This document shows, one piece after another, positions 1-64,000 of a stretch of DNA of 64,000 bases (within the stretch, counting starts at the first letter, position 1; the number at the start of each line of letters is the position of its first letter). The DNA comes from an uncultured archaeon. Its GTDB lineage: Archaea > Aenigmatarchaeota > Aenigmatarchaeia > CG10238-14 > SCSR01. Below the pieces are notes generated by a model. That model was not told the origin of the DNA. It did not search any database and saw nothing but the letters and a program-made list of their open reading frames with translations. The translations under genes were made by a program, and so were the position numbers. The stretch is from positions 40,768-104,767 of the forward strand of contig CAZEGD010000002.1 of the NCBI GenBank assembly GCA_964512235.1, in the 5' to 3' direction.

Positions 1-1124
1 CTTGGGAGTTTGCATACGTCATGGATACTGTAAAGGAAGAGCGTGCACGCGGTCTGACCATAGACATTATGCACAGGCCATTTGAAACTAAGAATTGGTA
101 TTTCACTGTTATTGATGCTCCTGGACACAGAGATTTCGTTAAAAATATGATTACTGGCGCGAGCCAGGCTGATGCTGCTATATTTGTTGTCTCAGCCAAG
201 CAAGGCGAAGGTATACAAGAGCAGACTAAGGAACATGCTTGGCTTTTGAAGGTGCTTGGTGTAAATCAAATTGTTGTTGTACTGAATAAGATGGATACTA
301 CAAAATACGATGAAAAGAGATTTAACGAAGTTAAGGAAGATGTCATCAAATTGCTCAAGATGATAGGCTACAAAGTCGATGAGATTCCATTCATACCGAT
401 ATCTGGTTATGTAGGTGACAATGTAGTTAAGAAATCTGAAAATATGGCATGGTACAAAGGGCCGACCATTATGGAAGTGCTTGACCAGTACATAAAAGAG
501 CCTGAGAAGCCTATAGACAAACCTTTGAGGTTGCCAATCCAGGGTTCCTATTCGATTACTGGAGTCGGTACAGTACCAGTGGGTCGTGTAGAGACTGGTG
601 TGCTCAAGGTGAATGATAAACTTATTTTCGAGCCTTCGGGTACGCAAGGTGAAGTGAAGAGCATTGAAGTCCATCACCAGCAAATTCAAGAAGCTAAGCC
701 AGGTGATAATGTGGGCTTCAACGTACGCGGCATAAGTAAGAATGATGTCAGGAGAGGTGATGTTGCCGGTCATGTGGACAATCCACCTACGGTTGTAAAG
801 GAGTTCACAGCGCAGATAGTCATATTACAGCATCCAACTGTGGTTACAGCAGGCTATACTCCAGTATTCCACTGCCACACATCATCAATAGCATGCACAA
901 TAAAGGAAATAACTGCAAAAATAGATCCAAAGAGTGGACAAGTTACGCAGGAAAAGCCAGATTTTATAAAGACTGGTGATGTTGCACGTGTAGTGGTCGT
1001 GCCAACTAAGCCGATGGTAATAGAGAAGCAGTCAGACTTCCCACAACTTGCAAGATTTGCTATTCGTGACATGGGAATGACAGTAGCGGCTGGCGTTTGC
1101 TTGGACTTAGTGAAAGCAAAATAA
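1..1124 (+). CDS. tuf: Translation elongation factor 1-alpha, 5'-truncated by the window edge (frame continues upstream: WEFAYVMD...)
   Basis: TIDI...[29 protein letters not shown] motifs; beta-barrel domains II and III; ORF open to position 1. Confidence 0.95.
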
Positions 1125-1384
1125 AACACGTGGACATATCAGTACTTCATCAAGTGTCATATTTCATATATGATTTAAGGTACTATACTATCTACTACAT
1201 GATACACCACTCTTTGACAAATTAATAATGGTTTGTATCAGAACATTACAATACTGAGCACATGCTCGTGCCATTTCTAAAAGTATTTAAATCAGTATTA
1301 CAATTCAAAATCTAGAAAAATCAGATTAATCAATTAAAATGTAACAACAAAAAGTTTTAAATACTTTAAATTGAGTGATGATGT

Positions 1385-1705
1385 ATGCAAACCGCGAGAA
1401 TAAAACTTTCAGGGCGAAGTCCGAAAGCGCTAAATGATATTAGCGAAGACATAAAAGACATCGCAAAGAAGTTTGGTGTAGATTATAAAGGACCAATCCC
1501 ACTTCCGACAAAAAAATTGAAAGTTGTGACTATGAAAACGCCTTGTGGTGATGGTACTGGGCACGGAAACGCAACATACGATAGATGGGAGATGAGAATC
1601 CATAAGCGATTGATTGACGTACAGGCCGACGATCGTGCATTGAGGCAAATAATGCGTATAGATATACCTGAAGGCATACATGTTAGCATACAACTTAAAG
1701 ATTGA
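1385..1705 (+). CDS. rps10: 30S ribosomal protein S10
   Basis: Typical tuf-rps10 archaeal synteny; 106 aa; IRIKLSG...KGPIPLPT S10 signature. Confidence 0.92.
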
Positions 1706-1770
1706 GATGTTTTGATAAAGAGTGAAAATAATCCTTTATAAATTTATTCGTCAAATATTTTTGTGATGAT

Positions 1771-2232
1771 ATGTTACCACTTGCGCACATGGGAATCGTA
1801 CTATTCGTCGCGTCTTTACTCTATTTGCCTCTCATAGCTGCAATGGTAGGTGGCATATTACCTGATATAGTAGACAAAACATTATTCATTACTGGCTTGG
1901 CACCTTGCGGTAGGTTCTTTGCGCACAGTATATTCTTCGGTCCGATAGTTGCAGGTATAGCTTTTCTCATTACACGACGGAAGGATTTATCATTGGCTCT
2001 TCTGTTGGGGTGTTACATACATCTCATACTAGACATGAGGTATTTCCTGCCGTGGTTCTATCCTCTTGTACAGTATACTTTCTATTGCCCGCCTATAGAG
2101 ATCAGACCAGATTTGATTGCTGTGGTATTTGAAGGTATAGGAGTTTTGTTGATTCCTATCACATTTGTGCTAAAACCTAAAATTAAACATTTAAAAAAAC
2201 TTTTAATCCGTAAACGGAAAAGAGTAGATTAA
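1771..2232 (+). CDS. Hypothetical integral membrane protein (4 TM predicted)
   Basis: Hydrophobic segments throughout; no recognisable motif. Confidence 0.5.
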   Translation: MLPLAHMGIVLFVASLLYLPLIAAMVGGILPDIVDKTLFITGLAPCGRFFAHSIFFGPIVAGIAFLITRRKDLSLALLLGCYIHLILDMRYFLPWFYPLVQYTFYCPPIEIRPDLIAVVFEGIGVLLIPITFVLKPKIKHLKKLLIRKRKRVD

Positions 2233-2871
2233 ATGAAAGATATAAAAAAACTGTTGGTATCCTACGAATCTAAAAGAGATAAGATAAGAAAAAGGTTAAA
2301 GGAGTTCGAAGTGGTGATTGAAAACCATAATGAAGAAATTTTTGCAGAACTCTCTTTCTGCATATGTACGCCGCAATCCAAAGCCAAGTTCTGTGATATT
2401 GCTGTCAAATCGATGCAGAAGAATGGCGCATTATATAGGGGAAATGCCGAAGAACTAAAGCCGTTTCTCAATGCTGTAAGGTTTAGGGATACGAAGGCCG
2501 AGAGAATTGTAGAGGCGAGAGAGCTGTTTACAAAGAATGGTAAATTAAAAATAAAGGATAGGATTTTTTCATTCAATTCACCGGATAAATTGAGAGAGTG
2601 GCTTGTTGAAAATGTCAATGGTTTGGGGATGAAAGAATCTAGCCATTTCATGCGTAATATTGGTTTGGGTACTGGATTTGCCATTTTAGATCGTCATATT
2701 CTGAAGAACTTGAAAGAGTTTGGAGTCATCAACGAAATAAAGCCGCTTACGAAGAAGAGATATATTGAAATCGAAGATTGTATGCAAAAATTTGCTGAAA
2801 AGACTGGGATACCATTGGAAGAACTAGATTTGCTGTTTTGGTCTGAAGAAACTGGCGAAGTTTTTAAGTAA
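2233..2871 (+). CDS. ogg: N-glycosylase/DNA lyase, archaeal Ogg2-type 8-oxoguanine DNA glycosylase (HhH-GPD)
   Basis: HhH motif GLGMKESSHFMRNIG with catalytic Lys, and AILDRHI Asp motif; ~210 aa as in MJ0724-type Ogg2. Confidence 0.8.
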   Translation: MKDIKKLLVSYESKRDKIRKRLKEFEVVIENHNEEIFAELSFCICTPQSKAKFCDIAVKSMQKNGALYRGNAEELKPFLNAVRFRDTKAERIVEARELFTKNGKLKIKDRIFSFNSPDKLREWLVENVNGLGMKESSHFMRNIGLGTGFAILDRHILKNLKEFGVINEIKPLTKKRYIEIEDCMQKFAEKTGIPLEELDLLFWSEETGEVFK

Positions 2872-2891
2872 ACAACTATAGATAAATAAAT

Positions 2892-2975
2892 ATGCACGGT
2901 GAAAAAAGAAAGAGACGGAGAAAAACAAAGATTCGAAGACGGAGAAGGATGAAGAGAAAATTGAAAAGAAAATAA
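2892..2975 (+). CDS. Tiny (27 aa) extremely basic peptide MHGEKRKRRRKTKIRRRRRMKRKLKRK; possibly ribosomal protein L41e-like
   Basis: Intact ATG..TAA ORF in a 413-bp intergenic gap; composition resembles eL41 (25-aa Arg/Lys peptide). Confidence 0.3.
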   Translation: MHGEKRKRRRKTKIRRRRRMKRKLKRK

Positions 2976-3082
2976 CTTGTTTTAATTGTTCAAAAATTAT
3001 TGAATTTTTTTTCGAACATAATTATTTCTAGAAAGTTATGATACATTTATATTTTGTCAAAATAAATTATTTTTAGATAAAA

Positions 3083-3187
3083 ATGGCAGCGAGAAGAAAG
3101 AAATCATCTTCGAGAAGTAAATCGAGAAGCTCATCGAGAAGTAGATCGAGATCGAAAAGCTCATCGAGAAGTAGACGCAGAAGATAA
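3083..3187 (+). CDS. Tiny (34 aa) Ser/Arg-repeat peptide MAARRKKSSSRSKSRSSSRSRSRSKSSSRSRRRR
   Basis: ATG..TAA ORF built from tandem DNA repeats (tcatcgagaagtagatcgag...); protamine/SR-like composition. Confidence 0.3.
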   Translation: MAARRKKSSSRSKSRSSSRSRSRSKSSSRSRRRR

Positions 3188-3285
3188 ATGGAAAGAACAT
3201 TGCAAATTCTTCGATTCTAATTAGTATTTTCTACATGCTTTAATAGTTTCTTGCATAAATGCTACAATAAATAATATAGAATATA

Positions 3286-4170
3286 GTGATTGTCGTGGAT
3301 GAAGAAGCTCTAAAGAATTACAAAAAAGCACAGAGTATATCGATTAGTACAATGATTTATGCGAAGACTTTAGTGAAGGAAGGCGCCAAAATTCTGGACG
3401 TTGCGGAAAAAATAGAAGACAAAATAATACAGCTTGGTGGTAAGATTGGATTTCCAGTGAACATATCAATCAATGACATAGCTGCGCACTATACTCCTGA
3501 TATAAATGATGATACAATACTTAGCGTGGGTGATCTTGTAAAGATAGATGTTGGTGTACATGTAGAAGGTTACATATGGGATAAGGCGTCTACTGTTTGC
3601 ATCGGTCAGAAAAAACATCCGCTTATAGAAGCGTCTGAAAAAGCTCTGGATGCGGCAACCAAACTGATAAAGGTTGGGACGAAAGTTTTTGAAATATCTG
3701 AAGTTGTAGAGTCGGTAGTGCAAGAACTTGGCTTCAACCCGATACGCAATCTCTGTGGGCATGGTCTGCAGCGCTATAACACTCACACCAGTCCATCTAT
3801 ACCAAACGGTAGAAATAATATAAAAGATGAAATCCAACCTGACAGCGTAATAGCTATGGAAGTCTTTACGACGGACGGTGGTGGATGGGTTAAAGAATCA
3901 AATCGGGCTCTAATATTCTCGTTTCTGCAAGACAAACCTGTACGGATGTGGGATGCCAGGCAAATATTGCAATTGTCAGTAGAAGAGTTTGAAACGCTTC
4001 CATTTGCAAAGCGGTGGCTGTCCAACAAAAAATTCAAGATGTCCGAGCTGAAGATTGACATGGCGTTGCGGCAATTGTTGGACGTTGGTGCGCTCAGACA
4101 ATATCCAATATTACGCGAAGAGAGTGGTGGTGTAGTAGCACAGACTGAGGATGATGTAATCGTAAAATAA
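3286..4170 (+). CDS. map: Methionine aminopeptidase, type 2 (archaeal)
   Basis: GTG start; pita-bread fold metal ligands (D..D..H..E..E) and archaeal MetAP2 C-terminal region; 294 aa. Confidence 0.88.
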   Translation: MIVVDEEALKNYKKAQSISISTMIYAKTLVKEGAKILDVAEKIEDKIIQLGGKIGFPVNISINDIAAHYTPDINDDTILSVGDLVKIDVGVHVEGYIWDKASTVCIGQKKHPLIEASEKALDAATKLIKVGTKVFEISEVVESVVQELGFNPIRNLCGHGLQRYNTHTSPSIPNGRNNIKDEIQPDSVIAMEVFTTDGGGWVKESNRALIFSFLQDKPVRMWDARQILQLSVEEFETLPFAKRWLSNKKFKMSELKIDMALRQLLDVGALRQYPILREESGGVVAQTEDDVIVK

Positions 4171-4188
4171 TGTTCATTTTATTTCTCG

Positions 4189-4905
4189 TTAAGAAATTAC
4201 TTCCGAATTTTCCAGCTGTTCGTCATATCCAATCGATTCGTCAGTGACTTTTACGACAGGTTTTAGCATATAGCCGTCAGCCGTACGAGATACTGACTTC
4301 TCGACATCAAAATCTATTGTAACAACAGTCGTCTTGTCTGCATCTATGGAAAACTGGTGCGCCGTCTTTAGTTCATTGCTAGGTACTATCATTGGATAGA
4401 CTTTGCCCGTATATATCCCAAATATAGTGTTCTTTACAGTTACATTCGCCTCAATTATGTACATTCTTATCTGTGTGTATTTTCCAGGTACCATCACATT
4501 TTCGCCTATTATCGCTATGATGTCTGTATATTCTAGCAATTCAATCGTATTCACATCGCTCGATACTAATATCCACTCACCTTCAGTCTCGTTTGCCTCG
4601 CTATCAGGTACGTGATGGGCTGTTATATTGCCTATTTTCATGCTTATGTTAAGCACGACATTGCCTCCAGGGAGATGATACTGCACGTCTTTGACAGCGA
4701 CTAACAATCTGCCTAGCTCTGCTTGTGTAGGCAGGACTGTAGTCGTGGTTGTGGTAGTTGTTGTAGTTGTAGCAGTCGGTTGCTGCTCGGTCGGATAAAA
4801 CAATGCGTACAATGATAGAAGTGAAAGTAGGAGAAGGGCTACTACGCTTACAATAAGTCTACTGTTCCACTTCTTCTTTGTCCTGTATTTGTATTTAAAT
4901 GCCAT
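4189..4905 (-). CDS. Secreted/membrane-anchored protein with poly-Thr (T11) linker and many N-glycosylation sequons
   Basis: N-terminal basic segment plus a hydrophobic anchor; TTTTTTTTTTT run; sequons NIS, NIT, NET, NVT. Confidence 0.6.
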   Translation of the reverse strand: MAFKYKYRTKKKWNSRLIVSVVALLLLSLLSLYALFYPTEQQPTATTTTTTTTTTTVLPTQAELGRLLVAVKDVQYHLPGGNVVLNISMKIGNITAHHVPDSEANETEGEWILVSSDVNTIELLEYTDIIAIIGENVMVPGKYTQIRMYIIEANVTVKNTIFGIYTGKVYPMIVPSNELKTAHQFSIDADKTTVVTIDFDVEKSVSRTADGYMLKPVVKVTDESIGYDEQLENSEVIS

Positions 4906-5004
4906 TCTAAGACCCTTGAAATTAATTTATCTTCCTTAGAAATAAAGCTTAAATTACCGTAAAAAAAGAGTTTAATTAAAGATTGTGAAAAGGAAAGGTG
5001 ATAA

Positions 5005-5190
5005 TTGATGGCTTATTCACATACAAACAGCAGAGGCCAGGCATACTGGCTGCATTCGAGAGAGGGGAAAGGCGGTTCAAAGCTTTTCTTCTTTAGTAAG
5101 AAGTCAGAAGATTCTGTCGATTTGCCCGAGCATCTGGAAGTCTTTGAAAATGAAAGAACGGGTCTGCCAATGGTAAGAAGAAAGAAGTGA
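5005..5190 (+). CDS. Small hypothetical protein (61 aa)
   Basis: ORF with an upstream purine-rich stretch; no recognisable domain. Confidence 0.4.
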   Translation: MMAYSHTNSRGQAYWLHSREGKGGSKLFFFSKKSEDSVDLPEHLEVFENERTGLPMVRRKK

Positions 5191-5211
5191 AATTAAACGG
5201 ATGTTAAAAAT

Positions 5212-5391
5212 ATGGCTGCAAAGAAAGTTATTTGCGAATATGAGCATAAAGGGAAAATGTTGATAATTCTCGGACTCCTTGCAATAGTGTATGGTGTTCT
5301 GCGGATTTATGGCCTAAGCATACCACAAATTGCAATTGTAGTCGGTGCTTTGCTCATGCTAAAGGGTATTATGCTCAAATATAAAAAATAA
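5212..5391 (+). CDS. Small membrane protein (59 aa, 2 TM)
   Basis: MAAKKVICEYEHKGKMLIILGLLAIVYGVLRIYGLSIPQIAIVVGALLMLKGIMLKYKK; sits below the ORF-track length cutoff. Confidence 0.35.
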   Translation: MAAKKVICEYEHKGKMLIILGLLAIVYGVLRIYGLSIPQIAIVVGALLMLKGIMLKYKK

Positions 5392-5444
5392 AAACCAGAT
5401 GCAGTACAATTTAAGTCTCGAAAAGAAAAAGTTATTTAGATTGT

Positions 5445-5627
5445 ATGCGCAAGATATGCGACTGGTGCAAGAAACCTGTGAAGAAAGTCGGGAAGCTCTT
5501 CAAAGCAGATTATCTTATGTTGTGTAAAGATTGTAGGAAGAAGTACAAGGCGAAGAAGAGTAAGAGAAAAGGAAAGTTGGTTGGAAGAATAATGTCAATA
5601 AAGAGGATATTTAAATTCAAGCGCTGA
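5445..5627 (+). CDS. Lys-rich zinc-ribbon protein (CxxC...CxxC)
   Basis: CDWCKK...LCKDCRKK followed by a basic tail; paralog-like to the 7852..8034 protein. Confidence 0.55.
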   Translation: MRKICDWCKKPVKKVGKLFKADYLMLCKDCRKKYKAKKSKRKGKLVGRIMSIKRIFKFKR

Positions 5628-5722
5628 CTGTTTTACCCTTTAATCAAGTTCTTAAGTTATATCTAACATATAATAAGTAAAAATGCGCCGACTAGTGCTA
5701 TATGTGGAGTTGAACAAAAAAA

Positions 5723-6001
5723 ATGAGAAAGGATACGGCCGAAAACATCATAAAAATCGTAAACTGCCTTAAACGGGCTGAGGGTGGATGGTTATGGATC
5801 AGGGAGATCGCCAGGCGTTGCGATCTGCACCACAAGACAGTTTCAAGGCTTGTTGGCAACCATCTATCGATGTTTGTTGAGGAGCAGAAGTTTGAGCCGT
5901 TCAATGTCCGGATGCTGAAGCTGAAGCCTGGAACTGATCAAGATAAGATATTCCATTTTTTGTCAATCAAGGAGCGTATAGACAACAAAAATAAGGGTTA
6001 A
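5723..6001 (+). CDS. Winged-helix DNA-binding protein
   Basis: 92 aa; helix-turn-helix pattern IREIARRCDLHHKTVSRLV. Confidence 0.5.
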   Translation: MRKDTAENIIKIVNCLKRAEGGWLWIREIARRCDLHHKTVSRLVGNHLSMFVEEQKFEPFNVRMLKLKPGTDQDKIFHFLSIKERIDNKNKG

Positions 6002-6039
6002 GCTTTTATTTTAGTTTACACGTATTATTGTGAGTCGAT

Positions 6040-6468
6040 ATGATTTTGTCTGTTAAACAGCGTAAAATTAAGATGCTAGAACGCCTTCTAAAGGGGGATT
6101 TGGAGAAAATAGCAGAAATAGAGCATATTCCAATTGAAGGAACGAAAGAAGATATTCTAAATAAATTAGCCAGTCGCTTGAATCTTCAAAGGACGAGAGA
6201 TTATGTAAAAAAGCTTGTTCTACGTCAAGTATTCGATGTATTCAGCCATGAATTGGTACCAAAGCATAAGGTGCTCTCAGAAAAGGAGAAAGAAATGCTT
6301 CTAGATCAATACAAGATTACAATAGGACAACTACCGAGGATAGCTATTAGAGACTCTGCTGTGCTCTCCATAGATGCAAAACCAGGCGATATCATAGAAA
6401 TAAGTAGGAAAAGCCCTATAGCAGGTGAAATAAAGTATTATAGGGTAGTTATGAGACCAAAGAAGTAA
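6040..6468 (+). CDS. rpoH: DNA-directed RNA polymerase subunit H (Rpb5 homolog) with a ~60-aa N-terminal extension
   Basis: C-terminal 75 aa ([28 protein letters not shown]...[23 protein letters not shown]) match archaeal RpoH; the N-terminal 60-65 aa are extra. Confidence 0.85.
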
Positions 6469-6514
6469 TTTGAGCCTTTTTCTATCAAGTGATTCAATCG
6501 ATTGAATCGCTTTC

Positions 6515-7249
6515 CTATGGACTTTTGTACCTTACCCAACCCTTTCCGTCCCGTCGGAATCTCTCTATCTCGTTGGTCCTCTTCATAGTGTTCGATAGAA
6601 GTCCGCGCAACGCAGAGGTAGTAATGCTTAGTCGTGTAGCCATATCCTTGTAGCTCAGTTCGCCTACAGATCTGACGACTGAAACTAGCTCCTTCATCTT
6701 TGTAGAGAGTGGTATTTGGCTTCTCATTGTCTCTATTTCCCTTAGAATATCTGTCTTTATTGGTTCAGGAGCTTTGACTGCAACCCTCTGGAGCCTATCG
6801 AGAACCGATTGAATCGATTTGAATCGGTTCTGAACGCTTACATCATGTCTTTCCACTGCTTTTCTGATATTTTCAAGATTCTCAATCAATTCTGGTGTCT
6901 GATCGTCAAATTCGGTCTTAAACCAATCTTTTGTTACCATCTGTCTTTCTATACGTGAAAGAGAGCGCTCAACCTCCTTGATACTCTTTCCGGTGTAGCC
7001 AGCAGCGAGTCCAAGTTGAAAAGAATCCTTTTCGAGAGCCGTTACTTCTGGTTTCGGGGTGGGAGCTATTCGATTCTTGGTAGTTCCCCGTCCCGTTACA
7101 ATTAACGCCTCCCGTTCAGGAAGTTCTCTATACTTCTGCCTAGCGATTGAATCGATTGAATCGCTTTCAATCGATGATTCAATCGATTGAATCGATTGAA
7201 TCGCTTTTTTCCGTCCCATTAGCCGCTTCAATCGATTAAAAATACCCAT
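6515..7249 (-). CDS. Hypothetical protein with N-terminal IQSIESSIDS repeats and a C-terminal winged helix
   Basis: Coding sequence contains GATTGAATCG-type DNA repeats; C-terminal H-T-H plus wing (SYKDMATRLSITTSALRGLL...GKGWVRYK). Confidence 0.6.
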   Translation of the reverse strand: MGIFNRLKRLMGRKKAIQSIQSIESSIESDSIDSIARQKYRELPEREALIVTGRGTTKNRIAPTPKPEVTALEKDSFQLGLAAGYTGKSIKEVERSLSRIERQMVTKDWFKTEFDDQTPELIENLENIRKAVERHDVSVQNRFKSIQSVLDRLQRVAVKAPEPIKTDILREIETMRSQIPLSTKMKELVSVVRSVGELSYKDMATRLSITTSALRGLLSNTMKRTNEIERFRRDGKGWVRYKSP

Positions 7250-7293
7250 AAAATCTATTAATTTTTTGGTTTTCCAGCTATTTATACGTTCGC

Positions 7294-7494
7294 CTCACAC
7301 GAACCCTCACGAAATTTCACATAGTCTTAAACTCACAGACTTCTGCGCAATACAATCCTCACAGGCTAATAAGCGGTCTTATGTTCACTTGCCTCTGCAA
7401 GCAGCATATCAGATCCACTGCTCTCTGAACTCTCACTTTCTCTCACTGTTTCCGGACACGCAAAGTGCACCACGCGTCATGGCTACCACTCACC
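7294..7494. repeat. Array of ~10 CTCAC / TTCAC pentamer iterons spaced 10-30 bp apart in non-coding DNA
   Basis: CTCAC at 7294, 7306, 7332, 7358, 7432, 7442, 7489; TTCAC or CCACT at 7316, 7384, 7414. Confidence 0.5.
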
Positions 7495-7580
7495 TCATCT
7501 TTTATATACTATAATATATAGTTATATCATATTATGTTATCACAATTATTTTATAACATATATTATACAGTATATCTTGT
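7495..7580. other. Extreme AT-rich tract (DUE-like) between the iteron array and the dispersed repeats
   Basis: ttttatatactataatatatagttatatcatattatgttatcacaattattttataacatatattatacag. Confidence 0.4.
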
Positions 7581-7586
7581 AGATGG

Positions 7587-7626
7587 TGTAAACTCTCACT
7601 TATGCACCATATGTGAACCGATTGGG
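7587..7626 (+). repeat. Dispersed repeat copy A (TGTAAACTCTCAC-N3-TGCACCA...GATTGG)
   Basis: Shares TGTAAACTCTCACnnnTGCnCCA..TG..GATTGG with copy C at 8333. Confidence 0.5.
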
Positions 7627-7810
7627 TAGCCCATTTGGGAGAGTCTCTTGTCGAAGAGAGCGTAAAGTATATATTGTATATATGCATAATGCACAATATT
7701 CAACATTAGAGAGTGGAAATAGACATTCTTTTATAAGAGTATGTTAAATTATATTATAGAACATATGCTTTTATACGAAAATCGTAGCAAAGCTGTGTAA
7801 AATGTTGGGG

Positions 7811-7860
7811 AACTCTCACAAGTGCACAGTCTATACATAGCACTGGCGCACTTACCTCTT
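7811..7860 (+). repeat. Dispersed repeat copy B (AACTCTCACaagTGCACAG...TGGCGCACTTaCCTCTT)
   Basis: ~50-bp element alignable with copy D; lies at the 3' end of minus-strand gene 7852..8034. Confidence 0.5.
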
Positions 7861-8034
7861 TAAAGCTTTTCTTATCTTCTTTAGACATGCTGGACAGACG
7901 ACTAAAAAGCGGTATTTGCGGTAATCTGATCTTAATCTGTAAGATTTGCCCTTTTTGAGGCAGAAATCACATGTCCCACGTGGATGACCTGCTTCAATCC
8001 TTATCTTTTTAACTCCTGAGACTCCTATGGCCAT
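7852..8034 (-). CDS. Lys/Arg-rich zinc-ribbon protein (60 aa)
   Basis: CDFCLKK...VVCPACLKKIRKALKR; flanked on both sides by repeat copies B and D. Confidence 0.5.
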   Translation of the reverse strand: MAIGVSGVKKIRIEAGHPRGTCDFCLKKGKSYRLRSDYRKYRFLVVCPACLKKIRKALKR

Positions 8035-8060
8035 ATTATTATATTGTTTTCCAGGTGTTT

Positions 8061-8110
8061 AAGTCTCACATCTGCTCAGTCCCTAGGCAGAAGTGGCGCA
8101 CTTCTCTTAG
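8061..8110 (+). repeat. Dispersed repeat copy D (AAGTCTCACatcTGCTCAG...TGGCGCACTTCTCTTAG)
   Basis: Aligns with copy B over ~50 bp; ~25 bp upstream of the start codon of 7852..8034. Confidence 0.5.
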
Positions 8111-8268
8111 TAAAATGGGTTGAAAAATTGTCTCAAAATGAGACAAAAATTATACAACTTTCCATAAATCAATAGTTTTACTCTTTCTAGAAGTCTTTGG
8201 TCAATGGGCTTGATTATTCGTTCTCTCTCTTATGTATAAAAAGTATAAAATAGAGTATATTTCCTCGT

Positions 8269-8934
8269 ATGGTAGGGTCATTCTCTATATATAGAAAGTA
8301 TAAATATATGGAAAAGAATAGAATAATTAGAAAATATGTAAACTCTCACAAATGCGCCAGTGATTGGATGAAGTTAAGAGATGGGATTGAGCTTGCTGAA
8401 AGGTACGGGGCATCAGAAAAAAGGATTGAATTTGTAAGTAATTTATTCACACAGGCTGATATTAGGTACGAATATTTTTCTGAGAGTGCTATAGTTGCCG
8501 GTTTTATAAATAATAATGCCATAGTTGTGAAGGAAGAGATTGCACCTGACTTGGAAAGTATTAAACTTGATAAAAGTGAGTTGAAATTTGTCAGACAACC
8601 ACAAAAAGACGATAAAATCGCATCAATTAGGTTACTTAAAACTCTAGGATTTGAATTCGCTGGCACAGAAATAAGATACAATGGTGGAACAGTAGATGTT
8701 TTGGGTTGTGGTAAAGGCAAAATTATTGCTGTAGAGTGCGGTCCTTGTAGAATTAACAAGGCTGTAGACTATTTAGAGAAGGAAAATACTGAATTGTGGC
8801 TGATTCCTGTTGACTTCTGGCAGAATAAGAAGTTTTTCATAGTTTCACGTGGTCCAAACTGGAAGGATTTTCATGATTTTCACAAAAAATACCAAATTAA
8901 AGTGCTAAAAACTGGAAAGGTGGTGGGAATATGA
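8269..8934 (+). CDS. Hypothetical protein, possibly restriction-endonuclease-like (PD-(D/E)xK) fold; true start may be internal (ATG 8308 or 8367)
   Basis: TVDVLGCGKGKIIAVECG resembles a D...E.K nuclease core; repeat copy C lies inside the 5' end. Confidence 0.35.
   Translation: MVGSFSIYRKYKYMEKNRIIRKYVNSHKCASDWMKLRDGIELAERYGASEKRIEFVSNLFTQADIRYEYFSESAIVAGFINNNAIVVKEEIAPDLESIKLDKSELKFVRQPQKDDKIASIRLLKTLGFEFAGTEIRYNGGTVDVLGCGKGKIIAVECGPCRINKAVDYLEKENTELWLIPVDFWQNKKFFIVSRGPNWKDFHDFHKKYQIKVLKTGKVVGI
8333..8364 (+). repeat. Dispersed repeat copy C (TGTAAACTCTCACaaaTGCGCCAGTGATTGG)
   Basis: See copy A. Confidence 0.5.
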
Positions 8935-9278
8935 AAACGACATTGCACTTACTGGTGGGTAATCATCCAAAGACGGGTAGACTGAAACAAAGAATAACCA
9001 AAATCATCAGGATTTTGAAAGAGAATAAGGGTAAAATCGAGGCAAGCGAGTTGGAAAAGAAGTTAGGGATATCACGAACAGACGATCCAAGTCTCTTCTA
9101 CAAGCCGTTAAAGTCCATGAGGGACTGGGATTTGGTACAGTCGCACCGTACAGTGGAGTTTGATAGCAAAGGTAAGAAGCATTTTAAGACTACATACGAG
9201 CTAACACCAAGCTTCTTTTACCGCTACATAGAAAAAACGCTGTTGGAAAAGGTCAGAACGGAGTTAGAAATGATCTAA
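8931..9278 (+). CDS. Winged-helix DNA-binding protein
   Basis: RILKENKGKIEASELEKKLGISRT ... wing; start overlaps the previous gene by 4 nt. Confidence 0.5.
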   Translation: MKTTLHLLVGNHPKTGRLKQRITKIIRILKENKGKIEASELEKKLGISRTDDPSLFYKPLKSMRDWDLVQSHRTVEFDSKGKKHFKTTYELTPSFFYRYIEKTLLEKVRTELEMI

Positions 9279-9414
9279 TACATCTTACGAAAAGATGAAG
9301 TCCTCTACATGCGTTTTCAGCCATACAAACTATAAAAGGAGTGTAAACTTAAGTTTCTTCTGTATACAAGTTCTTCACTCTCACATCTAGTCAGGATTCG
9401 TACCAATCATTTAA

Positions 9415-9708
9415 TCAAGGAGAACTGACGAGTTGTGGAGTTTTCTCAAGTTTTTTCTTGTAGTTTTCCACACGTTTCTTTAACTCTGGGTCCTTTTCAA
9501 TCAATATGTTATAAAGGATTACAGCATCTTCTGAAGTCTTGAAAAGTTGGCCTTCGACTTCATTTTTAACATTTAGATAAAGATCCACTGCCTCGTCAAA
9601 TGGCAATACCGCGACCAGTTCTGGAGCGCCAGGGTTCTTCTTTCTGGCATACACATGCAACTTATCGCCAACGAACTTAGTCCAAACATCTAGGTTTGGG
9701 TTCTCCAT
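9415..9708 (-). CDS. Hypothetical protein (97 aa)
   Basis: ORF only; repeat copy E (9342..9395) lies just 3' of it. Confidence 0.4.
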   Translation of the reverse strand: MENPNLDVWTKFVGDKLHVYARKKNPGAPELVAVLPFDEAVDLYLNVKNEVEGQLFKTSEDAVILYNILIEKDPELKKRVENYKKKLEKTPQLVSSP

Positions 9709-9768
9709 AAAAACTTCTGCTGATTATGTTAATTTAAGCATTGTAGTGTTGCTTAACCAGTATCGGGT

Positions 9769-10065
9769 TTAGAGATTTTCTCTATGGAGCGATTCTCTGA
9801 CTTTTTCCAAATTTTTTTCAGCGTCTTCGTATGGATTTCTTTTCATAATCTTTACAGCTTCTTTCCCTTTCTGAGTTATGTGCAAATCGCCGTCTGTACC
9901 TATCTCAACATAAGGACCTAAAAGAAGTTCATCTAAAGCCTTTTTCACCCTAGTAGGATTATTCGGAAATTCGTTGTATATCTTATCTCTTGGCATAGAT
10001 TCTTTCTCACATATTAAACGTAGGATATATCCGATGGGGCTATTTGTCATTTTTCCACCAAACAA
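9769..10065 (-). CDS. Winged-helix transcription regulator-like protein
   Basis: PIGYILRLICEKESMPRDKIYNEF...LGPYVEI..DGDLHITQKG pattern. Confidence 0.45.
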   Translation of the reverse strand: MFGGKMTNSPIGYILRLICEKESMPRDKIYNEFPNNPTRVKKALDELLLGPYVEIGTDGDLHITQKGKEAVKIMKRNPYEDAEKNLEKVRESLHRENL

Positions 10066-10115
10066 ATTATAAAAGCGAGAGATTTAAATCTCACCCTACA
10101 TATACTTCAGAACTC

Positions 10116-10607
10116 TCACTTTTCCATCAGAAGCCCGTCTACATAGTCTATTTGGTCTTCCGGTTTTTCGTGTGATCTGACTAATTCTTCATAAATTTGT
10201 CTGACCCGATGCACATTGTCGCTGTCTATCCAGTATATACGTCCTGCGCGCTCTTTTTCAACTTCTCCGTATCCAGAAGTGATAATACCCCGATCTCCTA
10301 AAACATCTAATGATGACGATATTTCATTTCTTTCAATTAAACCCTCGAAATAGTCTACAAGTCTTGTAAATGTAGCGGGTATTTTAGTCATGTTGTATTT
10401 GTAAATCTGTACGGCTATCTTCAGATAATTATCTAGACTTTCCATAGCATTTGGGTCTGCTTTTTTGAATTCTTTGTTCTGATTCTTTAATGGGAGTGGA
10501 ACTTCAGGTATGTCTGACCCAATTAAGAAAAGTTCTTTTGGTTTCGGAAGCAAAATATCACCTAGAATAAATATAGAGTTTAAACTTTTATATTCGGTAT
10601 ACGCCAC
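10116..10607 (-). CDS. Hypothetical protein (163 aa)
   Basis: ORF; its stop codon is embedded in repeat copy F (10111..10130). Confidence 0.45.
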   Translation of the reverse strand: MAYTEYKSLNSIFILGDILLPKPKELFLIGSDIPEVPLPLKNQNKEFKKADPNAMESLDNYLKIAVQIYKYNMTKIPATFTRLVDYFEGLIERNEISSSLDVLGDRGIITSGYGEVEKERAGRIYWIDSDNVHRVRQIYEELVRSHEKPEDQIDYVDGLLMEK

Positions 10608-10623
10608 ATTGGCTTATTCTAGT

Positions 10624-10920
10624 CTATCCTGCATACACTTCTTTACTCTCACTCTTCACTTCTTTTGGCAGGAAGAAAAGGCCACCATGCAATAGAATTG
10701 CATAAAGGATTATCCTCATGAAGTCTGGAGATTCCATCTTTTTTATCTTTTTTAGGTAGGTTGATACTGTATTCCTGGATATGCCAAGCATTTCCGCTAT
10801 TTCTAGGTTGTTGTAGCCTCTTGCGTTTAATATTATTATCTCTTTTAGCATTATTGGTTTGAAGCCGTATCTCTTTGCTAGTGTGTTGAATAGCTGGTTT
10901 AGGTATCTTTCTATCTTCAT
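10624..10920 (-). CDS. HTH_10 (bacterio-opsin-activator-type) helix-turn-helix protein with a C-terminal TM segment
   Basis: GYNNLEIAEMLGISRNTVSTYLKKI HTH; hydrophobic segment IILYAILLHGGLFFL. Confidence 0.5.
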   Translation of the reverse strand: MKIERYLNQLFNTLAKRYGFKPIMLKEIIILNARGYNNLEIAEMLGISRNTVSTYLKKIKKMESPDFMRIILYAILLHGGLFFLPKEVKSESKEVYAG

Positions 10921-10964
10921 GTTAAATATTGTGCATTTTGCATATATTTAAACTATTTACATAA

Positions 10965-11177
10965 TTAAAAAATAAATACATGAAGGAAAAGAAAAATAAA
11001 GATCAGTCCTATCAAAATAAGTTCAATCAATACTAGTTTCGTTAATTCTTGTATTTCCATAGTAATCTGGGGAATACCAAAAATTGCTCCGATGATTAAG
11101 AAAAATACAGTTAAGGCTCCGAAGAAAATCGCAATTTTCTGTTCTGTAGTATATTTCTCTTTTTTATTAATTTTCAT
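10965..11177 (-). CDS. Small membrane protein (70 aa)
   Basis: Two hydrophobic helices; start overlaps the upstream gene. Confidence 0.4.
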   Translation of the reverse strand: MKINKKEKYTTEQKIAIFFGALTVFFLIIGAIFGIPQITMEIQELTKLVLIELILIGLIFIFLFLHVFIF

Positions 11178-11380
11178 CGACTCAACCTCGATATTATGCC
11201 AATAATTATCGAAATTATCATCGCTACTATTACGAAGAAGAATAGTAATGAATAACCTGGTGCCAGTTCTGTTAATATTGGACCTAAAGCATAGGTAATA
11301 ATGATAATTATAAAAATTGTAAGTAGAGCTTCAAAAACAAATGAAATTATATTTTGTCCTTTATTCTTCATATTTACCAT
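11174..11380 (-). CDS. Small membrane protein (68 aa)
   Basis: Two hydrophobic helices; 4-nt overlap with the downstream gene. Confidence 0.4.
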   Translation of the reverse strand: MVNMKNKGQNIISFVFEALLTIFIIIIITYALGPILTELAPGYSLLFFFVIVAMIISIIIGIISRLSR

Positions 11381-11464
11381 CTTACTTCACAAAAATAAAT
11401 AGTTTGATAATTCCTCAATCTTTATTAATCTTCTGATTAAATTCTGTAATTAGATAGATTTTTC

Positions 11465-12433
11465 TTAACTAGAAAATGTTACATCAAAAACTTTCACTTC
11501 TATTAGAGGATTTGCAGCTGCAGCATATTCAAGATAAGTATCTTTCTTACCAACAACAATTATACCTCTAACTCCTTTACCCTCTTTCTCGGCCATATGT
11601 TTTTTTATCCAACCCATATATCTCGATATCTGGTCTATTATTGAAGAACCAGCTTTTGATTTTTTCAATTCAACAACAACATAATCTGCATTACTACATA
11701 ATAAATCGAGTCTTCCAACATCGGTAACTTTCTGCCTAGCGACTACTTTAAGATGTGGGTCTAACTTATGGATGTTTTGCTCTATGATGGTCTCTAAATT
11801 CCTTTCAAGGATTTCTGTGTAGCCTATCTGCCTACTAACTTTTTCTTTTATTATTTCTTTTTTATCGTCTTCTTTGATATCCGACTTTATCTCAACCCAC
11901 CTTCCCTCTTCGAGGTAATTCAAGAATTCGTCTATCGACCCAAATTTTTCTACCAAAGGCGTTAATCTATCTCCGCTTATTTGCATAAAGCCTTGTGGAG
12001 TATAGTTAGGTGCATAACCTACAACTTTATTGAAATCTGAAACAGGAACCGATAGTTCTCTTAGATTATCAAGAAGGTACATATATTCCCAAGTTTGTCC
12101 AGAGGAGTCCGTACTCCATAAAAATTTAGCTAATTCAAGATTATGTATTTTGTGTACGACGGTAGCAATATATTCGTAATTCCCCTTTCTATAAATCAGA
12201 ATTTTATCATTGACTTCTAGGTTGCGCCAATTTCGTATGTTTCCACTTCCAGGTGTGGCTCCCCATGCCCTTATTTTTCTATCGCGGAAATAATCTTCCA
12301 CATCTTTCAAATCATTCTCTGATAGAAATTGTTTTATTTTATTATCTAAAGTGAATCCTTCTTCTATTGTATCAATATAATGTCTGTAAGCTTCGTCTCT
12401 ACTTGCTGTAAAAACGAATAATTTGGCGGTCAT
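11465..12433 (-). CDS. Nuclease with a NucS/EndoMS-type C-terminal RecB-like PD-(D/E)xK domain fused to a ~200-aa N-terminal PUA/EVE-like beta-barrel region
   Basis: C-terminal GRLDLLCSNADYVVVELKKSKAGSSIIDQISRYMGWIKKHM...GVRGIIVVG closely parallels the NucS C-terminal domain (IDLL..D..VVIELKRG.A...VGQLLRY.GWV...VRGILVA); the N-terminus is not NucS-like. Confidence 0.6.
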   Translation of the reverse strand: MTAKLFVFTASRDEAYRHYIDTIEEGFTLDNKIKQFLSENDLKDVEDYFRDRKIRAWGATPGSGNIRNWRNLEVNDKILIYRKGNYEYIATVVHKIHNLELAKFLWSTDSSGQTWEYMYLLDNLRELSVPVSDFNKVVGYAPNYTPQGFMQISGDRLTPLVEKFGSIDEFLNYLEEGRWVEIKSDIKEDDKKEIIKEKVSRQIGYTEILERNLETIIEQNIHKLDPHLKVVARQKVTDVGRLDLLCSNADYVVVELKKSKAGSSIIDQISRYMGWIKKHMAEKEGKGVRGIIVVGKKDTYLEYAAAANPLIEVKVFDVTFSS

Positions 12434-12458
12434 AGTGTACTACTAGTTAATTGAACTC

Positions 12459-12492
12459 TCAATTTTATATTATATTCCTTTTTCTAGAGCAC
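12459..12492 (-). promoter_or_regulatory. Promoter module copy 1 (TGCTCTAGAAAAAGGAATATAA + TATA box), ~35 nt upstream of the 11465..12433 start
   Basis: Minus-strand reading tgctctagaaaaaggaatataatataaaatt; near-identical to the copy at 14623..14652. Confidence 0.55.
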
Positions 12493-12507
12493 ACTTCCGG
12501 CGAGAAT

Positions 12508-13920
12508 CTAAACTCTATAACCTCTTCCTTCTTTTACCATCTTCGTCTTCGGTGACAATCTCCTAAACATGCCCGGATGCTCAGTATGCACAGGAAATAG
12601 CATCTTCGGCTTGATCCTCTCTATCAATTCTTTCAAATCCGTACCTGACATGTGCCCGCTACAGTGGCACTGCACCTGACGCAGATCAAAATGCTCCATC
12701 CAGTTCTTCATCCTCCCAGCAGACATCTCCATCTCCTCGTTGAACGGCTCGGAAAGAGAGTGTATATACAGGCTATCTTTCGGCTTCAAATCCACGAGCA
12801 TATTGAAGTACCAGAAATTCAGCACGGTCATGTAATCATTCGGCTTCTTCTGCATGTCTTCTGCTGTGATAATGTTCGGATAATCCATCCTTTCCCTTAT
12901 GTACTTGTCCGAATAGTCCTTGTCATCATAAGTGCCTGTCATCCGCTTCGGCTTAAGCAGATAGATACCTTTACCAGTACTATCTGGCACATTCAGCGTC
13001 TTATCCATATGATAGCGCTCCAGAAAGCACGCGTGCTTGAAGCTGATCACAAGCTTCTTCTCTACCTCTTGTGAAATGCGATAGAAAGTGCGGAATCGGT
13101 CCACATCCTTGAAATTGAAGTCTACTATGGACAGTCCCCTGTTCTTCAGTATCTCCCTCTTCGAGTCAGCATACACCTTCGCCTCTGATTCATCGGTCTT
13201 TTTGATGTCAATTCTGGTGCCTTCAGTTATCATCGCTATCGGTTTCACTTCCTCCGCTCTCTTCATAAAGTCCATAGTCATCTCCGAATGAGCACCATGC
13301 ATCCGCATATCTCCAGTATAAACGACTGGACCTTTGCTTGTATGTATGATGAAACCGTACGCGCCAGGGACGCTGTGATCCACATGAATGGGTTCTATCT
13401 CCAATGACCCAATCTTGAACTTCTTGCCTGTCCTAAATGTATGAAAGGTGCGCTCTTCCGGAGGCTTCCTGTAGTCCGTGCGAAATAAAGGCCGCTTCTT
13501 GAAGTTCAGCACTTCATTCTCTATGCCCCTCTGGCTCTGCTCTTCCACTGCCTGCAATATGCGATGGCATGTCTCTCCGCAATATATCGGAATGTCCTTG
13601 TGCAAAAACGAAATATAGTTTGCATGGTCTGCATGCGCATGCGAGAGAACGACTCCGTCTATCTCCGGATCTTTCGGCTTACGTCCATAATGTTTGAGCA
13701 AATCATCGCGGTAGACACCTTCTATGTCTGGTATCAGTCCCATTGCAAGGAAGTCGCCTATGCCGTTTGCTGTTCTTGGCTTCAGGAACTCTTCGAAGAA
13801 TTGTGCACGCTTGCCAAAGCTCATTCCGAAATCTAAAAATATTTTGGTACCTTTATCTTCCAACAGTATCTTGTTACCGCCAATTTCCTTCACTCCGCCA
13901 TAGAAAGTTAGTTTGACCAT
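12508..13920 (-). CDS. rnj: Archaeal RNase J-like beta-CASP ribonuclease (metallo-beta-lactamase fold)
   Basis: HAHADH motif plus downstream D/H beta-lactamase motifs and a beta-CASP C-terminus; start chosen at MVKLTFYGG, while the ORF-track start is 13959. Confidence 0.8.
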   Translation of the reverse strand: MVKLTFYGGVKEIGGNKILLEDKGTKIFLDFGMSFGKRAQFFEEFLKPRTANGIGDFLAMGLIPDIEGVYRDDLLKHYGRKPKDPEIDGVVLSHAHADHANYISFLHKDIPIYCGETCHRILQAVEEQSQRGIENEVLNFKKRPLFRTDYRKPPEERTFHTFRTGKKFKIGSLEIEPIHVDHSVPGAYGFIIHTSKGPVVYTGDMRMHGAHSEMTMDFMKRAEEVKPIAMITEGTRIDIKKTDESEAKVYADSKREILKNRGLSIVDFNFKDVDRFRTFYRISQEVEKKLVISFKHACFLERYHMDKTLNVPDSTGKGIYLLKPKRMTGTYDDKDYSDKYIRERMDYPNIITAEDMQKKPNDYMTVLNFWYFNMLVDLKPKDSLYIHSLSEPFNEEMEMSAGRMKNWMEHFDLRQVQCHCSGHMSGTDLKELIERIKPKMLFPVHTEHPGMFRRLSPKTKMVKEGRGYRV

Positions 13921-13965
13921 ATTCTCAATTGATAATTGGTATGAAACAGATAAAAGCAATATTTT

Positions 13966-14589
13966 TCAACCATAGAAAGGATATCTTCTATGCATCATCC
14001 GCCTTAGATCAGCGTCAAGCTTTGCACTTAACTCACGTTGCTGCTTAGAGATAGATTCCAAGCCGCTAACAACATATGGGCCCTCTAGAATTGGTGGTTC
14101 TATTGCCGAAAGTTGTTGTGGCAATCGTCTGGTCGCTTTTAGTGTAGATTGCATAACCTTTTTCATAATAGCATTCACAGCTTGATTGGGTGTTTTTAAT
14201 CCTTGCTCAACTTCCGATTTCATCTCCATCGTAAACTCCATAACTTCTTTCATGTCAACATTTCTGAACCCATAAGGGATTTCTGCCCCGCGTCTAAACC
14301 CTTTTCCCACAGCTTGTGGCATCCCGGGCACCCTTGGGATTCTAATCCTTGGTGCTGATCTTTCAAAGTCAAAATCTTTTATCTCAATTCCTATAACAGT
14401 TGGTTTTGTTTTGTAGATTGTATCTTTCTTCAGTAGCCATGCAGCATCTGGTGAGTAGATTAAAGCATCGTAGAATCCGCCTGGGCTTCTGTAAGTTATA
14501 GCGCCCCATTTAAAATCTCTACCATGCGGTTTTTTGTTATACTTCTTCAGTATATCATCCCAAATTTCTTCTCCCGGCAACACGCCCAT
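13966..14589 (-). CDS. Hypothetical protein (207 aa), probably co-transcribed with RNase J
   Basis: ORF preceded by promoter module copy 2; no recognisable domain. Confidence 0.5.
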   Translation of the reverse strand: MGVLPGEEIWDDILKKYNKKPHGRDFKWGAITYRSPGGFYDALIYSPDAAWLLKKDTIYKTKPTVIGIEIKDFDFERSAPRIRIPRVPGMPQAVGKGFRRGAEIPYGFRNVDMKEVMEFTMEMKSEVEQGLKTPNQAVNAIMKKVMQSTLKATRRLPQQLSAIEPPILEGPYVVSGLESISKQQRELSAKLDADLRRMMHRRYPFYG

Positions 14590-14622
14590 AATATCTACCC
14601 CTACAAGTAGTAGATTATCTCT

Positions 14623-14652
14623 TAATTTTTATATTCCTTTTTCTAGAGCAGA
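14623..14652 (-). promoter_or_regulatory. Promoter module copy 2 (TGCTCTAGAAAAAGGAATATAAAAATT), ~35 nt upstream of the 13966..14589 start
   Basis: 21-nt exact identity (tatattcctttttctagagca) with copy 1, plus flanking similarity. Confidence 0.55.
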
Positions 14653-14720
14653 CTCCCACCAAGACTCTGTCGTTCTTGAGTAAAGATAAGAATTTATTTC
14701 TAATCGTCCAAGCATAGTCT

Positions 14721-15110
14721 ATGGGGAGTAAAACGCCTAGAGATATAATTATAGTATTAAAAAAAGGTAGGATGGTTCCTATACTTGAGAGCCTTGGTTG
14801 GGATCTTCTCCCACGTGGAGGTGAAAAACCAGACATCTTTGAAATAGCTGCTAGAAGAAATGCTCTAAAGGAAGTCTACAAAGAGTATGAACCTGTAATT
14901 GAAACCCTGCAGAAGTACGGACCCTCGACTCTGGAGCAGATTAGCGGATATACCGGAAGACCATATGGAGAAGATAAAGGATATTTAGAACTTTTGCTCA
15001 TGATTGATGTGGTGAAAAAAGAAGATGGAATATACAGATTAGCTGCAGATGTGAAAGAAGTATTATCGCTTTTTGATGTTGATGGTAGCTCCGTTATGAT
15101 ACTTCCCTAA
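14721..15110 (+). CDS. Hypothetical winged-helix protein (129 aa)
   Basis: LEQISGYTGRPYGEDKGYLELLLMIDVVKKEDGIYRL helix-wing pattern. Confidence 0.45.
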   Translation: MGSKTPRDIIIVLKKGRMVPILESLGWDLLPRGGEKPDIFEIAARRNALKEVYKEYEPVIETLQKYGPSTLEQISGYTGRPYGEDKGYLELLLMIDVVKKEDGIYRLAADVKEVLSLFDVDGSSVMILP

Positions 15111-15185
15111 AAACTAGTGTCCTAGATAATTAAAAAACTTAAATCCTTAACGAACTACCTAAAAATAGGTTTGATGTAAAGAAAC

Positions 15186-16166
15186 TTATGGCAGATCCGG
15201 CAGCTTCTCGTCAATCTTCTCGAACCCCTCCTTGAATATGTCTATTATCCTCTCCTTCTCTTTCCTGAGCTTCCTGTTGTGCGACTCGAGGCAGATGCCT
15301 GCTAACATCAGTAGCCCACCACCCATGATTGTCTCAGGCATTATCTGCTCGCCTATCACCACTGACGCTAAGACTATAGACAATATCGGTGTTATCATTA
15401 TCGCTATCAATGACCCTGTCTCCGCTTCTATTCGCTTTAGTGCCAGATTGTAAAACAGGTGAGCAAGCGCTGTGGAGACAATTCCTAGAATGACTAGATA
15501 TACTATGCTGCTTGAGATTTCACCCAATCCATAGATGAATGGGAAGGGGGACAGTAGTATCGAAGCGAAGAGAAAGAACCAAACCACGGCTCCGATGCCG
15601 TGTGTCTTGCCCTCTTTCCTCATATTGACTATTAACAACCCGTAAAAGACTGCACCCGTCAGAGCTAACATATTTCCCAAGTTGCTTTCTCCAAACTGGA
15701 ATGGGTTTATTATCAACAACCCAGCAGCTGCAATGATTAGAGTTATTATCTTTGTCAAAGTGATTTTTTCTTTTAATAAGAAATATCCAAAGACTAAAAC
15801 AAAAAATGGGTAACTATAATTCAGCAAGACTGCGTTCTGTATCGATGTGAATATGTTTGCGGCTGTATATAGTGACAGCGATATAGCGTAAATGGAACCG
15901 ATAAGGAAAAAGTCTTTTGCATCCTTCTTTGTAATTTTATACCACTTCTTGTCAAGAAATGGCACTACCGCCAGCAGAAAGAGGAGGCCGAAGAAGATTC
16001 TAAAAAAGTTTAGAGTCATTATTGGAATTGTGTCTCCAATCAGTTTGACGAGCACACCTATAGTACCCAGGCAAAGAGCAGCCAATACCATGTAAGTGTA
16101 GTTCAAACGCCTCATAGATAGAATATTTGATTGGTAGAATAAAACTCTCCAAACAAGTCTTTTCAT
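15186..16166 (-). CDS. EamA/DMT-family transporter (10 TM); true start possibly the internal Met at 16115
   Basis: Two EamA-like repeats of 5 TM each; hydropathy profile. Confidence 0.75.
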   Translation of the reverse strand: MKRLVWRVLFYQSNILSMRRLNYTYMVLAALCLGTIGVLVKLIGDTIPIMTLNFFRIFFGLLFLLAVVPFLDKKWYKITKKDAKDFFLIGSIYAISLSLYTAANIFTSIQNAVLLNYSYPFFVLVFGYFLLKEKITLTKIITLIIAAAGLLIINPFQFGESNLGNMLALTGAVFYGLLIVNMRKEGKTHGIGAVVWFFLFASILLSPFPFIYGLGEISSSIVYLVILGIVSTALAHLFYNLALKRIEAETGSLIAIMITPILSIVLASVVIGEQIMPETIMGGGLLMLAGICLESHNRKLRKEKERIIDIFKEGFEKIDEKLPDLP

Positions 16167-16177
16167 TTAAATTTTAT

Positions 16178-16396
16178 TCACACTTTGCCTTTTTCAAAGC
16201 CATTATTTTTACGATATGCGCGCTCCAAGAATGCAGTATATGGAGTTCTATCATTAAAATTCAAAACTAACCGACAATAAGTTTGATGAGCAAAATAATG
16301 AAGACTAGCATGACCTTCCAAGAAACCTTTCATCTTGTCATACGAAACAGATGGAAGGGGTCTTAATGGTTTTAACTCTGTATTAAGTATTTTCAT
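16178..16396 (-). CDS. Hypothetical protein (72 aa), last gene of a six-gene operon
   Basis: ORF, 11-nt gap to the EamA gene. Confidence 0.4.
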   Translation of the reverse strand: MKILNTELKPLRPLPSVSYDKMKGFLEGHASLHYFAHQTYCRLVLNFNDRTPYTAFLERAYRKNNGFEKGKV

Positions 16397-16459
16397 AAAA
16401 TAAACTTCTAAGAAAGAGATTTATGCTTATCGTCTTTTTACATCTTCCGTCAAGAATCT

Positions 16460-16765
16460 TTATTCTAACTTCAGAGATTTTATCAGTTCCAATCTCTCTG
16501 CAGGAATCGCGTTTCTATCCATATATATATTTGGAGGGGCAAGCAACATACCCTTACCAGCCTTAGCGAGTCTCTCTTCACAGTCCCCACCCATTTCCAC
16601 CCAGACTCTCGAAGAGAGTAAATAGACCGCTTTGACTATCGCTGGTATGTCTTTTCCAAGACTATTTCTGTAGAATATCGTATCTCCAGGATTCACGTAC
16701 GCTAAGTCTTCCTCTCCCAGAGGGATTAGATCCATTTTACTCTTTTCCATTCTAACACACTCCAT
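16460..16765 (-). CDS. Hypothetical protein (101 aa)
   Basis: ORF in the operon. Confidence 0.45.
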   Translation of the reverse strand: MECVRMEKSKMDLIPLGEEDLAYVNPGDTIFYRNSLGKDIPAIVKAVYLLSSRVWVEMGGDCEERLAKAGKGMLLAPPNIYMDRNAIPAERLELIKSLKLE

Positions 16766-16780
16766 ATAAATAGAGTTAAT

Positions 16781-17176
16781 TTATGCAAATTCTTTTGGCA
16801 ATGTCTCAGACGGGCAGTAAAATGTTTCCCTTACTTTCGAATCCACAGTCACTACTGGTTTGATTATTTCCCTTTTAGCTTTCAGCCCGCCATCGACGAG
16901 TTTCCAAGCATTGTATAAGGTTTTATAGACTTGACCGGTCTTTTCAACTACACCTACTTCAATGAGAACATTGTAAGTTTTTAATGCCTCTTCTAGATCG
17001 AACAGCTTCTTTGCCCACTTTGGAAGTTTGTCATAAATCTGTGTTATTGTCCCAGGTCCATAACTGCAAAGCATTTCATCGTAAAAAATAGCAGGCTCTT
17101 CTAAATGTATTATTTTACCATCCTTACCTTCCAATCTCAATACAATATCTTTATTCCATTTTTCCATTATCTTCAC
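16781..17176 (-). CDS. Hypothetical protein (131 aa)
   Basis: ORF; 4-nt overlap with the upstream gene. Confidence 0.5.
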   Translation of the reverse strand: MKIMEKWNKDIVLRLEGKDGKIIHLEEPAIFYDEMLCSYGPGTITQIYDKLPKWAKKLFDLEEALKTYNVLIEVGVVEKTGQVYKTLYNAWKLVDGGLKAKREIIKPVVTVDSKVRETFYCPSETLPKEFA

Positions 17177-17499
17177 CTTCCCAATTTAGAGCATAGGTTA
17201 TCATAGAGCTGTTCTATACCCTTTGGTGTCATTGGATTATCATAAGTACCCTGAGACTTAATTGTTGTGCTGTTATTCGTGTTAGAGCGTCTGTATGTAC
17301 TACAAGCTCCTACGACACCCTCAGCTTCTCCAAATTTGTCTACAAGGTCGACCGCTTCAACAAATAGATCATTAGTGATGTTAAATCTCGTCATGTCTAT
17401 TTGAAACAATTTACTAGCTAAATATATCTTAAGTTCTTCATGACCAGGAATACCTTTTGTAATCGCGGATTCTTGCATTGTGTTTTTGCTTACAGCCAT
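17173..17499 (-). CDS. Hypothetical protein (108 aa)
   Basis: ORF in the operon. Confidence 0.5.
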   Translation of the reverse strand: MAVSKNTMQESAITKGIPGHEELKIYLASKLFQIDMTRFNITNDLFVEAVDLVDKFGEAEGVVGACSTYRRSNTNNSTTIKSQGTYDNPMTPKGIEQLYDNLCSKLGR

Positions 17500-17541
17500 A
17501 CTAAAGACCTTGAAAGTTAAGGATTTAAGCCTGTCGACTTG

Positions 17542-17937
17542 CTATACAAGATATCTAGTACAGGTAGGCTCTCTAAAGTAAAAGACGTCTATGCACTTTT
17601 TGTCGCCGTTCCCTATCCCATCCTGCGTCTTCAGCAGCTTCAAAGTCCACTCGTACATTGTGCTCAACGTAGGGATCAAATAGCTTAGAAAAAATGTCTT
17701 CCCTTCTGAGGGGTTTATATATTTCTGGAGTTCAGCGTCAATTATAGAAATGCGCTCTTTGAGCCCGTCCAGATTCTTCCTGTCCTTCTCAAGCATGCTT
17801 ATTGCATCTTTTATTGTCACGTAGGAAAAGGGTATTGATACTATGTTGTCAATGGCGTTTTCGCAACATGTATGGCATTCTTTCACATCTGCGGCGATTC
17901 TTTCAAGTTCTTCTTTCTCTGAAGGCATGGTTATCAA
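17542..17937 (-). CDS. Hypothetical protein (131 aa) with a CHTCC motif
   Basis: ORF in the operon. Confidence 0.5.
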   Translation of the reverse strand: MITMPSEKEELERIAADVKECHTCCENAIDNIVSIPFSYVTIKDAISMLEKDRKNLDGLKERISIIDAELQKYINPSEGKTFFLSYLIPTLSTMYEWTLKLLKTQDGIGNGDKKCIDVFYFREPTCTRYLV

Positions 17938-18012
17938 ATATTGATGATGTTAGAGAAATTTAAGTTTGTCATTCTCTTCCTTGGTTGATATTTTCTTTCA
18001 GAATTTTCTTTT

Positions 18013-18438
18013 CTAAAGTGAATCTTTGAATATTCCTTCGTGAAAGACCAAACCCGAAGAAAGTGCAATCATTGGATTGCCTTCACTTCTTTTGACGATT
18101 GTACCTTTGCCCACTCTTCCGTAACCGGTCTTTTCCATAAGTGCCTGGTACGCGCTTCTATAGTCGGTCTCACCATTATTATCTGAAGGAACATCTTTAA
18201 CAAGATAATAAGACATTATTTTATCTTCCGTGGGAGTTATTGGTATGTAGCATACTGCTACTGTACTACCCGCAACGTAGACTAAGTGTTTATCTATAGG
18301 ATCGTCAGGCCACCAATCCCTAACCAATACTTCTTTAGAAATTTTTACACCGGAAAGTTCCTCTTTTCTAAATCCTTTGATAAATTCTAAGAATTGCACG
18401 GGTTCTATTGTAATTTCTTCGATTTCCATACTAAACAA
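18013..18438 (-). CDS. Hypothetical protein (141 aa), first gene of the operon
   Basis: ORF; likely start at MEIEEITIEP. Confidence 0.5.
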   Translation of the reverse strand: MFSMEIEEITIEPVQFLEFIKGFRKEELSGVKISKEVLVRDWWPDDPIDKHLVYVAGSTVAVCYIPITPTEDKIMSYYLVKDVPSDNNGETDYRSAYQALMEKTGYGRVGKGTIVKRSEGNPMIALSSGLVFHEGIFKDSL

Positions 18439-18572
18439 AAGAAATAATAGAAATTTATCCTTTACTGTCTGATGATTATCGGTTGCTTCTAAATCTACAA
18501 TTGGTGGGATTTGAAAGATTTAGGTCTGCCTTGAACATTGGAATTTTTAATATCCAATACTCAGAATTATTT

Positions 18573-19061
18573 AATATGGATATGAAACCTAGGAAGATTG
18601 CAAAGCTTGTTGTATTCATATTGTTGTGCGAATTTGCAGGCATAGTCGGCTCCTTTTTTACAACTCCTTCTATAGGGACATGGTATGCTACTCTGCAAAA
18701 GCCGTGGTTCACGCCTCCTAACTGGCTGTTCGGTCCTGTCTGGATTACGCTTTATTTCCTCATGGGAGTATCTCTCTATTTTGTCTGGGAGAAAGGACTG
18801 AAAAAGAAAAATGTGAAGATGTCTTTGTATATATTCGGGATGCAGCTGGCGTTGAACGCTCTCTGGTCTATTCTGTTCTTCGGGTTGCAATCTCCTCTAT
18901 ACGGATTTGTAGAAATAGTCGCCCTTTGGATTGTAATAGCAGTCATCATTTTCAAGTTCTACAAAGTTTCAAAGAAAGCCGCAATTCTGCTCATGCCATA
19001 CATAGCATGGGTAACGATTGCTACTGCTTTGAATTACTATGTGCTGATACTCAATCCATAA
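18573..19061 (+). CDS. tspO: TspO/MBR family tryptophan-rich sensory protein
   Basis: 5 TM; W-rich motifs YATLQKPWFTPPNWLFGPVW and LNALWSILFF; start taken at MDMKPRK, while the ORF-track start is 18483. Confidence 0.8.
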   Translation, partial: NMDMKPRKIAKLVVFILLCEFAGIVGSFFTTPSIGTWYATLQKPWFTPPNWLFGPVWITLYFLMGVSLYFVWEKGLKKKNVKMSLYIFGMQLALNALWSILFFGLQSPLYGFVEIVALWIVIAVIIFKFYKVSKKAAILLMPYIAWVTIATALNYYVLILNP

Positions 19062-19067
19062 TGCTGT

Positions 19068-19508
19068 CTATATAACCAAATCTGAGGACTCTTTCTTCAC
19101 AAATGGTAGATAATCTTCTGTTTCTAAGAAATGTTCGTCAAAATCTGCATTGTTTGATTCTTCCTCGCAAGTGTAGACTAAGAAGTATATCTTATCTCTC
19201 TCGTCAAAGGCAATAAGATAGCCCGAAAGTCCTATGCCATCGCTTTCGCCGGTAGAATGTGTAGAATTTTCGAATCCTAAAAACTCAAAAAATGAGGGTG
19301 TATAAGAATAGCTTAGGTTTTTGAGCATGAGGCAAAACCTGTAATAGAGATTCAATCTGTTTTTACTAACGACAAAGTTTGTATGGCCTACTTCGTATCC
19401 AATCATATTGGTTTGTCTAACGTCGTATTCATTTATAATCTTCTTGAAGAATTTTTTAGATTTCTTGATAAATTCATCGCTTGGATCTCCTGCTGTGCGT
19501 ATTTTCAT
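19068..19508 (-). CDS. Hypothetical protein (146 aa)
   Basis: ORF only. Confidence 0.45.
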   Translation of the reverse strand: MKIRTAGDPSDEFIKKSKKFFKKIINEYDVRQTNMIGYEVGHTNFVVSKNRLNLYYRFCLMLKNLSYSYTPSFFEFLGFENSTHSTGESDGIGLSGYLIAFDERDKIYFLVYTCEEESNNADFDEHFLETEDYLPFVKKESSDLVI

Positions 19509-19616
19509 AGTACATTCAATGGCCTTTAAAAATTTAAGTCTAATTCAAAGGTTGAAGATTTAAATTGAGTGGGTTGTGATTTAAATTCCTAGCAGACTTA
19601 ATTATTTGGGGGTAGC

Positions 19617-20915
19617 TTGGAAAAAGTTGTTATCGTTGGCGCTGGTCCTGCCGGTCTGTTTGCTGCAGACGAACTCATAAATCATGCTTATGATGTGACT
19701 GTCATTGATAGAATGAGCAAGGTTGGTGGTCAGGGTCTAAATATAGACGGGAAATTCAATTTCCATCCAAAAATTGGTGGCGACCTGACACAATTCCTTC
19801 CTGTCCGAGATGCCTGGAAAGTAATAAGCAAAATTGAAAAGAGATTTGAAAAGTATGGTGAGGCCGACACTTATTATGACGAGGTAAAACTGGACGAGTT
19901 AAAGCAAAGATCGATTCAGGCAGGAATAGATTTTGTAAGGATAAAACAGAAGCATATCGGCTCAGACTTATTACCGTTCATAATGGATGGGTTCAGAAGA
20001 GACCTAGAAGATGGTGGTGTAGAATTTAGATTGAAGACGAATGTCCAAGACTTGGTACAGAACAATGGATTGATAAAAAGGGTGGTTACAAATAACGGCG
20101 ACTTGAGTTGTGACTATGTAATTATTGCTTCCGGTAGATCCGGTTATCCTTGGTTGAGAGACCAGTGTAAAAAACTCGGGTTGATGGTAAAGTCGAATCC
20201 GCTGGATGTCGGTGTCAGGGTTGAAGTTAGGAACGAAGTCTTTAAAGAGATAGTTGAAGACTATAAATGCCACGACCCCAAGTTTCATATATTCACGCCC
20301 GGCTACGAAGACTTTGTAAGAACTTTTTGTGTATGTTATAACGGATTCGTCACAAAAGAGCCCTATGGTGGGTTGTACGGTGTGAATGGACATTCCCATT
20401 CGAGCCGAGGAAGTCATTCGAACAATACAAATTTCGCACTTCTAGTTACGAGAGTACTCACGGAACCTGCATCGGATACGACTGAAGTTGGTGAAAGGCT
20501 GATGCAATTGGGAAATTCGTGGGCAGGTAAAAGACCGCTCATACAAAAGCTTGGTGACATTAAAAAGCATAGGAGATCTACACTGAGTAGGATTAGGAAA
20601 AGTTATGTGACTCCGACTCTGAAAGATGCCACGCCTGGCGATATATCGTCTGCGCTAGACTATAGAACTTTCTACAATATTTTAGAAGGACTTAAGATGC
20701 TTGACAGAGTTGTCCCTGGGGTAAATTCAGATCACACATTACTGTATGCGCCGGAAATCAAATTCTACGCGAGCAAAGTGGATACTAATGGCCTGTTACA
20801 GACGAAAATAAAAAACCTCTACGTCGCTGGTGATGGTGCTGGTGTTTCCCGCGGTATAGTGGGTGCAGCCGCCACGGGCATGATTGCAGCAAAAGGAATA
20901 AAGGAACTCAACTAA
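19617..20915 (+). CDS. FAD-dependent oxidoreductase (COG2509-like)
   Basis: TTG start; N-terminal Rossmann VVIVGAGPAGLFAA; C-terminal GDGAG..RGIVGAA motif. Confidence 0.75.
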   Translation: MEKVVIVGAGPAGLFAADELINHAYDVTVIDRMSKVGGQGLNIDGKFNFHPKIGGDLTQFLPVRDAWKVISKIEKRFEKYGEADTYYDEVKLDELKQRSIQAGIDFVRIKQKHIGSDLLPFIMDGFRRDLEDGGVEFRLKTNVQDLVQNNGLIKRVVTNNGDLSCDYVIIASGRSGYPWLRDQCKKLGLMVKSNPLDVGVRVEVRNEVFKEIVEDYKCHDPKFHIFTPGYEDFVRTFCVCYNGFVTKEPYGGLYGVNGHSHSSRGSHSNNTNFALLVTRVLTEPASDTTEVGERLMQLGNSWAGKRPLIQKLGDIKKHRRSTLSRIRKSYVTPTLKDATPGDISSALDYRTFYNILEGLKMLDRVVPGVNSDHTLLYAPEIKFYASKVDTNGLLQTKIKNLYVAGDGAGVSRGIVGAAATGMIAAKGIKELN

Positions 20916-20957
20916 AGAATTAGAAATGGGAGCGTTAACTGCTCATCATTCAATTTC

Positions 20958-21389
20958 TTACCTTCTGCGCCTTCTTTTCGGCCGTTTGGCTTTTTTCATC
21001 GGCTTCTTCATTTTCGCTTTTCCCATCAAAGGCAGTTTGAAAGCTGCAAGTACTATGTAACCGACTATGGACCAAATGAAGACGTCTGCTACGAAGTTCT
21101 GCCATATCACGGACTTGACTGGGAATTGGACTACGGCTTGCCTGAGCCAAGGCAGTACATATCCCCAATAGACTGCACCGACCCACGGATGACTGATGAA
21201 TTGGACATCGGGCAATTCACCCACTATGTTCGAATTCACCCACATGCCGCTTACAGTCGTCACCACCAGCCCTATCAGGATCGAGAAGGCTATTCTTCTG
21301 TCAATCAACTTTGATATCATAGAAATAATATCGGAATTTCGGCTTAAAAGCGAGTAATCATTATACGAACTACTTATTTTCTTGCGCAC
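20958..21389 (-). CDS. Membrane protein with an Arg/Lys-rich C-terminal tail
   Basis: 3 TM; tail KKPMKKAKRPKRRRRR. Confidence 0.45.
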   Translation of the reverse strand: MRKKISSSYNDYSLLSRNSDIISMISKLIDRRIAFSILIGLVVTTVSGMWVNSNIVGELPDVQFISHPWVGAVYWGYVLPWLRQAVVQFPVKSVIWQNFVADVFIWSIVGYIVLAAFKLPLMGKAKMKKPMKKAKRPKRRRRR

Positions 21390-21400
21390 AATAATTATCT

Positions 21401-22249
21401 ATGACTTATGAAGAGAAGCCAGAAGATGATGGTATGGTAGAAGCGATGAAAAAGTTAGATACGGAGCTGAAGCTGCGCGGGTTTTCACCGCAGACAGCGA
21501 AGATGTACAACTTCTACAATGAAAAGTTTTTGAAATTTGCAAACAAGCAACCCATGCAAATAACGGAAGATGATGTGAAGTCGTTCATTGCAGACAGGCT
21601 ATCGAATGGCATATCCCCAAAGTCAGTCGTGCTCATGAGGTCTGCGCTGAAGTTCTACTACGATGAGGTATTGAACAGGGGTGTTGTGAACATAAAGACA
21701 CCGAAAGTATCGCGCAAACTGCCCATAGTGCTGACGCATGAAGAAGTGAAACTTTTGATAGATTCTGTGAAAAGAAAGAAGCACAAGCTCATGGTCATGG
21801 TGCTGTATTCTTCCGGCCTGCGCGTGAGCGAGCTTGTGAACTTGAAGATTGGAGATTTGGAGATTGACCAAAAGATTGGTTGGGTGCGCAGCGGCAAGGG
21901 TGCAAAGGATAGGATGTTCATAATTTCCGAGAAGATTGTCAACAGGTTGAAGAGTTATACAAAGGGTAGAGGCAAGGATGAATATGTCTTTGCCGGTCAT
22001 AATGGTAGACTGACTACGCGCAGCGTGCAGAAAGCAATAGCAAGCACGGCAAAGCGCGCGGGTATAGACAAAAGAGTGACACCGCATGTACTTAGGCATA
22101 CCTTTGCCACGCATATGCTAGAGTCTGGTGTGGATTTGAGAAAGATACAGATGCTTCTGGGGCATTCGCAGCTGAGTACGACTCAACTGTACTTGAGCGT
22201 ATCGAACAAGGAATTGAAAATGGTAAAGAGTCCTCTGGATGAATTATAG
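21401..22249 (+). CDS. xerA: Tyrosine recombinase XerA (XerC/D family)
   Basis: R..HxxR..Y catalytic set: LRVSEL, HVLRHTFATHML, GHSQLSTTQLYLSV. Confidence 0.88.
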   Translation: MTYEEKPEDDGMVEAMKKLDTELKLRGFSPQTAKMYNFYNEKFLKFANKQPMQITEDDVKSFIADRLSNGISPKSVVLMRSALKFYYDEVLNRGVVNIKTPKVSRKLPIVLTHEEVKLLIDSVKRKKHKLMVMVLYSSGLRVSELVNLKIGDLEIDQKIGWVRSGKGAKDRMFIISEKIVNRLKSYTKGRGKDEYVFAGHNGRLTTRSVQKAIASTAKRAGIDKRVTPHVLRHTFATHMLESGVDLRKIQMLLGHSQLSTTQLYLSVSNKELKMVKSPLDEL

Positions 22250-22254
22250 AAATC

Positions 22255-22536
22255 TTATTTTATCTTGTTGAGGCGCATCATCACTCCTTCCATGGAATGC
22301 GCCAGCTCATCGCCAGTAGCAGTGAGCTTGACTATCTTTATGCGTCCGCGTTTTTCGAATTCAACGAGTCCCATCTTTTTAAAGCTGTTCAAAAGCTTGA
22401 CTGTGTGCGAATAAGTGCAATCTATCTCCTTGGAAAGTATAGTGGCATACTTGGGTTCTTCCCTCAAACTTGTCAGTAACTTCACTGGCTTCGGCCTTAA
22501 GAACACCCTGATTGTGTATTTTTCCTTGTTGGCCAT
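22255..22536 (-). CDS. Winged-helix (ArsR/MarR-like) transcription regulator
   Basis: KYATILSKEIDCTYSHTVKLLNSFKKMGLVEF pattern. Confidence 0.55.
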   Translation of the reverse strand: MANKEKYTIRVFLRPKPVKLLTSLREEPKYATILSKEIDCTYSHTVKLLNSFKKMGLVEFEKRGRIKIVKLTATGDELAHSMEGVMMRLNKIK

Positions 22537-22763
22537 GGAAAACACCTAATAAAGTAATCACATCGGACATATTTATACCTTACAATATATTCTTTGGATA
22601 ATATGTTTTTTAAAATAGCTACTGACATATAGACATATCGATTGTCCATGCTGACTGTTGAATTGTAGATAATGTTGAATGCCAAATCGCAGGCATGAAC
22701 AGTGGAAAAACTTATTTCTTTAATCAACGATTAATTAATCGTTTGCATTCTTTAAAGTGGTGG

Positions 22764-23612
22764 ATGACTATGATTTATGTCCGAGCGCCCGTAGTGGCTG
22801 GAACGTTTTACGATTTGGAGCCTGCAAGGCTTAAGAAGCAGATAAGTGGCTGCTTTAACCATCCGCTTGGGCCAAAGAGAGAAGAATCAAAAGAAGATAT
22901 GGTTGCTGCCATAGCCCCGCACGCTGGCTACATATATTCAGGTGCTGTACAGGCATGGACATACTCGCAAATGAAAAAGGCGAATTACATAATAATAGGA
23001 CCGAACCATAGCGGGTTTGGCTCGCAGTTTGCAATCATGAAAAATGGTTTATGGAAGACGCCCCTAGGCGGGATAGCTATAGACGAGGCTTTTGCAAGCA
23101 AATTGATTGATGCATGCAAACTGATAAAGCAGGATGCTATCCCGCACCAGAGCGAGCATAGCATAGAAGTGCAGTTGCCATTCCTGCAATATAAATTTGG
23201 TGATGATTTCAAGTTCGTGCCATTGTGCATCCTAAACGATTTCCCGGACGATGGATTTTTAGAAAGCTGTAGAGTTGTTGGTGAAGCTATAGCTAAAGCT
23301 GTTAAACGCTCGAAGAAAAAATGGATTCTGATTGCAAGCTCAGACTTTTCACACTACATTCCGCAAGAGCAGGCTATGGAGACTGACAATAAAGTGATAA
23401 ACGCTATAAAGAAACTTGACGAGAGACTCTTCTTCCGAAGAGTGCAGCAGATGCAGGCAAGTGTATGCGGTTATGGGCCTATAGCGATAACGATGATTGC
23501 GGCGAAGGCTCTAGGTGCAAAGAAAGCTAAGCTGCTCAAGTATGCAACCTCAGGTGATGTGACTGGCGACATAGGGTCAGTGGTCGGCTATGCATCAGTT
23601 ACAATGTACTAA
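22764..23612 (+). CDS. MEMO1-family protein (AmmeMemoRadiSam system protein B, COG1355)
   Basis: AGTFY...HAGYIYSG...GPNHSG...HSIEVQLPFLQY...SDFSHY motifs. Confidence 0.85.
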   Translation: MTMIYVRAPVVAGTFYDLEPARLKKQISGCFNHPLGPKREESKEDMVAAIAPHAGYIYSGAVQAWTYSQMKKANYIIIGPNHSGFGSQFAIMKNGLWKTPLGGIAIDEAFASKLIDACKLIKQDAIPHQSEHSIEVQLPFLQYKFGDDFKFVPLCILNDFPDDGFLESCRVVGEAIAKAVKRSKKKWILIASSDFSHYIPQEQAMETDNKVINAIKKLDERLFFRRVQQMQASVCGYGPIAITMIAAKALGAKKAKLLKYATSGDVTGDIGSVVGYASVTMY

Positions 23613-23644
23613 ATTTATTATTCAATGACCAATTCTCTAATTGT

Positions 23645-25312
23645 ATGGAAGATACGATTTTGAAGCATACTCTGATCAATGCAGTGGAACATGGTGGAAA
23701 GGCAAGAGTAGGTGCTGTGCTGGGCAGAATAATAGCCGAGAGCTTGGGGTTCAAGTCAAAGATAGAAGAGATTACTCCAGAGATAAAGAAGGCTGTGGAT
23801 GAAGTCAATTCTTGGGATCTGAAGAAGCAGAAAGCGCAGATGAAGAAGATGAAAATAAAGATTGAGAAGAAAGTAGAAAAAGTCGGGCTACCACCATTGC
23901 CGAAAGCCAAGAAAGGCAAAGTTGTCATGCGACTAGCCCCTTATCCATCCGGCCCTCTACATATCGGCAATGCAAGAATGGTGCTGCTGAATGATGAATA
24001 CGTCAAACGCTACAAAGGGAAGCTGTTGCTGATATTTGACGATACAATTGGGTCGGAGAAAAAATTCGTCATTCCCGAAGCCTACAAACTGATTGAAGAT
24101 GGATTAAAATGGTTGGGTGTTAAGACGGGCAAGCCATTGTACAAGTCTGACAGGTTGAAGATCTTCTACAAGTATGCCAAGCAGATGCTCAAACGTGACA
24201 TAGCTTACGTGTGCACTTGTCCATCAGATGTGCTTAGGAAGAATAGGCGTGACGGCGTTGAGTGTGGTTGCCGCAGCCTGAAGCCAGAGGAGAATCTTGG
24301 CAGGTGGAGGAAGATGCTTGGAGGAAAATATAAAGAAGGTGAGGCTGTTGTCAGGTTGAAGACGGACATGAAGCATACGAACCCGGCTTTTCGTGACCGC
24401 GTGTTGTTGAGGATAGCTGACAGAAAGCATCCGCGTGTAGGCAAGAAGTACAGAGTATGGCCGATGCTTGAATTCTCATGGGCGATAGATGACCACGAGC
24501 TTGGAGTTACGCATGTGCTTAGAGGCAAAGACCTTGTTATAGAGGATATGATGGAGGATTTCATATGGGAAAAGATGGGATGGGAGAAGGCAGAATTTGT
24601 CCATTATGGGATGCTTAACATAAAGGATGTGAAACTGAGCAAGACTAAGTCAAGAATCGCAATAGAGAATGGAAAATACAGCGGATGGGACGACCCGAGG
24701 ACTTGGTCTATGCAGTCCCTAAGCAAGCGGGGGATATTACCAAAAGCGGTTAGAAACTTTATCATAGGGTTAGGTATGAGCCTGGCGGACATTGTAATGC
24801 CGACGGAGATATTGTATGCCGAGAACAGAAAGTTTATAGACGCAAAGGCCAACCGCTATTTTGCCGTGCTCGATCCAATCAATCTACCTATAAGGAATGC
24901 GCCTAAAGTCAAAAGTGCCAAAGCATTATTGCATCCGGACTTCCCGAGGCATGGCAGCAGAAGGATTCCTGTGAATAGTAGCAAAATCTATGTCGAGCGT
25001 GAAGATTTTGAAAGGTTTTATGGCAAAAACGTAGGGCTCATGAGCCTCTATACGATAAATATGAAGAGGGAGAAGGGCAAGGCTGATTTTGTTTCTAAAA
25101 AGATAAGACTAGAGGATAGAAAGGTACATTGGGTCTCAGAGCCGAATGTGAAGGTAAAAATAGTTATGCCAGACGGTGGCGTGCATAAAGCCATAGCTGA
25201 GCCTGGAATTAAGAAAGTTAAGGCTGGAGATGTCATACAGTTTGTCCGAGTAGGCTTCTGCCGTGTCGAAAAGACCAAGAAGGAAACAGTTTTATACTTT
25301 GCTCATAAATAA
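23645..25312 (+). CDS. gltX: Glutamyl-tRNA synthetase (archaeal/eukaryotic type)
   Basis: HIGH motif PSGPLHIGNAR; LNDEYVKRYKGKLLLIFDDT; KMSKS-region; 555 aa. Confidence 0.9.
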   Translation: MEDTILKHTLINAVEHGGKARVGAVLGRIIAESLGFKSKIEEITPEIKKAVDEVNSWDLKKQKAQMKKMKIKIEKKVEKVGLPPLPKAKKGKVVMRLAPYPSGPLHIGNARMVLLNDEYVKRYKGKLLLIFDDTIGSEKKFVIPEAYKLIEDGLKWLGVKTGKPLYKSDRLKIFYKYAKQMLKRDIAYVCTCPSDVLRKNRRDGVECGCRSLKPEENLGRWRKMLGGKYKEGEAVVRLKTDMKHTNPAFRDRVLLRIADRKHPRVGKKYRVWPMLEFSWAIDDHELGVTHVLRGKDLVIEDMMEDFIWEKMGWEKAEFVHYGMLNIKDVKLSKTKSRIAIENGKYSGWDDPRTWSMQSLSKRGILPKAVRNFIIGLGMSLADIVMPTEILYAENRKFIDAKANRYFAVLDPINLPIRNAPKVKSAKALLHPDFPRHGSRRIPVNSSKIYVEREDFERFYGKNVGLMSLYTINMKREKGKADFVSKKIRLEDRKVHWVSEPNVKVKIVMPDGGVHKAIAEPGIKKVKAGDVIQFVRVGFCRVEKTKKETVLYFAHK

Positions 25313-25357
25313 CTTTAAGAAGTAAGAAAGCCGATATGGAATTGCCAATGTGATGTT

Positions 25358-25720
25358 ATGGTAGATAAATTCAAAGTCCCGAAAGAGCTTGCAGATAAGG
25401 TATTGCAGCTTGTAGAGATGGCAAAGAATACAGGACAGACTAGAAAGGGGATGAATGAAGCCACCAAGTCTGTGGAGCGTGGCGAAGCCAAGTTGGTGGT
25501 GATAGCTGAAGATGTGGAACCGCCAGAGATAGTGATGCATCTACCGCCCCTCTGCAATGAAAAGAAGGTTCCATATGTATATGTGCCAAGCAAGATGGAA
25601 CTTGGAAGGGCTGCTGGGATAGATGTCCCTTCGGCTGCAATATCCGTAGCCGAAGTCGGAGAAGGAAAGAACTTAATTAAAGATGTGCTGAAGCAGATAA
25701 AGGCAGCTAAGGGAGATTGA
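25358..25720 (+). CDS. rpl7ae: 50S ribosomal protein L7Ae
   Basis: 120 aa; [26 protein letters not shown]...VPYVYVPSK signature. Confidence 0.95.
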
Positions 25721-25941
25721 AGGCGATTCTTGTGGTTGATGCTTATCCTGCCGAAGTATTACAATTACTGGGACGTACTGGCGTACGCGGTGTTGCACAA
25801 GTGCGATGCCGTGTTATCGACGGACCAGACAAGGGAAAGATACTGGTGAGAAATGTCATTGGACCAGTAAGGTTGAATGACATACTTATGCTCAGGGAGA
25901 CAGAGATGGAAAGTGCTGGAAGGATGGAAAGGAAAAAGTAG
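25717..25941 (+). CDS. rps28e: 30S ribosomal protein S28e
   Basis: TTG start overlapping the L7Ae stop; [39 protein letters not shown]. Confidence 0.9.
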
Positions 25942-25949
25942 TGTTGCGT

Positions 25950-26117
25950 ATGAAATGCTCTTTTTGTAAAAAGACTATAAACCCAGGGACTGGTAAGATG
26001 TTTGTAAAGACTGATGGTACTGTCTATTTCTGGTGTTCTTCAAAATGCGAGAAGAACTTCGAACTTGGTAGGAACCCGAAGAAAGTCAAGTGGTCCAAAA
26101 AGACTAAAAAGAAGTAA
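25950..26117 (+). CDS. rpl24e: 50S ribosomal protein L24e
   Basis: [37 protein letters not shown] zinc-binding L24e signature; 55 aa. Confidence 0.9.
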
Positions 26118-26121
26118 ATTT

Positions 26122-26931
26122 TTATTTTAGCTTCATTCTAACTTTAACAATTCCCATAACTATATTGGGATCGTCCTTTGAAAACTTCAAGACAGTACCA
26201 TCGAAGTATCCGAAAGTCGTAGTGATATTATCATAAGATATTTCATCAACTTTTCGAGCAAATTCACTATCGTCAAACTCGGCTTTTACAGATCTTAATC
26301 CCAACCTTTCTTCTAGAGTATGTACATAGTTGTCAAAATCCTTACTCGTTATTTTTCTATCTTTGCTGTCATAAACCACTCTTTCATAGAAAATGAATTC
26401 ACCATCATCATTTAGCATGACAGGAACAGAGACGGGCAACGTAAGATCAAGCGACTGCATGGGACTCTTTGTAAGCCCTTGGAAGGAAAAAAATGCCTTA
26501 TCGGCTAGGGTACCTTTCAGTGTAGTGGCTAGAAACATTGGCATTCCGGAATATGTATAATTGTCCTCTATTAGGACAACCTCATTCAAATCAATATTTG
26601 TCGGATATTGTTTTAAACCCCAATCTACAAATTCACCTTTAATAATTTCTGTAGATAGAGTGTAAAGGTAAGTAGGATAGAATCTTGATGGGATACCCCT
26701 TTTTGAAAGGTTTCTATTCGCATATTTCAATATGTCCGGACTTATGTCGGTGCCAAAGAGTATGCTTTTAGGATACCTATTGTAAAGTTCAGCCAATAGG
26801 TTTCCATTACCAGTACCCAAATCGACTATGACTCCGTCTTCTTTCTCTATTCCGGCAAAATCCACAATGTCCTTATAGACTCCCATTTCTTCAAACTGTT
26901 GGGAAACTTTAATCCAAGCTGGTTTTTTCAT
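26122..26931 (-). CDS. Class I SAM-dependent methyltransferase
   Basis: Motif I VDLGTGNGNL; 269 aa. Confidence 0.7.
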   Translation of the reverse strand: MKKPAWIKVSQQFEEMGVYKDIVDFAGIEKEDGVIVDLGTGNGNLLAELYNRYPKSILFGTDISPDILKYANRNLSKRGIPSRFYPTYLYTLSTEIIKGEFVDWGLKQYPTNIDLNEVVLIEDNYTYSGMPMFLATTLKGTLADKAFFSFQGLTKSPMQSLDLTLPVSVPVMLNDDGEFIFYERVVYDSKDRKITSKDFDNYVHTLEERLGLRSVKAEFDDSEFARKVDEISYDNITTTFGYFDGTVLKFSKDDPNIVMGIVKVRMKLK

Positions 26932-27026
26932 GAGACTAATATTAAAGTAAAAACTTTAAAAGGTTTGAATAAATTAATAGAAGTAATCAAGAGTCTTATA
27001 TTTGAAAACTTGTATTGTTTAAAGAC

Positions 27027-27098
27027 GGGCCGATAGATCAATGGCAGATCGCCACCTTGGCATGGTGGAGGCTCCGGGTTCGAGTCCCGGTCGGTCCA
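27027..27098 (+). tRNA. tRNA-Ala (anticodon GGC)
   Basis: Cloverleaf with G3:U70 alanine identity pair; anticodon loop TTGGCAT; no encoded CCA. Confidence 0.9.
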
Positions 27099-27179
27099 TA
27101 AATTGTAAGCTTTAAAATCTTTTGAATAGATTATTATAGATACTAAAAACCATATTTTAGTGAAAAGGTTGGCGAATAG

Positions 27180-27752
27180 ATGGTAGTAGGAAGAGTTAAA
27201 GACCCTGACAAAGAGAAAGTGGAAGAAGAAGCTGAAGAGAAGAAACCTAAGAAAGCGAAAGTGAAGCCAAAGACAAAAGAACTTCGCGTAGTCGTGCGAC
27301 TAGTCAATACGGACTTGGACGGAGAAAAGAAAGTGCTTTATACAATCAGAAAAATAAAGGGCATAAGCTATTCTATGGCTAAAGCTGTCTGCAATGCTGC
27401 CGGTGTAAATCCTGATGAAAAACTGGGCTCTCTTGACGATAGCTCACTTGCAAAACTCAAATCTGTAATCAAAGAACCTGCCAAGTACGGTATACCTGTG
27501 TGGATTTTGAACAGGAGAAAAGATAGGGAAAGCGGTGTTGATATGCATATGTCTGGTGTAGACATGAAAGTCTCTGAGAAGTTTGACATAAAGGCAATGA
27601 TAGACAAGAAAAGCTACAAGGGTGTGAGACATATGCTGGGACTGCCAGTACGTGGACAACGCACTAAAAGCTCTTTCAGAAAAGGGAAGACTGTTGGTGT
27701 CGTAAGAAAAAAGATGCGGGTAGTTGCAGCAAAAGCTAAAGAAAAGAAGTGA
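27180..27752 (+). CDS. rps13: 30S ribosomal protein S13 with a Lys/Glu-rich N-terminal extension
   Basis: Conserved GIPVWILNRRKDRESG...RGQRTK region. Confidence 0.92.
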   Translation: MVVGRVKDPDKEKVEEEAEEKKPKKAKVKPKTKELRVVVRLVNTDLDGEKKVLYTIRKIKGISYSMAKAVCNAAGVNPDEKLGSLDDSSLAKLKSVIKEPAKYGIPVWILNRRKDRESGVDMHMSGVDMKVSEKFDIKAMIDKKSYKGVRHMLGLPVRGQRTKSSFRKGKTVGVVRKKMRVVAAKAKEKK

Positions 27753-27756
27753 TTGA

Positions 27757-28242
27757 ATGAGAAAGATTAAGAAAAAATACAAAACTCCGGAAAAGATGTG
27801 GAGCAAAGAGAGGATTGAAACGGAAAAAGTTTTAGTAAATGATTTTGGACTTAAAAAGAAAAGGGAAATTTGGAAGGCAGAGACACTGCTTAGAAAATAC
27901 AGACGGCTTGCAAGAAATTTGGCGGCAAAGAAAGACAAAAAGATGGAAAAGGAATTGATAGGAAAGCTGTCTAGGCTCGGGATACTGGAGAAGAGTGCTG
28001 GGTTGGATGATGTACTTGGCATGACTGTAGAGGACATACTCAGCCGCCGGTTGCAGACTATTGTGCATAAACTTGGACTTGCAAACACGCCAAACCAGGC
28101 CAGGCAGCTCATAGTGCATGGCCATGTGACAATCAACAGCAGGAAAATGGCTTACCCTGGCTATCTTGTTCCAAAGGAAAGGGAGAAGGGAATAAAAGTT
28201 ATTTTAACCAAAGGTGAAAAGAAAGAAGCGGTGAGTAAATGA
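27757..28242 (+). CDS. rps4: 30S ribosomal protein S4
   Basis: S4 domain [31 protein letters not shown]. Confidence 0.92.
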
Positions 28243-28667
28243 GAGAAAGAAGGAGAAGAAGGGAAGAAAGACACGTTGATCTCAAAGGTAAATGGGGTAT
28301 TGCAAACATTTTCAGTACTTCAAACAACACAATTATACACATTACGGACATAACAGGAAGTGAAACTTTTGCAAAGTGTTCTGGAGGTATGATGACAGAG
28401 AAGGATAGAGAGCAAGGGAACCCATTCCCTGCCATGCAGGCTGCAAGGAAAGCAGCTGAGGACGCAGTCGCAAGGGGTATAATGGGCGTGCACATAAAAG
28501 TCCGTGCCCGCGGCGGTCATCATTCAAAATCACCAGGCAAAGGTGCACAGCCTGCCATAAGAGCGCTTGCACGAGCGGGATTGAGAATAGGCATTATTGA
28601 AGACGTGACACCAATCCCACACGACACAACCAGACGTAAAGGTGGTCGCAGAGGGAGAAGAGTCTAA
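28239..28667 (+). CDS. rps11: 30S ribosomal protein S11
   Basis: [18 protein letters not shown]...[24 protein letters not shown]. Confidence 0.95.
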
Positions 28668-28722
28668 GGTTAACAGATTTAAATTGTCTTCAACAAAATT
28701 AGTTAAATATGAGGAATGAAAA

Positions 28723-29526
28723 ATGAAAATAAACGTGCTGAGTGTAAATAGTTCTGAGATTAAGTTTATCGTCGAGGGGATAAAAGCGGATTTTGCAGGC
28801 GAACTCAGAAGGATAATGCTCTCCGAGCTGCCAACGATGGCAATAGAGTGGGTCGATTTTACAAAGAATGATTCTGCATTACCTGACGAAGTCGTTGCAA
28901 ACCGCCTAGGCCAGATACCATTCACTTTCGACAAGCGCGCATACAACCTGCCAAGCGAATGCAAATGTAAAGGCAAGGGCTGTAGCCGATGCCAGATTAA
29001 GATGAGTTTGAAGAAGAAAGGACCTGATATGGTATACGCGTCGGATATAAAATCAAACGCTAAAGATGTAAAACCTGTATTTGAAAGGGTGCCAATTGTA
29101 GAGATTTTCGATGGCCAAGAGTTGGAGTTCAATGCAATCGCCCAGTTGGGTAAAGGTAAAGAGCATGTAAAATGGCAGCCTGCAGTCGTAGGTTATAAAA
29201 ACGTGCCAAGTATTTCAGTAAGCGTCAAAGACAAGAAGAATGCTGAAAAACTCGCTTCAATATGTCCTAGACATGTATTCAAAGTCAGCGGTACAAGAGT
29301 TATAATCACTAATCCGATTGATTGCAATCTATGCATGCGTTGTGTTGAAAGTGTGGAAAATGGAGATGTGGATGGAGAAGTAAAGGTGAAGCCTGTGGAA
29401 GACAGTTTTGTTTTCACAGTCGAGACAGCAAGCGGGTTGAAACCTGATGAGATTGTCAGCCAAGCAGTCGAGTTATTAGAGGCGAAGCTGAAGGATTTCG
29501 CCAAATCTGTCAGAAAAATAAAATAA
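28723..29526 (+). CDS. rpoD: DNA-directed RNA polymerase subunit D (Rpb3 homolog)
   Basis: S13-S4-S11-rpoD synteny; cysteine clusters CKCKGKGCSRC and CNLCMRC. Confidence 0.9.
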   Translation: MKINVLSVNSSEIKFIVEGIKADFAGELRRIMLSELPTMAIEWVDFTKNDSALPDEVVANRLGQIPFTFDKRAYNLPSECKCKGKGCSRCQIKMSLKKKGPDMVYASDIKSNAKDVKPVFERVPIVEIFDGQELEFNAIAQLGKGKEHVKWQPAVVGYKNVPSISVSVKDKKNAEKLASICPRHVFKVSGTRVIITNPIDCNLCMRCVESVENGDVDGEVKVKPVEDSFVFTVETASGLKPDEIVSQAVELLEAKLKDFAKSVRKIK

Positions 29527-29582
29527 TCATTAATCCTTCTTGAACAATAAATTTATATACAGAGTCCAGTATGTAATTTGAC

Positions 29583-29709
29583 GCGGGGGTCGCCTAGTCT
29601 GGTCAATGGCGCGAGGCTTAAGTTTGACTACTTAAGATCTGATAAAATATGATGCAATAAGAAACCTCGTGGCTTAGTGCCTTCGTGGGTTCAAATCCCA
29701 CTCCCCGCA
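29583..29709 (+). tRNA. tRNA-Leu (anticodon UAA) with a ~41-nt intron after position 37 (approx. 29623..29663)
   Basis: Acceptor stem GCGGGGG/TCCCCGC; long variable arm GGCttagtGCC; anticodon loop CTTAAG|intron|A; intron contains ACTTAAG complementary to the loop (bulge-helix-bulge context). Confidence 0.85.
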
Positions 29710-29778
29710 TCATTTTCTAGAGATGTGTTTTCACAAGATTCCAAAAAGCTTAAATACGTTTCATTCAATAGGTTGGGT

Positions 29779-30441
29779 ATGATTACTGAAAAAATAGAAG
29801 CGTTTGAACATAGATTAAATCTGTGGATTGGAAAAACAGTACCTTTCCAGGTACGTATCTCTTCAGAGAGACATGGTTTTAAAGAAGTAGTCTATGATTT
29901 ACATAAGTACTGCAAAAGGGAGGGAGTTGCTAAACCTCCATCTAATGATGTTTATGAAGTCTCTGCCGTCGTTACAATCGATGGTAAAAACAAAGAAGCA
30001 TTGTATATAGGTCCCGGGTCTTTAAAGCGTTTGAGAGAAGTCTACCAGAAGAGATACAGACTTGGAGAAGAATTGACTGAAGGTGTGATTTCTCATGAAG
30101 ATTCGCATGCAGAAACTCCTAAACTAGAGCCAAATTTGAAAGAGAGGGTAATAAGACGGTTTAAACCAGATTATGCTCAAGATATTGTGACTATGAGAAA
30201 GAATGCTGAGGAGGGATTGGCAAATCTGAGGATGTTAAATGATTATGACGGTGACCCAGTAGATATTTTGATTATGTACACATTGTCGCAGTTCGTTTTC
30301 TGGAAAGACGGCAGGAAATATAGTAACCCAGAACTGATTGAAGATGTTGTAGCCATGTCTTTTCCGTGGCTTAGAGATGACCTTCAGCGCGAAGTGCGCT
30401 CAAAGACGTATGACTACCTTAGAGAACTGAAATATGCGTGA
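29779..30441 (+). CDS. Hypothetical protein (220 aa); the ORF-track start at 29677 overlaps the tRNA, so the internal Met is used
   Basis: ORF only; no recognised domain. Confidence 0.5.
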   Translation: MITEKIEAFEHRLNLWIGKTVPFQVRISSERHGFKEVVYDLHKYCKREGVAKPPSNDVYEVSAVVTIDGKNKEALYIGPGSLKRLREVYQKRYRLGEELTEGVISHEDSHAETPKLEPNLKERVIRRFKPDYAQDIVTMRKNAEEGLANLRMLNDYDGDPVDILIMYTLSQFVFWKDGRKYSNPELIEDVVAMSFPWLRDDLQREVRSKTYDYLRELKYA

Positions 30442-30476
30442 CTGCATGAATTTATTAAACTAAATCTTACTCTATA

Positions 30477-30668
30477 TTGGTGGTTAAAATCGCAGTCGGT
30501 GGATTGTGCCAAGCCTGTGGCCGATACTCGCCAGCACTATACACATGCAAAGCATGCGGAGCTCGTGTATGTGTAGCTTGCGTGGATACAACTACTGGTT
30601 TCTGCAGGCTCTGTGGCGGTATAAGAAGGGTAAAGAGAAAGAAGAGCATCAAAGACATACGACGTTAG
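30477..30668 (+). CDS. Zinc-ribbon protein with four CxxC pairs
   Basis: CQAC..CKAC..CVAC..CRLC. Confidence 0.55.
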   Translation: MVVKIAVGGLCQACGRYSPALYTCKACGARVCVACVDTTTGFCRLCGGIRRVKRKKSIKDIRR

Positions 30669-30727
30669 AAAAGACAAATGTTTTTAAGTTTTACTTCTGA
30701 ATTAATTTAGTAAATCGAGGTAGTGAA

Positions 30728-31435
30728 ATGAAAGATGGAGACTTTGTAACGATAGACTACGTGGCTAGAGTCAAGGGTACTGGAGAGGTATTTGACTTGA
30801 CAAGAGAGGACACTGCGAAGAAGGAGAACGTATACAATGAGAAAGTGCGGTATGGACCAGTCACATTTATAGTCGGTGCTGACTTTGTGATAAGGGGATT
30901 GGACAAAGTATTGCATGAAATGAAAGTCGGCGAGAAGAAATCTGTTGAAATATTGCCGGAGAAAGGGTTTGGCGAACATAAGGAGGAATTGGTAAAATTG
31001 GTACCAGAGGCGCAGCTCAAACAACAGAAGATAGACACTACGCCCGGAACATACATAACTGTAAACAACATCCGCGGGAAGATACTTAGCGCTGACGGTG
31101 GCAGGGTAAAGATCGACTTTAATCATCCTCTGGCCGGAAAGATATTGCAGTATGAAATAGAAGTCAAAGGTGTGGTCACGGACAAGACTGAGAAGATCAA
31201 GTCCATTGTAAAGTACTTCACAGGAAAGGAAATGGAAGTAAGAGTTGGGAAGGAAGTTGAAATAGAGGCTGTAGTTGACATGCAGAGGAGGCTCAAGGAG
31301 ATAATTGCAGGCGTTATCTCAAAATGGGTCGGGATAGATACTGTGAAATTTGTTGATATTTTTAAGAATCTGGAGGGAAAAGAACTTAAAGCGGAGGAAA
31401 AAGAGTCGTCAGAGATTAAAAGTTCAAAAAGTTAA
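30728..31435 (+). CDS. Long-type archaeal FKBP peptidyl-prolyl cis-trans isomerase (FKBP + IF domain + C-terminal domain)
   Basis: VTIDYVARVKGTGEVFD...FIVGADFVIRGLDKVLHEMKVGEKK...FNHPLAGKILQYEIEV. Confidence 0.85.
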   Translation: MKDGDFVTIDYVARVKGTGEVFDLTREDTAKKENVYNEKVRYGPVTFIVGADFVIRGLDKVLHEMKVGEKKSVEILPEKGFGEHKEELVKLVPEAQLKQQKIDTTPGTYITVNNIRGKILSADGGRVKIDFNHPLAGKILQYEIEVKGVVTDKTEKIKSIVKYFTGKEMEVRVGKEVEIEAVVDMQRRLKEIIAGVISKWVGIDTVKFVDIFKNLEGKELKAEEKESSEIKSSKS

Positions 31436-31473
31436 AATAAATATACAGTTTTGAATTAAATTATAGTGATTGT

Positions 31474-32568
31474 ATGGGTTTGAAGCAACTTGAAAGGAAG
31501 CCGTTAGGAAGGATTAAGAAAAAAGGGGAAGACGAAGCACTCGAAGAGATACTTGCAAGGAAAGAAACTCGCATAAAAGTCGTGGGTGCCGGCGGTGCAG
31601 GTAACAACACTGTGACTAGGCTCATGCAAGTCGGTATAGTCGGCGCAGAGACAATTGCGGTAAATACGGACGCGCAGGACCTTCTGTACACGGATGCAGA
31701 CGTAAAGGTCTTAATAGGAAAGGAACTCACCGGTGGGCTTGGTGCAGGTGCAAATCCTGATATTGGTATGGAAGCCGCTAAAGAAAGTAAAGATGACTTG
31801 AAGAAAGCTTTGAAAGGAGCGGACATGGTTTTCCTAACATGCGGTCTGGGTGGTGGAACTGGTACGGGAAGCCTGCCTGTGATAGGTGATATAGCAAAAA
31901 GGTTGGGCCTCCTGACTGTCGCCGTTGTTACATTGCCATTCACAATGGAGGGCAGGCAACGTATGGACAATGCTAAGATGGGGCTTGAAAACTTGGAGAA
32001 TGTTGTCGACACGTTGATAGTTATACCGAATGACAAACTACTGGAGATTGTGCCGGATGTGAGCGTGCAAACGGCCTTCAAAATCGCAGATGAAATCCTT
32101 GTAAATTCTGTGAAAGGCGTTGCTGAACTTGTGACAAAGCCCGGCCTAGTCAATCTTGATTTTGCCGATGTTCGTGCAGTTATGAAGTCTGGTGGACTTG
32201 CAATGATTGGCATAGGAGAGAGCCAGACTGAGAATAGGGCGTTTGAAGCTGTCGAGCGTGCACTGAACAATCCATTGGTCAACATAGATATAAACGGTGC
32301 CATGGGTGCGCTGATAAACGTAATTGGAGGTCCGGATGTAACAATAAGGGAAGCGCAGCAGATTGTGGAAGCTGTCTCGACGAAGCTGTCGCCTGATGCG
32401 AAAATAATATGGGGTGCGCAGGTGGATAAGAACCTTGGCGATACTGTGAAAGCGATGCTGATAGTAACTGGTGTGAAGTCATCGCAGATATTTGGTCCTG
32501 GCAAACCGTGGACTAAGTCAAAGAAAATGCATATAGAAAAGGTTCTTGGTGTTGAATTCATGGATTAA
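31474..32568 (+). CDS. ftsZ: Cell division GTPase FtsZ
   Basis: GGGTGTG tubulin signature; VGAGGAGNN; NTDAQ. Confidence 0.95.
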   Translation: MGLKQLERKPLGRIKKKGEDEALEEILARKETRIKVVGAGGAGNNTVTRLMQVGIVGAETIAVNTDAQDLLYTDADVKVLIGKELTGGLGAGANPDIGMEAAKESKDDLKKALKGADMVFLTCGLGGGTGTGSLPVIGDIAKRLGLLTVAVVTLPFTMEGRQRMDNAKMGLENLENVVDTLIVIPNDKLLEIVPDVSVQTAFKIADEILVNSVKGVAELVTKPGLVNLDFADVRAVMKSGGLAMIGIGESQTENRAFEAVERALNNPLVNIDINGAMGALINVIGGPDVTIREAQQIVEAVSTKLSPDAKIIWGAQVDKNLGDTVKAMLIVTGVKSSQIFGPGKPWTKSKKMHIEKVLGVEFMD

Positions 32569-32608
32569 ATTTTGGATAATTGTTGGCGGTAACTGTCTGG
32601 TGAAAATA

Positions 32609-32776
32609 TGAAAATTGTTGAAACTATTAGGAACTACGTAAGGGTATTGAAGATTACAAAGAAGTCTAGTTGGGGAGATTTTTCAGATACAGCTAGGATT
32701 TGCTTAATCGGTATGAGTGTTGTTGGCATTATTGGATTTTTATTGTACATATTGTTTATCTTAGTGCCTTTGTGAT
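32609..32776 (+). CDS. secE: Protein translocase subunit SecE (Sec61 gamma)
   Basis: 55 aa, single C-terminal TM; conserved position between ftsZ and spt5; below the ORF-track cutoff. Confidence 0.75.
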
Positions 32777-32780
32777 GTAA

Positions 32781-33218
32781 ATGATATACACGATAAAGAC
32801 TGTTGTAGGTAGGGAGAATATAGTAGCGAATTTTATAGCGACCAAGGCAAAGACAGAGCAATTGAATATAAAATCTCTCGTTCATCCAGAAGAAATCCGC
32901 GGCTACCTATTCATTGAAGGCGAACCTGAAGACATACAAAAGGTTGTAAGGATGGTTCCGCACGTGCGCGGTCTGATAAAGCGTGCTGTGGAGATTAAGG
33001 ACATACAACGATTTTTACAGCCGAGAAAAGTTGAAGTGGATCTGGAGAAGGCTGACTTGGTTGAAGTGATTGGTGGTCCTTTCAAAGGTGAGAAAGGCAA
33101 AGTGACTAGATATGATAAAGTAAAGCGTGAAGTGACCATAGAGCTTGTGGATGTAGCCGTGCCTATTCCTGTTACAGTAAGTGTAGAGTTTGTAAAACTA
33201 TTGAAACGAGCCAAGTAG
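32781..33218 (+). CDS. spt5: Transcription elongation factor Spt5 (NusG homolog)
   Basis: NGN domain plus KOW (GGPFKGEKGKV); secE-spt5-L11-L1-L10-L12 synteny. Confidence 0.9.
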   Translation: MIYTIKTVVGRENIVANFIATKAKTEQLNIKSLVHPEEIRGYLFIEGEPEDIQKVVRMVPHVRGLIKRAVEIKDIQRFLQPRKVEVDLEKADLVEVIGGPFKGEKGKVTRYDKVKREVTIELVDVAVPIPVTVSVEFVKLLKRAK

Positions 33219-33261
33219 ATGTGATTATCTTTTTAAGTCTGAAATATTAAGTGAGATAGAA

Positions 33262-33993
33262 GTGAAAGGTATGGGAGAAAAGGAAACGATTGAACTGTTG
33301 GTGGAGGGTGGAAAGGCCGCACCAGGTCCAGCTACAGCACCCAAACTTGGTGCATACAAGCTGAACATAGGCGAAGTCTTCCAGAAAGTGAACCAAGCCA
33401 CTGAATCCTACAAGGGTATACAAGTCCCCGTAAAATTGATTATCGACAAGGAAACGAAGGAAGTCACAGTAGAAGTAGGTACACCTCCTGTAAGTAGCCT
33501 AATAAAAAAAGAACTTGGAATAGAGAAAGCAAAGACTGCAGCGGCTGCAGCAGCAGAGAAAGCTGCGGTAGAAGCAGAGATAGCAAGAACAACAGCTGCG
33601 GCAAAACCTGAAGGTGGAGAGAAAGTAGAAGAAGCTAAAGCTGAAGAGAAACCAAAAGAAGAGGTTAAACCAGAAGAGAAGGTTGAGAAAGAGACTGAAG
33701 AGAAGGAGGGAGAGGAAGGTAAGAAAGACGAGACTGTGGCTGAAGCAAAAGGAGAGGAAGAAGAAGTTAAGAGTATTCATAGGGCAGAAGTCATAGGTAA
33801 TTTGAAGATGGAACAGGTTGTAAAAATTGCAAAGATGAAGATGGGTGACTTGCTTGCAAAAGATTTGAAAATTGCTGTTAAGATGGTTATAGGTACTGCC
33901 GTGAGTATGATGGGTATTCAAGTCGAAGGTAAATGGCCTAAAGACGTGATAAAAGACGTCAATAAAGGAAAATGGGATAGTGTGATTAAATAA
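33262..33993 (+). CDS. rpl11: 50S ribosomal protein L11 with an ~80-aa Ala/Glu/Lys-rich insertion in the inter-domain linker
   Basis: N-terminal domain (GGKAAPGPATAPKLG...VPVKLIIDKETKE) and C-terminal domain (AEVIGNLKMEQVVKIAKMK...) are intact; 243 aa versus the usual ~160. Confidence 0.9.
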   Translation: MKGMGEKETIELLVEGGKAAPGPATAPKLGAYKLNIGEVFQKVNQATESYKGIQVPVKLIIDKETKEVTVEVGTPPVSSLIKKELGIEKAKTAAAAAAEKAAVEAEIARTTAAAKPEGGEKVEEAKAEEKPKEEVKPEEKVEKETEEKEGEEGKKDETVAEAKGEEEEVKSIHRAEVIGNLKMEQVVKIAKMKMGDLLAKDLKIAVKMVIGTAVSMMGIQVEGKWPKDVIKDVNKGKWDSVIK

Positions 33994-34051
33994 ACATTTT
34001 TAAACCTTAGCATTTAAATAACTCTTAACTGCTGCGGCAGGAGGTCTTAAT

Positions 34052-34672
34052 ATGGCCGACGAAAAAATTGTAGAAGCAATAAAAAAGCTGCGTGAGAGCA
34101 GCAAGAAGCGTAAATTCTCACAGAGTTTTGACCTTATCGTGAATCTGAAGAATATCGACACTAAGAAGCCCGAAGGGAAAATTAATGAGACTGTAGCACT
34201 TCCTAACGGTCGTGGCAAGCCTGCAAAAGTTGCAATCTTTAGTGACACTATAAAGAGTGATGAGTATAGAACAATTAAAGCTGCAGAGATAGAAAAACTT
34301 GGAAAGAATAAGCGTGATGTGAAGAAACTTGCGAATTCTGTAGATTTCTTCCTTGCTGAGCCTAAGCTGATGCCAATTGTTGGTAAGAACTTGGGTGTAG
34401 TGCTCGCACCCAGAGGGAATATGCCTATTGTAATTGCTGGAAACGCTGATGATGTAATCAAAAAGTTCAAGAATAGCACACGCGTGAAAGTCAAAGATTC
34501 GCCAGTGATACAATGTATAGTCGGGGCGGAAGTGATGTCTGATGAAAAAGTTGCAGAAAATATAGAAAGTGTGATGAAATTTTTAGAGAAGAAGTTGCCG
34601 AAGGGAAGGAACAACATAAAGAATGTCGCTGTCAAGCTGACTATGAGCAAGCCTGTGAAAATCGAGGTGTAA
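34052..34672 (+). CDS. rpl1: 50S ribosomal protein L1
   Basis: 206 aa, L1 fold signature; synteny. Confidence 0.93.
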   Translation: MADEKIVEAIKKLRESSKKRKFSQSFDLIVNLKNIDTKKPEGKINETVALPNGRGKPAKVAIFSDTIKSDEYRTIKAAEIEKLGKNKRDVKKLANSVDFFLAEPKLMPIVGKNLGVVLAPRGNMPIVIAGNADDVIKKFKNSTRVKVKDSPVIQCIVGAEVMSDEKVAENIESVMKFLEKKLPKGRNNIKNVAVKLTMSKPVKIEV

Positions 34673-34675
34673 AAC

Positions 34676-35527
34676 ATGGTAAGAGATGGAAAAATCAAAG
34701 CCGTGGAAATGATGCGCAAAAAGCTTGATGAGGCCGTAGTTATAGGACTCTTAGATATGCATAAGATGCCAAGCAGTCAGCTGCAGAGTATAAGGAAGGA
34801 GCTTAGGGATAAAGCTGAGATTAAGATGGTGAAGAAATCTATTTTGATGTTTGCCATGGAAAAGTCCAAAAAGGAAGGGTTGAAGAAGATTGAAGAACTT
34901 CTGCCGACACAGCCGACTATAGTCTTCACAAATATGGAGCCATTCAAGTTTTATGCATTAGTCAGCAAGCTGAGACTGCCGGCATATGCAAAGGCAGGTG
35001 ATGTAGTCGAGCATGACGTAAAAGTAAGCGCAGGTCCTACTTCACTCATGCCTGGCCCGGTCATCAGTGAATTGCAGAAAGTTGGCATACCTGCGACTAT
35101 ACAGGACGGTAAGATAGCCATAAGAAAGGATAAAACTGTGCTCAAAACTGGAGAGGAAGTGACTGCTGGTCTTTCAAGTATCTTCCGTAAACTAAAGATA
35201 CAACCTGTGACAGTTGGATTGAAAGTAGTCGCCATGCTCAAGGACAATGAAATTTATAAAAAGGATGCTCTAGAGGTTGTGAACGAATTGTCAAGGAAGT
35301 TACCACAGGCTTCACAGAATGCTTTAAATCTCTCAGTCTTTATTTGTTATCCAACTAAGCAAAATATCAAAGTTTTGATTGCCAAAGCTGCGAACGAAGC
35401 AAATGCAATAAATGCTTTGGCACCGAAGGAAGAGAAGGAGGAACCTGCTGCAGAAAAGCCTGCAGAGGAAACTAAGGATGAAGAGAAAGAAGAGGTTAAA
35501 GAAGAAACAAAGGAGGGAGAAGAATAA
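34676..35527 (+). CDS. rpl10: 50S ribosomal protein L10 (acidic P0)
   Basis: 283 aa with a C-terminal acidic EEKEE tail; synteny. Confidence 0.93.
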
Positions 35528-35811
35528 TGGAATACGTATATTCGGCTCTCCTACTTCATTCAGCAAAGCAACCTGTAAATGAAGATAATGTGAAGAAGGT
35601 ATTGCAAAGCATCGGAGTTACGCCAGACGAAGGCAAAGTGAAGGCATTGATTGCAAGCTTGGAAGGCGTCAACATAGACGAAGCAATACAACAGGCTGCT
35701 GTTGCCGTTGCTGCACCTGCGGCAAAGGAAGAAGAAGCTGAAGAGAAGGAGGAAGAGGAAGGTAAGAAAGCTGAAACTGCAGCTGAAGGATTGAGTGCAC
35801 TGTTTGGCTGA
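35527..35811 (+). CDS. rpl12: 50S ribosomal protein L12 (P1 stalk protein)
   Basis: [14 protein letters not shown]... acidic tail ...GLSALFG. Confidence 0.95.
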
Positions 35812-35867
35812 GCACGCACGTTTATTTATTTTGCGGCTCAGAACTATGAATTAGAATTGATGGTAAA

Positions 35868-36509
35868 ATGAGAGATTTGATCGAACTTGCAAAGAAGATA
35901 AAGAATAAGGAATTGAGGGAAAAGGTAATCGATACTCTAAAGAATCCTAAGCTGTCAAGCAAGGATTTCAAAAAGTACCCAAGTGTGAAGATGGTGGATG
36001 CTCGTACGCCATTTACTGTGGGTGGTGGAATTTCGGTGGAGCGTGATGTTCTGAACCATACCATAGCTGTGGTGGATGCCTGTGAAAGAGTTGCCGATGT
36101 TTTTGAAAAGAGGTATGGCATGACTTTAAACAGGGACTATTTGCTCGCTGGTTCGATATTGCATGATATTATGAAGGTTTTTGAATGGAAGGTTGGAGCT
36201 CAAGGTGCTGAGCATAGCGGCATATTGCTTGATCATAGTATGCTGGCTGTGGCCGAGCTCTATCATCGGAATTTCCCAGAGCAGGTCATACATATAATTG
36301 CAAGCCATTTTGGAGAGAGTGGACCGACTCCACCAAGAAGCTTTGAGGCTTTGATTCTACACCATGTAGACACGCTGCTGTCGCTAGCGGAGTACCACAT
36401 GTATGCAGCCGCACAGCCTGCACAAATGCCGATTGTCCTTTTAGACGAGGAAATGATAAAAAAGATAAGTGGTGAATTACCTGAATCAGAGAAAGGAAAG
36501 TCTAAATGA
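35868..36509 (+). CDS. HD-superfamily phosphohydrolase
   Basis: H...HD...H...D pattern (SILHDIMK, HSGILLDHS). Confidence 0.65.
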   Translation: MRDLIELAKKIKNKELREKVIDTLKNPKLSSKDFKKYPSVKMVDARTPFTVGGGISVERDVLNHTIAVVDACERVADVFEKRYGMTLNRDYLLAGSILHDIMKVFEWKVGAQGAEHSGILLDHSMLAVAELYHRNFPEQVIHIIASHFGESGPTPPRSFEALILHHVDTLLSLAEYHMYAAAQPAQMPIVLLDEEMIKKISGELPESEKGKSK

Positions 36510-37518
36510 TCTTTTTGAAAAGGGGCATGAGTTTCTAAAAGATATAAAACCGGATGAAAAAGTTGCGTTGGTTCATCACACAGACCTTGACGGACTGTCC
36601 TCTGCAACTCTTATCAAGATTGGGTTGGAAAGACTCGGTGTAAAACTTTTTAGAATCGTCTCTGCAACCTACAGAAACCTAGAGGAAGTCGTCTGCAATT
36701 TGGAATGTGATAAAATTATTATAGTTGATATAGGAATGAAGGTAGAGTTCTGCGAATCTTTTACAAAACCGACATTATATATAGACCATCATCAACCTAG
36801 GGATTGTGTACAGAATGAAAAAATTCTATTCATCAATCCGGGGCTAGTGAATTTGGAGCTCTACCAGCCTGCATCTTACATAGTGTACAAATTCTTGTCA
36901 GGAATAGTTGATTTGAAAGATAAAGAATGGATATCTGTCTTGGGGATTGTGGGTGATTATGGATTTGAAGACTGTATGGATATTCTTGGGAAATGGACGG
37001 ATGCGAAGACGAGAGATGAACTGCTGGATGAGACAGACCTTGGAAAGACTTCAATCGCTATTAGCAACAGTATTTTCATCCTAGGCCTTGAAAGGATCAT
37101 GGAAATACTGCTGGATGAAAAAGATATGGAAAGTGTGGCCGCTAATATGGAGATTAAAAAAGCAAGTAATGAATATCAGAAAATGTACGATAAGGAAATG
37201 GAAAATTTTTGGAATAATCGTGAAGAAGTGGGTAAAATCCTGTTTTCTATTTTAAACCCTCCTTACGAGGGGGTGGGATCTGGAATTTCCAGTCGTGTCT
37301 CCAGAAAGAATCCGGAAAAGATAGTATTTTTATTCGAAGATATTGGAGAGAGGTACAAGATAAACACCAGGTATCAAGGTAAAGATTTGCATCTTGGTAA
37401 GTTTATGGAGAAAATATGTGGTGGTGGTGGCCACAGATGTGCTGCTGGCGGTTCCATAGACAAAGATGATTTGGATAGTTTCAAGGAAAGAGTGAAGAAA
37501 GAACTGAAAGTAAGCTAA
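36469..37518 (+). CDS. DHH/DHHA1-family phosphoesterase (NrnA-like nanoRNase/pAp phosphatase); 41-nt overlap with the upstream gene, so the true start may be downstream
   Basis: DHH motif IDHHQP; DHHA1 GGGH motif CGGGGHRCAAGGS. Confidence 0.75.
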   Translation: MVNYLNQRKESLNDLFEKGHEFLKDIKPDEKVALVHHTDLDGLSSATLIKIGLERLGVKLFRIVSATYRNLEEVVCNLECDKIIIVDIGMKVEFCESFTKPTLYIDHHQPRDCVQNEKILFINPGLVNLELYQPASYIVYKFLSGIVDLKDKEWISVLGIVGDYGFEDCMDILGKWTDAKTRDELLDETDLGKTSIAISNSIFILGLERIMEILLDEKDMESVAANMEIKKASNEYQKMYDKEMENFWNNREEVGKILFSILNPPYEGVGSGISSRVSRKNPEKIVFLFEDIGERYKINTRYQGKDLHLGKFMEKICGGGGHRCAAGGSIDKDDLDSFKERVKKELKVS

Positions 37519-37613
37519 TTTCTAACCGGAAGTCGTCGGAAGTGAACCCCCTAGAAAATGGGGTATATCCATACTACAAATTTCTATTAGGAAGTTTGAA
37601 GGTGAGTGGAAAC

Positions 37614-37808
37614 ATGAGATGCGTCCGTTGCAAGTCTTTGAATGTGCTGAAGTTTGTAGACGGTTTTGGAGAGCACAGAGTATTCTGCCGAAGGTGCGGC
37701 AGGAGTTTTCTACAGAACAATTTTATTCGCATGGGTAGCCAGAAGAACCTTATTGAGTTCGACAATAAGCTACACTACAATCCCCAAGCAGTTAGAGGTA
37801 GGTGGTAA
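37614..37808 (+). CDS. Small zinc-ribbon protein (64 aa)
   Basis: CVRCKS...CRRCG; RBS-like GGTGAGTGG 8 nt upstream; the ORF-track start at 37542 is likely too early. Confidence 0.45.
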   Translation: MRCVRCKSLNVLKFVDGFGEHRVFCRRCGRSFLQNNFIRMGSQKNLIEFDNKLHYNPQAVRGRW

Positions 37809-37960
37809 ATATCAGAGAATTGGCAAATATAGATGTGAAGCTAATAGAAGACAGAAATGTGCTGAAGTGCAGAGTGAACCTGAGAAAGAATGGTAGAATG
37901 TTTGGATTCGTGAAACCGGTAATGGATTTTTAGGATTTTTATTTTGCTTTCGTTTCCACC

Positions 37961-37997
37961 GGGCAGAGCATAGGATTATTTCTTATAAGCTCTGCCC
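37961..37997. terminator. Stem-loop between convergent genes (GGGCAGAGC - 19-nt loop - GCTCTGCCC)
   Basis: Perfect 9-bp inverted repeat flanked by T-rich sequence. Confidence 0.5.
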
Positions 37998-38009
37998 TCC
38001 CGCCTCTTT

Positions 38010-38687
38010 TTATTTCTTTAACTTCATCACTACGAACATATGTGCCTTCTCATATGGATCGAGCTCTACTTTGTCAAGAATTTCAAAGTGCTCTTCCAGC
38101 CCTTTCAAGCATCTCTTGTAGATTTCTTTGGGTTTCCTTGTGACATCGATTGACTGGGATTTTATTGCAATCATGGCAAGTCCTTGAGCTTTGAGAAACT
38201 TTCGTGCATTTCTAATCATTATTTCAATTTGGTCTGGCGATGCAACATCTTCGTAAACCAAATCTACTTTCTCTAAAATCGTACTCTCGTACTTTTCAGT
38301 AAGCCTGGCGTCTGCAAGAATCGGTACTATGTTACCCCTCTTCTCAGCGACAGACACCAATTCACGCAGTACACGATTTGATATATCCACTCCGTAGATG
38401 ATGCCATTCTTACCTATTATGTCTGAGAGGTGTGAAGCCGTAGTGCCACTTGCTATACCAAGATATAGAATAACCATGCCTTTTTTGATTGGAAATTTCT
38501 TCAGTCCTTTTTTGATTGCTGCAGCTGGTTTGCTCCTATAATGGTCCCAAATCCTATATTCTTTGCCATCAGCTTTTACAAGTTCTTCTCTATATACACG
38601 ACTGCCTGGAACGAGATTGATAGTGGCAATTTTTTTATCGATTAAAAATACGCCTTCGAATTTTTCTTTGATTTTCATAAGTCTCAT
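38010..38687 (-). CDS. flpA: Fibrillarin-like rRNA/tRNA 2'-O-methyltransferase
   Basis: SAM motif ILYLGIASGTTASHLSD; nop5-flpA pair. Confidence 0.93.
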   Translation of the reverse strand: MRLMKIKEKFEGVFLIDKKIATINLVPGSRVYREELVKADGKEYRIWDHYRSKPAAAIKKGLKKFPIKKGMVILYLGIASGTTASHLSDIIGKNGIIYGVDISNRVLRELVSVAEKRGNIVPILADARLTEKYESTILEKVDLVYEDVASPDQIEIMIRNARKFLKAQGLAMIAIKSQSIDVTRKPKEIYKRCLKGLEEHFEILDKVELDPYEKAHMFVVMKLKK

Positions 38688-39763
38688 TTTGATTTTACTA
38701 TTCTTTTAACCTTCTCTTCCAGCTCTTTCTTGAGCTTAGTAGACTGGTCCTTCTTTGAGTAGTTATCCAGCTTAGCTGCTATGCTTAGTTTGGATGCCAA
38801 CAAACGTGCGACTTTACCTTTTTTCTCCTTTGAGACATTATGCAAAAGTTTGTGCGCACTGATGACGCCATGCTTGGGTGATTTGCCATGACCATGTAGG
38901 TGTCTGAATAGTGCCTTCTCTGCACCCAGCAGCTGTATCGTGGAGGATGTCATCTTTGCTAGCTTGTCCAAGCTACCTGCATGTGCAATCAGTTTGCCTG
39001 CGATCTTAGCACCCGCCAGAGCACGGAAGTTCGGCGCCACTTCCTTGAGCAACTCGTCCAAATAATCTTCCAAATCTTTCCTCAATTTGTAAAGGTTTAG
39101 AATCTGCGTAGCCATCTTCTGTAGAGCATTCACGTCTTCCTTCTTCAATTCAATGCCCATGCTCCTTTTCACAAAATGCTTCAATTCTGGGTCTTCTATC
39201 TTTTCCCGCGAGCCAAATTCTTCAACTATTTTTGCGTATCTTTCATGATTGGAAATAATTCTATTCATCTCTGGGAAGTGTAGACTGAAAAATTCTCTAA
39301 GCCTCTCAGTCAGTATGTTTATCGACTTATCAAGCTCGTATATAGCTCCATTGACTTGAACTACTAGGCTGTCTCTACCAACAGCTTCCTTTATGTCAAC
39401 TTTTGTCAATGCTATATTCACTTTCGTTAGAAGCTGGTTGAATTCTGACTGGTCCTTTACGACTCCTTTCTCCACTGCAAGAATGCGTAACTTCTGATTT
39501 AAAGATTCTTTCTTTGATTTGTCCCAGTGGTCGATTCCCTTCTTCCTCTCAGGAAAAATAAAGTCAGAGTTTTTGAATTTTTCCATTAGTTTCTTTTCTT
39601 CTTCGATTATAGACTGTTCGGATGCTTTCATCCTTTCAGCAATCTTCCTAGGTTCTTTTGGAAAGGCAATATACCCTAATATTTTGTTGTCCTCCGATAC
39701 TGCAAAAACTCCTGCAAAAGTCGTAACTATATACACATTTTTCTTCACTTTCTTAGCCCCCAT
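38684..39763 (-). CDS. nop5: C/D box sRNP protein Nop5 (Nop56/58)
   Basis: NOSIC/Nop domain (ALFRHLHGHGKSPKHGVI...); coiled-coil; 4-nt overlap with flpA. Confidence 0.9.
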   Translation of the reverse strand: MGAKKVKKNVYIVTTFAGVFAVSEDNKILGYIAFPKEPRKIAERMKASEQSIIEEEKKLMEKFKNSDFIFPERKKGIDHWDKSKKESLNQKLRILAVEKGVVKDQSEFNQLLTKVNIALTKVDIKEAVGRDSLVVQVNGAIYELDKSINILTERLREFFSLHFPEMNRIISNHERYAKIVEEFGSREKIEDPELKHFVKRSMGIELKKEDVNALQKMATQILNLYKLRKDLEDYLDELLKEVAPNFRALAGAKIAGKLIAHAGSLDKLAKMTSSTIQLLGAEKALFRHLHGHGKSPKHGVISAHKLLHNVSKEKKGKVARLLASKLSIAAKLDNYSKKDQSTKLKKELEEKVKRIVKSK

Positions 39764-39863
39764 AGTTTTTTATTTATCTTATTAAAACTTTAAATGTGTA
39801 AATATAATGGAGTGAGAGGGGATACAACTGATATGGTTTATATTACTTGGTGTAGTAGGTGTT

Positions 39864-40388
39864 GTGGCAGTAATAGCACTGATAGCAGTATATTACATAA
39901 ACAGGATAATCGTACTCTCTAACAGAATAGGCAATGCGTGGTCGCAGATAGACGTGCAGTTGAAAAAGCGTGCAGACTTAGTGCCAAACCTGATGAACAC
40001 AGTAAAGGGCTACATGAAGCATGAGAAAAACGCAATCAGTATGGTCACAAAGGCAAGGGAGCGTATGCTTGGTGCCAAGAGCGACAAAGATCGCCTGAAG
40101 GCGGACGGGCAGTTGAGCAGAGCTTTGAAGACGATATTCGCACTTGCAGAGAACTATCCAAATCTGAAAGCTAGTGAGAATTTCAAGCTGTTGCAAGAGC
40201 AGCTTGAGGGGATAGAAAATAAAGTCGCATACAGCAGGCAGTTCTACAACGATTCAGTGCTCATCTTTAACAACATGATAACAACGATTCCAGGTAAGTG
40301 GTTTGCAGGTATTGTCGGAAGGACGAAGACAAGAGAGTACTTTGAGATAACTGCTGCAGAAAGAAAGCCTGTAAAAGTCGAATTTTAA
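39864..40388 (+). CDS. lemA: LemA family protein; the N-terminal TM appears encoded upstream of the first canonical start (frame open from 39816), so the start codon is uncertain
   Basis: AWSQIDVQLKKRADLVPNLM LemA signature; upstream in-frame LIWFILLGVVGVVAVIALIAV is hydrophobic. Confidence 0.75.
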   Translation: MAVIALIAVYYINRIIVLSNRIGNAWSQIDVQLKKRADLVPNLMNTVKGYMKHEKNAISMVTKARERMLGAKSDKDRLKADGQLSRALKTIFALAENYPNLKASENFKLLQEQLEGIENKVAYSRQFYNDSVLIFNNMITTIPGKWFAGIVGRTKTREYFEITAAERKPVKVEF

Positions 40389-40408
40389 ATTTAGACTAAA
40401 CGGCGATA

Positions 40409-41320
40409 GTGGATAGAATGGAAAAGACTAGCTTTTATGATGAAATCTCTAGAAATAAAAGAGATTCTATAATATTGTCTACTCTAGTCTTTTCTTTCCT
40501 AGTGGTTTTGGTTTATGTAATTTCTTTGATTTTCGCCCCTGGGTCTTCTGCAATCTTTCTGGTCTTTGCAGGAGTTTTCATCTTGATCTACATTTACGGG
40601 ACTTATAACTATGGTGATAGGATGGTTCTGGCTGCGACAAAAGCAAAGCTTGTCAGCGAAGATGATAGAAGGTATGCGCATCTCATAAACGTGGTTGATG
40701 GGTTGAGTATTGCGTCTGGCATACCGAGGCCGAAGGTCTATGTGATTGAAAGTGATGAGATAAATGCGTTTGCAACAGGGAAGAATCCGCAGCATGCAAG
40801 CATAGCAGTGACTACTGGTTTGCTAAAGAATTTAAAACGAGATGAGATTGAAGGTGTGATAGGCCACGAACTTTCGCATGTAAAGAATTATGATATAAGA
40901 TTCGCCATGATTGTAGCGGTGATGGTAGGTCTCATAGCGATAATAAGCTATATGTTTAGAATGTCTCTTTGGACGTCTGGCTCTAACAGGCGTGGAGGGG
41001 GTAGAGACAAAGGTGGATTGATTATAGTGATTGGGTTGGTGCTTGCTATATTCGCGCCAATAATTGTCCGGCTTGTGCAGCTTGCCATATCCAGGCGCAG
41101 GGAATTCCTTGCAGACGCTTCATCCGCCCAGTTAACCAGATATCCACAAGGATTATCATCGGCTCTGGAAAAGATTAAGAGTGTTAACAAAGGTAGAATG
41201 AAGGTGAGTGAAGCTGTATCGCATCTATTTTTCATAGACCCGAACAAGAGCCCTCTAGATTCTCTCTTTGCAACTCATCCGCCAATCGAGGAAAGGATAA
41301 AAAGATTGCGAGCTATGTAA
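40409..41320 (+). CDS. htpX: Zinc metalloprotease HtpX (M48)
   Basis: HEXXH as GHELSHV; 4 TM; lemA-htpX pair. Confidence 0.88.
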   Translation: MDRMEKTSFYDEISRNKRDSIILSTLVFSFLVVLVYVISLIFAPGSSAIFLVFAGVFILIYIYGTYNYGDRMVLAATKAKLVSEDDRRYAHLINVVDGLSIASGIPRPKVYVIESDEINAFATGKNPQHASIAVTTGLLKNLKRDEIEGVIGHELSHVKNYDIRFAMIVAVMVGLIAIISYMFRMSLWTSGSNRRGGGRDKGGLIIVIGLVLAIFAPIIVRLVQLAISRRREFLADASSAQLTRYPQGLSSALEKIKSVNKGRMKVSEAVSHLFFIDPNKSPLDSLFATHPPIEERIKRLRAM

Positions 41321-41323
41321 CTT

Positions 41324-42082
41324 TTGGGTGTCAATGTGAAGATTGGAGAACTTGCACTGCTCTTATCAAGAGAGGAGTCTTATCTAGTTGAAGTCTCTGA
41401 TAGAACTTTGCATATACAGAGCGGGATGATAGACCTTGGAAAATTGAAAAAGAAGAAGTTCGGTGGTGAGATTAAGACTCATACAGGAAAGAAGTTTTCA
41501 ATAGTCAAGCCAAATATTCGAGACATAGTAGATAAAAAGGTGAAACGATCGGCGCAGGTGATGATGCCCAAAGATATCGCACTGATTTTAGCGTATACAG
41601 GTATCGGACCGAGTGATAATGTTGTAGATGCTGGTACTGGCACTGGATATCTGTCAATACTTCTCGCGAACTATGTGAGCACTGGAAAGGTTGTAACTTA
41701 TGAAAAAGAAGGACGGTTCGTGAAAGTTGCCAAACGCAACATAAAATCTAGCGGCTTGAAAAACATCAAACTGAAAGAAAAGGACATTAACAAAGGTATT
41801 GATGAGAAGAACGTGGATGCTGTAACTCTAGATATGAAGAATCCGCAAAGAGCAATCAATCATGCATACAAATCACTTGTAGCAGGCGGTTGGCTAATTG
41901 TCTATTCTCCCACTATTGAGAGCTTGAAGGTTGCGGTAAATACTATAAAAAAGAAAGACTTTTGTGAATTGAAGACTGTTGAGAATATAGTGAGGGAGTG
42001 GAAGGTGGAGCTGACGACAAGACCAAAGACCATGGGATTGATGCATACGGGGTTCATAACATTTGCAAGGAAATTAAAATAA
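41324..42082 (+). CDS. trmI: tRNA (adenine57/58-N1)-methyltransferase TrmI (Gcd14 family)
   Basis: SAM-binding VVDAGTGTGYLS; TrmI N-terminal beta domain; TTG start. Confidence 0.8.
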   Translation: MGVNVKIGELALLLSREESYLVEVSDRTLHIQSGMIDLGKLKKKKFGGEIKTHTGKKFSIVKPNIRDIVDKKVKRSAQVMMPKDIALILAYTGIGPSDNVVDAGTGTGYLSILLANYVSTGKVVTYEKEGRFVKVAKRNIKSSGLKNIKLKEKDINKGIDEKNVDAVTLDMKNPQRAINHAYKSLVAGGWLIVYSPTIESLKVAVNTIKKKDFCELKTVENIVREWKVELTTRPKTMGLMHTGFITFARKLK

Positions 42083-42106
42083 TAACAAACATTATTAATT
42101 AGTTAG

Positions 42107-42712
42107 GTGGAAGGTATGGAGAAAGAAGAAAGTGATGAAAGAAAAAATGAGGAAGTCCCAGAGGCTACACCGGAGATCACTCCGGAAATGATACATACTA
42201 CTTTTAAATCCCTGGAAACAGAGGGTTTAATCCACTATATGAAAGGCGGCGCATATCTGCCGACTGAGGAAGGTTGGCAATTACTACGTGGGGCTATGGT
42301 AGGAAAGGATGAAATAATTGCATATGGCCATGAAAAAATTGTTGCTAGAGATGAAGACTCTTTTGAGATTACAACAAACAAAGGCCCAAAAGAAGAGGAT
42401 TGTGTAATCGCTGTTCGTGCGAACAAAGGGTGTAGGGATTTGAATAATAATTTCAAAATGGCTGTAAAAAGTGCGAATAAAGTTTTAATAACTGTAAAGG
42501 CTGGCAGCGAAGTTGAAAAAATAATAGCATATGGGTCGCCTGCACTCAAGCTTACAGATGCTAATGAAATTGTTGTAAGAAATTCTGACCTTATTGACGG
42601 CAAGACTGTGGCCATACTTGCAAATAAATCGGCAAATGACTTTAGCAAAGAAATGAAGGATAAATTGAAGGACCCGAAGACAGAAGTAAAAATAACTTTA
42701 GAAGTTAAATAA
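42107..42712 (+). CDS. Hypothetical protein with an acidic N-terminus, a winged helix and a DUF371-like C-terminal domain
   Basis: IIAYGHEKIVARDEDSFEITT recalled as DUF371-like; low certainty. Confidence 0.4.
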   Translation: MEGMEKEESDERKNEEVPEATPEITPEMIHTTFKSLETEGLIHYMKGGAYLPTEEGWQLLRGAMVGKDEIIAYGHEKIVARDEDSFEITTNKGPKEEDCVIAVRANKGCRDLNNNFKMAVKSANKVLITVKAGSEVEKIIAYGSPALKLTDANEIVVRNSDLIDGKTVAILANKSANDFSKEMKDKLKDPKTEVKITLEVK

Positions 42713-42740
42713 TTTTTCAATTCTATATTTAATTGTGCGC

Positions 42741-42815
42741 GGGGTTGTAGTATAGCTTGGTCTAGTACCTCGGACTCGGGTTCCGATGACTTGGGTTCAA
42801 ATCCCAACAACCCCA
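42741..42815 (+). tRNA. tRNA-Pro (anticodon CGG)
   Basis: Acceptor GGGGTTG/CAACCCC; anticodon stem TCGGA/TCCGA; loop CTCGGGT; T-loop TTCAAAT. Confidence 0.88.
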
Positions 42816-42934
42816 TTTGGTCATGAACGTTTATTTCTCTATGAAAATCGATTTAATAAATATCGGTGGCGTAGTGGGTTAAATGAAAAGCATGTGCTCT
42901 ATTTTTTAATAATTATAAACCCAAAAATAGATTA

Positions 42935-43753
42935 ATGTTGAAAGGTTATGGTCTTGCTGGATTAGTGACAATTGTACTTGCAGAAGTATTCCTATATTTT
43001 AGAGTCTGGCCGTTCGTATCGTTCTTCTGTCCATTAGTATGGCTGGGGTATATCCTTTTGGTAGACAGTCTAGTCTTTAACGCAAAAAAGAGTTCACTTC
43101 TGACAAGGCATCCGAAAAAAATTGTAGCGATGTTTGTTCTGTCCTTGGCATTCTGGATGCTTTTTGAATTCTACAATGAAGCCGTCCCGGGATGGGAATA
43201 CCTGAACATAGGAACTATAGAAGTTTTTTCTGGTTTGATAGCATTTGCAGCAATTCTACCGGCTATCATGGAGACTAACGATTTGCTGAGAAGCCTACAT
43301 ATCTTTGATGCGTTTAAGGTACCGAAAATGAAGGTGAATAAAAACTTATTAAGAATTTTTATAGTGATTGGAGTTGTGTCCCTTGTGTTGCCGTTCTTCA
43401 TTTCGTCTCCGTGGATGTGGGTTCTTATCTGGACTGGTTTCTTCTTTTTACTGGACCCAATAAATTACCTCAATGGACAGAAGTCCATCATTTATCATGT
43501 TAAAAGAGGCAACTGGTCTCTTCCATTATCACTCCTCTTTGCTGGGTTCATATGTGGGTTCCTTTGGGAGTTTTGGAATTATTGGGCAGTTACGAAATGG
43601 AAATACATCATTCAGATACCATTGGTGAAAATCAAAATTTTTGAAATGCCACTTATAGGCTTTCTAGGCTTCGGACCGTTTGCATGGGAACTGTACGATA
43701 TGTACTATTTTATAAAATTCCTTTTGGGTAAGGGAGAAAAAATTAAACTTTAA
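42935..43753 (+). CDS. Hypothetical polytopic membrane protein (272 aa)
   Basis: 7-8 hydrophobic helices. Confidence 0.55.
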   Translation: MLKGYGLAGLVTIVLAEVFLYFRVWPFVSFFCPLVWLGYILLVDSLVFNAKKSSLLTRHPKKIVAMFVLSLAFWMLFEFYNEAVPGWEYLNIGTIEVFSGLIAFAAILPAIMETNDLLRSLHIFDAFKVPKMKVNKNLLRIFIVIGVVSLVLPFFISSPWMWVLIWTGFFFLLDPINYLNGQKSIIYHVKRGNWSLPLSLLFAGFICGFLWEFWNYWAVTKWKYIIQIPLVKIKIFEMPLIGFLGFGPFAWELYDMYYFIKFLLGKGEKIKL

Positions 43754-43782
43754 CATCTCTATAATAGTCTTAGCTGAGCTTT

Positions 43783-44328
43783 ATGATTGATATGATACTT
43801 GTCTGGCAATTCTTTTCTATGTTTGGTAACATAGAATACTGGATAGCGCTGGTTGTCGGTTCTGTGCTGATTTATATAGCGTTACCAAGAAAGGACAAAA
43901 AACACGTTTCGTGGATAGTGTTTTCACTAATACCTGCAGCAATTTTAGCTTTCCAAACTGCCTATTTTTTGAAGCTTTGGTTTCAAGTGCCTAGACCTTG
44001 TTTAGGACTAATCGGCTGCCCAGGTTCATATTCCCTTCCCAGTAACCACGCGTCCATAATGTTTGCGGCTGCTGTTGTTATAGTGTTAAACATGAAAAAA
44101 CGTTTAGTGCAGATTGCTGCTATTGTTTTGGCTGTCCTGGTTTCGCTTTCACGTATAGCTTTGAATTACCATACTCCGTTGGACATAATAGTCGGATCTT
44201 TGATAGGTGTATTTAGTGGAGTTATAATCCAGAAAGTATATCAGAATATAACATTGTCATATTTTGAAAAAATCTCGTCTAAACGTCGCTCGTCAAAGCG
44301 TGGTCTGTCTAGACTTCTTGGGGTTTAG
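43783..44328 (+). CDS. PAP2-family (type 2 phosphatidic acid phosphatase) membrane phosphatase
   Basis: PAP2 motifs KxxxxxxRP-like VPRP, PSNHA, SRIALNYHTPLD. Confidence 0.75.
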   Translation: MIDMILVWQFFSMFGNIEYWIALVVGSVLIYIALPRKDKKHVSWIVFSLIPAAILAFQTAYFLKLWFQVPRPCLGLIGCPGSYSLPSNHASIMFAAAVVIVLNMKKRLVQIAAIVLAVLVSLSRIALNYHTPLDIIVGSLIGVFSGVIIQKVYQNITLSYFEKISSKRRSSKRGLSRLLGV

Positions 44329-46485
44329 CTTACTGTCAGTCTTTTCTCCAAGCTGGTCTTTTATCTGCACGGCTATATTCGGTCCTATTATTTTCTGGAG
44401 ACTAGATAATGGAATTTTTCTCAAGGCACTTATCGATTTTAAGTCTGCCTTATACAACCTACGCGCACGTACTCTGCCTATATTCTTTAGCTTCACCAAT
44501 GGCAGTATCTCTTTACGGACACCGTATTTTAGCCTAGTACGCACTTTTCTTATGTCTTTCAGCATCTCTTTTTTCCCAAGCAACAGGGCGAACTCTTGCA
44601 TCGCATATATCAACCAATCAGCAATGTTGAGCCTGCCACGCAACTCGCCTGGGGCAACACGAAACTTGCCTATGATATCGTCCTCGCTCATCTCGTTTGT
44701 CCAAGCTTCGAATAGTTTAGCGGTCTTCACGCTACGCAGGAAATCGTCAAATTCTAAGTCCCACTCTTCCGGAGCCTCGCAGAGAAACTCTGGTTCATGA
44801 GCCACTATGAATTCATTAAGTTCAGCAAAGTCGCCTGTGCGTACCCTGAGCATTGGCCGCATCTCCAGAGTACTGGAAATCGCATGTAGGAAGCTGAAAT
44901 GCTTCACATGTTTCTTGTCAGCTACCTCTATATTTTTGATGAAATTGTGCGCTGTCAATGGATCTATGTACAAATCTGATACTCGTTTTCCTAGTTTGGT
45001 GGGCTTCAGCTCTCCTCCTTTAGCAACTATGAATCTCCACGATTTCAGCATGTCTACCATTTCATAGAGTTTGCTCTCTATTGCAGACATGCTACCGTAT
45101 TGAAAAGCATAGAATGTTTGAGCGAAGAAGTTCATGAGTGTTTCCTCGGAGTTGACAAAGCTGCTTGCTATCAGGGCAAGTGTATGCATTCTAAGCACTG
45201 GCTCGACTGCAAGCTTTGAGTATATGTCTTCCGGCTCGCCAAGTATGAATCTTTCTACGAGGACGTCTGCCTCCTCTTCGGTTCTTGATATGATTATGGA
45301 TTCGCCAAAACTGTCAAACTGTGGCCTGCCAGCCCTACCTATGAACTGTTTGTATTCGAGTACTGGTATGTATGCTGCACCATGACCAGGATAGTAGCGT
45401 TTGGTATCTCGTATGACGACTCGGAATGCCGGCAGGTTTATACCCATCGCGAGCGTTGGTGTGGCTGTAATTATTTTTATCAAGCCTTTTCTGAAATTTT
45501 CCTCTATCAACCTTCGCTGCTTGCGGAGCAGGCCAGCATGGTGGAAAGCCATACCAGATTTTATACATGACGCCAATTTTTTACACTGTCTAGTCGGAGA
45601 TTCCAATACATTAAGTATGCTGTCTGCGGTCTTTGCAAGTTGGGACTGTTCTGCCTTTCCTATGTAAGACTTGCAAGCATGACTTAGCTTCTCAGCTAGA
45701 CTTTCTGCATTCCGCCTCGTTCCTACAAAAAATATTGCCTGCTTACGCATTTGCAAAGTCTGCTTGGCTGTCTCTATGTCCGGTTCTCCTGACGCCAATT
45801 CATAGTTGTCTTTGTTATAAAATTTTATCGAAGAGTTGTATGTTATACCTTCGTATAACTTAACCGGGCGGAATTCGCTTGTTACCAGCTCTGCCTTAAT
45901 CCAATCTGCTATGTCTTTTGCATTGCTGATGGTTGCGGAAAGGGCTATAGTTTGAGCGTCTGGCACTAGTTTTTTCAATCTTGTCAGAAGTATCTCCAGT
46001 GTTGGCCCCCGTGAAAAGTCATTCAGCAGATGGATTTCGTCCACTATCACAAGTCCTATGTCCGTCACCCAAAAGGAACCATGGCGTATGAGCGAGTCTA
46101 GCTTCTCTGTCGTGCATACTATTACATCATAATCAGCCAGCCAAGGACCTTTGGAATCCAAATTCCCAACAGATATCGCGACTTTGTACTTCTCAAAAAA
46201 CTTCTTGTAGTATGCATATTTCTCGTTTGCCAGCGCAACCAACGGTACAATATATACGCATTTCTTCCTCTTTTCCAGAGTCTTGACCATCGCCAAAGTC
46301 GCTACAAGCGTCTTCCCAGCCGCTGTAGGCACGGAAAGGACTAGGTTTTTACCATCAAGCACACCTGTCTTGATTGCATCTACTTGTGGTGGATAGAGAC
46401 TGGTTATCTTCTCTGACTTGATTCTATCTATAAAATGTTGGGGGATATTGAATTTTTCCAGATCTTGTACATTCATAACAGACAA
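44293..46485 (-). CDS. hel308: Ski2-like DNA helicase Hel308 (Hjm)
   Basis: Walker A PTAAGKT; DEIH box; ratchet and HhH C-terminal domains; 730 aa. Confidence 0.9.
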   Translation of the reverse strand: MSVMNVQDLEKFNIPQHFIDRIKSEKITSLYPPQVDAIKTGVLDGKNLVLSVPTAAGKTLVATLAMVKTLEKRKKCVYIVPLVALANEKYAYYKKFFEKYKVAISVGNLDSKGPWLADYDVIVCTTEKLDSLIRHGSFWVTDIGLVIVDEIHLLNDFSRGPTLEILLTRLKKLVPDAQTIALSATISNAKDIADWIKAELVTSEFRPVKLYEGITYNSSIKFYNKDNYELASGEPDIETAKQTLQMRKQAIFFVGTRRNAESLAEKLSHACKSYIGKAEQSQLAKTADSILNVLESPTRQCKKLASCIKSGMAFHHAGLLRKQRRLIEENFRKGLIKIITATPTLAMGINLPAFRVVIRDTKRYYPGHGAAYIPVLEYKQFIGRAGRPQFDSFGESIIISRTEEEADVLVERFILGEPEDIYSKLAVEPVLRMHTLALIASSFVNSEETLMNFFAQTFYAFQYGSMSAIESKLYEMVDMLKSWRFIVAKGGELKPTKLGKRVSDLYIDPLTAHNFIKNIEVADKKHVKHFSFLHAISSTLEMRPMLRVRTGDFAELNEFIVAHEPEFLCEAPEEWDLEFDDFLRSVKTAKLFEAWTNEMSEDDIIGKFRVAPGELRGRLNIADWLIYAMQEFALLLGKKEMLKDIRKVRTRLKYGVRKEILPLVKLKNIGRVRARRLYKADLKSISALRKIPLSSLQKIIGPNIAVQIKDQLGEKTDSKLNPKKSRQTTL

Positions 46486-46546
46486 AATTAGGATAATAAT
46501 GAATAAATAGGATTGTCGGACTGGGTGAGAAAAAGATAATTATATT

Positions 46547-46573
46547 AATCAGCGCCTATAGAGACCGCTGATT
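46547..46573. terminator. Hairpin (AATCAGCG-11 nt-CGCTGATT) just 3' of the PRC-barrel gene
   Basis: 8-bp inverted repeat. Confidence 0.35.
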
Positions 46574-46583
46574 GTAAGAAAGC

Positions 46584-46850
46584 TTAGATTAGTTCATTTT
46601 CACTGACGATTACGAAGTCGCCTATGCTCCTCACTGCACTGAATGGTATCAGTGATCTCCCCCTGTCATCTCCCTTGAGGTTAAGATCGCTTAGATGCTT
46701 CGTACTCTGCTCCACAATCAGGTTGAGGAGCTCTCCGCTCTCTGTTATGAAGTCTATGTTACTCACGACACCGAACTTTCTTCCAGTCTCTTCGCTGACT
46801 ATAGTCTTTCCAACTATGTCTGCGGCTCTTATTCTACTTTGGGCCATCAA
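46584..46850 (-). CDS. PRC-barrel domain protein
   Basis: 88 aa, PRC-barrel pattern (DIVGKTIVSEETGRKFGVVSNIDFITESGELLNLIV). Confidence 0.7.
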   Translation of the reverse strand: MMAQSRIRAADIVGKTIVSEETGRKFGVVSNIDFITESGELLNLIVEQSTKHLSDLNLKGDDRGRSLIPFSAVRSIGDFVIVSENELI

Positions 46851-46910
46851 AAATCACCTAATTATTATTCGTCTTTGATATTTTTAACCTTTATTCGTAT
46901 TAAATTAAGT

Positions 46911-47435
46911 ATGGGTCGCTGTTTTGTTGGTATAATGGTACCTGAACATATTAGAGATGTTGCTATATCTCTACAAAAGAGGCTTGCTGAGTTCGGGATG
47001 AAATGCAAGTTTGTAGAACCTAAAAATATGCATATATGCCTCTCTTTTCTTGGAGAGGTTGACGATAGGAAAATAGAAGATTTGAAGAGAGCGTTGGATG
47101 CTGTTGCTGAGCGGTATAAAAGTTTTGATATAAAAATTGGCAAGATGAAGTTCATTCCAAGCGAGAACTACATAAGGGTAATAGTTCTTAGTGTAGATGA
47201 CTTACTAGAAAGGATGAGGAAAGCTGTTGTGGAAGCCGTAGGCGGTGATTCTAAGCCACCTCATTTAACGCTTTGCCGTGTGAAGTATGTGGACGATAAG
47301 AAAAGATTTGTGAATGAGTTTGGTGAAGTTGTTTGTGGCGAGACTTTTCGTGTGGGCAGCATACAGTTGATTAAGAGCGAACTCCAAAGGAGTGGTCCAG
47401 TTTATACTGTTATACATGAGAGTAGACTATCTTGA
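46911..47435 (+). CDS. thpR: RNA 2',3'-cyclic phosphodiesterase (2H phosphoesterase, ThpR/LigT family)
   Basis: Two H-x-T/S-x motifs (MHICLSF and PHLTLCRV); start at MGRCFVGIMVP. Confidence 0.8.
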   Translation: MGRCFVGIMVPEHIRDVAISLQKRLAEFGMKCKFVEPKNMHICLSFLGEVDDRKIEDLKRALDAVAERYKSFDIKIGKMKFIPSENYIRVIVLSVDDLLERMRKAVVEAVGGDSKPPHLTLCRVKYVDDKKRFVNEFGEVVCGETFRVGSIQLIKSELQRSGPVYTVIHESRLS

Positions 47436-47852
47436 TTTCCATTTTTTCCTCTTTAAGAATCTCTTCCTATTCAATTCTTTACCATAGTGGTTGGCGTTGT
47501 TGATAAACTTAGCGACTTCCTTTAGTTCCTCTATTTTTGTTATCTTCAAGGATCTTTTGAAAAATTTACGCACTCTCCTTTCAATCTTGACATGGGAGGA
47601 ACGTAGGAGTTTTTCTAATTCTTCTGCCTTTCTTTTTCCATCTCTATCAAAGTCTGTGAGTATCACCACATTTTTTGAGTCCTCCAATTTCTCAGCAACA
47701 TTTTCCAATGATTGCCCCGAGATTGAGAATACATTCTTGATGCCTAAACCGGATAGTGCCTTTTTATCCCTCTTCCCCTCTACAACAAAAATAAAATCAT
47801 TTGTTCTCTCGACTATTCTTTCTAAAGAGTATATCTGCTTCGGTCTGAGCAT
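47427..47852 (-). CDS. Small Toprim-domain protein (COG1658-like)
   Basis: EGKRD ... LTDFDRDG Toprim acidic motifs. Confidence 0.65.
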   Translation of the reverse strand: MLRPKQIYSLERIVERTNDFIFVVEGKRDKKALSGLGIKNVFSISGQSLENVAEKLEDSKNVVILTDFDRDGKRKAEELEKLLRSSHVKIERRVRKFFKRSLKITKIEELKEVAKFINNANHYGKELNRKRFLKRKKWKSR

Positions 47853-47892
47853 TATTTCACCAATATGTTACACTTTCTGATACTGTAATGGT

Positions 47893-48684
47893 TCAGATTA
47901 TCTCTTCTAGAATATCTCTCTCTGTTATTATTCCTTCCAGTTTGTCTTCATCCACAACGAGTATGCCGCCAACATCTTTGTCTTTCATTAGTTTTAGCAC
48001 ATCCGACAAGTCCTTGTCTTTATCTATTGTATAGATATCTTTGATAATAATGGCATCCATAGATTCGTCCATTGCCTCCTGACTATACTTCTTCTCGTGT
48101 ATGTATCTTATCAAGTCTGCTACTGTTGTTATGCCTACTAGCTTGCCATCATCGACTACTGGCAATCTTCTATAACGTGTATTCACAACAGTCTTTAGGC
48201 AGTCGTATATAGAGATGTTAGATGAAATGAAAAATGGTTTTTTTGTCATACACTCCTCAATTTTTATGTTAAAGTCAATGTTTGAAAACCGCTTGACAAA
48301 ATCGCGTTCACTGATTACGCCGACAAGTTTCTCACCCTCAACAATAGGAAACCCGCCACGTCTTGAGAGTTTGAATTTTTGAAGGATAAAATCAAGCGTA
48401 TCGCCAATTTCGCAAAAAACTACATCCCTTACCATAATCGTCGATATTTTCTCTTCAAAATTAGTCTTCTTTAAAAAAGTATCAAGAATGTCAGAAGTTG
48501 TTAGGATGCCAATGAGTTTACGGGATTTAGAAGTGATTGGCATTCTTCTATAGTTTGTCTCTACAATCTTTTCAATAACTTCTGAGATTGAAAATTTTTC
48601 TTCACAGTAGATAGGATTCATATTCGCAATTTCAGATACCCTTTTAAACCTATCAAGGCCTGCATCTTCAAGTTTTATAGTCAT
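47893..48684 (-). CDS. CBS-domain protein (four CBS repeats)
   Basis: Repeated CBS pattern (..VGILT.SDIL.., ..VGVISERDF.., ..VGITTVADL.., ..EGIITERDIL). Confidence 0.8.
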   Translation of the reverse strand: MTIKLEDAGLDRFKRVSEIANMNPIYCEEKFSISEVIEKIVETNYRRMPITSKSRKLIGILTTSDILDTFLKKTNFEEKISTIMVRDVVFCEIGDTLDFILQKFKLSRRGGFPIVEGEKLVGVISERDFVKRFSNIDFNIKIEECMTKKPFFISSNISIYDCLKTVVNTRYRRLPVVDDGKLVGITTVADLIRYIHEKKYSQEAMDESMDAIIIKDIYTIDKDKDLSDVLKLMKDKDVGGILVVDEDKLEGIITERDILEEII

Positions 48685-49220
48685 TCTCCCAATTCATCTC
48701 GGCAGTGTTCACACAACCATTTACCCTGCACATTTCTCAATTCTTCAAAATAATCCCCACAAGAATCACATATTCCTGATGTGGATGGTTCGACTATTTT
48801 CGTAGTCATATCCCTCAGTTTTATTTTATACTCCAACAGGTCTACCATTTCAGGTGACGCACGAGCCACGTCAGAAAGTTCAATTATACCGATAATCTTC
48901 CCGCTTTCTATAACTAATAATCGTTTTATTCTATTCTTCTTCATCTTTCTCGCAGCTTCTAAGACATCCTCATTCGGACCGATTGTAACGATTGGTTTGG
49001 ACATGACCTTTTCGACTTTGATTGAGGATGGTTTTTTGTTTTTTGCAATCACTTGTTTAATCAAATCGCTATCTGTAATTACGCCTACAGGGTTGCCCTT
49101 TTTAGTCACTATCAGAGAATATCTTTTATTCTTTCTCATTATTCCTCCAGCTACTTTTGTGCTTTGATTAATACCAATTGTCAACGGTTTTTGCATTATT
49201 TCTTTGACTTTCAAAACCAT
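48681..49220 (-). CDS. CBS-pair protein with a C-terminal zinc ribbon
   Basis: Two CBS repeats plus CDSCGDYF...CEHC. Confidence 0.75.
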   Translation of the reverse strand: MVLKVKEIMQKPLTIGINQSTKVAGGIMRKNKRYSLIVTKKGNPVGVITDSDLIKQVIAKNKKPSSIKVEKVMSKPIVTIGPNEDVLEAARKMKKNRIKRLLVIESGKIIGIIELSDVARASPEMVDLLEYKIKLRDMTTKIVEPSTSGICDSCGDYFEELRNVQGKWLCEHCRDELGE

Positions 49221-49246
49221 TCTATCACCTTAATAATATTGAATCT

Positions 49247-49594
49247 TCATACTATAAATTTTCTCAAAAATTCTTCTAGTGGTTTCCCATTTTTAGGCGT
49301 GACTTTCTTCTTTGGAGGCAGAATGCGTATGTTCCCATAACCAAAATCTACGACAAGAAAGAAAGGGAACTTCTCTAATTTTTTCTCCATATATTCATAG
49401 TAGTAGAATGTCTTCTTTTTTGTCGACTTCACTTGCGAGAGTATGCATTTTCCTGACTTTAAACAAATTAAATCTGCTTCACCCAAACTTGCTCCTGCAC
49501 GTATGACCTTCCATCCAGCAGATTCAAACCTTTGTCTTATCTTTCTCTCAACCCTATAACCACGCATTCTGTTTTTGCCACGTCTGGAAGACAT
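49247..49594 (-). CDS. hjc: Holliday junction resolvase Hjc
   Basis: GYRVERKIRQRFESAGWKVIRAGAS..EADLICLKSGKCILSQVKST matches the Hjc catalytic core (E..D..E.K). Confidence 0.8.
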   Translation of the reverse strand: MSSRRGKNRMRGYRVERKIRQRFESAGWKVIRAGASLGEADLICLKSGKCILSQVKSTKKKTFYYYEYMEKKLEKFPFFLVVDFGYGNIRILPPKKKVTPKNGKPLEEFLRKFIV

Positions 49595-49651
49595 AAAATA
49601 AATGTATTTTAGTGAATAATTAAATATGATTTACTATAAGGTGTTGTAAAA

Positions 49652-50329
49652 GTGAAAATACTTGCAGTGTCTGACATACACAATGATGTAGAAATGCTCA
49701 TGCCTTATCTTGAGAAGGCTGCTGAATTAAATGTGGATGTTGTTGTGTGCCCAGGCGATTTCACTGATTTTAACTTACCTAAAGGGTTTACTAGAATTGA
49801 AATGGCAAAGCTCATTCTTGAAGAATTAAAAAGTCTTGGCAAACCTATAGTTGCCGTGCCGGGGAATCAAGATAAAGAAATATTGAATTTGTTGGAAAAG
49901 GATGGTGTGAGTATTCATGGCAGCGGTAAGGTTATAGATGGTGTTGGCTTCTATGGTTTTGGTGGTGCAAAGACACCATTTAACACCTCATATGAGCCCG
50001 ATGAAAGTGAAATAGATGCTGGTTTGAGGAAAGCGTATGAAGACGTAAAAAACATAAAAATAAAGGTCCAAGTGACACACAATCCTCCTGTAAACACAAA
50101 ACTCGATATACTTCCTTCCGGTGCTCATATTGGCTCGGAAGTCGTGAGAAAATTTATTGAAGATAGGGGGCCTGTGGCAGCAATCTGTGCGCATGTACAT
50201 GAGTCACGTGGTACAGATAGTATAGATAATTGTAAGGTAATAAATAGTGGACGGTTTCCAGAAGGATATTGTGGTTTGATAGAGATTAAAGATGGTTTGG
50301 CAAGTGTGAAAATAGTCAGTTTGATATAG
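49652..50329 (+). CDS. Calcineurin-like metallophosphoesterase
   Basis: DIHND...GDFTD...GNQD...H..H motifs. Confidence 0.8.
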   Translation: MKILAVSDIHNDVEMLMPYLEKAAELNVDVVVCPGDFTDFNLPKGFTRIEMAKLILEELKSLGKPIVAVPGNQDKEILNLLEKDGVSIHGSGKVIDGVGFYGFGGAKTPFNTSYEPDESEIDAGLRKAYEDVKNIKIKVQVTHNPPVNTKLDILPSGAHIGSEVVRKFIEDRGPVAAICAHVHESRGTDSIDNCKVINSGRFPEGYCGLIEIKDGLASVKIVSLI

Positions 50330-50450
50330 GTTATGAAAAACCAAAAACGTTTTTTATATCTGGGAGTCAAATAGATAATTACCTTTTGGGGTTGTTTTAG
50401 TTTTTTTTCCAAAATGTGATAATGTTGGGAATTAGTGGAAACGTAGTGGT

Positions 50451-50846
50451 TTGATGTCTGAAGCGGAAGTTAAATTCCAGATACAAGAAGAAATAAAGGA
50501 TCTGAAGTCTCTCAATGTTGGTGTTGTTTTGGAGTTGGCTGAGAGGTTAGATTTTCTAGATGTGCAAATTTTGCGCAAGTTTTATATGACAGGGAAGGAG
50601 TTCCCACACGACACACAACCATTCTGCTTTCCCATGTTGTTCCAGGAGATGAAGGTTAGCCACCACCTTAAGATAGGTATTGAGGCGTTGAGGAAGAGGT
50701 TGAATAATTTTGTGGGGATGGGGCTGCTCGAGAAAATCGAAAATAGCAACCCAACAAACTATATGCCCATAGACGGCAAAGAACAGTTAGCTCGTGGTGT
50801 GGTGGTCAAGTTCTTTCTCATACATGGTCTTACAAAATTCATATAA
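50451..50846 (+). CDS. Hypothetical protein, possible winged-helix regulator
   Basis: 131 aa; VQILRKFY...LRKRLNNFVGMGLLEKI. Confidence 0.4.
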   Translation: MMSEAEVKFQIQEEIKDLKSLNVGVVLELAERLDFLDVQILRKFYMTGKEFPHDTQPFCFPMLFQEMKVSHHLKIGIEALRKRLNNFVGMGLLEKIENSNPTNYMPIDGKEQLARGVVVKFFLIHGLTKFI

Positions 50847-50915
50847 CCCTCTATAGTGTTATGAAGATTTCGTATATGTGTTTAAAATTATCTAAATAGT
50901 TGTTCGGAAAAATAT

Positions 50916-51147
50916 TTATGGGTGTTCAGAGTATTTTTTATGGGTGTTCCAATTGTTTTGTATGATGTTTCCAACGAAAAAACAAAATGTTTCACATCAA
51001 AAACCATGTAGGTGTGTGGTGTTTGTGTTTACAGGGGTTGGTGGTGTTACAAACAACTAACAACTATAACAATGTTATAATAAATATAATATAAACAATA
51101 AAACACACCACAACAATAAAACACACACATATACAAAACCCAACAAG
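50916..51147. promoter_or_regulatory. Structured non-coding region with three blocks (see evidence)
   Basis: Direct repeat TTATGGGTGTTC x2 (50916, 50938). GT-rich block (51009..51048) followed by an AT spacer and an AC-rich block with AACAATAAAACACAC x2 (51095..51147). Strong strand-compositional asymmetry and an imperfect long inverted repeat. Confidence 0.4.
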
Positions 51148-51215
51148 AAAGATTTCAAAAAACAACTTAAGTTTATTAGCAAACGTTTATTTTTATAACT
51201 AGTCATAAAAAATAT

Positions 51216-51473
51216 ATGAAGCGAGGAAGACCAAGCACACGTAAGAAAATTACACCACTAATATTGAAACATTTAGAAAATTCGAAACTCCCATTAACAA
51301 TATCTTCACTGGCTAGAATAATATCTAAAGATGTTGGATATACAGTCAGTTGGAACACAATAGAAAAGTACCTTAGAGAGAATATAGAGACCAACAAAAT
51401 ACAAGCCATATCTCTACCACACTCTAAAAAAGAGGGAAAGAGTGGGCTTACGGTCTACGTCCTAAAGAAATAA
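51216..51473 (+). CDS. Small winged-helix DNA-binding protein (85 aa), first gene of the wHTH-DP1like-polB cluster
   Basis: ITPLILKHLENSKLPLTISSLARIISKDVGYTVSWNTIEKYL plus a wing. Confidence 0.5.
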   Translation: MKRGRPSTRKKITPLILKHLENSKLPLTISSLARIISKDVGYTVSWNTIEKYLRENIETNKIQAISLPHSKKEGKSGLTVYVLKK

Positions 51474-51491
51474 TACCAACACCGTGGTTTT

Positions 51492-52562
51492 ATGGGAAAA
51501 AACAATATAATAAAGAAATTTCTAAGCGTTGGGGTGCAATTGAGTAAGGATGCATTAGACCATTTTATAATTAACGAAAAAGACATAGATGTATTCATTG
51601 AAAGATCTGGAAAAATAAAAGAAAGGCCGAAAATAGTCACATTATCTACAGTTCAAAGAGTCCTTAGTACACCAAACGGCCTCTCCATTGGTGTGAAAGC
51701 AACCAGTTTTGTAGCCGAAGGTGAAAAGGTATCAATTAGAAGTCTTGTCAATGATTTGACAAACAAATACAACCTACTCAAACACATTCTGGAAGGTAAG
51801 AATGGGTTGAGTAAATTGATATCTATAAATAAAATTTCACCAAATACTAAAGAATTTTCTATAATATGTATGGTTAATGATGTGAATAGAAATTCAGTTA
51901 CCGTGGAAGACACAACTGGTGAACTCACACTATATTTTGATGATATAAAAGACACAATTCTACCAGACGACGTGATTGGATTGATGTGTGAACAGAAGGG
52001 GGGTAGATTTCTCATAAAGGACATAATGTGGCCTGACATTCCACTAAAGAGGGGAGTAAAGAAGTCAAAAAAGAAAATCAACTGTATTTTTCTTGGCACT
52101 GAGGTATCAGAAATATATATTGAAAACGGTGAGGCGATACTCTTTGCATTTGGCTCGCCGAGAAAGTTGAATCTAAACAATGTAAAGAGTACAGAACACA
52201 TATTCTTGGACGAAAACATGAAGGAAAAGAAAAAATCAGTCTTTAAACCACCCATCATCGTAGAACTAAATGGTATAAATGTTGTAATTCTCAGCACAAA
52301 CCTGATTCAAAAGTATAAAAAATATTGGAAGAAAGAGGAGGACATAATAAAAAATCTTTTGAAGAGGAGAGATATAGATCCCATTCAAGACATTACAGGT
52401 CAACGTTACACATCCTCTGTGCTAGAGTCACCTCCAGATATAGTTGTGGTTGCAGACGAAGGCACAAAGAGTTTAAACTATAAGGGAACTACAATACTAT
52501 CGGTCTCAAAGAATAGCGGCTATTATATAGATTTGAACACAAGAGAAGTTAAAAAGATATAA
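51492..52562 (+). CDS. DNA polymerase B-subunit-like protein (PolD small subunit DP1 / eukaryotic Pol alpha-delta-epsilon B-subunit homolog) with a degenerate, truncated phosphoesterase domain
   Basis: N-terminal helical domain parallels DP1 (IIKKFLSVGVQLSKDALDHFI... vs FVKSLLKANYLITPSAYYLL...). OB-fold block SIICMVNDVNRNSVTVEDTTGELTLYF...LPDDVIGLMCEQKGGRFLIKDIMWPDIP parallels DP1 TIIGLVNS...EIEDLTGKVKVFL...LPDAVVAFKGVYSKRGILYANKFYLPDVP. The metallophosphatase motif I (ISDIHVGS in DP1) reads INCIFLGTEV, so catalytic residues are lost, and the C-terminal part is ~130 aa shorter. Confidence 0.65.
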   Translation: MGKNNIIKKFLSVGVQLSKDALDHFIINEKDIDVFIERSGKIKERPKIVTLSTVQRVLSTPNGLSIGVKATSFVAEGEKVSIRSLVNDLTNKYNLLKHILEGKNGLSKLISINKISPNTKEFSIICMVNDVNRNSVTVEDTTGELTLYFDDIKDTILPDDVIGLMCEQKGGRFLIKDIMWPDIPLKRGVKKSKKKINCIFLGTEVSEIYIENGEAILFAFGSPRKLNLNNVKSTEHIFLDENMKEKKKSVFKPPIIVELNGINVVILSTNLIQKYKKYWKKEEDIIKNLLKRRDIDPIQDITGQRYTSSVLESPPDIVVVADEGTKSLNYKGTTILSVSKNSGYYIDLNTREVKKI

Positions 52563-52579
52563 AATAATAGATTTTATCT

Positions 52580-55270
52580 ATGGAGACTCTCTTTCAGGTT
52601 CTAGATTCAGACTATATAATGGTAAACAACAAACCTGTGATCAGGTTGTTCGGAAAAGAAAAGAGCGGGAGGACAATATGTGCTTTCCTAGAAGGTGAAC
52701 TACCATATTTCTTTATTCTCGTGAACGATGAAGAAAAAGCAATAAAATTCATCGAAAAAGAGTTTTCAAACCTCGTTGTGAAAATAGATACAGTTAAAAA
52801 ATACCTTCCAATGGGGTTTCAGAAGACCAAAACAAAGCTGCTTAAAATAATATTGAAAGAGCCATCAAAGGTACCATCAATCCGCGATGAACTTAAAAAA
52901 AAGAAATTTGTAGATCAGATATTTGAGGCAGATATACTTTTCAAATATAGGATGATGGTCGACAAGGGTATACGTGGGATGGGTTGGGTAAAAGTTAAAG
53001 GTTCAGCAGTTAACACACACACTGTTAAAACAGATTGTTGCATACAGGCGAAAACACTGAACGTTGTAGATAATGAAGACAACGCACCATTGAGATACTT
53101 GAGTATAGACATCGAGACGCATTTTAGTGATGTAATTGGACCTAGCCCGAGAAAGGACAAAATTATAATGGTGAGTCTATATTTTTCTCCATCATACAGA
53201 GGTAAAGATTCGCTCGTCCTTATTTCGAAGAACACCAAGGACAACAAAGATACAATCTGTTGTGAAAACGAGAAGAAAATGTTGCAAGAATTCCTGAAGA
53301 TTGTAGATGCGTTTGACCCAGACATAATCCTCGGGTACAATATAAACAACTTCGACTTTCCATTCATTATGGACAGACTTAGGATAAACAACTTACCAAG
53401 AACCATGGGCAGATGCAACATAAAGAATGCTGTCTCAAGGAAGTTTGGCATGAGGTTTAGAAATTCAGTCACAGGTAGAGTAATAGTAGATGTATACGAA
53501 CTCATCAAAGAATCCGCTAGCAAAGGATTCATGAGAATGAAGAGGTATGGTCTTGGGGACGTATCTAAAAATCTGATAAACGAGGAAAAAATAAAGATTG
53601 CACATAGTGAAATTGTAAAATATTGGAACGGTGATGAAAAGCATCTGGAGAAGCTGATAGAATATTCAAGAAAGGACTCATACCTAGCCATGAAGTTATT
53701 GTTGGAAAAAGAACTGTTGGATAAATTTTTCGAGCTTTCTAAGGTCTCGGGCATACTCTTGCAGGATGTATTGTCGAGTGGTGAAGCTATGCGCGTGGAA
53801 AATTTGGTTTTGGAAGAATTTAACAAGAGAGATTATGTGATACCATGCAAACCAGATAATGCAGAAATGGAGAGGAGGAGTGTCGAAAGAGAAAAGAAAG
53901 CGCTAAAAGGAGCTCTTGTACTCGAACCGGATGCAGGTCTGCATACAACACCTATAGTCTATCTTGATTTCAAGAGCATGTACCCATCTATAATTATTTC
54001 ATATAATATTTGCCCGACTACTTTCCTACAACCTAACCAGAAACCAAAATCAATCAAAACACCATACAACACTAGATTTACAGACAGGACTGTGAAAGAA
54101 GGCATACTACCCAAAATACTCACAGACTTGATAAAAACAAGGGATGTCGTAAAAAAAGAGATTAAAAGGACTAAGAGCGAAGAAAAGAAGAAAAGTTTGG
54201 ACGCTAAACAATATGCACTAAAAGTTATGGCTAATGCCTTTTATGGCTATACCGGATACGTACGTGCTAGGCTCTATGTTTTAGACATAGCAAACACTAT
54301 AACAGCATCTGGACGCTATCTTATCCAAAAGACAAGAGACATAGTTGAAGAAGGGTCAAAATACAAAGTTGTATACGGTGATACAGATTCGATAATGGTA
54401 AAGGTAGGTGTCGAAGATTTGGAGGAAGCATTCAAAATCGGTAGAGAGATTGAGAAAAAAATAAATGATGAATTGAAAGGTATAGTGGAAATGAAAATAG
54501 AGTCCGTCTTCAAGTCCTTAGTGATACTGACGAAAAAAAGATATGCAGGAATGAGCTATGAAAAATATGATGGTGAATGGAAAGAAAAAATGATGATGAA
54601 AGGTATAGAGACTGTCAGAAGGGACTGGTGCGATCTTGTCAGTGAGACATTGTTCACTGTCTTGGAAATTATACTAAAAGAACAGAACCCCAAAAAAGCC
54701 CTTAATCATGTGAAAAGTGTTATGGCCAAGTTGCAAAGGAACGAAGTCCCAGTGGAAAAGCTAGTTATAACGAAGAGCATGACAAAACCTATAAGGTCGT
54801 ACAAAGGAATACAGCCACATATAGAACTCGTTAAAAAATTGAGAAAGCGTTCTCCAACAGAAGCTCCTGGAGTGGGTGACAGAATAGGCTATGTAATAGT
54901 CCAAGGATTACAAATAATTTCTAATAGGTCAGAAGACCCCGATTATATTAAAGCGCACAATATGAAAGTAGATTCTAAATATTACATGGAAAGCCAGTTG
55001 CTACCGCCACTTGAAAGGTTGTTTGAAGTTATCGGAATTGACAAGACTGAGCTTCTGGGCAGAGGCAAGCAGCTACTGCTTGGCGATGCAATAAAAAATG
55101 GAAGAAACAAGAAAATTGTAGACTCTTTGAGCAAATCAGATGGTGTTATATGTAGCAAGTGTAATAAAACGTTTAGGCGCCCCCCACTTTCAGGTAAGTG
55201 TACAACATGTAGCGGAGAGATATTATTCTTTTCTGGAAATGTTAGGTCAAAACACTTCAGTCCATCCTAA
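52580..55270 (+). CDS. polB: Family B DNA polymerase with intact exonuclease and polymerase motifs and a C-terminal Cys4 zinc-finger module
   Basis: Exo I YLSIDIET, Exo II YNINNFDFPF, Exo III YSRKDSYLA; Pol A DFKSMYPSII, Pol B KVMANAFYGYTG, Pol C YGDTDS; C-terminal CSKCNKTFRRPPLSGKCTTCSG. Confidence 0.93.
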   Translation: METLFQVLDSDYIMVNNKPVIRLFGKEKSGRTICAFLEGELPYFFILVNDEEKAIKFIEKEFSNLVVKIDTVKKYLPMGFQKTKTKLLKIILKEPSKVPSIRDELKKKKFVDQIFEADILFKYRMMVDKGIRGMGWVKVKGSAVNTHTVKTDCCIQAKTLNVVDNEDNAPLRYLSIDIETHFSDVIGPSPRKDKIIMVSLYFSPSYRGKDSLVLISKNTKDNKDTICCENEKKMLQEFLKIVDAFDPDIILGYNINNFDFPFIMDRLRINNLPRTMGRCNIKNAVSRKFGMRFRNSVTGRVIVDVYELIKESASKGFMRMKRYGLGDVSKNLINEEKIKIAHSEIVKYWNGDEKHLEKLIEYSRKDSYLAMKLLLEKELLDKFFELSKVSGILLQDVLSSGEAMRVENLVLEEFNKRDYVIPCKPDNAEMERRSVEREKKALKGALVLEPDAGLHTTPIVYLDFKSMYPSIIISYNICPTTFLQPNQKPKSIKTPYNTRFTDRTVKEGILPKILTDLIKTRDVVKKEIKRTKSEEKKKSLDAKQYALKVMANAFYGYTGYVRARLYVLDIANTITASGRYLIQKTRDIVEEGSKYKVVYGDTDSIMVKVGVEDLEEAFKIGREIEKKINDELKGIVEMKIESVFKSLVILTKKRYAGMSYEKYDGEWKEKMMMKGIETVRRDWCDLVSETLFTVLEIILKEQNPKKALNHVKSVMAKLQRNEVPVEKLVITKSMTKPIRSYKGIQPHIELVKKLRKRSPTEAPGVGDRIGYVIVQGLQIISNRSEDPDYIKAHNMKVDSKYYMESQLLPPLERLFEVIGIDKTELLGRGKQLLLGDAIKNGRNKKIVDSLSKSDGVICSKCNKTFRRPPLSGKCTTCSGEILFFSGNVRSKHFSPS

Positions 55271-56819
55271 GGGATTTGTAGAAGGGATTCGTTAAAATAC
55301 GATTCAGTATAATACCTAATATCAATGCTATTCCCAAACCTCTCAAAGGCGTAAACAGCGTAATAAAACCAACTACAGAAGCAACTATAATTAACTTCTT
55401 CATTGTTTTTCCTTTCCTACCGCTTTTTGAAAGTGTAATCATATCAAACATACCAATTGCCAAAAACATACACACACCAATCAATGCATATGTATCAATG
55501 ACCCATGATGTAAAGTTTTGTATTATTGCAAAAATACCAAAAACATAAACGACTTCCAAAATAGTCATTACAATCATAACTACACTTACTTTCACCTTTT
55601 TCCTAGAAACGAGAATGGCTGTAAGCGACAAAAACGCTACAGCAAAAGGTACCATCCATATCAGCCACCAGTTAGTTGGTTGAGTTCTGACAGTCGTTTC
55701 TATTTCGAATTTCGATGGAAGTTCCCCAGCTATTGCAAAACCCACAGAAGTCTTCTTAGTTACAACATCATTCATACTGTTTCCAAACCCAACAATAAAA
55801 GCCGTGCTTATGTTTTGTCCAGCTTGCTCTACTAGTATTGGTATTCCAATACCGTTTATCTTCTTTCCATCAACATAATACTCCCACACACCATTCAAGA
55901 AAGTCTGCGGTCCCAATAAAACTGTACTAAGTCCATTGCTTATCTTTCCAAATTTTTCTCCAGACTCTCTATCAATTTCAACTGGGGATGTTGATCTGTA
56001 TAGATTTACTGACGGTTCGAATGATACACTGTCAGCACCCTCAATTTCACCAATTATGTTATCATTATCAAAAATTAAAGAGTTCAAAACCAATGAGGTA
56101 TTCGTACCATTTACAAAGACAAATTTTACATTTTCCAAATAGAACTCTCCACCAACTTCAATTTCACTTCCATTAACAATTATAATACCGTTCAAAAATC
56201 CTATAGAATATCTAGAACTACCTATTTTTACTTCACTATTGCCATTTCTAACTTCAAGTGTCTGCCTTATTACACCTTCTATCCTACCCTTCTTTATCAA
56301 TAGACCCAAGTTCTTGTTTGGCGATGACGATATGATAAATTTTTCATTTTCCACTTCGACTGTACCATCGATTATTCCCAGAGCCGCCATACGCGACTGT
56401 ATTATTTCTTTCGTTTCTTGCAGTTCACTCTCAGATAGCATAGTATCAGGTACAACAGTCATTTCAACTCCACCACCTATCGACCTCTCAAATCTGAGGC
56501 CAGAAGATACCATATCAGTCACACCCACCACAATATCACCATCTGATAGAGCTGTGCACCCGCCAGGACCATTATTGACGACCATCGGATAATATCTATC
56601 TCTTTCGACGCCGGATACAAAATTGTTGAACTCTTCAGCACTCTTGACTACTTTACCACCTATCTGCGTTATCACGTCACCTTCTGAAAGGTCACCACAA
56701 CCATCATTTCTGACAGAAGTAACAACTACACCACTCTTTCTAAAGGCCAAAGGAGACAAAACAAAGAAAATTGAGACAGCGAGCAGTATGAGAATAAAAT
56801 AAAATCTAAGTCCTTTCAT
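55257..56819 (-). CDS. Membrane protein with an N-terminal signal anchor, PDZ-like extracellular domains and a C-terminal multi-TM region
   Basis: GDLSEGDVITQIGGKVV and SDGDIVVGV PDZ-like segments; ~5 C-terminal TM helices. Confidence 0.55.
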   Translation of the reverse strand: MKGLRFYFILILLAVSIFFVLSPLAFRKSGVVVTSVRNDGCGDLSEGDVITQIGGKVVKSAEEFNNFVSGVERDRYYPMVVNNGPGGCTALSDGDIVVGVTDMVSSGLRFERSIGGGVEMTVVPDTMLSESELQETKEIIQSRMAALGIIDGTVEVENEKFIISSSPNKNLGLLIKKGRIEGVIRQTLEVRNGNSEVKIGSSRYSIGFLNGIIIVNGSEIEVGGEFYLENVKFVFVNGTNTSLVLNSLIFDNDNIIGEIEGADSVSFEPSVNLYRSTSPVEIDRESGEKFGKISNGLSTVLLGPQTFLNGVWEYYVDGKKINGIGIPILVEQAGQNISTAFIVGFGNSMNDVVTKKTSVGFAIAGELPSKFEIETTVRTQPTNWWLIWMVPFAVAFLSLTAILVSRKKVKVSVVMIVMTILEVVYVFGIFAIIQNFTSWVIDTYALIGVCMFLAIGMFDMITLSKSGRKGKTMKKLIIVASVVGFITLFTPLRGLGIALILGIILNRILTNPFYKSLRMD

Positions 56820-56912
56820 TAAATATCACTATCTATTTTACACTGTCGTAACATTTATAACCTTTTATTATAGTTAAAATATAAGAAAGTTACATTTTAG
56901 TAGTTTGTCTAG

Positions 56913-57809
56913 ATGATGGTGAAACAATTGAAAGTTAGCATAATTGGAAGCGGTGTTGTCGGGACGATAGCTGGGAAGGGACTGTCTGAAATAGGTAATG
57001 ATGTAGTATTCTACGATGTTAACAAGAAGAGAATAGAAGAGCTTAAAAATGAAGGATTCAATGCAACGGATAATATATCAGAATCTGTAAAATCGACAGA
57101 TATATCATTCTTATGCGTGCCATCACCGAGCCCAGAAGGCAACATCGACTTAAGTTATATAAAATCTGCATCTACGGAAATAGCTAAGGTGTTAAAAGAT
57201 AAAGATTCGTACCATCTCATCGTTGTTAAAAGCACAGTCGTGCCAGAGACAACAGAAAATTTTGTTAAACAGATTATTGAAGATGTGTCAGGGAAGAAAT
57301 GTGGAGAAGGATTCGGACTTTGTATGAACCCGGAATTCCTGACTGAAATACACAAGTCATGGACTGATGACCCATCTCTAGAAAGGGGCTTCTTTACTGA
57401 AGACAGGATTGTCATCGGCGAATTTGACAAAAAATCTGGCGACATACTTGAATCACTGTACAAGTCACTTAACATTCCAATATTTAGAACTGACTTGAAG
57501 ACTGCTGAATTGATAAAATATGCATGTAATTGTTGCTTGGCTAGTAGGATATCTTATTGGAATGAAATCTTTTACATAGCTCAAAAACTTGGCATAGATT
57601 CTGAATTTGTTGCTAAAGTGGCAGCTATGGACAAAAGAATAGGAAAATATGGATCTGTTCATGGTATGGCGTTCGGTGGTAAATGCTTTCCAAAAGACTT
57701 GCGCGCGATTATTGCTTTTTCTGAAAGTTTAGGTCACAATCCAGAATTCTTGAAAGCCGTGGAAAATATAAACGAAAGAATTAAAAAAGACAAAGGAGTT
57801 AGAGAATAA
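56913..57809 (+). CDS. Nucleotide-sugar dehydrogenase family protein (UDP-glucose/GDP-mannose dehydrogenase-like) lacking the C-terminal nucleotide-sugar-binding domain
   Basis: N-terminal Rossmann VSIIGSGVVG; NPEFLTE; catalytic GGKCFPKD; 298 aa versus ~430 typical. Confidence 0.65.
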   Translation: MMVKQLKVSIIGSGVVGTIAGKGLSEIGNDVVFYDVNKKRIEELKNEGFNATDNISESVKSTDISFLCVPSPSPEGNIDLSYIKSASTEIAKVLKDKDSYHLIVVKSTVVPETTENFVKQIIEDVSGKKCGEGFGLCMNPEFLTEIHKSWTDDPSLERGFFTEDRIVIGEFDKKSGDILESLYKSLNIPIFRTDLKTAELIKYACNCCLASRISYWNEIFYIAQKLGIDSEFVAKVAAMDKRIGKYGSVHGMAFGGKCFPKDLRAIIAFSESLGHNPEFLKAVENINERIKKDKGVRE

Positions 57810-57822
57810 AGAGGTTGATTGA

Positions 57823-58644
57823 ATGAAAGCAATAATTCTTGCAGCGGGTAAGGGTACAAGGCTCAGACCTCTAACGTATGGAATACCCAAGCCATTATTG
57901 CCAGTGAAAGGAAGGCCAATGGTTGATTGGGTTATAAGAAGTACGTTGAACGATAAAATAGATGAAATTATAGTTGCGGTATCGGGTACAGTAGGTAATG
58001 ATATGGAAGAGAGGGTACTGTCGCATATCCATGGTATATGCATAGACGCATTTTTGCGAAAATTGGATTACAATTGCAAGATAAGGACCATACCAACTCT
58101 TCAGAGAGAGACTGGTGGAGACTTAAAATACATTTTAGAAGAATCTGGTATAAAGGGAAGCGTACTAGTTGCATACGGTGATAATCTAACACTTTTTGAT
58201 TTGGATAAAATGATTGACTATCATAACAGGTGTAAAGAGAAGCTAGGCACAGTCTGCACTGTGTTGCTATTTGAAGCGCCTGAATCAGAGCTGCACAGAT
58301 TCGGTATTGCAAAATTGAAGAAAGTGGAAGGTTTTGATTTAATAGAAGAGTTTGTGGAAAAGCCAGATTTAGAAAAGGCAACGTCAAGATTTGCAAGTGG
58401 TGGATACTATATAATTGAAATAGAAGATGTGATTGACAGGTTGCCTAAAGAGAAGAAGAAAGTCGAACACTCATTATTTCCAGCGCTTGCGAAAGAAGGC
58501 AAGCTAGCTGCATTCGTCAGTAAGCTTCCATATTGGATAGACATAAGCACAATGGAATCTTATGACATGGCGAATAAGATGGCTCACGACAATCTTATAT
58601 TACCGCCACCGCTGCCGGAAAACAGTAACAATAAACAACCCTGA
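57823..58644 (+). CDS. Sugar-phosphate nucleotidyltransferase (glucose-1-phosphate thymidylyl/uridylyltransferase-like)
   Basis: ILAAGKGTRLRPLTYGIPKPLLPV signature. Confidence 0.8.
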   Translation: MKAIILAAGKGTRLRPLTYGIPKPLLPVKGRPMVDWVIRSTLNDKIDEIIVAVSGTVGNDMEERVLSHIHGICIDAFLRKLDYNCKIRTIPTLQRETGGDLKYILEESGIKGSVLVAYGDNLTLFDLDKMIDYHNRCKEKLGTVCTVLLFEAPESELHRFGIAKLKKVEGFDLIEEFVEKPDLEKATSRFASGGYYIIEIEDVIDRLPKEKKKVEHSLFPALAKEGKLAAFVSKLPYWIDISTMESYDMANKMAHDNLILPPPLPENSNNKQP

Positions 58645-58677
58645 GTCCAATAATAATTAACAAACTCACAACTAATT

Positions 58678-59448
58678 TTGAGGATTTTGATGAAAAAACT
58701 AAAAGATAGAGTTGCAATAGTTACAGGGGCAGGTCAAGGTATAGGCAAAGGAATAGTACTAGAACTTGCAAAAGAAGGTGCAAAGGTAGTCGTTTCAGAT
58801 ATAAACGAAAAGACTATGAATGAGACAGTTGAAGAGATTAAAAAATTGGGGGCAGAAGCGATTGGAGTAAAGGCAGATGTGGCAAATTCGGCAGAAGTCG
58901 AGGAAATAGTTAAAAGAACTCTGGAGCAATTTGGAAGAGTAGATATATTAGTTAATAATGCTGGTATTTGCAAAACTTCTCAAGTTACAGATATGAGTGA
59001 AGATGAGTGGGACAAAGTACTCGCAATAAATTTAAAGGGAGTCTTTTTATGTTCTAAAACGGTACTTCCAAAAATGGTAGAACAAAAATACGGGAAAATA
59101 ATTAACATCACTTCTATAGCCGGAGCTAAAATTGCTTGGCCAAAAATTGGTCACTATGTTGCATCGAAAGCCGGTATAATTGGACTAACAAGAAACTTAG
59201 CACTTGATTACAGCCGGTACGGAATTAATGTAAATGCAGTTGCGCCCGGCGCTATAGAAACAGCGATGCTAGATAGTGTGTTGAAAGACTTGGGTATGAC
59301 GAGAGAGCAGGTTATACAAGGAATTCCACTTGGCAGAATTGGGCAACCAGAGGATATAGCAAAGGTAGTTGCGTTCTTGGCATCGGATGATTCAAGCTAC
59401 ATAACAGGACAAACAATAATTACAGACGGTGGCTATACAATTCAATAG
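58678..59448 (+). CDS. Short-chain dehydrogenase/reductase (FabG-like)
   Basis: [10 protein letters not shown]; NNAG; catalytic YVASKAG. Confidence 0.8.
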
Positions 59449-59457
59449 GTAGGTCAA

Positions 59458-60453
59458 ATGAAAATTCTAGTAACAGGCGGAGCCGGATTTATGGGGTCTT
59501 GGCTAGTGGACGAACTCATCAGCCGCGGCCACAAAGTCGTTAGCGTTGACGATCTAAGCGGCGGATTCATGCGTAACGTAAGCAAAAAATGCAAATTCAT
59601 CAAAATGGATCTACGCAACACCAAGAAAGTTTTCAAAGTCACAAAAGGAGTTGATATAATATTTCACCTTGCTGCATATGCAGCAGAAGGCCAGTCTGTG
59701 TTCTCACCGATAGAAATAAACGACATAAACATAAAGCCGATGAACAATCTACTCGTAGCGGCCGTGAACAATGGTATCAAGAAGTTCATTTTCACTTCTT
59801 CCATGGCAGTCTATGGTGACCAGAAGCCACCATTCAATGAAAAGATGGCTAGAATGCCGGAAGACCCATACGGCTGCGGTAAATCATACTGTGAGCGTAT
59901 GCTTGAAATTTTTGCAGAGACATATGGATTTAATTATACTATCGTAAGGCCACACAATGTGTACGGACCAAGGCAGAATATATCAGATCCTTACAGAAAT
60001 GTGCTAGGCATATGGATAAATAGGATCATGCGAAGAAAGCCACCACTCATCTATGGCGACGGAAAACAAACTAGAGCATTTTCTTACATAGAAGATGTCA
60101 CACCACCGCTTGCAAATGTTGGGTTCTTTAGGAAGGCAAACGGCCAGATAATAAACTTGGGCAGCGATGAAGTGATGACTATAAATAAAGCATGCAGAGT
60201 CGTACTGGATAAAATGGACAGTAAATTAAAGCCAAAGCATGTAGAGTCAAGACCATGTGAAGTGAAGCACGCACATTGCACAATCAAAAAATCTCAAAAG
60301 ATTTTGGGGTACAGGACAAAGCATAAACTGAAAGATGGGATAAAGAAAATGGTAGAATGGGCTAGAAAGACCGGCCCGCAGAAGCCAACCTACAGGTTGC
60401 CATTGGAGATAACAAAAAGAGCGCCAAAAGTATGGTATAAAAAAATGATTTAA
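59458..60453 (+). CDS. NAD-dependent nucleotide-sugar epimerase/dehydratase (extended SDR)
   Basis: VTGGAGFMGSWLV; catalytic YGCGK; 331 aa. Confidence 0.8.
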   Translation: MKILVTGGAGFMGSWLVDELISRGHKVVSVDDLSGGFMRNVSKKCKFIKMDLRNTKKVFKVTKGVDIIFHLAAYAAEGQSVFSPIEINDINIKPMNNLLVAAVNNGIKKFIFTSSMAVYGDQKPPFNEKMARMPEDPYGCGKSYCERMLEIFAETYGFNYTIVRPHNVYGPRQNISDPYRNVLGIWINRIMRRKPPLIYGDGKQTRAFSYIEDVTPPLANVGFFRKANGQIINLGSDEVMTINKACRVVLDKMDSKLKPKHVESRPCEVKHAHCTIKKSQKILGYRTKHKLKDGIKKMVEWARKTGPQKPTYRLPLEITKRAPKVWYKKMI

Positions 60454-61727
60454 TTTGTTTCTTTGACTACACCGACAGCTATTGTAACGCCACTATCTCT
60501 TATGAGTATTCTTCCCAATTGTGGGGTTTCAGTCTGCTTTTCTATCACAAAAGGCTCCGTAGCGACAAACTTTACAGTACCAGCATCGTCCATAGAAAGC
60601 ACTTTTACTTTTCCTCCGGAAACCTTTCCACTTCTAGGATCCATCTTGTTGATGATTTTTTCAGCCTTACATTGCACATTAGCTGTACCACACCTTATTA
60701 TATAATCTCTACCTTCTACGACTTCACCGTCATCTTCGAGTATGAATATCTCTGCACTGAACTCTTTGGAAACATTCGGCACATCTTTACCACTACTGAA
60801 TACATAACCGCGTTTGATTTCTGATATGCCGATGACTTTGATTCCAATATTCTCACCTGCTACAGCCCGCACCTTTTCTTTATTCCACATTTGTATCGAT
60901 TCAACAGTACCACGCTCCCCAGAAGGGCTAACAACTACTTCGTCGCCAACTTCTACTTTACCCAGTTCTACCCTTCCGACTATTACTCTCTCTCCTCCAA
61001 CCTCGTAAGAGTCTTGAACAGGTATCCTTAAAGGACTGTCTGCATAATTCTTTGGCTCAATTGTAAAATTGTCTAGGGCTTCAACTAATGTCGGCCCGTC
61101 ATACCATTCCATTCTTTCAGACTTCTTTAAGACATTGTCACCTTCCATGGCCGATACTGGAACGATTTGTACATTCTCTGTAACGTATCCCATAGATTCG
61201 AGCATATCCTTTATATCGGACGAAATTATGTAAAATATTTCCTTGTCATAATCTACAGTATCCATCTTGTTGACGGCAACGACAAGCCTGTCTATACCCA
61301 TCTCTTTTGCCAGCCATGCATGTTCTTTACTCTGGCTTTGCACACCTTCGCTAAGCTTTGCGGATACTACGAACATAGAGATTTCTCCATAAGACGCGCC
61401 GCTGATCATATTCTTTATGAACTCTTTATGCCCGGGGCAATCTATGAAGTTGTACAAATACTTTTCACTTTTAAACGGGACCTGTACAGTATCTATGGTC
61501 ATCGCCTCCTCCCGCTCTTCTTGAAAGGTATCAAGGATGAATGCATATTCAAACTTTTCTTTATTGAGTTTTTTGAGCACAGATTTTATTTCTTCCAACC
61601 TGTCAGGTTTCAGCTGTCCAGAGTCGTATATAATCCTACCTATGAGCGTAGATTTTCCATGGTCTATGTGACCTATTGCAACAATGTTTACGTTTGGTAG
61701 TTTATTTTTTTCCATCACAACCACCAA
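60450..61727 (-). CDS. cysN: Sulfate adenylyltransferase subunit 1-like GTPase (CysN-like EF-1alpha/EF-Tu paralog)
   Basis: G1 GHIDHGKSTLIGRII, G3 DCPGH, G4 VVAVNKMDTVDYDKEIF (closer to the CysN consensus than to EF-1alpha); sits in an operon with cysD. Confidence 0.7.
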   Translation of the reverse strand: MVVVMEKNKLPNVNIVAIGHIDHGKSTLIGRIIYDSGQLKPDRLEEIKSVLKKLNKEKFEYAFILDTFQEEREEAMTIDTVQVPFKSEKYLYNFIDCPGHKEFIKNMISGASYGEISMFVVSAKLSEGVQSQSKEHAWLAKEMGIDRLVVAVNKMDTVDYDKEIFYIISSDIKDMLESMGYVTENVQIVPVSAMEGDNVLKKSERMEWYDGPTLVEALDNFTIEPKNYADSPLRIPVQDSYEVGGERVIVGRVELGKVEVGDEVVVSPSGERGTVESIQMWNKEKVRAVAGENIGIKVIGISEIKRGYVFSSGKDVPNVSKEFSAEIFILEDDGEVVEGRDYIIRCGTANVQCKAEKIINKMDPRSGKVSGGKVKVLSMDDAGTVKFVATEPFVIEKQTETPQLGRILIRDSGVTIAVGVVKETN

Positions 61728-62445
61728 TTTGCGGAATTACACTGTAAAAATCTGTTATTTTTGGCATGTTGCCAAAACTGACTTCTCCACTCGATGACCA
61801 AAATCCATTCATAGTATGGTCTCCGTACCTACCTTCACCTATTCTTTCCATGCCATGGTCAGACACAATCAAAATTGGACAGTCATAATCTTCTGCAACT
61901 TTCCCGACAACGCTATCCAATTCTTCATAGACTTCTCTCATCTTTTCTTCTATCCCAAAACTTAAATGACCTACAGCATCTATAAGATCGAAATAAACCA
62001 TTACAACTTCGTAGTCCTTCTCATTCCCTAAGGTATCAAAAAATTCCTTCTTTATCTTTTCATGGTTCTCCCAAACAACTTTGTCAAATTCCTCGACTGT
62101 ATTCTCTTTTTTGAAATAACCAGCTAGGTATTTCCTCTCCATGGCATGCTCATCTTGTTTGAGAGTGAAAGCGGGAACGTCTATGGCCTTGAATGAGTTG
62201 AAGAACTTGAAGAAGGTACGTTCTTTGGGTAGGGTAAAATTCCATAAATCTTCTTTTATTTCATCTTCCATATTTTTTCCATTCAGGAAAGAGGACCAGA
62301 GCACTACTGTTTTTGGCAATTCGAACTCAGATATATCAGTCTGACCGTAATTTTTCTGCATCAAATTTTTACACTTAAACTTCTCTACCATTGATTTATC
62401 AAGTGCATCAATTCCAAATATTATCATCTTCAATTTTTTCACCAC
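61702..62445 (-). CDS. Alkaline-phosphatase-superfamily protein (type I phosphodiesterase/metalloenzyme-like), 247 aa
   Basis: IIFGIDALD N-terminal motif and ILIVSDHGME...GDHT metal-site motifs. Confidence 0.55.
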   Translation of the reverse strand: MVKKLKMIIFGIDALDKSMVEKFKCKNLMQKNYGQTDISEFELPKTVVLWSSFLNGKNMEDEIKEDLWNFTLPKERTFFKFFNSFKAIDVPAFTLKQDEHAMERKYLAGYFKKENTVEEFDKVVWENHEKIKKEFFDTLGNEKDYEVVMVYFDLIDAVGHLSFGIEEKMREVYEELDSVVGKVAEDYDCPILIVSDHGMERIGEGRYGDHTMNGFWSSSGEVSFGNMPKITDFYSVIPQIGGCDGKK

Positions 62446-62448
62446 CCT

Positions 62449-63282
62449 TTACATATAACCCAAACTTCTCAGCTTCTGCATGGCATATTCTCGTTCTTTA
62501 TCTTGTGCACGTCCTGAGCGTTCTGACACTATTGTAATTTTTAATTCTTCAATTATTTCATCTATAGTACTGGCATCAGAGTCTATAGGAACTGTACACG
62601 GCTGGCAACCAAGACTGCGGAACCTTTTGTGTTTCCATCCAAACTGTTGCTCAACAAACTTCGCAGAGTAAAGCTGGTTCCATGGCATATTCTCTCGCTT
62701 GACATATCTCCAACAGTCTAACTCCGTCCAATGCAATATTGGATGTACACGTACATGTGAAGCTTCCTTGAAAGTATGTTCGAACAAATCCCAGACTTCT
62801 GTAGGCTGGTTTTTATGTTGCCAGCGAAAGTCTTTGTCTCTCGGAGAAAAATAACGCTCTTTCGCACGAATACCATGTTCGTCCCTTCTAATAGAAACTA
62901 AAATAGCATCAAATCCTCTCTCATCTATAACCTTCTTTAGCACTTCCGTCTTCAATGTTGTGCAGCAAACATCTCTTCCCTTGTCGGGACCCATTCCATT
63001 TTCCAAAGCTTCTTTATTTTTTGCAACTATCAAATCCAAATTCCATTCTTTTGCCATCTTATCTCTGAATTCGTATATCTGCGGAAACTTACAGCCTGTG
63101 TCTATATGTATGACAGGAAACGGTATCTTCCCGAAAAACGCCTTTTTGCAAAGCCATAGACATACTGTAGAATCCTTGCCGGTAGACCACATCACGGCTG
63201 GATTTTTGAATTCAGCCACAGCTTCCCGTATGACGTATATACTTCTTTCTTCAAGTTTGTTCAAGTCGTTTAATGCTTCCAT
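62449..63282 (-). CDS. cysD: Sulfate adenylyltransferase subunit 2 (CysD, PAPS-reductase-like ATP pyrophosphatase)
   Basis: PP-loop WSTGKDSTV; PFPVIHIDTG; SIRRDEHGIRAKERYFSPRD; C-terminal FRSLGCQPCT...SERSGRAQDKE matches CysD. Confidence 0.8.
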   Translation of the reverse strand: MEALNDLNKLEERSIYVIREAVAEFKNPAVMWSTGKDSTVCLWLCKKAFFGKIPFPVIHIDTGCKFPQIYEFRDKMAKEWNLDLIVAKNKEALENGMGPDKGRDVCCTTLKTEVLKKVIDERGFDAILVSIRRDEHGIRAKERYFSPRDKDFRWQHKNQPTEVWDLFEHTFKEASHVRVHPILHWTELDCWRYVKRENMPWNQLYSAKFVEQQFGWKHKRFRSLGCQPCTVPIDSDASTIDEIIEELKITIVSERSGRAQDKEREYAMQKLRSLGYM

Positions 63283-63291
63283 TTTTTCACC

Positions 63292-64000
63292 TCATATAAC
63301 CATTTTGACAAGAGTCACTATACCTAAGACAGCGATGAATAATCCCACTATAAGCAAAGCCTTCTTTTCATTCATCTTAAAAGTTGTATACGATGCCGGT
63401 AAAGTCGCTAAGAAAGCTCCAAGTATAATGGGAATTGCTATATCCCAATTGAATGGCATGACTAAGCGGTAAAATAAGATTGCACTTAGGGACATTACTC
63501 CCTCTGCAAGTGTGGTTGATCCAATAGCTTTTTTTGGGTCTATACCTGAGAGCGAGAGACCACTTGTCGCGACAGGACCAAAACCACCTCCACTTATCGC
63601 TTTATTGAAACCACATAACGATCCTATTCCAATTATCTTTGACCAAGCGAATTTTCCTTTGAATTCACCCTTGAAATATTTTCTTATCATTAAAATACCA
63701 AGAACTAGAACTAAACTTCCAATATATGTCTTCAGTAACCATTTTGGTATGGACATAGCAACTGTAACACCAAGTAGACTACCCAATACTGCAAATATGG
63801 CTATTGCTATACCAATTTTTATATTAACATTTCCAAAGCCTTTATGAAGTACACCACCAGTAAAGCCAGTTATTGTTTCTGACAAAAGAATTATAGGAAT
63901 AATTTCCAACGGTGAATATCCCATGCTCATAAACAACGGAGTCAGAATAGTACCGTAACCACCTCCCAAGGCAGAGTCTATATATTCAAAAATAAATCCA
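63292..64000 (-). CDS. TauE/SafE (DUF81) family anion permease, 5' end beyond the window
   Basis: GGGYGTILTPLF glycine-rich TM1 motif repeated in the second half (GGGFGPV); frame is open to the window end. Confidence 0.7.
   Translation of the reverse strand, partial: GFIFEYIDSALGGGYGTILTPLFMSMGYSPLEIIPIILLSETITGFTGGVLHKGFGNVNIKIGIAIAIFAVLGSLLGVTVAMSIPKWLLKTYIGSLVLVLGILMIRKYFKGEFKGKFAWSKIIGIGSLCGFNKAISGGGFGPVATSGLSLSGIDPKKAIGSTTLAEGVMSLSAILFYRLVMPFNWDIAIPIILGAFLATLPASYTTFKMNEKKALLIVGLFIAVLGIVTLVKMVI

Follow-up and report, generated by a model that had tools for sequence, protein, structure and literature searches.

An uncultured, genome-reduced archaeon of the Aenigmatarchaeota (DPANN) carries, in a gene-poor region, a real and functional non-coding element: an array of short direct repeats beside an extreme AT tract and a winged-helix gene. 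From sequence and conservation, we tentatively interpret this array as a phased set of candidate binding sites for the protein encoded next to it, which may regulate its own gene and neighbouring promoters. The array lies in a stretch of 64,000 nucleotides (the window), and short contigs identical to the window occur in two sequencing runs and one JGI metagenome. Features of the locus are collected in Table 1.

Table 1. Features in and around the array, with positions counted from the first nucleotide of the window
Feature	Position	Strand	Remarks
EF-1A, Ogg, MetAP, DUF4382, small wHTH gene, RpoH-like gene			left side, in this order
Flanking gene	6515-7249	-	phylum-restricted 244-aa protein; start fixed by homologue N-termini; right of the RpoH-like gene, followed by the gene-poor region, then the variable island
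Predicted core promoter of the flanking gene	7250-7293	-	TATA-like ATAAATAG, ~7275-7285
CTCAC cores	7294, 7306, 7332, 7358, 7432, 7442, 7489	+	box array 7294-7493
TTCAC variants	7316, 7384	+	within the box array
AAGTGCACCA box	7463-7472	+	second motif type inside the array
AT tract	7500-7586	.	~14% GC; two AT-rich element copies, ATATACTATAATATATAGTTATATC and ACATATATTATACAGTATATC
Composite box	7587-7609	+	TGTAAACTCTCAC-TTA-TGCACCA, then TTGGGTAGCCCATT palindrome; kept in L005 and L006
29-nt promoter-like element	7678-7706	+	inverted copy 10919-10947
Unit 1	7811-7853	+	AACTCTCAC-AAG-TGCACAGTC-N12-TGGCGCACTT
Zinc-ribbon ORF (CxxC...CxxC)	7852-8034	-	60 aa; between units 1 and 2
Unit 2	8061-8103	+	AAGTCTCAC-ATC-TGCTCAGTC-N12-TGGCGCACTT
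Composite box	8337-8359	+	TGTAAACTCTCAC-AAA-TGCGCCA
Outlying boxes, same orientation	9377-10653	+	ACTCTCAC 9377-9384; CTCAC 10090; AACTCTCACTTTT 10111-10123; ACTCTCACT 10645-10653
GerE-type HTH gene, leaderless	10624-10920	-	Pfam
Variable island			small ORFs: HTH proteins, NucS-like nuclease, MBL-fold protein, EamA transporter
Tyrosine recombinase	21401-22249		after the island; then Memo, GluRS and ribosomal protein genes

A one-orientation array beside an extreme AT tract

The array consists of seven CTCAC pentamers with TTCAC variants, all on the plus strand, in agreement with the single-orientation cluster described in an earlier note on this DNA. Seven copies stand against 0.08 expected in 200 bp (Poisson probability of at least seven, ~3e-12), with a background of 0.00039 per strand-bp taken from the 47 CTCAC found on both strands outside 7200-10700. 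Over the whole window the pentamer is scarce, with 64 copies on both strands vs ~98 in dinucleotide shuffles. Avoidance of the kind seen for restriction sites was considered and rejected, the deficit being mild (47 vs 64 expected; z = -2.2, third-order Markov model). The second motif type inside the array has a counterpart, AA(A/G)TGCRCCA, in the arrays of loci L004-L008.

The near-pure A/T tract of ~85 bp that had been reported to follow the array is present, and its 7502-7581 segment (13.8% GC) shares the lowest GC content among all 80-mers of the 64 kb. A 60-mer of 2-17% GC lies beside or within the array in every locus tested. In the most distant lineages, CTCAC stands 3 nt before an AT-rich promoter-like element, ATATATATTTT-N-TAGTATATA, which occurs in 2-4 copies per distant locus, 60-80 nt upstream of small genes. 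The AT tract of the window is made of two copies of this same element.

It is practically inconceivable that the array is instead the coding sequence of an 82-aa plus-strand ORF (7266-7514). This ORF exists, with a TTG start, but tblastn against 47 related loci finds no counterpart of it, although it does find the small genes nearby (zinc-ribbon, HTH_11); it has no gene call in identical or related contigs, and the array spacings of 26 and 37 bp are not divisible by three. With no protein match in relatives, the array stands as non-coding, as the earlier note had supposed. The 600-bp non-coding region described there survives in part: the array holds no conserved ORF, but the stretch to 8400 is interrupted by the zinc-ribbon ORF, which shows 60-85% identity in loci L004, L006 and L022 (tblastn).

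Conservation across Aenigmatarchaeota

The comparison covered 7 metagenome loci, retrieved by exact protein look-up, and 38 GTDB species, at 34-73% protein identity. The same one-orientation array is found in the 500 bp upstream of the gene in nearly all of these ~45 loci, reading GTGAG on the gene strand and CTCAC on the opposite strand. Boxes in the opposite orientation number zero or one in each upstream region, with four in one locus. Where metagenome loci have gene calls, the gene is always preceded by a gene-poor stretch of ~330-1080 bp. The description of the array as iteron-like is thus borne out, since it comprises strongly conserved, non-coding direct repeats in one orientation beside an extreme AT tract and a winged-helix gene.

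The boxes follow a 12-bp consensus, AAcTCTCACTTT, in which CTCAC is the invariant core. K-mer counts yield the consensus AACTCTCACTTT, which 38-40 of 41 loci contain and which shows a 50-115 fold enrichment relative to the remaining sequence of the loci. Counts of CTCTCAC in array orientation, pooled over 40 loci, fall from 62 in the 500 bp beside the gene core to 8 in the following 500 bp; a tail on the island side, reaching -4 kb, holds 13, and all other sequence within +-10 kb holds two. In the other orientation the 7-mer stays at background level.

Relatives carry the flanking gene on chromosomal contigs as long as 880 kb, with synteny kept and core informational genes (EF-1A, MetAP, RpoH, ribosomal proteins, PolB, FtsZ) around it. 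The comparison with related genomes, proposed when the array was first noticed, identifies a locus that is phylum-wide, chromosomal and syntenic. At several of these loci a variable island with a tyrosine recombinase comes next. Island proteins compared with PADLOC and PHROGs include no defence-system or virus hallmark, with the exception of a PD-(D/E)xK nuclease candidate, and genes for a Rep, a primase, a helicase or viral hallmark proteins are absent from the island. A scan of viral contigs for CTCTCACT-N14-32-CTCTCACT was unspecific: among the 120 matches listed, the protein is never encoded, and multiple copies come only from tandem repeats in coding sequence.

Spacing of the boxes and promoter geometry

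Spacings between consecutive boxes peak at 26-27 bp (27 cases), 37 bp (15 cases), 47-48 bp and 58-59 bp, which corresponds to ~11n+4. Rayleigh tests indicate a periodicity of 11-11.5 bp for two promoter-proximal pairs and for distal pairs; for the latter, p is ~2e-4 to 2e-5, uncorrected for relatedness among sequences that are not independent. This phased spacing argues for a constraint on the DNA face that the boxes occupy.

Box positions relative to the ATG of the flanking gene, taken from 32 loci, define two classes. In the first, the TATA-like element is flanked by boxes whose distances upstream of the ATG are 16-20 and 43-47 nt. In the second, which includes the window, the first box lies 43-57 nt upstream, against the TATA-like element. 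The element of the window is located ~26-36 nt upstream of the ATG, with the first box 8 nt farther (GTGAG-8 nt-ATAAATAG on the gene strand). As predicted from these positions, the array is built into the core promoter of the flanking gene.

The flanking winged-helix protein

The start of the flanking gene at 7249 agrees with the conserved N-terminus of aligned homologues, MG(I/L)F(D/N)RLKRLF. Its product begins with an amphipathic basic helix, continues through a disordered linker and long helices, and ends in a winged helix. The linker region is variable and of low complexity, with (R)F(E/K)A(L/I)QS-like peptide repeats, and is followed by a conserved helical core. The assignment of the product as a winged-helix protein, already made from the window, is confirmed; the C-terminal domain is closest to MarR/ArsR and not to Rep, Orc1 or Cdt1.

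The family has 144 relatives in a collection of 5.8 billion proteins, and all members with a named source are Aenigmatarchaeota. A profile search of 1.84 billion representatives returned 118 representative clusters, all from the family itself, and no remote homologue of known function. The N-terminal dodecamer carries a net charge of +1 to +5 across the family. Its median hydrophobic moment is 0.62 vs 0.375 in shuffles, exceeding the shuffle mean in 27 of 28 sequences; individually, 14% of the N-termini exceed shuffles at p<0.05, and the helix is predicted at low confidence (pLDDT ~50). This N-terminus resembles membrane-targeting sequences of the MinD or FtsA type.

Composite boxes, units and outlying boxes

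Beyond the AT tract, composite copies of the form CTCAC-N3-TGCNC, some followed by TGGCGCAYTT, lie at 7595, 7815, 8065 and 8345, and box-only copies at 9380, 10090, 10115 and 10648; all are on the plus strand. The first and last composite boxes share TGTAAACTCTCAC-N3-TGCRCCA, and units 1 and 2, at 7811 and 8061, share AACTCTCAC-N3-TGCWCAGTC-N12-TGGCGCACTT. Each unit thus has three conserved boxes separated by spacers that are fixed in length and variable in sequence. The boxes lie one and two helical turns apart, and this layout is a DNA-face pattern. The composite motifs occur nowhere else in the 64-kb window. The repeat family that had been called dispersed does have real copies to the right of the AT tract, but it is confined to ~3.4 kb.

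Several of these elements lie at gene starts. The first island gene has a probable leaderless start at ATG 8308, with the composite box at 8337-8359 located ~30 nt inside, or just past, this start, and the inverted copy of the 29-nt promoter-like element adjoins the start codon of the GerE-type HTH gene.

The same second motif system, TGCTCAGTC-N12-TGGCGCA, is found in one or two copies in ~26 loci, on the array strand only. These sites lie 270-1400 nt from the flanking-gene core and nowhere else in the loci. At many loci the leaderless start of a conserved HTH_11 gene (115 aa) coincides with part of the second copy, with TGCGCCA at ~-31, the spacer at the TATA position and GACTGAGCA at -13 to -4. 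T-rich runs follow TGGCGCAYTT in many loci. On the 783-kb contig JGI Ga0315280_10000001, which carries the locus at 574-595 kb, the one exact unit match falls at this locus. The 402-kb contig JAUWZS010000001.1 carries the locus at 241-261 kb. A metagenome scan with the strict unit pattern gave 18 matches, comprising 16 chance occurrences in high-GC coding DNA and 2 true loci, so the pattern is too strict to describe distribution.

A possible regulatory role

The arrangement proposed here would place 5-10 boxes in one direction between the core promoter and an AT block carrying putative outward-facing promoter elements. Box recognition would fall to the MarR/ArsR-like winged helix at the C-terminus of the flanking protein; the conserved HTH_11 neighbour of 115 aa is a less likely binder. 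Pairing or oligomerisation through the long helices may join the bound protein copies into a phased nucleoprotein array. As the proximal boxes abut or bracket the TATA box, their occupancy would set transcription of the protein's own gene. The array and the second box type (TGCKCAG / TGGCGCA) could then control divergent promoters and small regulator genes, including those for the zinc ribbon and HTH_11 and the first island genes.

What the sequences establish is the array with its orientation, spacing, extreme locus specificity, conservation and promoter overlap, together with the fold class of the protein. The boxes are linked to the flanking protein by conserved adjacency, and we infer both that this protein is the binder and that it acts on transcription, not on replication or segregation. 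In favour of regulation, box sites overlap the promoter, and the AT promoter-like element precedes small genes in distant lineages. On the other side, 5-10 phased repeats with an AT tract exceed ordinary archaeal autoregulation and have the textbook look of an iteron origin or plasmid centromere. The boxes also keep one absolute orientation whatever the direction of nearby genes, which is unexpected for a purely promoter-relative element, and the distal boxes, as bare pentamers, show no enrichment near ORF starts. Because of the number of boxes, their one fixed orientation and the AT tract, the origin and centromere readings stay in play.

Autoregulated transcription factors of the MarR/ArsR type share this DNA-binding fold class and likewise have sites that overlap their own core promoter. 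However, they use one or two palindromic operators, whereas the locus has 5-10 asymmetric direct boxes with helical phasing, and its protein has a long, disordered, repeat-bearing N-terminus.

Replication origin, centromere or anchor

A replication origin appears rather unlikely. Such an origin, chromosomal or captured from an extrachromosomal element, would combine iterons, an AT unwinding element and the flanking protein as a non-Orc1 winged-helix initiator. Consistent with this, a direct-repeat array, an extreme AT tract and a DNA-binding gene occur together in an unusually long gene-poor region of a compact genome, amid core informational genes, and the layout is conserved across the phylum. 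The box is nearly confined to one locus, as are ORBs, and the exact unit match on the 783-kb contig is single. Sulfolobus oriC3, which depends on the winged-helix protein WhiP, sets an archaeal precedent for origin specification by a protein that lacks an AAA+ domain. The locus shares with that system an AAA+-less winged-helix gene by a repeat-bearing region, near seemingly acquired DNA, but the flanking protein has no sequence or fold link to Cdt1/WhiP.

Archaeal oriC regions with ORBs or mini-ORBs and Orc1/Cdc6, as in Pyrococcus, Sulfolobus and Methanothermobacter, share with the locus a long intergenic region, clustered and locally confined repeats, AT-rich stretches and an adjoining DNA-binding protein gene (PMC1904270). 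However, a motif scan based on the reference ORB sequences of that study found no ORB or mini-ORB (TTCC..GGAA dyad, with or without G-string) in 7250-8400. With up to two mismatches, TTCCANTGGAA has 39 matches vs 42 expected in the window and 0 in 7250-8400. No Orc1/Cdc6-like ORF lies within +-10 kb in the ~45 loci, L004-L012 have no Cdc6/AAA Pfam annotation, and neither the loci nor the window contain an Orc1-like ORF of 150 aa or more with a Walker-A motif. The boxes on either side of the AT tract are all on the plus strand, unlike the inverted ORBs that face each other at characterised origins.

When 22 loci of this phylum, which is not known to show replication skew, are pooled, GC skew at third codon positions reveals no strand switch across the locus. 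The pooled replication term, with gene strand controlled, is ~ +0.004 with a sampling error of ~0.02, and side differences are opposite in sign for plus- and minus-strand genes. Gene orientation does not diverge at the locus, and the gene content of the adjoining island, given above, also speaks against an origin. So do the recurrence of the AT element upstream of several small genes in distant relatives, the position of the proximal boxes within the core promoter, and the resemblance of the DNA-binding domain to transcription regulators rather than initiators. The origin first suggested for this DNA thus keeps its iteron-like, conserved architecture, but the step to replication is unsupported, with no ORB, no Orc1/Cdc6 and no inverted boxes. 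Together, the negative tests count against a canonical origin or an integrated plasmid replicon, whereas an unconventional origin keeps a low probability.

Iteron plasmids with an autoregulated Rep (pPS10, R6K, F, RK2) also carry direct repeats in one orientation between an AT-rich stretch and a promoter, and the promoter of their winged-helix gene is likewise overlapped by binding sites. Yet their ~22-bp iterons lie on one DNA face, whereas the 12-bp boxes here are spaced at 26/37/48 bp, and spacings of 26 and 37 bp set neighbouring sites on opposite faces. Their Rep has a WH1-WH2 architecture; the flanking protein has one winged helix with long helices and no Rep family match. Iteron plasmid origins reside on mobile or extrachromosomal replicons, in contrast to a chromosomal, syntenic and phylum-wide locus without plasmid or viral hallmark genes, and no replication test here supports the likeness.

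A centromere-like or chromosome-anchoring site is improbable, although several features make it attractive. Here the protein would coat the array, and its N-terminal helix and peptide motifs would hold the locus at the membrane or connect it with a partner in division or segregation. An array that is multi-copy, phased, in one orientation and restricted to a single locus fits this proposal. The N-terminus is consistently amphipathic and cationic, and the disordered linker with its multivalent peptide repeats is joined to long helices; it is the amphipathic helix and the peptide repeats that lend the proposal its appeal. Against it, the helix has the low prediction confidence and limited individual significance given above, and no ParA, ParM, SegA or other partition NTPase is encoded nearby, the P-loop ORFs there being of the SRP54/FtsY type or otherwise non-partition.

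In plasmid R1, the direct repeats of parC surround the promoter of the gene for the protein that binds them. This and similar type II or Ib centromeres share with the locus phased direct repeats around the binding protein's own promoter, and the parC array, with ParR, both regulates the gene and builds a higher-order complex. The differences are the lack of a partner NTPase gene here, a winged helix in place of a ribbon-helix-helix, and the chromosomal setting. Taken more broadly, the locus would be a chromosomal origin, segregation centromere or membrane anchor of Aenigmatarchaeota specified by a lineage-specific coiled-coil winged-helix protein in place of Orc1/Cdc6 and ORBs. This protein would coat the phased AACTCTCACTTT array beside an unwinding tract and recruit partners through its repeated N-terminal peptide motifs and amphipathic helix, a description we regard as doubtful.

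RNA and recombination readings

It is very unlikely that the element acts at the RNA level, as a long 5' leader or non-coding RNA with CUCAC/GUGAG protein-binding motifs in which the units are small RNA genes. The strict single orientation would suit an RNA motif, as would the T-rich runs after TGGCGCAYTT and the TATA-like elements that precede the composite boxes at 7587, 7811 and 8061 by ~25 nt. The segment 7588-7735(+) folds better than shuffles (z = -2.6), but its helix is not kept in L005 and L006, its only two homologues. The array itself folds like shuffles on both strands (z ~ +0.2), the locus has no Rfam match at the gathering threshold or at E<=10, and the AARTGC/GCAYTT halves of the units show no covariation when instances are compared by eye. 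Moreover, the 11-bp phasing of the boxes is a property of the DNA helix, and the TATA box of the wHTH gene lies between the array and the ATG, which places the array outside that mRNA.

That the elements are recombination sites of the dif, att or attC-like kind for the nearby tyrosine recombinase, with 45-nt units bracketing small genes as cassettes, is hard to credit. Integrons have been reported in Aenigmatarchaeota (PMC9668308). The units do flank one small gene (zinc-ribbon here, HTH_11 in L007, L008 and L013), and the variable island with its recombinase comes next in several loci. However, the units stay close to the wHTH gene and never occur at the far island border or beside the recombinase, and the CTCAC array itself is left unexplained. 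attC sites have R''/R' cores and are longer than the 45-nt units. The units (CTCAC-N3-TGCTCAGTC-N12-TGGCGCAYTT) have neither such cores nor an 11-6-11 inverted repeat of the dif type (criteria from PMC2958812). Att-like direct repeats linking 7250-8400 to the far island border are absent, save the 29-nt promoter-like repeat at 10919. On inspection, the units were also rejected as C/D-box sRNAs, tRNA fragments or attC sites, the defining boxes being absent.

Significance of the locus

The locus defines a pair of a cis-element and a candidate protein partner that is found across the phylum and confined to Aenigmatarchaeota. Its architecture is measurable, with a 12-bp box, 11n+4 spacing and a fixed promoter geometry. 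No description of this element was found in the literature searched, nor any of replication origins, segregation systems or transcription regulators of Aenigmatarchaeota. What is new here is a candidate protein-binding array of direct repeats coupled to the gene of its putative binding protein, a coupling that is already known in kind. If the locus is a regulatory hub, it would provide the first candidate master regulator and operator system for this group, with a variable gene island under its control. Should the locus prove to be an origin or centromere, it would represent an archaeal chromosome-maintenance site that does not use Orc1/ORB.

A further set of 9-bp repeats, GATTGAATC, occurs at 6480-6514, 6802-6826 and 7134-7210. 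These repeats encode (I/L)(Q/E)S peptide repeats and were therefore rejected as real iterons and assigned to the coding level. The copy past the stop codon matches the C-terminal tail of relatives.

The variable island and conserved small genes

A variable island separates the CTCAC array from the conserved Memo-GluRS block, and its gene content differs among the related Aenigmatarchaeota loci that carry the winged-helix gene (L005-L011; L-numbers denote such loci). In L010 and L011 a tyrosine recombinase is encoded somewhere between Memo and the winged-helix gene; in the window it directly adjoins Memo.

The zinc-ribbon ORF has conserved counterparts in L004, L006 and L022, with 60-85% amino-acid identity, and is missing from the gene calls supplied with the related contigs. 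The HTH_11 protein, at 60-79% identity, is better conserved than the winged-helix protein itself. In most relatives (for example L007, L008, L013-L015, L031 and L050) its gene precedes the winged-helix gene by 650-1100 bp and is codirectional with it. In the window the HTH_11 gene instead stands behind the first island gene, either relocated or inverted.

Features of the array neighbourhood and of the wider window
Feature	Position	Strand or orientation	Remarks
EF-1A-type GTPase gene	21-1124	+	
RpoH/Rpb5-C homologue	6040-6468	+	Pfam E = 8e-27
9-bp repeats GATTGAATC	6480-6514, 6802-6826, 7134-7210		
Winged-helix protein residues 1-12	7219-7249		MG(I/L)F(D/N)RLKRLF
29-nt repeat ATATATGCA(T/A)AATGCACAATATT	7678-7706 and 10919-10947	inverted pair	93% identical
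Zinc-ribbon ORF	7852-8034	-	60 aa, CxxC...CxxC; conserved in relatives
Non-coding block	8210-8320		
Variable island	8300-21400		
HTH_11 protein	8931-9278	+	115 aa; present in L006-L009, L013-L015, L021, L031, L045, L050
tRNA	29583-29709	+	127 nt; 40 bits (Rfam)
EF-1A-type GTPase gene	60450-61727	-	

Conserved and repeated non-coding sequence

The non-coding block is almost invariant, with two AAAGTATAAA motifs and ATGGAAAAGAAT at its end, the latter a probable leaderless start at 8308. Its conservation is far above that of the flanking sequence; L006 shares it, and it is inverted in L007 and L008; in L006 and L007 it sits in the upstream region.

At 10919 the 29-nt repeat directly adjoins the start codon, ATG, of a GerE-type HTH gene that is leaderless. 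At 7678 the ATG is replaced by ATT, which gives this copy the look of a decayed promoter and start.

The winged-helix protein and its convergent neighbour

The winged-helix protein begins with a conserved amphipathic cationic helix, which resembles the membrane-targeting sequences of MinD/FtsA and the N-terminus of PspA/Vipp1. The 9-bp DNA repeats code for (I/L)(Q/E)S peptide repeats in this protein. One copy lies directly past the stop codon and would read KAIQSIES if translated; since KAIQSIES is a genuine C-terminal tail in the relative P0002, the window's protein probably lost this tail recently via a stop codon.

The RpoH/Rpb5-C gene is convergent with the winged-helix gene and stands apart from any rpoB/rpoA operon. 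Proteins of equal length occupy the equivalent place in L004 and L006. The window's homologue is extended at its N-terminus by 60 residues, and this extension gives a weak SAP-like match.

Other features of the window

The tRNA detected with Rfam was not called by ARAGORN; it probably represents an archaeal tRNA gene with an intron. Each end of the window carries one of the two EF-1A-type GTPase genes; the first may be truncated by the window edge, and the second may encode an aRF3/HBS1- or SelB-type paralogue.

Follow-up and report, generated by a model that had tools for sequence, protein, structure and literature searches.

A conserved two-part DNA site family at probable gene-exchange junctions in a hypervariable locus of DPANN archaea

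In integrons, the attC site works as a single-strand hairpin, with R''-L''/L'-R' pairing and RYYYAAC...GTTRRRY ends. Modules that exploit Xer recombination include the IMEX elements and the pdif modules of Acinetobacter plasmids. The sfx sites of the shufflon, used by Rci, are asymmetric with one conserved arm, and are arranged as inverted pairs inside a single coding region. In plasmid origins, iteron arrays adjoin an autoregulated rep gene and have a register of ~22 bp. The dif site is single-copy and is made of 11-nt inverted arms around a 6-nt spacer (PMC2958812). Integrons have been reported from archaea (Ghaly et al., 2022; PMC9668308), and integron cassette arrays and CALINs are used here for comparison.

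The window, i.e., the whole 64-kb stretch of archaeal DNA analyzed here, carries repeats that are a conserved two-part family of double-stranded DNA sites (Table 1). They mark a hot-spot of exchangeable small genes beside a conserved gene for a DNA-binding protein in tiny DPANN archaea, and most likely are protein-binding sites and gene-exchange junctions of an undescribed kind. Box 1 of the unit is AACTCTCAC and box 2 is AARTGCGCCA; the two together are called a half site, and a full site consists, in order, of box 1, TGCNCAG, 14 nt and TGGCGCAYTT. The first-pass annotation described a clustered, same-orientation family of cis-acting sites beside winged-helix genes, which is what was found: all seven copies that it listed are present within 4 nt of the positions given, and its copy at 8337 is the TGTA immediately 5' of box 1 at 8341. 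Both of its sub-types are also real, copies A and C sharing TGTAAACTCTCAC-N3-TGCRCCA...GATTGG, and copies B and D, on either side of the 60-aa Zn-ribbon ORF, having TGGCGCACTT as their end. Beyond these seven, four additional copies were found at 7302, 7428 (exact), 7438 and 10086, together with three bare CTCAC pentamers.

The exact 8-mer ACTCTCAC occurs seven times, on the plus strand only, between 7429 and 10652 (3.2 kb), and is absent from either strand of the remaining 60 kb. Chance origin was rejected because none of 100 shuffles reached seven copies, against an expectation of 1.9, and because all seven are one-stranded within this short span. The loose pattern AACTCTCACNNNTGC with two mismatches allowed showed no excess, with 8 observed, 4.6 expected and 12 of 100 shuffles reaching 8. 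A CRISPR array, already discounted in the annotation, was rejected as well, since the start-to-start spacings of the seven listed copies are irregular (220, 250, 280, 1035, 735 and 533 nt), the copies have just 9-20 nt in common and genes lie in between. An unbiased regular-expression search for full sites, with gaps of 0-30 nt over 267 kb, gave 11 matches; in 9 of them the gap is 14 nt exactly, and these nine are confined to the variable region, where they share the strand of box 1, with at most two per locus.

The site family is also conserved outside the window, in related Aenigmarchaeota-like DPANN contigs. Syntenic copies were found in L124, where the nuclease-like protein is 71% identical, in L139, and in L140-L145, where the protein of the coiled-coil winged-helix (CC-wHTH) gene is 40-72% identical. 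The sites always fall within a hypervariable stretch between two conserved anchors, the CC-wHTH gene and Memo/GluRS. In the five loci holding both anchors, 29 sites were counted in 41.9 kb of variable region and 7 in 100 kb of flank, a ~10-fold enrichment, and 27 of the 29 are on the strand opposite the CC-wHTH gene. In the window, the motif copies end at 10.7 kb and the variable region extends to 22.7 kb. The locus is rich in HTH genes, and short minus-strand genes with sites between them are found at 7852-8034, 9415-9708, 9769-10065, 10116-10607 and 10624-10920. The suggestion of an integrated element was not supported in that form, because the locus keeps a conserved chromosomal position, from an rpo/S10-RpoH-like block to Memo-GluRS, and only the gene content varies.

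Table 1. Sites, genes and other features of the window, in order of position.
Feature	Position	Strand	Remarks
CC-wHTH gene, 244-aa coiled-coil winged-helix protein	6515..7249	-	ORF
Box 1 array directly upstream of CC-wHTH gene	7290..7472	+	CTCAC at 7293, 7331 and 7357; AACCCTCAC at 7302; AACTCTCAC at 7428; TTCTCTCAC at 7438
Box 2-like AAAGTGCACCA	7462-7472		end of box 1 array
AT-rich stretch, at least 85% A+T, TATAC..GTATA-type palindromes	7494..7584	.	between array and half site A
Box 1 AACTCTCAC	7591, 7811, 8341	+	exact
Half site A, AACTCTCAC-TTA-TGCACCA	7591..7609	+	syntenic: L124 1039, L141 7678, L143 8560
Full site B: box 1, AAG, TGCACAG, 14 nt, TGGCGCACTT	7811..7853	+	
Cassette gene, 60-aa Zn-ribbon protein	7852..8034	-	also in L140, L143
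Box 1 variant AAGTCTCAC	8061	+	
Full site D: AAGTCTCAC, ATC, TGCTCAG, 14 nt, TGGCGCACTT	8061..8103	+	absent from L143
Conserved non-coding block	8104..8340	.	kept in L124, L142 (inverted), L143
Half site C, AACTCTCAC-AAA-TGCGCCAG	8341..8360	+	ends 8 nt before nuclease-like start codon
Two-gene operon: PD-(D/E)xK nuclease-like (8368-8934), 115-aa HTH protein (8931-9278)	8368..9278	+	
Junction site ending in CACTCTCAC	9355..9384	+	
Box 1 variant cACTCTCAC	9376-9384	+	
Cassette, two small genes (97 aa, 98 aa)	9415..10065	-	absent from L143
AAATCTCAC, then junction site CCTACATATACTTCAGAACTCTCACTTTTC	10086..10124	+	
Box 1 AACTCTCAC	10111	+	
Cassette gene, 163 aa, no known family	10116..10607	-	absent from L143
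Junction site CCTGCATACACTTCTTTACTCTCACTCTTC	10628..10657	+	inside 3' end of LuxR-type HTH gene 10624-10920
Box 1 variant tACTCTCAC	10644-10652	+	
XerA gene (21401-22249) and TTATACGAACT half site ~30 nt upstream	21361..22249	+	far end of variable region

Synteny breakpoints between relatives, where cassettes are gained or lost, coincide with the sites, as read from alignments of sequences that are 70-76% identical. Between the window and L140, homology covers 7813-8103, a block that opens with site B and closes with site D. Depending on the relative, one of three unrelated genes occupies the slot between the B-type and D-type sites, the place of the Zn-ribbon gene being taken by a 123-aa gene in L124 and by a wHTH gene in L142. 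L143 has a single site whose left half is like the window's copy at 10111 and whose right half is like that at 10644, and at the position of this one site the window has two additional cassettes with direct sites at their borders. Compared with the window, L142 has the promoter-wHTH operon in inverted orientation. Some replacements have no site at one edge, e.g., that of the nuclease-like gene by a 150-aa gene in L143. The annotation had placed three copies at the 3' ends of minus-strand genes, and this is correct for 7852-8034, whose stop codon is within the last bases of site B, for 10116-10607, with its stop codon inside box 1 at 10111, and for 10624-10920, whose last codons contain the copy at 10644. 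The stop codons of unrelated cassette genes lie inside box 2.

Tentatively, and with a confidence a little short of even, these sequence comparisons are read as pointing to protein-binding sites that double as cassette recombination junctions. The dispersed half and full sites would then be attachment or crossover sites for cassette insertion, deletion and inversion, with exchange carried out through site-specific recombination by a XerA-type tyrosine recombinase. The same-orientation array of the window would represent the residue of repeated insertions at one site. One point against recombination of this type is that the sites lack dyad symmetry about a spacer of 6-8 bp, a typical feature of tyrosine-recombinase core sites. 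The replacement edges without a site and the end of the motif copies at 10.7 kb, well short of the end of the variable region, also count against it, and the breakpoints could instead stem from homologous recombination between repeated regulatory sites.

Of the interpretations offered by the annotation, that of operators or iterons is the supported one, since a phased, strictly one-stranded array lies directly upstream of the 6515-7249 gene in every relative examined. In the 300 nt upstream of this gene at seven loci, GTGAG was found 35 times on the gene strand and CTCAC not once, against a background of 0.39 per kb per strand. The register is ~12.4 bp, with spacings of 12, 25-27, 37-38, 47-48, 59-61 and 74-75 nt across the seven loci. 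From linkage and geometry, the CC-wHTH protein is a candidate binder of box 1, and by such binding it may regulate its own promoter. Taken further, the boxes could be a pure operator set that only binds locus-encoded winged-helix regulators co-regulating the small genes, an explanation that we consider rather unlikely. It would attribute the breakpoints to promoter/terminator modules that travel with genes, or to homologous recombination promoted by the repeats. It is consistent with the abundance of HTH genes and with the proximal GTGAG copy, ~7-15 nt upstream of the CC-wHTH TATA box in the five loci read. A like arrangement precedes the 9769-10065 gene (GTGAGAGTT, 16 nt, GTGAGATTT, 11 nt, TTTTATAA), and half site C is located between a TATA box and the nuclease-like start codon. 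Half site C is kept upstream of the nuclease-like homologues in L124 (2059) and L139 (186), and this stretch is non-coding because a 2-nt indel separates the window from L124. The adjoining block at 8104..8340 has TATA-like boxes on both strands and, on the minus strand, a hairpin with a T-run at 8128-8146. As operators, however, the sites should not have an orientation fixed relative to the locus instead of the nearest gene, and many of them occupy gene 3' ends or gaps between convergent genes (9376; site B). Moreover, in L127 and L138, which are Woesearchaeota loci, the CC-wHTH homologue has box 1 on its downstream side, the left copy in L126 faces the end of a convergent gene, and the box 2-embedded stop codons and the hybrid site of L143 are left unexplained.

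If the sites are cassette junctions as well as binding sites, the nearest comparison is with integrons and CALINs. Like these, the locus is a chromosomal array of short, mostly co-oriented genes with a repeated site at each 3' end, its content varies among relatives with breakpoints at the sites, and a Xer-type tyrosine recombinase gene is present. On that reading the locus would work in an integron-like manner, yet it is no integron, nor are its sites attC sites. When six copies were folded as DNA, the structures differed, with z-scores of -2.1 to +0.8 and two copies essentially unfolded, and no GTTRRRY was visible at the 3' ends of the box sites. The recombinase of the window is an ordinary XerA without the IntI-specific domain and without an attI-like site beside it, scoring 263 bits with the XerA model (cut-off 220) and 188 bits with the integron-integrase model TIGR02249 (cut-off 265). 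An integron was rejected on the missing attC hairpin and ends, the sub-threshold TIGR02249 score and the lack of an adjacent attI. A further difference from integrons is that the array adjoins a winged-helix gene having a phased site array of its own.

The constant polarity of sites after the stop codons of many minus-strand genes would also suit an RNA-level element, such as a 3'-UTR motif, a processing site or a small RNA. This is very improbable, as the copies have no common fold over the same range of z-scores, Rfam gave only tRNAs at the gathering threshold and nothing relevant at E<=5 in 6400-12000, and there are also copies within promoters, in AT-rich DNA that looks untranscribed, and upstream of opposite-strand genes.

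For site-specific exchange at the junctions, the recombinase might be supplied in trans by the chromosomal XerA at 21401-22249. The window, L144 and L145 all have XerA within the variable region, and the TTATACGAACT half site also precedes the integrase gene of L145. No box site is found beside the window XerA gene, the last one being 11 kb away; a recombinase gene beside the sites is absent from the window and L124, and from the variable region of L142 and L143. In other lineages the source may be a recombinase and PD-(D/E)xK pair, which has box 1 on its own flanks. At 14 other loci a XerA-like recombinase gene and the nuclease-like gene overlap, and in 6 of the 14 GTGAGAGTT follows the pair by 150-240 nt with the same polarity. 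In L126 and L130, inverted copies of box 1 bracket a ~2.1-kb module (HTH, recombinase, nuclease) with AT-rich arms, the inverted repeat in L130 being 22 nt long and 82% complementary. Such modules are what transposon or MITE remnants with AACTCTCAC in their terminal inverted repeats would predict, and the annotation had named MITE or terminal-repeat remnants for the window. There this was not supported: 10 of 10 copies are co-oriented, an inverted partner is absent from the 64 kb and target-site duplications were not observed. In L132 this recombinase module is surrounded by direct copies, and L133 and L134 are conserved outside the motif as well, making a transposon origin a highly unlikely explanation.

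The bounding of discrete gene modules by repeated sites is shared with IMEX elements and pdif modules, as are the XerA gene of the locus and, in L140 and L145, a dif-like site next to the box sites. The sites resemble those of the shufflon in being asymmetric, with conservation of one arm only, and in that relatives differ in the orientation of segments (L142 and the window); unlike sfx sites, the sites here are mostly direct repeats between separate genes. A more specific proposal is that of an independently evolved, attC-less gene-capture platform, in which a possibly membrane-tethered wHTH protein would sit on the phased array and anchor a chromosomal hot-spot, and cassettes with a box 1/box 2 site at the 3' end would undergo insertion, excision and inversion by Xer-type recombinases, including the mobile recombinase and PD-(D/E)xK pair that carries the same sites. 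We regard this as unlikely overall; if true, it would be in effect a second kind of integron.

The phased array also invites an explanation by chromosome maintenance, as an origin (iterons with an unwinding element), a centromere-like or membrane-anchoring site, or a polar fork barrier or terminus organizer by dif, as in RTP-Ter and Tus-Ter. The phased direct repeats adjoin the stretch of at least 85% A+T at 7494..7584, the sole such stretch among those listed for 5-23 kb of the window, and an equivalent one follows box 1 in L124, L126, L130, L131, L133, L134 and L142. Like plasmid iterons and RTP-Ter of Bacillus subtilis, the repeats are one-stranded, lie by this AT-rich DNA and a winged-helix gene, and run into the promoter of that gene. 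The linkage of sites and protein gene survives a change of orientation (L127 and L138 versus the window), XerA is in the variable region of three loci, and the CC-wHTH protein begins with an amphipathic helix (MGIFNRLKRL...), which may resemble membrane-targeting helices. Only L140 and L145 have a perfect dif-like site, AGTTCGTATAA-N6-TTATACGAACT; in L140 it follows the D-type full site after ~13 nt, in L145 it is ~270-550 bp farther on than the closest copy of box 1, and all box 1 copies point toward it. On the other side, the window has no full dif-like site, nor a dif-type inverted repeat overlapping its box sites, and the box sites differ from dif in being asymmetric, with a 14-nt spacer and in many copies. 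The register of ~12.4 bp is not the ~22 bp of iterons, copies between cassettes and around recombinase modules are unexpected for an origin, and no recognizable initiator (Rep, Orc1/Cdc6) is next door, with an orc1/cdc6 gene not found in the annotated part of the window. Apart from the generic wHTH, the CC-wHTH protein has no detectable similarity to Orc1/Cdc6, Rep, ParB, Tus or RTP, and a maintenance role is a quite unlikely explanation of the site family.

Under the preferred reading, with binding sites doubling as cassette junctions, the winged-helix protein on the array may assemble a nucleoprotein platform beside the AT-rich stretch. After its N-terminal helix, the CC-wHTH protein continues with a linker of IQS/IES repeats and a coiled coil and has a MarR/ArsR-like wHTH at its C-terminus, and in the structure model this last domain matches MarR/ArsR regulator folds. 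Searches against Pfam, NCBIfam, PHROG and PDB sequences gave nothing past generic wHTH. Its relatives form ~100 clusters (50% identity, E<=1e-10) among 1.84 billion representatives, and 145 homologues were found, on contigs of up to 880 kb.

All copies of the dispersed repeat reported in the first-pass annotation are present, both in a reading of positions 6400-11200 and in pattern counts, and additional copies were found (Table). The exact 8-mer ACTCTCAC occurs seven times, always on the plus strand, and nowhere else on either strand of the 64 kb; shuffled sequence holds 1.9 ± 1.3 copies, and 0 of 100 shuffles reach seven. Chance is excluded as the origin of the repeats. The looser pattern suggested in the first-pass annotation, with two mismatches allowed, is not enriched by count (8 versus 4.6), and the signal is carried by the exact core and its clustering. 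A scan of viral contigs with GNNAACTCTCACNNNTGCNC gave 120+ single-copy matches in unrelated contigs, which are uninformative chance matches, as a pattern with 14 fixed bases is too unspecific for that collection.

Table. Positions of the repeated sites, of genes in and around the variable region, and of genes in the slot between B-type and D-type full sites
Feature	Position or locus	Sequence or remark
Exact 8-mer	7429, 7592, 7812, 8342, 9377, 10112, 10645 (+)	ACTCTCAC
Additional copy, exact	7428	AACTCTCAC
Additional copy	7438	TTCTCTCAC
Additional copy	7302	AACCCTCAC
Additional copy	10086	AAATCTCAC
Additional bare motif	7293, 7331, 7357	CTCAC
Half site A	7591	AACTCTCAC-TTA-TGCACCA
Half site C	8341	AACTCTCAC-AAA-TGCGCCAG
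Full site B	7811-7853	
Full site D	8061-8103	
EF-1alpha, S10, Ogg, MetAP genes	window	
RpoH-like protein gene	6040-6468	
CC-wHTH gene	6515-7249 (-)	244 aa
Nuclease-like gene	8368-8934 (+)	
wHTH115 gene	8931-9278 (+)	115 aa
XerA, Memo, GluRS genes	21.4-25.3 kb	
FtsZ, Nop5, Hel308, PolB genes	beyond Memo-GluRS	
B-D slot, Zn-ribbon gene	window, L140	L143: with B-type site only
B-D slot, 123-aa gene	L124	
B-D slot, wHTH115 gene	L142	

The sites are composed of two parts, box 1 (AACTCTCAC, usually with T-rich bases next) and box 2 (AARTGCGCCA), in two arrangements. In half sites box 2 comes directly after box 1, and in full sites box 1 is joined to TGCNCAG, 14 nt and an inverted box 2 (TGGCGCAYTT). 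A regular-expression search of 267 kb (the window and related loci, any gap of 0-30 nt) identified 11 TGCNCAG/TGGCGCAYTT pairs, with a gap of exactly 14 nt in nine, 15 nt in one and 28 nt in one; those nine all fall within the variable region and share their strand with box 1. The copies at 9376, 10111 and 10644 have about 30 nt in common, YCCTRCATAYACTTC-NNN-ACTCTCAC. Single-strand folding of the copies revealed no common hairpin, and Rfam, at the gathering threshold and at E<=5, no RNA family matching them, so they were treated as duplex-DNA sites. The attC-like and RNA readings were dropped since the single-strand folds share no hairpin; an RNA element is poorly supported and highly improbable. 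The idea of a transcription start element was also dropped, since the TATA-to-motif distance upstream of plus-strand copies, judged by eye, is inconsistent.

Related loci were retrieved using the nuclease-like protein (L124, 71% identical; L139, 59% identical; L125; and 13 more distant loci, L126-L129 and L130-L138) and the coiled-coil winged-helix protein CC-wHTH (L140-L145, 40-72% identical), and sites in them were located with patterns taken from the window. The locus proteins have homologues in MAGs of Aenigmarchaeota and Woesearchaeota, which assigns the window, a stretch of archaeal chromosome, to a DPANN archaeon, probably an Aenigmarchaeota-like one. Every relative is a metagenomic contig, many of them short, and the source genome was read over 64 kb. 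Two anchors are common to the window and L142-L145, the rpo/S10...MetAP...RpoH-like...CC-wHTH block and Memo-GluRS. The DNA between them measures 15.4 kb in the window and 7.4, 5.4, 8.5 and 5.1 kb in L142, L143, L144 and L145, and holds small genes that largely differ among the five, including HTH proteins, PIN and HEPN/NTase toxin modules and often an XerA-type integrase. In L141, which has the CC-wHTH anchor only, the upstream stretch carries GmrSD, a BglII-type nuclease and a PAPS-reductase-domain gene. Box 1 sites (up to one mismatch; window and L142-L145) number 29 in 41.9 kb of variable DNA against 7 in 100 kb of flanks, or 0.69 versus 0.07 per kb, and 27 of the 29 are on the strand opposite to CC-wHTH. 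Given this enrichment, the motif is not a compositional feature of equal density everywhere, an outcome the first-pass annotation had named as refuting its reading. For the cassette proteins, PHROG and Pfam returned generic HTH matches only. Viral contigs searched with the nuclease-like protein and its alignment yielded no match, leaving a virus reading unsupported.

The fixed edge of the variable region is formed by CC-wHTH, which belongs to a small, lineage-restricted family (about 100 clusters at 50% identity and E<=1e-10 among 1.84 billion representatives), with homologues on contigs up to 880 kb. The predicted structure comprises an N-terminal helix, a disordered linker of IQS/IES repeats, a coiled coil and, at the C-terminus, a winged helix like those of MarR/ArsR. 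Members of the family begin with a conserved amphipathic helix, MG(I/L)F(D/N)RLK(R/Q)L; we take it to resemble the membrane-targeting helices of PspA/ESCRT-III-like and SepF-type proteins, in which case CC-wHTH would be a membrane-tethered DNA-binding protein. The GATTGAATCG and GATTCAATCG repeats are perfect palindromes at 6480-6514, 6802-6826 and 7144-7213. Most code for the linker, which is kept at the protein level in distant homologues as AIQS/ALQS/AIES, and the copy at 6487-6511 lies beyond the ORF, between it and the RpoH-like gene.

In all seven loci of the lineage, the 300 nt upstream of the CC-wHTH gene contain three to seven copies of GTGAG, which is box 1 read in the orientation of that gene, and no CTCAC (35 versus 0 over the seven; 0.8 expected). 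Neighbouring copies are spaced by 12, 25-27, 37-38, 47-48, 59-61 or 74-75 nt, a register of ∼12.4 bp, with box 2 elements interspersed among them. The TATA box of the gene lies ∼7-15 nt downstream of the proximal GTGAG in the five loci read, and farther out come a stretch of at least 85% A+T and then a half site. This geometry of phased, one-stranded copies indicates that a protein would bind there cooperatively. CC-wHTH is the sole gene constantly linked to the array, the nuclease-like gene being absent in L140-L145, and is probably the protein that binds these sites at the edge of the hot-spot. At L127 and L138, both from Woesearchaeota, the sites are downstream of the CC-wHTH homologue, so that the linkage is kept but the promoter geometry is not. 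A pure operator set would account for the promoter-proximal copies, but it leaves unexplained the copies at 3' ends, the locus-wide orientation and a hybrid site in L143, and we regard it as rather unlikely.

The array also resembles iterons beside an autoregulated gene, but is without a recognisable initiator. In L140 and L145, a dif-like site, AGTTCGTATAA-N6-TTATACGAACT, is found just past the box sites near the CC-wHTH gene (perfect at 9441-9468 of L145, with one mismatch at 814-841 of L140), and all box 1 copies in these two loci point toward it. Together with the phased array and its AT-rich stretch, this fits a role in chromosome maintenance, as origin, anchor or polar fork barrier, which we nevertheless judge improbable, since no full dif-like site occurs in the 64-kb window (half sites only, at 7771-7782 and 21361-21371) and CC-wHTH is unlike any known initiator or terminator. 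A check for origin linkage found no orc1/cdc6 among the annotated window ORFs. The box 1/box 2 sites themselves do not match dif, which has a single-copy 11-6-11 architecture (PMC2958812). The half site TTATACGAACT is located 25-30 nt upstream of an XerA-type gene in both the window (21361-21371) and L145 (5930-5940).

Breakpoints between the window and its relatives, taken from alignments at 70-76% identity, coincide with the sites. Outside the CC-wHTH block, BLAST homology between the window and L140 is confined to one segment, 7813-8103, whose left end falls in the first bases of site B and whose right end is the final base of site D; past site D, the L140 DNA is unrelated to the window. 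The slot between B-type and D-type full sites holds three unrelated genes across the window and its relatives, and box 2 contains the stop codons of unrelated slot genes (TAA in the window and L140, TAG in L124). L143 has a single site between its homologue of the HTH protein wHTH115 and a LuxR-type gene, and this site is a hybrid, its left half like the window copy at 10111 and its right half like that at 10644. Opposite it, the window holds 9385-10110 (two genes) and 10120-10643 (one gene), each flanked by direct site copies. L142 carries the conserved promoter block and wHTH115 in the orientation opposite to that of the window. The same polarity, gene, stop codon, box 2 (where present) and distal GTGAGAGTT, is valid in the window cassettes, L124, L140, L142 and L143, and also after the nuclease-like gene in L126 and L130-L134, with the site 150-240 nt past the stop. 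We tentatively infer site-specific rather than homologous recombination as the source of the breakpoints.

At all 14 loci L125-L138, the nuclease-like gene overlaps the end of a tyrosine-recombinase gene, as at L126 9353-10546 and L130 1036-2210, in Aenigmatarchaeota, Woesearchaeota and metagenomes; the count excludes the window and L124, which have no nuclease-linked recombinase, and L139 is too short to tell. The two genes form a translationally coupled pair and are often preceded by an HTH gene. The partner recombinase scores 141-165 bits on the archaeal XerA model (NCBIfam), below the cut-off of 220, and the window XerA (21401-22249) scores 263 bits. Neither Pfam nor NCBIfam has a family for the nuclease-like partner; the model of this partner (pLDDT 91) gave weak yet consistent Foldseek matches to NucS, Hjc and AF1548, suggesting a PD-(D/E)xK fold of that type. 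In L126 and L130, inverted box 1 copies bracket the HTH-recombinase-nuclease module, each followed by 160-190 bp of AT-rich DNA (the L130 inverted repeat is 22 nt, 82% complementary), and in L132 the copies around the three-gene module are direct. Remnants of MITEs or terminal inverted repeats are poorly supported as an explanation of the copies, and we give this reading hardly any weight.

The simplest account of the conserved address, the array, the junctions and the recombinase link is that the box 1/box 2 sites are DNA sites recognised by protein and put to two linked uses, a reading we hold tentatively. They would provide a binding platform at the fixed hot-spot edge, probably for CC-wHTH, and junctions at which an Xer-type recombinase may gain, lose or invert cassettes; the direct same-orientation copies in the window would be left by repeated insertion at one site. 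Locus layout and cassette turnover resemble integrons and CALINs, but the locus is without the attC fold, attC ends, IntI-type integrase or attI of the defining criteria (PMC9668308). That it represents a self-contained, independently evolved gene-capture system seems doubtful. Searches of Pfam, NCBIfam and PHROG and of the literature on the motif returned no description of the motif, the CC-wHTH family or the nuclease-like family, and the literature search on the motif gave only primer sequences.

Little is understood of how DPANN archaea, host-dependent organisms with very small genomes, gain accessory genes and reshuffle them. The locus offers a sequence-searchable, precisely defined cis-element at a fixed chromosomal address, with candidate trans-acting proteins in the uncharacterised CC-wHTH family and in a recombinase and PD-(D/E)xK pair without family assignment. 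If the sites are recombination junctions, the cassette system would be invisible to attC-based integron finders, and counts of archaeal gene-capture platforms would be too low. Should the array instead prove to be a dif-adjacent element of chromosome maintenance, it would be a first candidate archaeal polar terminus or anchoring system. Either reading is directly testable with a few purified proteins and oligonucleotides.

Several further features were observed. The non-coding block 8104-8340, upstream of the nuclease-like gene, shares 76-82% DNA identity with L124, L142 and L143 (BLAST), and the adjoining protein is 71% identical between the window and L124. TATA-like boxes occur on both of its strands and a hairpin with a T-run on the minus strand at 8128-8146, and the block may give rise to a small minus-strand transcript of ∼100-140 nt. 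A start of the nuclease-like ORF at 8269, as in database protein P0001, was rejected because the frame from that start is disrupted in L124 by an indel of 2 nt. A 38-nt inverted repeat (84% complementary; 7669-7706 and 10919-10956) reflects a promoter/5' region of the LuxR-type HTH gene (core ATGCAnAATGCACAATATT) duplicated without the gene between sites A and B; similar sequence is also present in L140 and L143. A 40-nt direct repeat, 85% identical (12470-12509 and 14629-14668), brackets a metallo-beta-lactamase RNase gene. Its copies precede, by 36-39 nt, the start codons of a NucS-like gene (11465-12433) and a 207-aa ORF (13966-14589), both on the minus strand, and the repeat may be a promoter common to these two genes or a junction of a second type. 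The RpoH homologue (Rpb5 C-terminal domain) has an N-terminal extension of ∼64 residues and stands apart from rpoB/rpoA, beside the CC-wHTH gene also in L140 and L143. A second EF-1alpha-like GTPase (425 aa) is encoded at 60450-61727, in addition to a truncated EF-1alpha at 21-1124. The window encodes tRNAs, one with an intron; the Rfam tRNA match (40 bits) over 127 nt at 29583-29709, with no ARAGORN call, is probably an intron-containing archaeal tRNA.

What the first reader, a model, noticed from the sequence alone, without database searches (positions are those of the whole stretch)
11465..12433. NucS/EndoMS-type nuclease domain fused to an unrelated ~200-aa PUA/EVE-like N-terminal region
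The C-terminal 120 aa reproduce the NucS RecB-like nuclease domain almost motif-for-motif (IDLL...VVIELK...GQLLRYMGWV...VRGILV). The N-terminal two-thirds do not resemble the NucS mismatch-binding domain. They look like a beta-barrel reader domain (the WGATPGSGNIRNWRNLEVNDKILIYRKGN region). Fusions of modified-base-reader domains to PD-(D/E)xK nucleases typify type IV restriction-like defence, so this may be a modification-dependent nuclease rather than a mismatch endonuclease.
Basis: partly seen in the sequence, partly recalled or inferred. Interest (0 to 1): 0.6.

Follow-up and report, generated by a model that had tools for sequence, protein, structure and literature searches.

The report
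Modified-base reader fused to NucS-type nuclease
This archaeal gene joins a YTH-like pocket domain that reads chemically modified DNA bases to a NucS-type DNA-cutting domain, so it is most likely a stand-alone restriction enzyme against modified foreign DNA: an uncharacterised member of a well-known class, not a mismatch-repair enzyme.

Summary
The ORF at 11465-12433 (minus strand, 322 aa) is real. Residues about 225-320 are a NucS_C-type PD-(D/E)xK nuclease (Pfam E 7e-11). D243, E255, K257, Q268 and Y272 are invariant in all 40 full-length relatives.

Residues 1-182 are not the NucS mismatch-binding domain. They model confidently (pLDDT 94) as a PUA-superfamily barrel. The best structural match is the YTH-like N-terminal domain of Thermococcus gammatolerans McrB (TM 0.64-0.68), which is reported to bind m6A DNA. 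A profile of the domain family also finds that protein by sequence (E 2.6e-8).

The same domain occurs in more than 1,500 protein clusters. There it is fused to McrB-type AAA+ modules, HNH, Mrr and NOV_C nucleases. It also occurs on plasmids and in a provirus.

The exact architecture is confined to a small family in DPANN archaea and CPR bacteria. It has no conserved neighbour and no nearby methyltransferase.

The best reading is a single-chain type IV modification-dependent endonuclease of unknown specificity, with m6A as the leading guess. This kind of fusion has already been noted computationally, so it is a new member of a known kind.

In passing: the wider reader family is usually preceded by a MazG-like NTP pyrophosphatase gene.

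The parts
11465..12433 (-). Complete ORF, 322 aa plus stop: reader-nuclease fusion protein
   Evidence: ORF list. An identical protein is in the public collection (P0001). Relatives start at the same Met and have the same length.
11888..12433 (-). Residues 1-182: YTH-like PUA-superfamily reader domain, of the TgMcrB-N type
   Evidence: AF2 pLDDT 94.1. Foldseek best hits 6p0f/6p0g, E 3e-8, TM 0.64-0.68, followed by ASCH, YTH and EVE structures. A family profile hits 6p0f by sequence at E 2.6e-8. phrog_14240 E 2.2e-23. 1,524 representative clusters at E<=1e-3.
12077..12265 (-). Span holding the invariant aromatic positions W57, W69, Y81, W106, W115 and Y119 (H18 lies outside the span); candidate cage for a flipped base
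   Evidence: These positions are invariant in 46/46 aligned sequences, including relatives fused to other effectors. W57, W69, W106 and W115 are also nearly invariant across 104 diverse family members. The cage role is inferred from YTH and TgMcrB-N homology; it was not measured on coordinates.
11762..11887 (-). Residues 183-224: helical linker with a flexible hinge
   Evidence: AF2 secondary structure shows helices 188-203 and 207-224; pLDDT is below 50 at residues 204-208.
11468..11761 (-). Residues 225-322: NucS_C-type (RecB-like) PD-(D/E)xK nuclease domain
   Evidence: Pfam NucS_C E 6.8e-11. PDB NucS/EndoMS matched by profile and by structure. PADLOC candidate-defence families PDC-S02 (E 1.7e-16) and PDC-S11 match this domain only.
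11618..11707 (-). Catalytic motif codons: D243 (11705-11707), E255-x-K257 (11663-11671), Q268 (11630-11632), Y272 (11618-11620)
   Evidence: All five residues are invariant in 40/40 full-length family members. Codons were read directly from the sequence.
12434..12510 (-). 77-nt upstream region that travels with the gene; it holds an A/T-rich TATA-like stretch (about 12463-12476), a putative own archaeal promoter
   Evidence: Nucleotide homology to the Aenigmatarchaeota locus L002 (83%) covers exactly window 12510-11465 and nothing else in 17 kb. Sequence read. The promoter role is inferred only.

Best explanation
The gene encodes a stand-alone (single-gene) type IV, modification-dependent DNA endonuclease.

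Proposed mechanism:
1. The N-terminal YTH-like PUA barrel (residues 1-182) binds DNA and flips a modified base into a tryptophan-rich pocket (W57, W69, Y81, W106, W115, Y119, H18).
3. The nuclease, presumably acting as a dimer with Mg2+, cuts the DNA near the recognised base.
4. The host avoids self-cleavage simply by not carrying that modification, so no cognate methyltransferase is needed.

Which base is read is not known. N6-methyladenine is the leading guess (about 0.4), because that is what the only characterised homologue of the reader domain binds.

Inferred: base flipping, the identity of the ligand, dimerisation, the cleavage geometry and the anti-virus role.
For: - Nuclease domain: Pfam NucS_C E 6.8e-11; NucS/EndoMS structures matched by profile and by fold.
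- The catalytic residues D, ExK and QxxxY are invariant in 40/40 family members.
- Reader domain: pLDDT 94 model. The best PDB match is TgMcrB-N 6p0f/6p0g, then ASCH, YTH and EVE structures. Sequence-profile hit to 6p0f at E 2.6e-8.
- TgMcrB-N is reported to bind N6mA-containing double- or single-stranded DNA better than unmodified or 5mC DNA, and hardly binds RNA (PMC7544203, citing Hosford 2020).
- The same reader is fused elsewhere to other effectors. Among 104 representatives: AAA_5/McrB-type 18, HNH_2 13, HNH 11, an extra EVE 5, NOV_C 4, Mrr_cat 1.
- A reader-AAA gene followed by a PD-(D/E)XK gene sits in an Archaeoglobus provirus.
- Mobility and islands: an 87%-identical copy in an Aenigmatarchaeota MAG shares only the gene plus 77 nt upstream. 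There it sits beside a Cas4-like nuclease, Vsr, a C5-methylase and an HATPase_c_3 protein. A 60% relative in a loosely syntenic archaeal locus sits between a PIN gene and a GmrSD_N type IV enzyme.
- The gene's GC content is 0.347, against 0.395 for the window and 0.454 for the upstream gene.
- No conserved neighbour or methyltransferase appears in seven contexts.
- Precedents: PUA-reader plus nuclease enzymes are established modification-dependent endonucleases (PMC6765204, PMC7897488). A NucS-like PD-DExK domain fused to a different sensor restricts modified phages (PMC12191111).
Against: - No activity data exist for any member of this family.
Ligand specificity therefore cannot be transferred with confidence.
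- Several contexts (Parcubacteria L004, L065-L067) lie among housekeeping or anonymous genes rather than in obvious defence islands.
- In the window itself the neighbours are an MBL/beta-CASP-type hydrolase, small HTH proteins and small membrane proteins, not recognised defence genes.
- Whether the host genome lacks the target modification could not be checked from a 64-kb window.
Confidence: 0.72

Rival explanations
1. It is a DNA-repair endonuclease, a functional analogue of NucS/EndoMS. The PUA-like domain would recognise a damaged base (alkylated or deaminated) or a mismatch instead of an epigenetic or viral modification, and the nuclease would start non-canonical excision repair in genome-reduced DPANN and CPR organisms.
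For: The nuclease domain is of the NucS type. The exact architecture is found mainly in DPANN archaea and CPR bacteria with small genomes. Some copies sit among housekeeping genes such as DnaG and sigma-70 in L004. An Ogg glycosylase lies in the same window, although 9 kb away.
Against: The NucS mismatch-binding and dimerisation domain is absent. Synteny is absent even at 87% identity, and the copies lie in variable or defence-type neighbourhoods. GC content is lower than that of the flanking genes.
Confidence: 0.1
2. It targets modified RNA (m6A-bearing rRNA, tRNA or mRNA, or viral RNA), as eukaryotic YTH domains do and as has been proposed for the YTH-like domains of CoCoNuT McrBC systems.
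For: Eukaryotic YTH domains, which read m6A in RNA, are among the structural neighbours. YTH-like domains in CoCoNuT systems were predicted to sense methylated RNA (PMC10542128).
Against: The closest homologue, TgMcrB-N, shows little affinity for RNA (PMC7544203). The effector is a RecB/NucS-type DNA nuclease.
Confidence: 0.05
3. It is one subunit of a multi-gene system together with its window neighbours: the MBL/RMMBL hydrolase directly upstream (12508-13959) or the two small membrane proteins downstream (10965-11380).
For: All these genes are on the same strand with short gaps: 74 nt upstream and 84 nt downstream. The upstream protein has an MBL fold plus an RNA-specificity RMMBL domain.
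Against: None of these neighbours recurs next to any of seven homologues examined. GC content differs sharply between the gene (0.347) and the MBL gene (0.454). Homology with the closest relative ends 77 nt upstream of the start codon and at the stop codon.
Confidence: 0.05

Closest known systems
[quoted passage not shown]
   Same: Same fold and same sequence family as residues 1-182 (Foldseek E 3e-8, TM 0.64-0.68; profile E 2.6e-8). Aromatic positions align: W57/W53, W69/Y61, Y81/Y74, W115/F121 and Y117/F123, window residue first. Both are N-terminal sensor modules of restriction-type proteins.
   Different: Identity is only about 14%. In Tg the domain is fused to an AAA+ GTPase that works with a separate McrC nuclease. 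Here it is fused directly to a nuclease, so no motor is involved. The pocket here is richer in Trp, so the ligand may differ.
NucS/EndoMS mismatch endonuclease (P. abyssi 2VLD, T. kodakarensis 5GKE)
   Same: The C-terminal RecB-like PD-(D/E)xK nuclease domain with the D...ExK...QxxxY motifs.
   Different: It lacks the NucS N-terminal mismatch-binding and dimerisation domain. It scores far below both NCBIfam NucS equivalog cutoffs. It is 322 aa, whereas the NCBIfam NucS models are 224-250 positions long. It is not a NucS orthologue.
PUA-superfamily reader-nuclease type IV enzymes (EVE-HNH VcaM4I/TspA15I, SRA-HNH ScoA3IV/TagI, SRA-PD-(D/E)xK MspJI)
   Same: The same design logic: an N-terminal base-flipping PUA-like sensor plus a C-terminal nuclease in one chain, with no cognate methylase. 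The EVE domain of VcaM4I is a structural neighbour (6yex). Literature: PMC6765204, PMC7897488.
   Different: The characterised enzymes read 5mC/5hmC, or 6mA in the case of ScoA3V. Nothing has been measured for this family.
END-Mag, a NucS-like PD-DExK nuclease fused to an inactive EndoIII sensor (END nucleases, PMC12191111)
   Same: It uses a NucS-like nuclease as the effector of a modification-sensing defence protein, and it was shown to restrict phages with modified guanine.
   Different: The sensor domain is unrelated (HhH/EndoIII rather than PUA/YTH-like).
PADLOC candidate defence families PDC-S02 and PDC-S11
   Same: The C-terminal nuclease domain matches these profiles (E 1.7e-16 and 9e-10).
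   Different: The matches cover only the nuclease part (residues about 209-321). The N-terminal parts of those profiles are not matched. The families are candidates with no mechanism attached.

Membership tests
NucS/EndoMS mismatch endonuclease | C-terminal RecB-like PD-(D/E)xK nuclease domain (NucS_C) with catalytic D, ExK and QxxxY | tested here: met
   Pfam NucS_C 42.7 bits against cutoff 24. D243, E255, K257, Q268 and Y272 are invariant in 40/40 members. Structural match to 2vld/5gke.
NucS/EndoMS mismatch endonuclease | N-terminal NucS mismatch-binding and dimerisation domain | tested here: not met
   No Pfam or NCBIfam match in residues 1-200 at E<=1. Alignments to 2vld/5gke cover only 108-119 columns, the length of the nuclease domain alone, and profile matches to these chains lie at profile positions 213-301. 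No NucS chain is among the top 50 hits of the N-domain model.
NucS/EndoMS mismatch endonuclease | Full-length match to the NCBIfam NucS equivalog models | tested here: not met
   45.7 bits against cutoff 216 (NF003270) and 28.8 bits against cutoff 252 (NF002876).
NucS/EndoMS mismatch endonuclease | C-terminal sliding-clamp (PCNA or beta-clamp) interaction motif | not tested
   The protein ends ...VKVFDVTFSS. No motif model was available, so no claim is made.
Type IV modification-dependent restriction endonuclease of the PUA-reader plus nuclease class | PUA-superfamily (SRA, EVE, YTH or ASCH-like) modified-base reader domain | tested here: met
   High-confidence model. Structural neighbours are TgMcrB-N, ASCH, YTH and EVE. 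Sequence-profile homology to TgMcrB-N.
Type IV modification-dependent restriction endonuclease of the PUA-reader plus nuclease class | Nuclease domain in the same chain with intact catalytic residues | tested here: met
Type IV modification-dependent restriction endonuclease of the PUA-reader plus nuclease class | No cognate protective methyltransferase; stand-alone gene | tested here: met
   No methylase lies within several kb in the window (Pfam scan of neighbours) or across the window (crude motif scan), nor in L003-L005 and L065-L067. L002 has a Dcm-type methylase plus Vsr next door, but as part of a separate cassette. No neighbour is conserved.
Type IV modification-dependent restriction endonuclease of the PUA-reader plus nuclease class | Cleavage that depends on a modified base in the substrate | not testable with these tools
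   This needs biochemistry or in vivo restriction assays.
YTH domain (Pfam PF04146, eukaryotic m6A readers) | Match to the YTH sequence model | tested here: not met
   No Pfam YTH, EVE or ASCH hit at E<=1. Eukaryotic YTH structures match only at Foldseek E about 1e-3 with TM 0.35-0.47 normalised to the query. 'YTH-like' here means the TgMcrB-N branch.
YTH domain (Pfam PF04146, eukaryotic m6A readers) | Aromatic cage that holds the methylated base | tested here: inconclusive
   Invariant W57, W69, Y81, W106, W115 and Y119 align with aromatic residues of TgMcrB-N.
This protein has no AAA domain and no such gene adjacent.

The most novel reading that the evidence does not exclude
The four-tryptophan pocket may not read m6A or 5mC at all. 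It may read a base that viruses build into DNA at the nucleotide level, that is, a hypermodified or non-canonical base. That would point to a two-armed defence that both cleans the modified dNTP pool and cuts modified DNA. The window's NucS_C-fused, MazG-less form would then be a stripped-down variant in DPANN and CPR organisms. Neither the pairing nor the ligand turned up in the three term searches made of the held paper library.
Probability: 0.15. Interest if true: 0.65.

Novelty: new member of a known kind. Interest (0 to 1): 0.35.

Why it matters
[quoted passage not shown] If this family proves to be an m6A-dependent (or otherwise specific) nuclease independent of sequence context, it would widen that toolkit.

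It would also give the first biochemical handle on a reader domain that is present in more than 1,500 protein clusters yet matched no model in the Pfam copy searched here.

Biologically, it shows that the NucS nuclease module has been recruited outside mismatch repair. It also shows that episymbiotic DPANN archaea and CPR bacteria share a compact one-gene restriction function, probably through horizontal transfer.

For annotation, such proteins should not be called 'endonuclease NucS'.

Tried and rejected
- Divergent NucS N-domain: rejected. No sequence or structure match.
- Operon partner in the window (MBL hydrolase, small membrane proteins): rejected. None is conserved in seven homologous contexts.
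- Integrated virus around the gene: not supported. PHROGs matched only a generic HTH protein among the neighbours, and no integrase was found. The low-GC stretch at 8.2-12.4 kb remains unexplained.
- A second, canonical NucS or other NucS_C gene in the window: none found by blastp of NucS_C proteins against all ORFs of at least 80 aa.
- DNA methyltransferase in the window: a crude motif scan found only one NPPY, and it lies in a DHH/DHHA1 phosphoesterase.
- The word-indexed search with the N-domain alone gave little. The exhaustive representative search was needed.
- The Hosford 2020 paper on TgMcrB-N is not held, so its cage residues could not be quoted.
- The exact-sequence look-up of the window protein found only a 1-kb contig, and cluster look-ups gave no organism names.
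- The BFVD search gave only separate-domain viral hits.

Full report
**The observation.** The coordinates 11465-12433 delimit a complete minus-strand ORF: ATG start, 322 aa, stop codon included. Its C-terminal third is a NucS_C-type nuclease.
- Pfam NucS_C scores 42.7 bits against a gathering cutoff of 24 (E 6.8e-11, residues 210-293).
- A profile of the family finds P. abyssi NucS (2vld, E 1.8e-6) and T. kodakarensis EndoMS (5gke, E 1.2e-3) among PDB sequences.
- The AF2 model of the whole protein (mean pLDDT 90.1) superposes on those structures over 108-119 columns.
- The motif residues are D243, E255-x-K257, Q268 and Y272. All five are invariant in the 40 full-length relatives aligned. That argues for an active enzyme under selection.

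The N-terminal quotation is literal.

**What the N-terminal two-thirds are not.** No Pfam or NCBIfam model matches residues 1-200 at E<=1. The two NCBIfam NucS equivalogs match only through their C-terminal halves, at 45.7 and 28.8 bits against cutoffs of 216 and 252. Structural alignments to NucS/EndoMS cover only about the nuclease domain's length. No NucS chain appears among the top 50 neighbours of the N-domain model.

**What the N-terminal domain is.** Residues 1-185, modelled with 46 relatives, give pLDDT 94.1 and pTM 0.88. The fold is a mixed barrel with flanking helices.
- The best PDB neighbours are the N-terminal domain of Thermococcus gammatolerans McrB, free and DNA-bound (6p0f and 6p0g; E 3e-8 and 2.5e-7; TM 0.63-0.68).
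- After a gap come MJECL36, ASCH, many eukaryotic YTH domains, the EVE domain of the restriction enzyme VcaM4I, and THYN1 bound to 5mC DNA.
- The relationship to TgMcrB-N is not only structural. A profile of 104 diverse members of the domain family retrieves TgMcrB from PDB sequences at E 2.6e-8 for the isolated domain and 1.3e-9 for the full-length chain. Conserved aromatic positions align: W57/W53, W69/Y61, Y81/Y74, W115/F121 and Y117/F123, window residue first.

According to PMC7544203 (which cites Hosford et al. 2020), this archaeal YTH-like domain binds N6mA-containing double- or single-stranded DNA better than unmodified or 5mC DNA, and has little affinity for RNA. In the present family H18, W57, W69, Y81, A102, W106, T114, W115 and Y119 are invariant in all 46 aligned sequences, whatever the effector. 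I take these as the candidate base-binding cage. Without model coordinates that is an inference.

**The company the reader domain keeps.** An exhaustive search of 1.84 billion representative proteins finds 1,524 clusters with this domain at E<=1e-3 and 714 at E<=1e-10, in proteins of 100 to more than 1,000 aa. Pfam families matched among 104 representatives of at least 213 aa (most 300 aa or longer):

| Pfam family | Members (of 104) |
|---|---|
| AAA_5 (the McrB type) | 18 |
| HNH_2 | 13 |
| HNH | 11 |
| additional EVE domain | 5 |
| NOV_C | 4 |
| NucS_C | 1 |
| Mrr_cat | 1 |
| ParB_N | 1 |

Several STAND NTPase families were also matched (nSTAND3 in 3 members; NACHT and nSTAND6 in 1 each).

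Other occurrences point the same way:
- One relative is labelled 5-methylcytosine-specific restriction protein B by its source (P0059).
- The domain occurs on 41 plasmid records of haloarchaea, Bacillus, Streptomyces and others, annotated there as restriction or HNH endonucleases.
- It matches phrog_14240 (E 2.2e-23).

This is the fusion repertoire expected of a type IV restriction sensor. [quoted passage not shown] A 2024 study lists YTH-NTPase and YTH-HNH fusions as still to be characterised (PMC11037411).

**The exact architecture and its distribution.** Full-length relatives (reader plus NucS_C, 309-341 aa) number about 50 clusters at 48-87% identity. Their sources name Aenigmatarchaeota, uncultured archaea, Parcubacteria, Minisyncoccota/Minisyncoccia and Paceibacterota. 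Two archaeal relatives carry an extra C-terminal region of about 170 aa (P0009 and P0010). At 50% clustering the architecture collapses to two or three representatives.

**Genomic context.** The window is archaeal chromosome: aEF-1alpha, RNA polymerase subunit Rpb5/H, MetAP and Ogg.
- The gene's GC content is 0.347, against 0.395 for the window and 0.454 for the gene just upstream.
- The 87%-identical copy in an Aenigmatarchaeota MAG (L002) shares with the window only the gene and 77 nt upstream (83% nucleotide identity over 12510-11465). Nothing else matches in 17 kb. There it lies between a Cas4-like nuclease and a Vsr / C5-methylase / HATPase_c_3 cassette.
- A 60% relative (L003) lies in a loosely colinear region, with TspO on one side and homologues of window 5.8-6.8 kb on the other. 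There it sits between a PIN gene and a GmrSD_N type IV enzyme.
- Four other contexts (L004, L065-L067) show no recurring neighbour and no methyltransferase.
- In the window the neighbours are an MBL/RMMBL hydrolase, small HTH proteins and two small membrane proteins. None recurs elsewhere.
- No second NucS_C gene and no obvious DNA methylase is present in the 64 kb.

The unit of inheritance is thus one gene with its own upstream region. It moves between genomes and tends to land in variable or defence-type spots.

**Mechanism proposed.**
2. The flexible helical linker (hinge at residues 204-208) positions the NucS-type nuclease.
3. The nuclease cuts nearby, probably as a dimer producing a double-strand break.
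4. The host is spared because its DNA lacks the mark.

Steps 1-4 are inferred from homology with TgMcrB-N, other PUA-reader endonucleases (PMC6765204, PMC7897488) and NucS. The folds, the homologies and the conservation are shown. A NucS-like nuclease fused to a different sensor has been shown to restrict phages with modified bases (PMC12191111), so the effector is known to work in this role.

On the ligand, m6A is the best single guess, but identity to the Tg domain is only about 14%. The co-residence with a Dcm-type methylase in L002 hints, weakly, that 5mC in that context is not the target.

**Rivals.**
- A repair enzyme that reads lesions is not excluded (0.1). It is disfavoured by the restriction-type fusion partners, the mobility and the absence of the NucS N-domain.
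- An RNA target (0.05) is disfavoured by the DNA-type effector and by the Tg domain's poor RNA binding.
- A multi-gene system with the window neighbours (0.05) is disfavoured by the lack of any conserved neighbour.

**Comparison and novelty.** It works like the PUA-reader plus nuclease type IV enzymes, and it meets every computationally testable feature of that class. It is not a member of NucS/EndoMS, of McrBC or of the Pfam YTH family in the strict sense. The kind is known and this fusion type has been mentioned in the computational literature. No member has been characterised. Verdict: new member of a known kind, interest 0.35.

**Side observation.** Among 59 genome loci carrying the wider reader family (L006-L064), 42 have a MazG-like NTP pyrophosphohydrolase gene of about 110-125 aa. 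None of the seven NucS_C-subfamily loci with flanking sequence has one (L001, a 1-kb contig, holds only the gene), nor does the window. I found no mention of this pairing in the held literature.

Noticed in passing
Related loci L006-L064 (e.g. L017:7655-8005, L020:7645-7989, L036:7620-7991); absent from the window: 42 of 59 genome loci with the wider reader-domain family carry a MazG-like NTP pyrophosphohydrolase gene of about 110-125 aa (Pfam PF12643, E down to 1.5e-23). It is absent from the window and from all seven NucS_C-subfamily loci with flanking sequence. The term searches made of the held literature did not find it. It may be a two-gene defence cassette coupling dNTP-pool sanitation to cleavage of modified DNA.
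   Followed up: partly
window 29583-29709 (+): Rfam finds a third tRNA (40 bits, 127 nt) that ARAGORN did not report. Its length suggests an intron-containing archaeal tRNA. It overlaps the start of the mechanical ORF 29677-30441.
   Followed up: no
window 8269-11380: A low-GC stretch (0.27-0.41 per gene, against 0.395 for the window) of small ORFs without family matches, apart from HTH domains (8931-9278; 10624-10920, GerE/sigma-70 region 4-like) and two small membrane proteins (10965-11177, 11174-11380). It may be a remnant of a mobile element adjacent to the target gene. No integrase or viral hallmark was found.
   Followed up: partly
L002:7179-12075: In the Aenigmatarchaeota relative the gene sits in a defence-type cluster: a Cas4-like PD-(D/E)XK nuclease, a Vsr very-short-patch endonuclease, a C5 cytosine methylase and an HATPase_c_3 protein.
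   Followed up: partly
L003:6438-11512: In a loosely syntenic uncultured archaeon the homologue has an extra C-terminal region of about 170 aa and unknown fold (P0010, 493 aa; P0009 likewise). It lies between a PIN-domain gene and a GmrSD_N (DUF262) type IV restriction gene. This suggests that the TspO-to-Rpb5 interval is a variable defence spot in this lineage.
   Followed up: no
window 12508-13959 (-): The gene directly upstream encodes a 483-aa metallo-beta-lactamase-fold protein with an RMMBL RNA-specificity domain (RNase J or aCPSF-like). It has a TTG start and a markedly higher GC content (0.454) than the target gene.
   Followed up: no
Proteins P0061, P0064, P0084, P0109, P0119 (not in the window): A group of proteins of 265-306 aa shares the linker and the NucS_C nuclease, and also a ...PQG[FY]... 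motif at the end of a different N-terminal domain (32% identity over residues 112-321). The linker-plus-NucS_C module seems to be combined with several alternative sensor domains.
   Followed up: partly
BFVD hit M1HWH6; provirus locus L069:3896-7014: Viral proteins also match parts of the full-length model. A 141-aa BFVD protein with no name in the tables at hand (M1HWH6) matches at Foldseek E 3.4e-8. An Archaeoglobus pleolipo-provirus carries a reader-AAA plus PD-(D/E)XK (McrBC-like) pair, i.e. a virus-borne type IV system.
   Followed up: no
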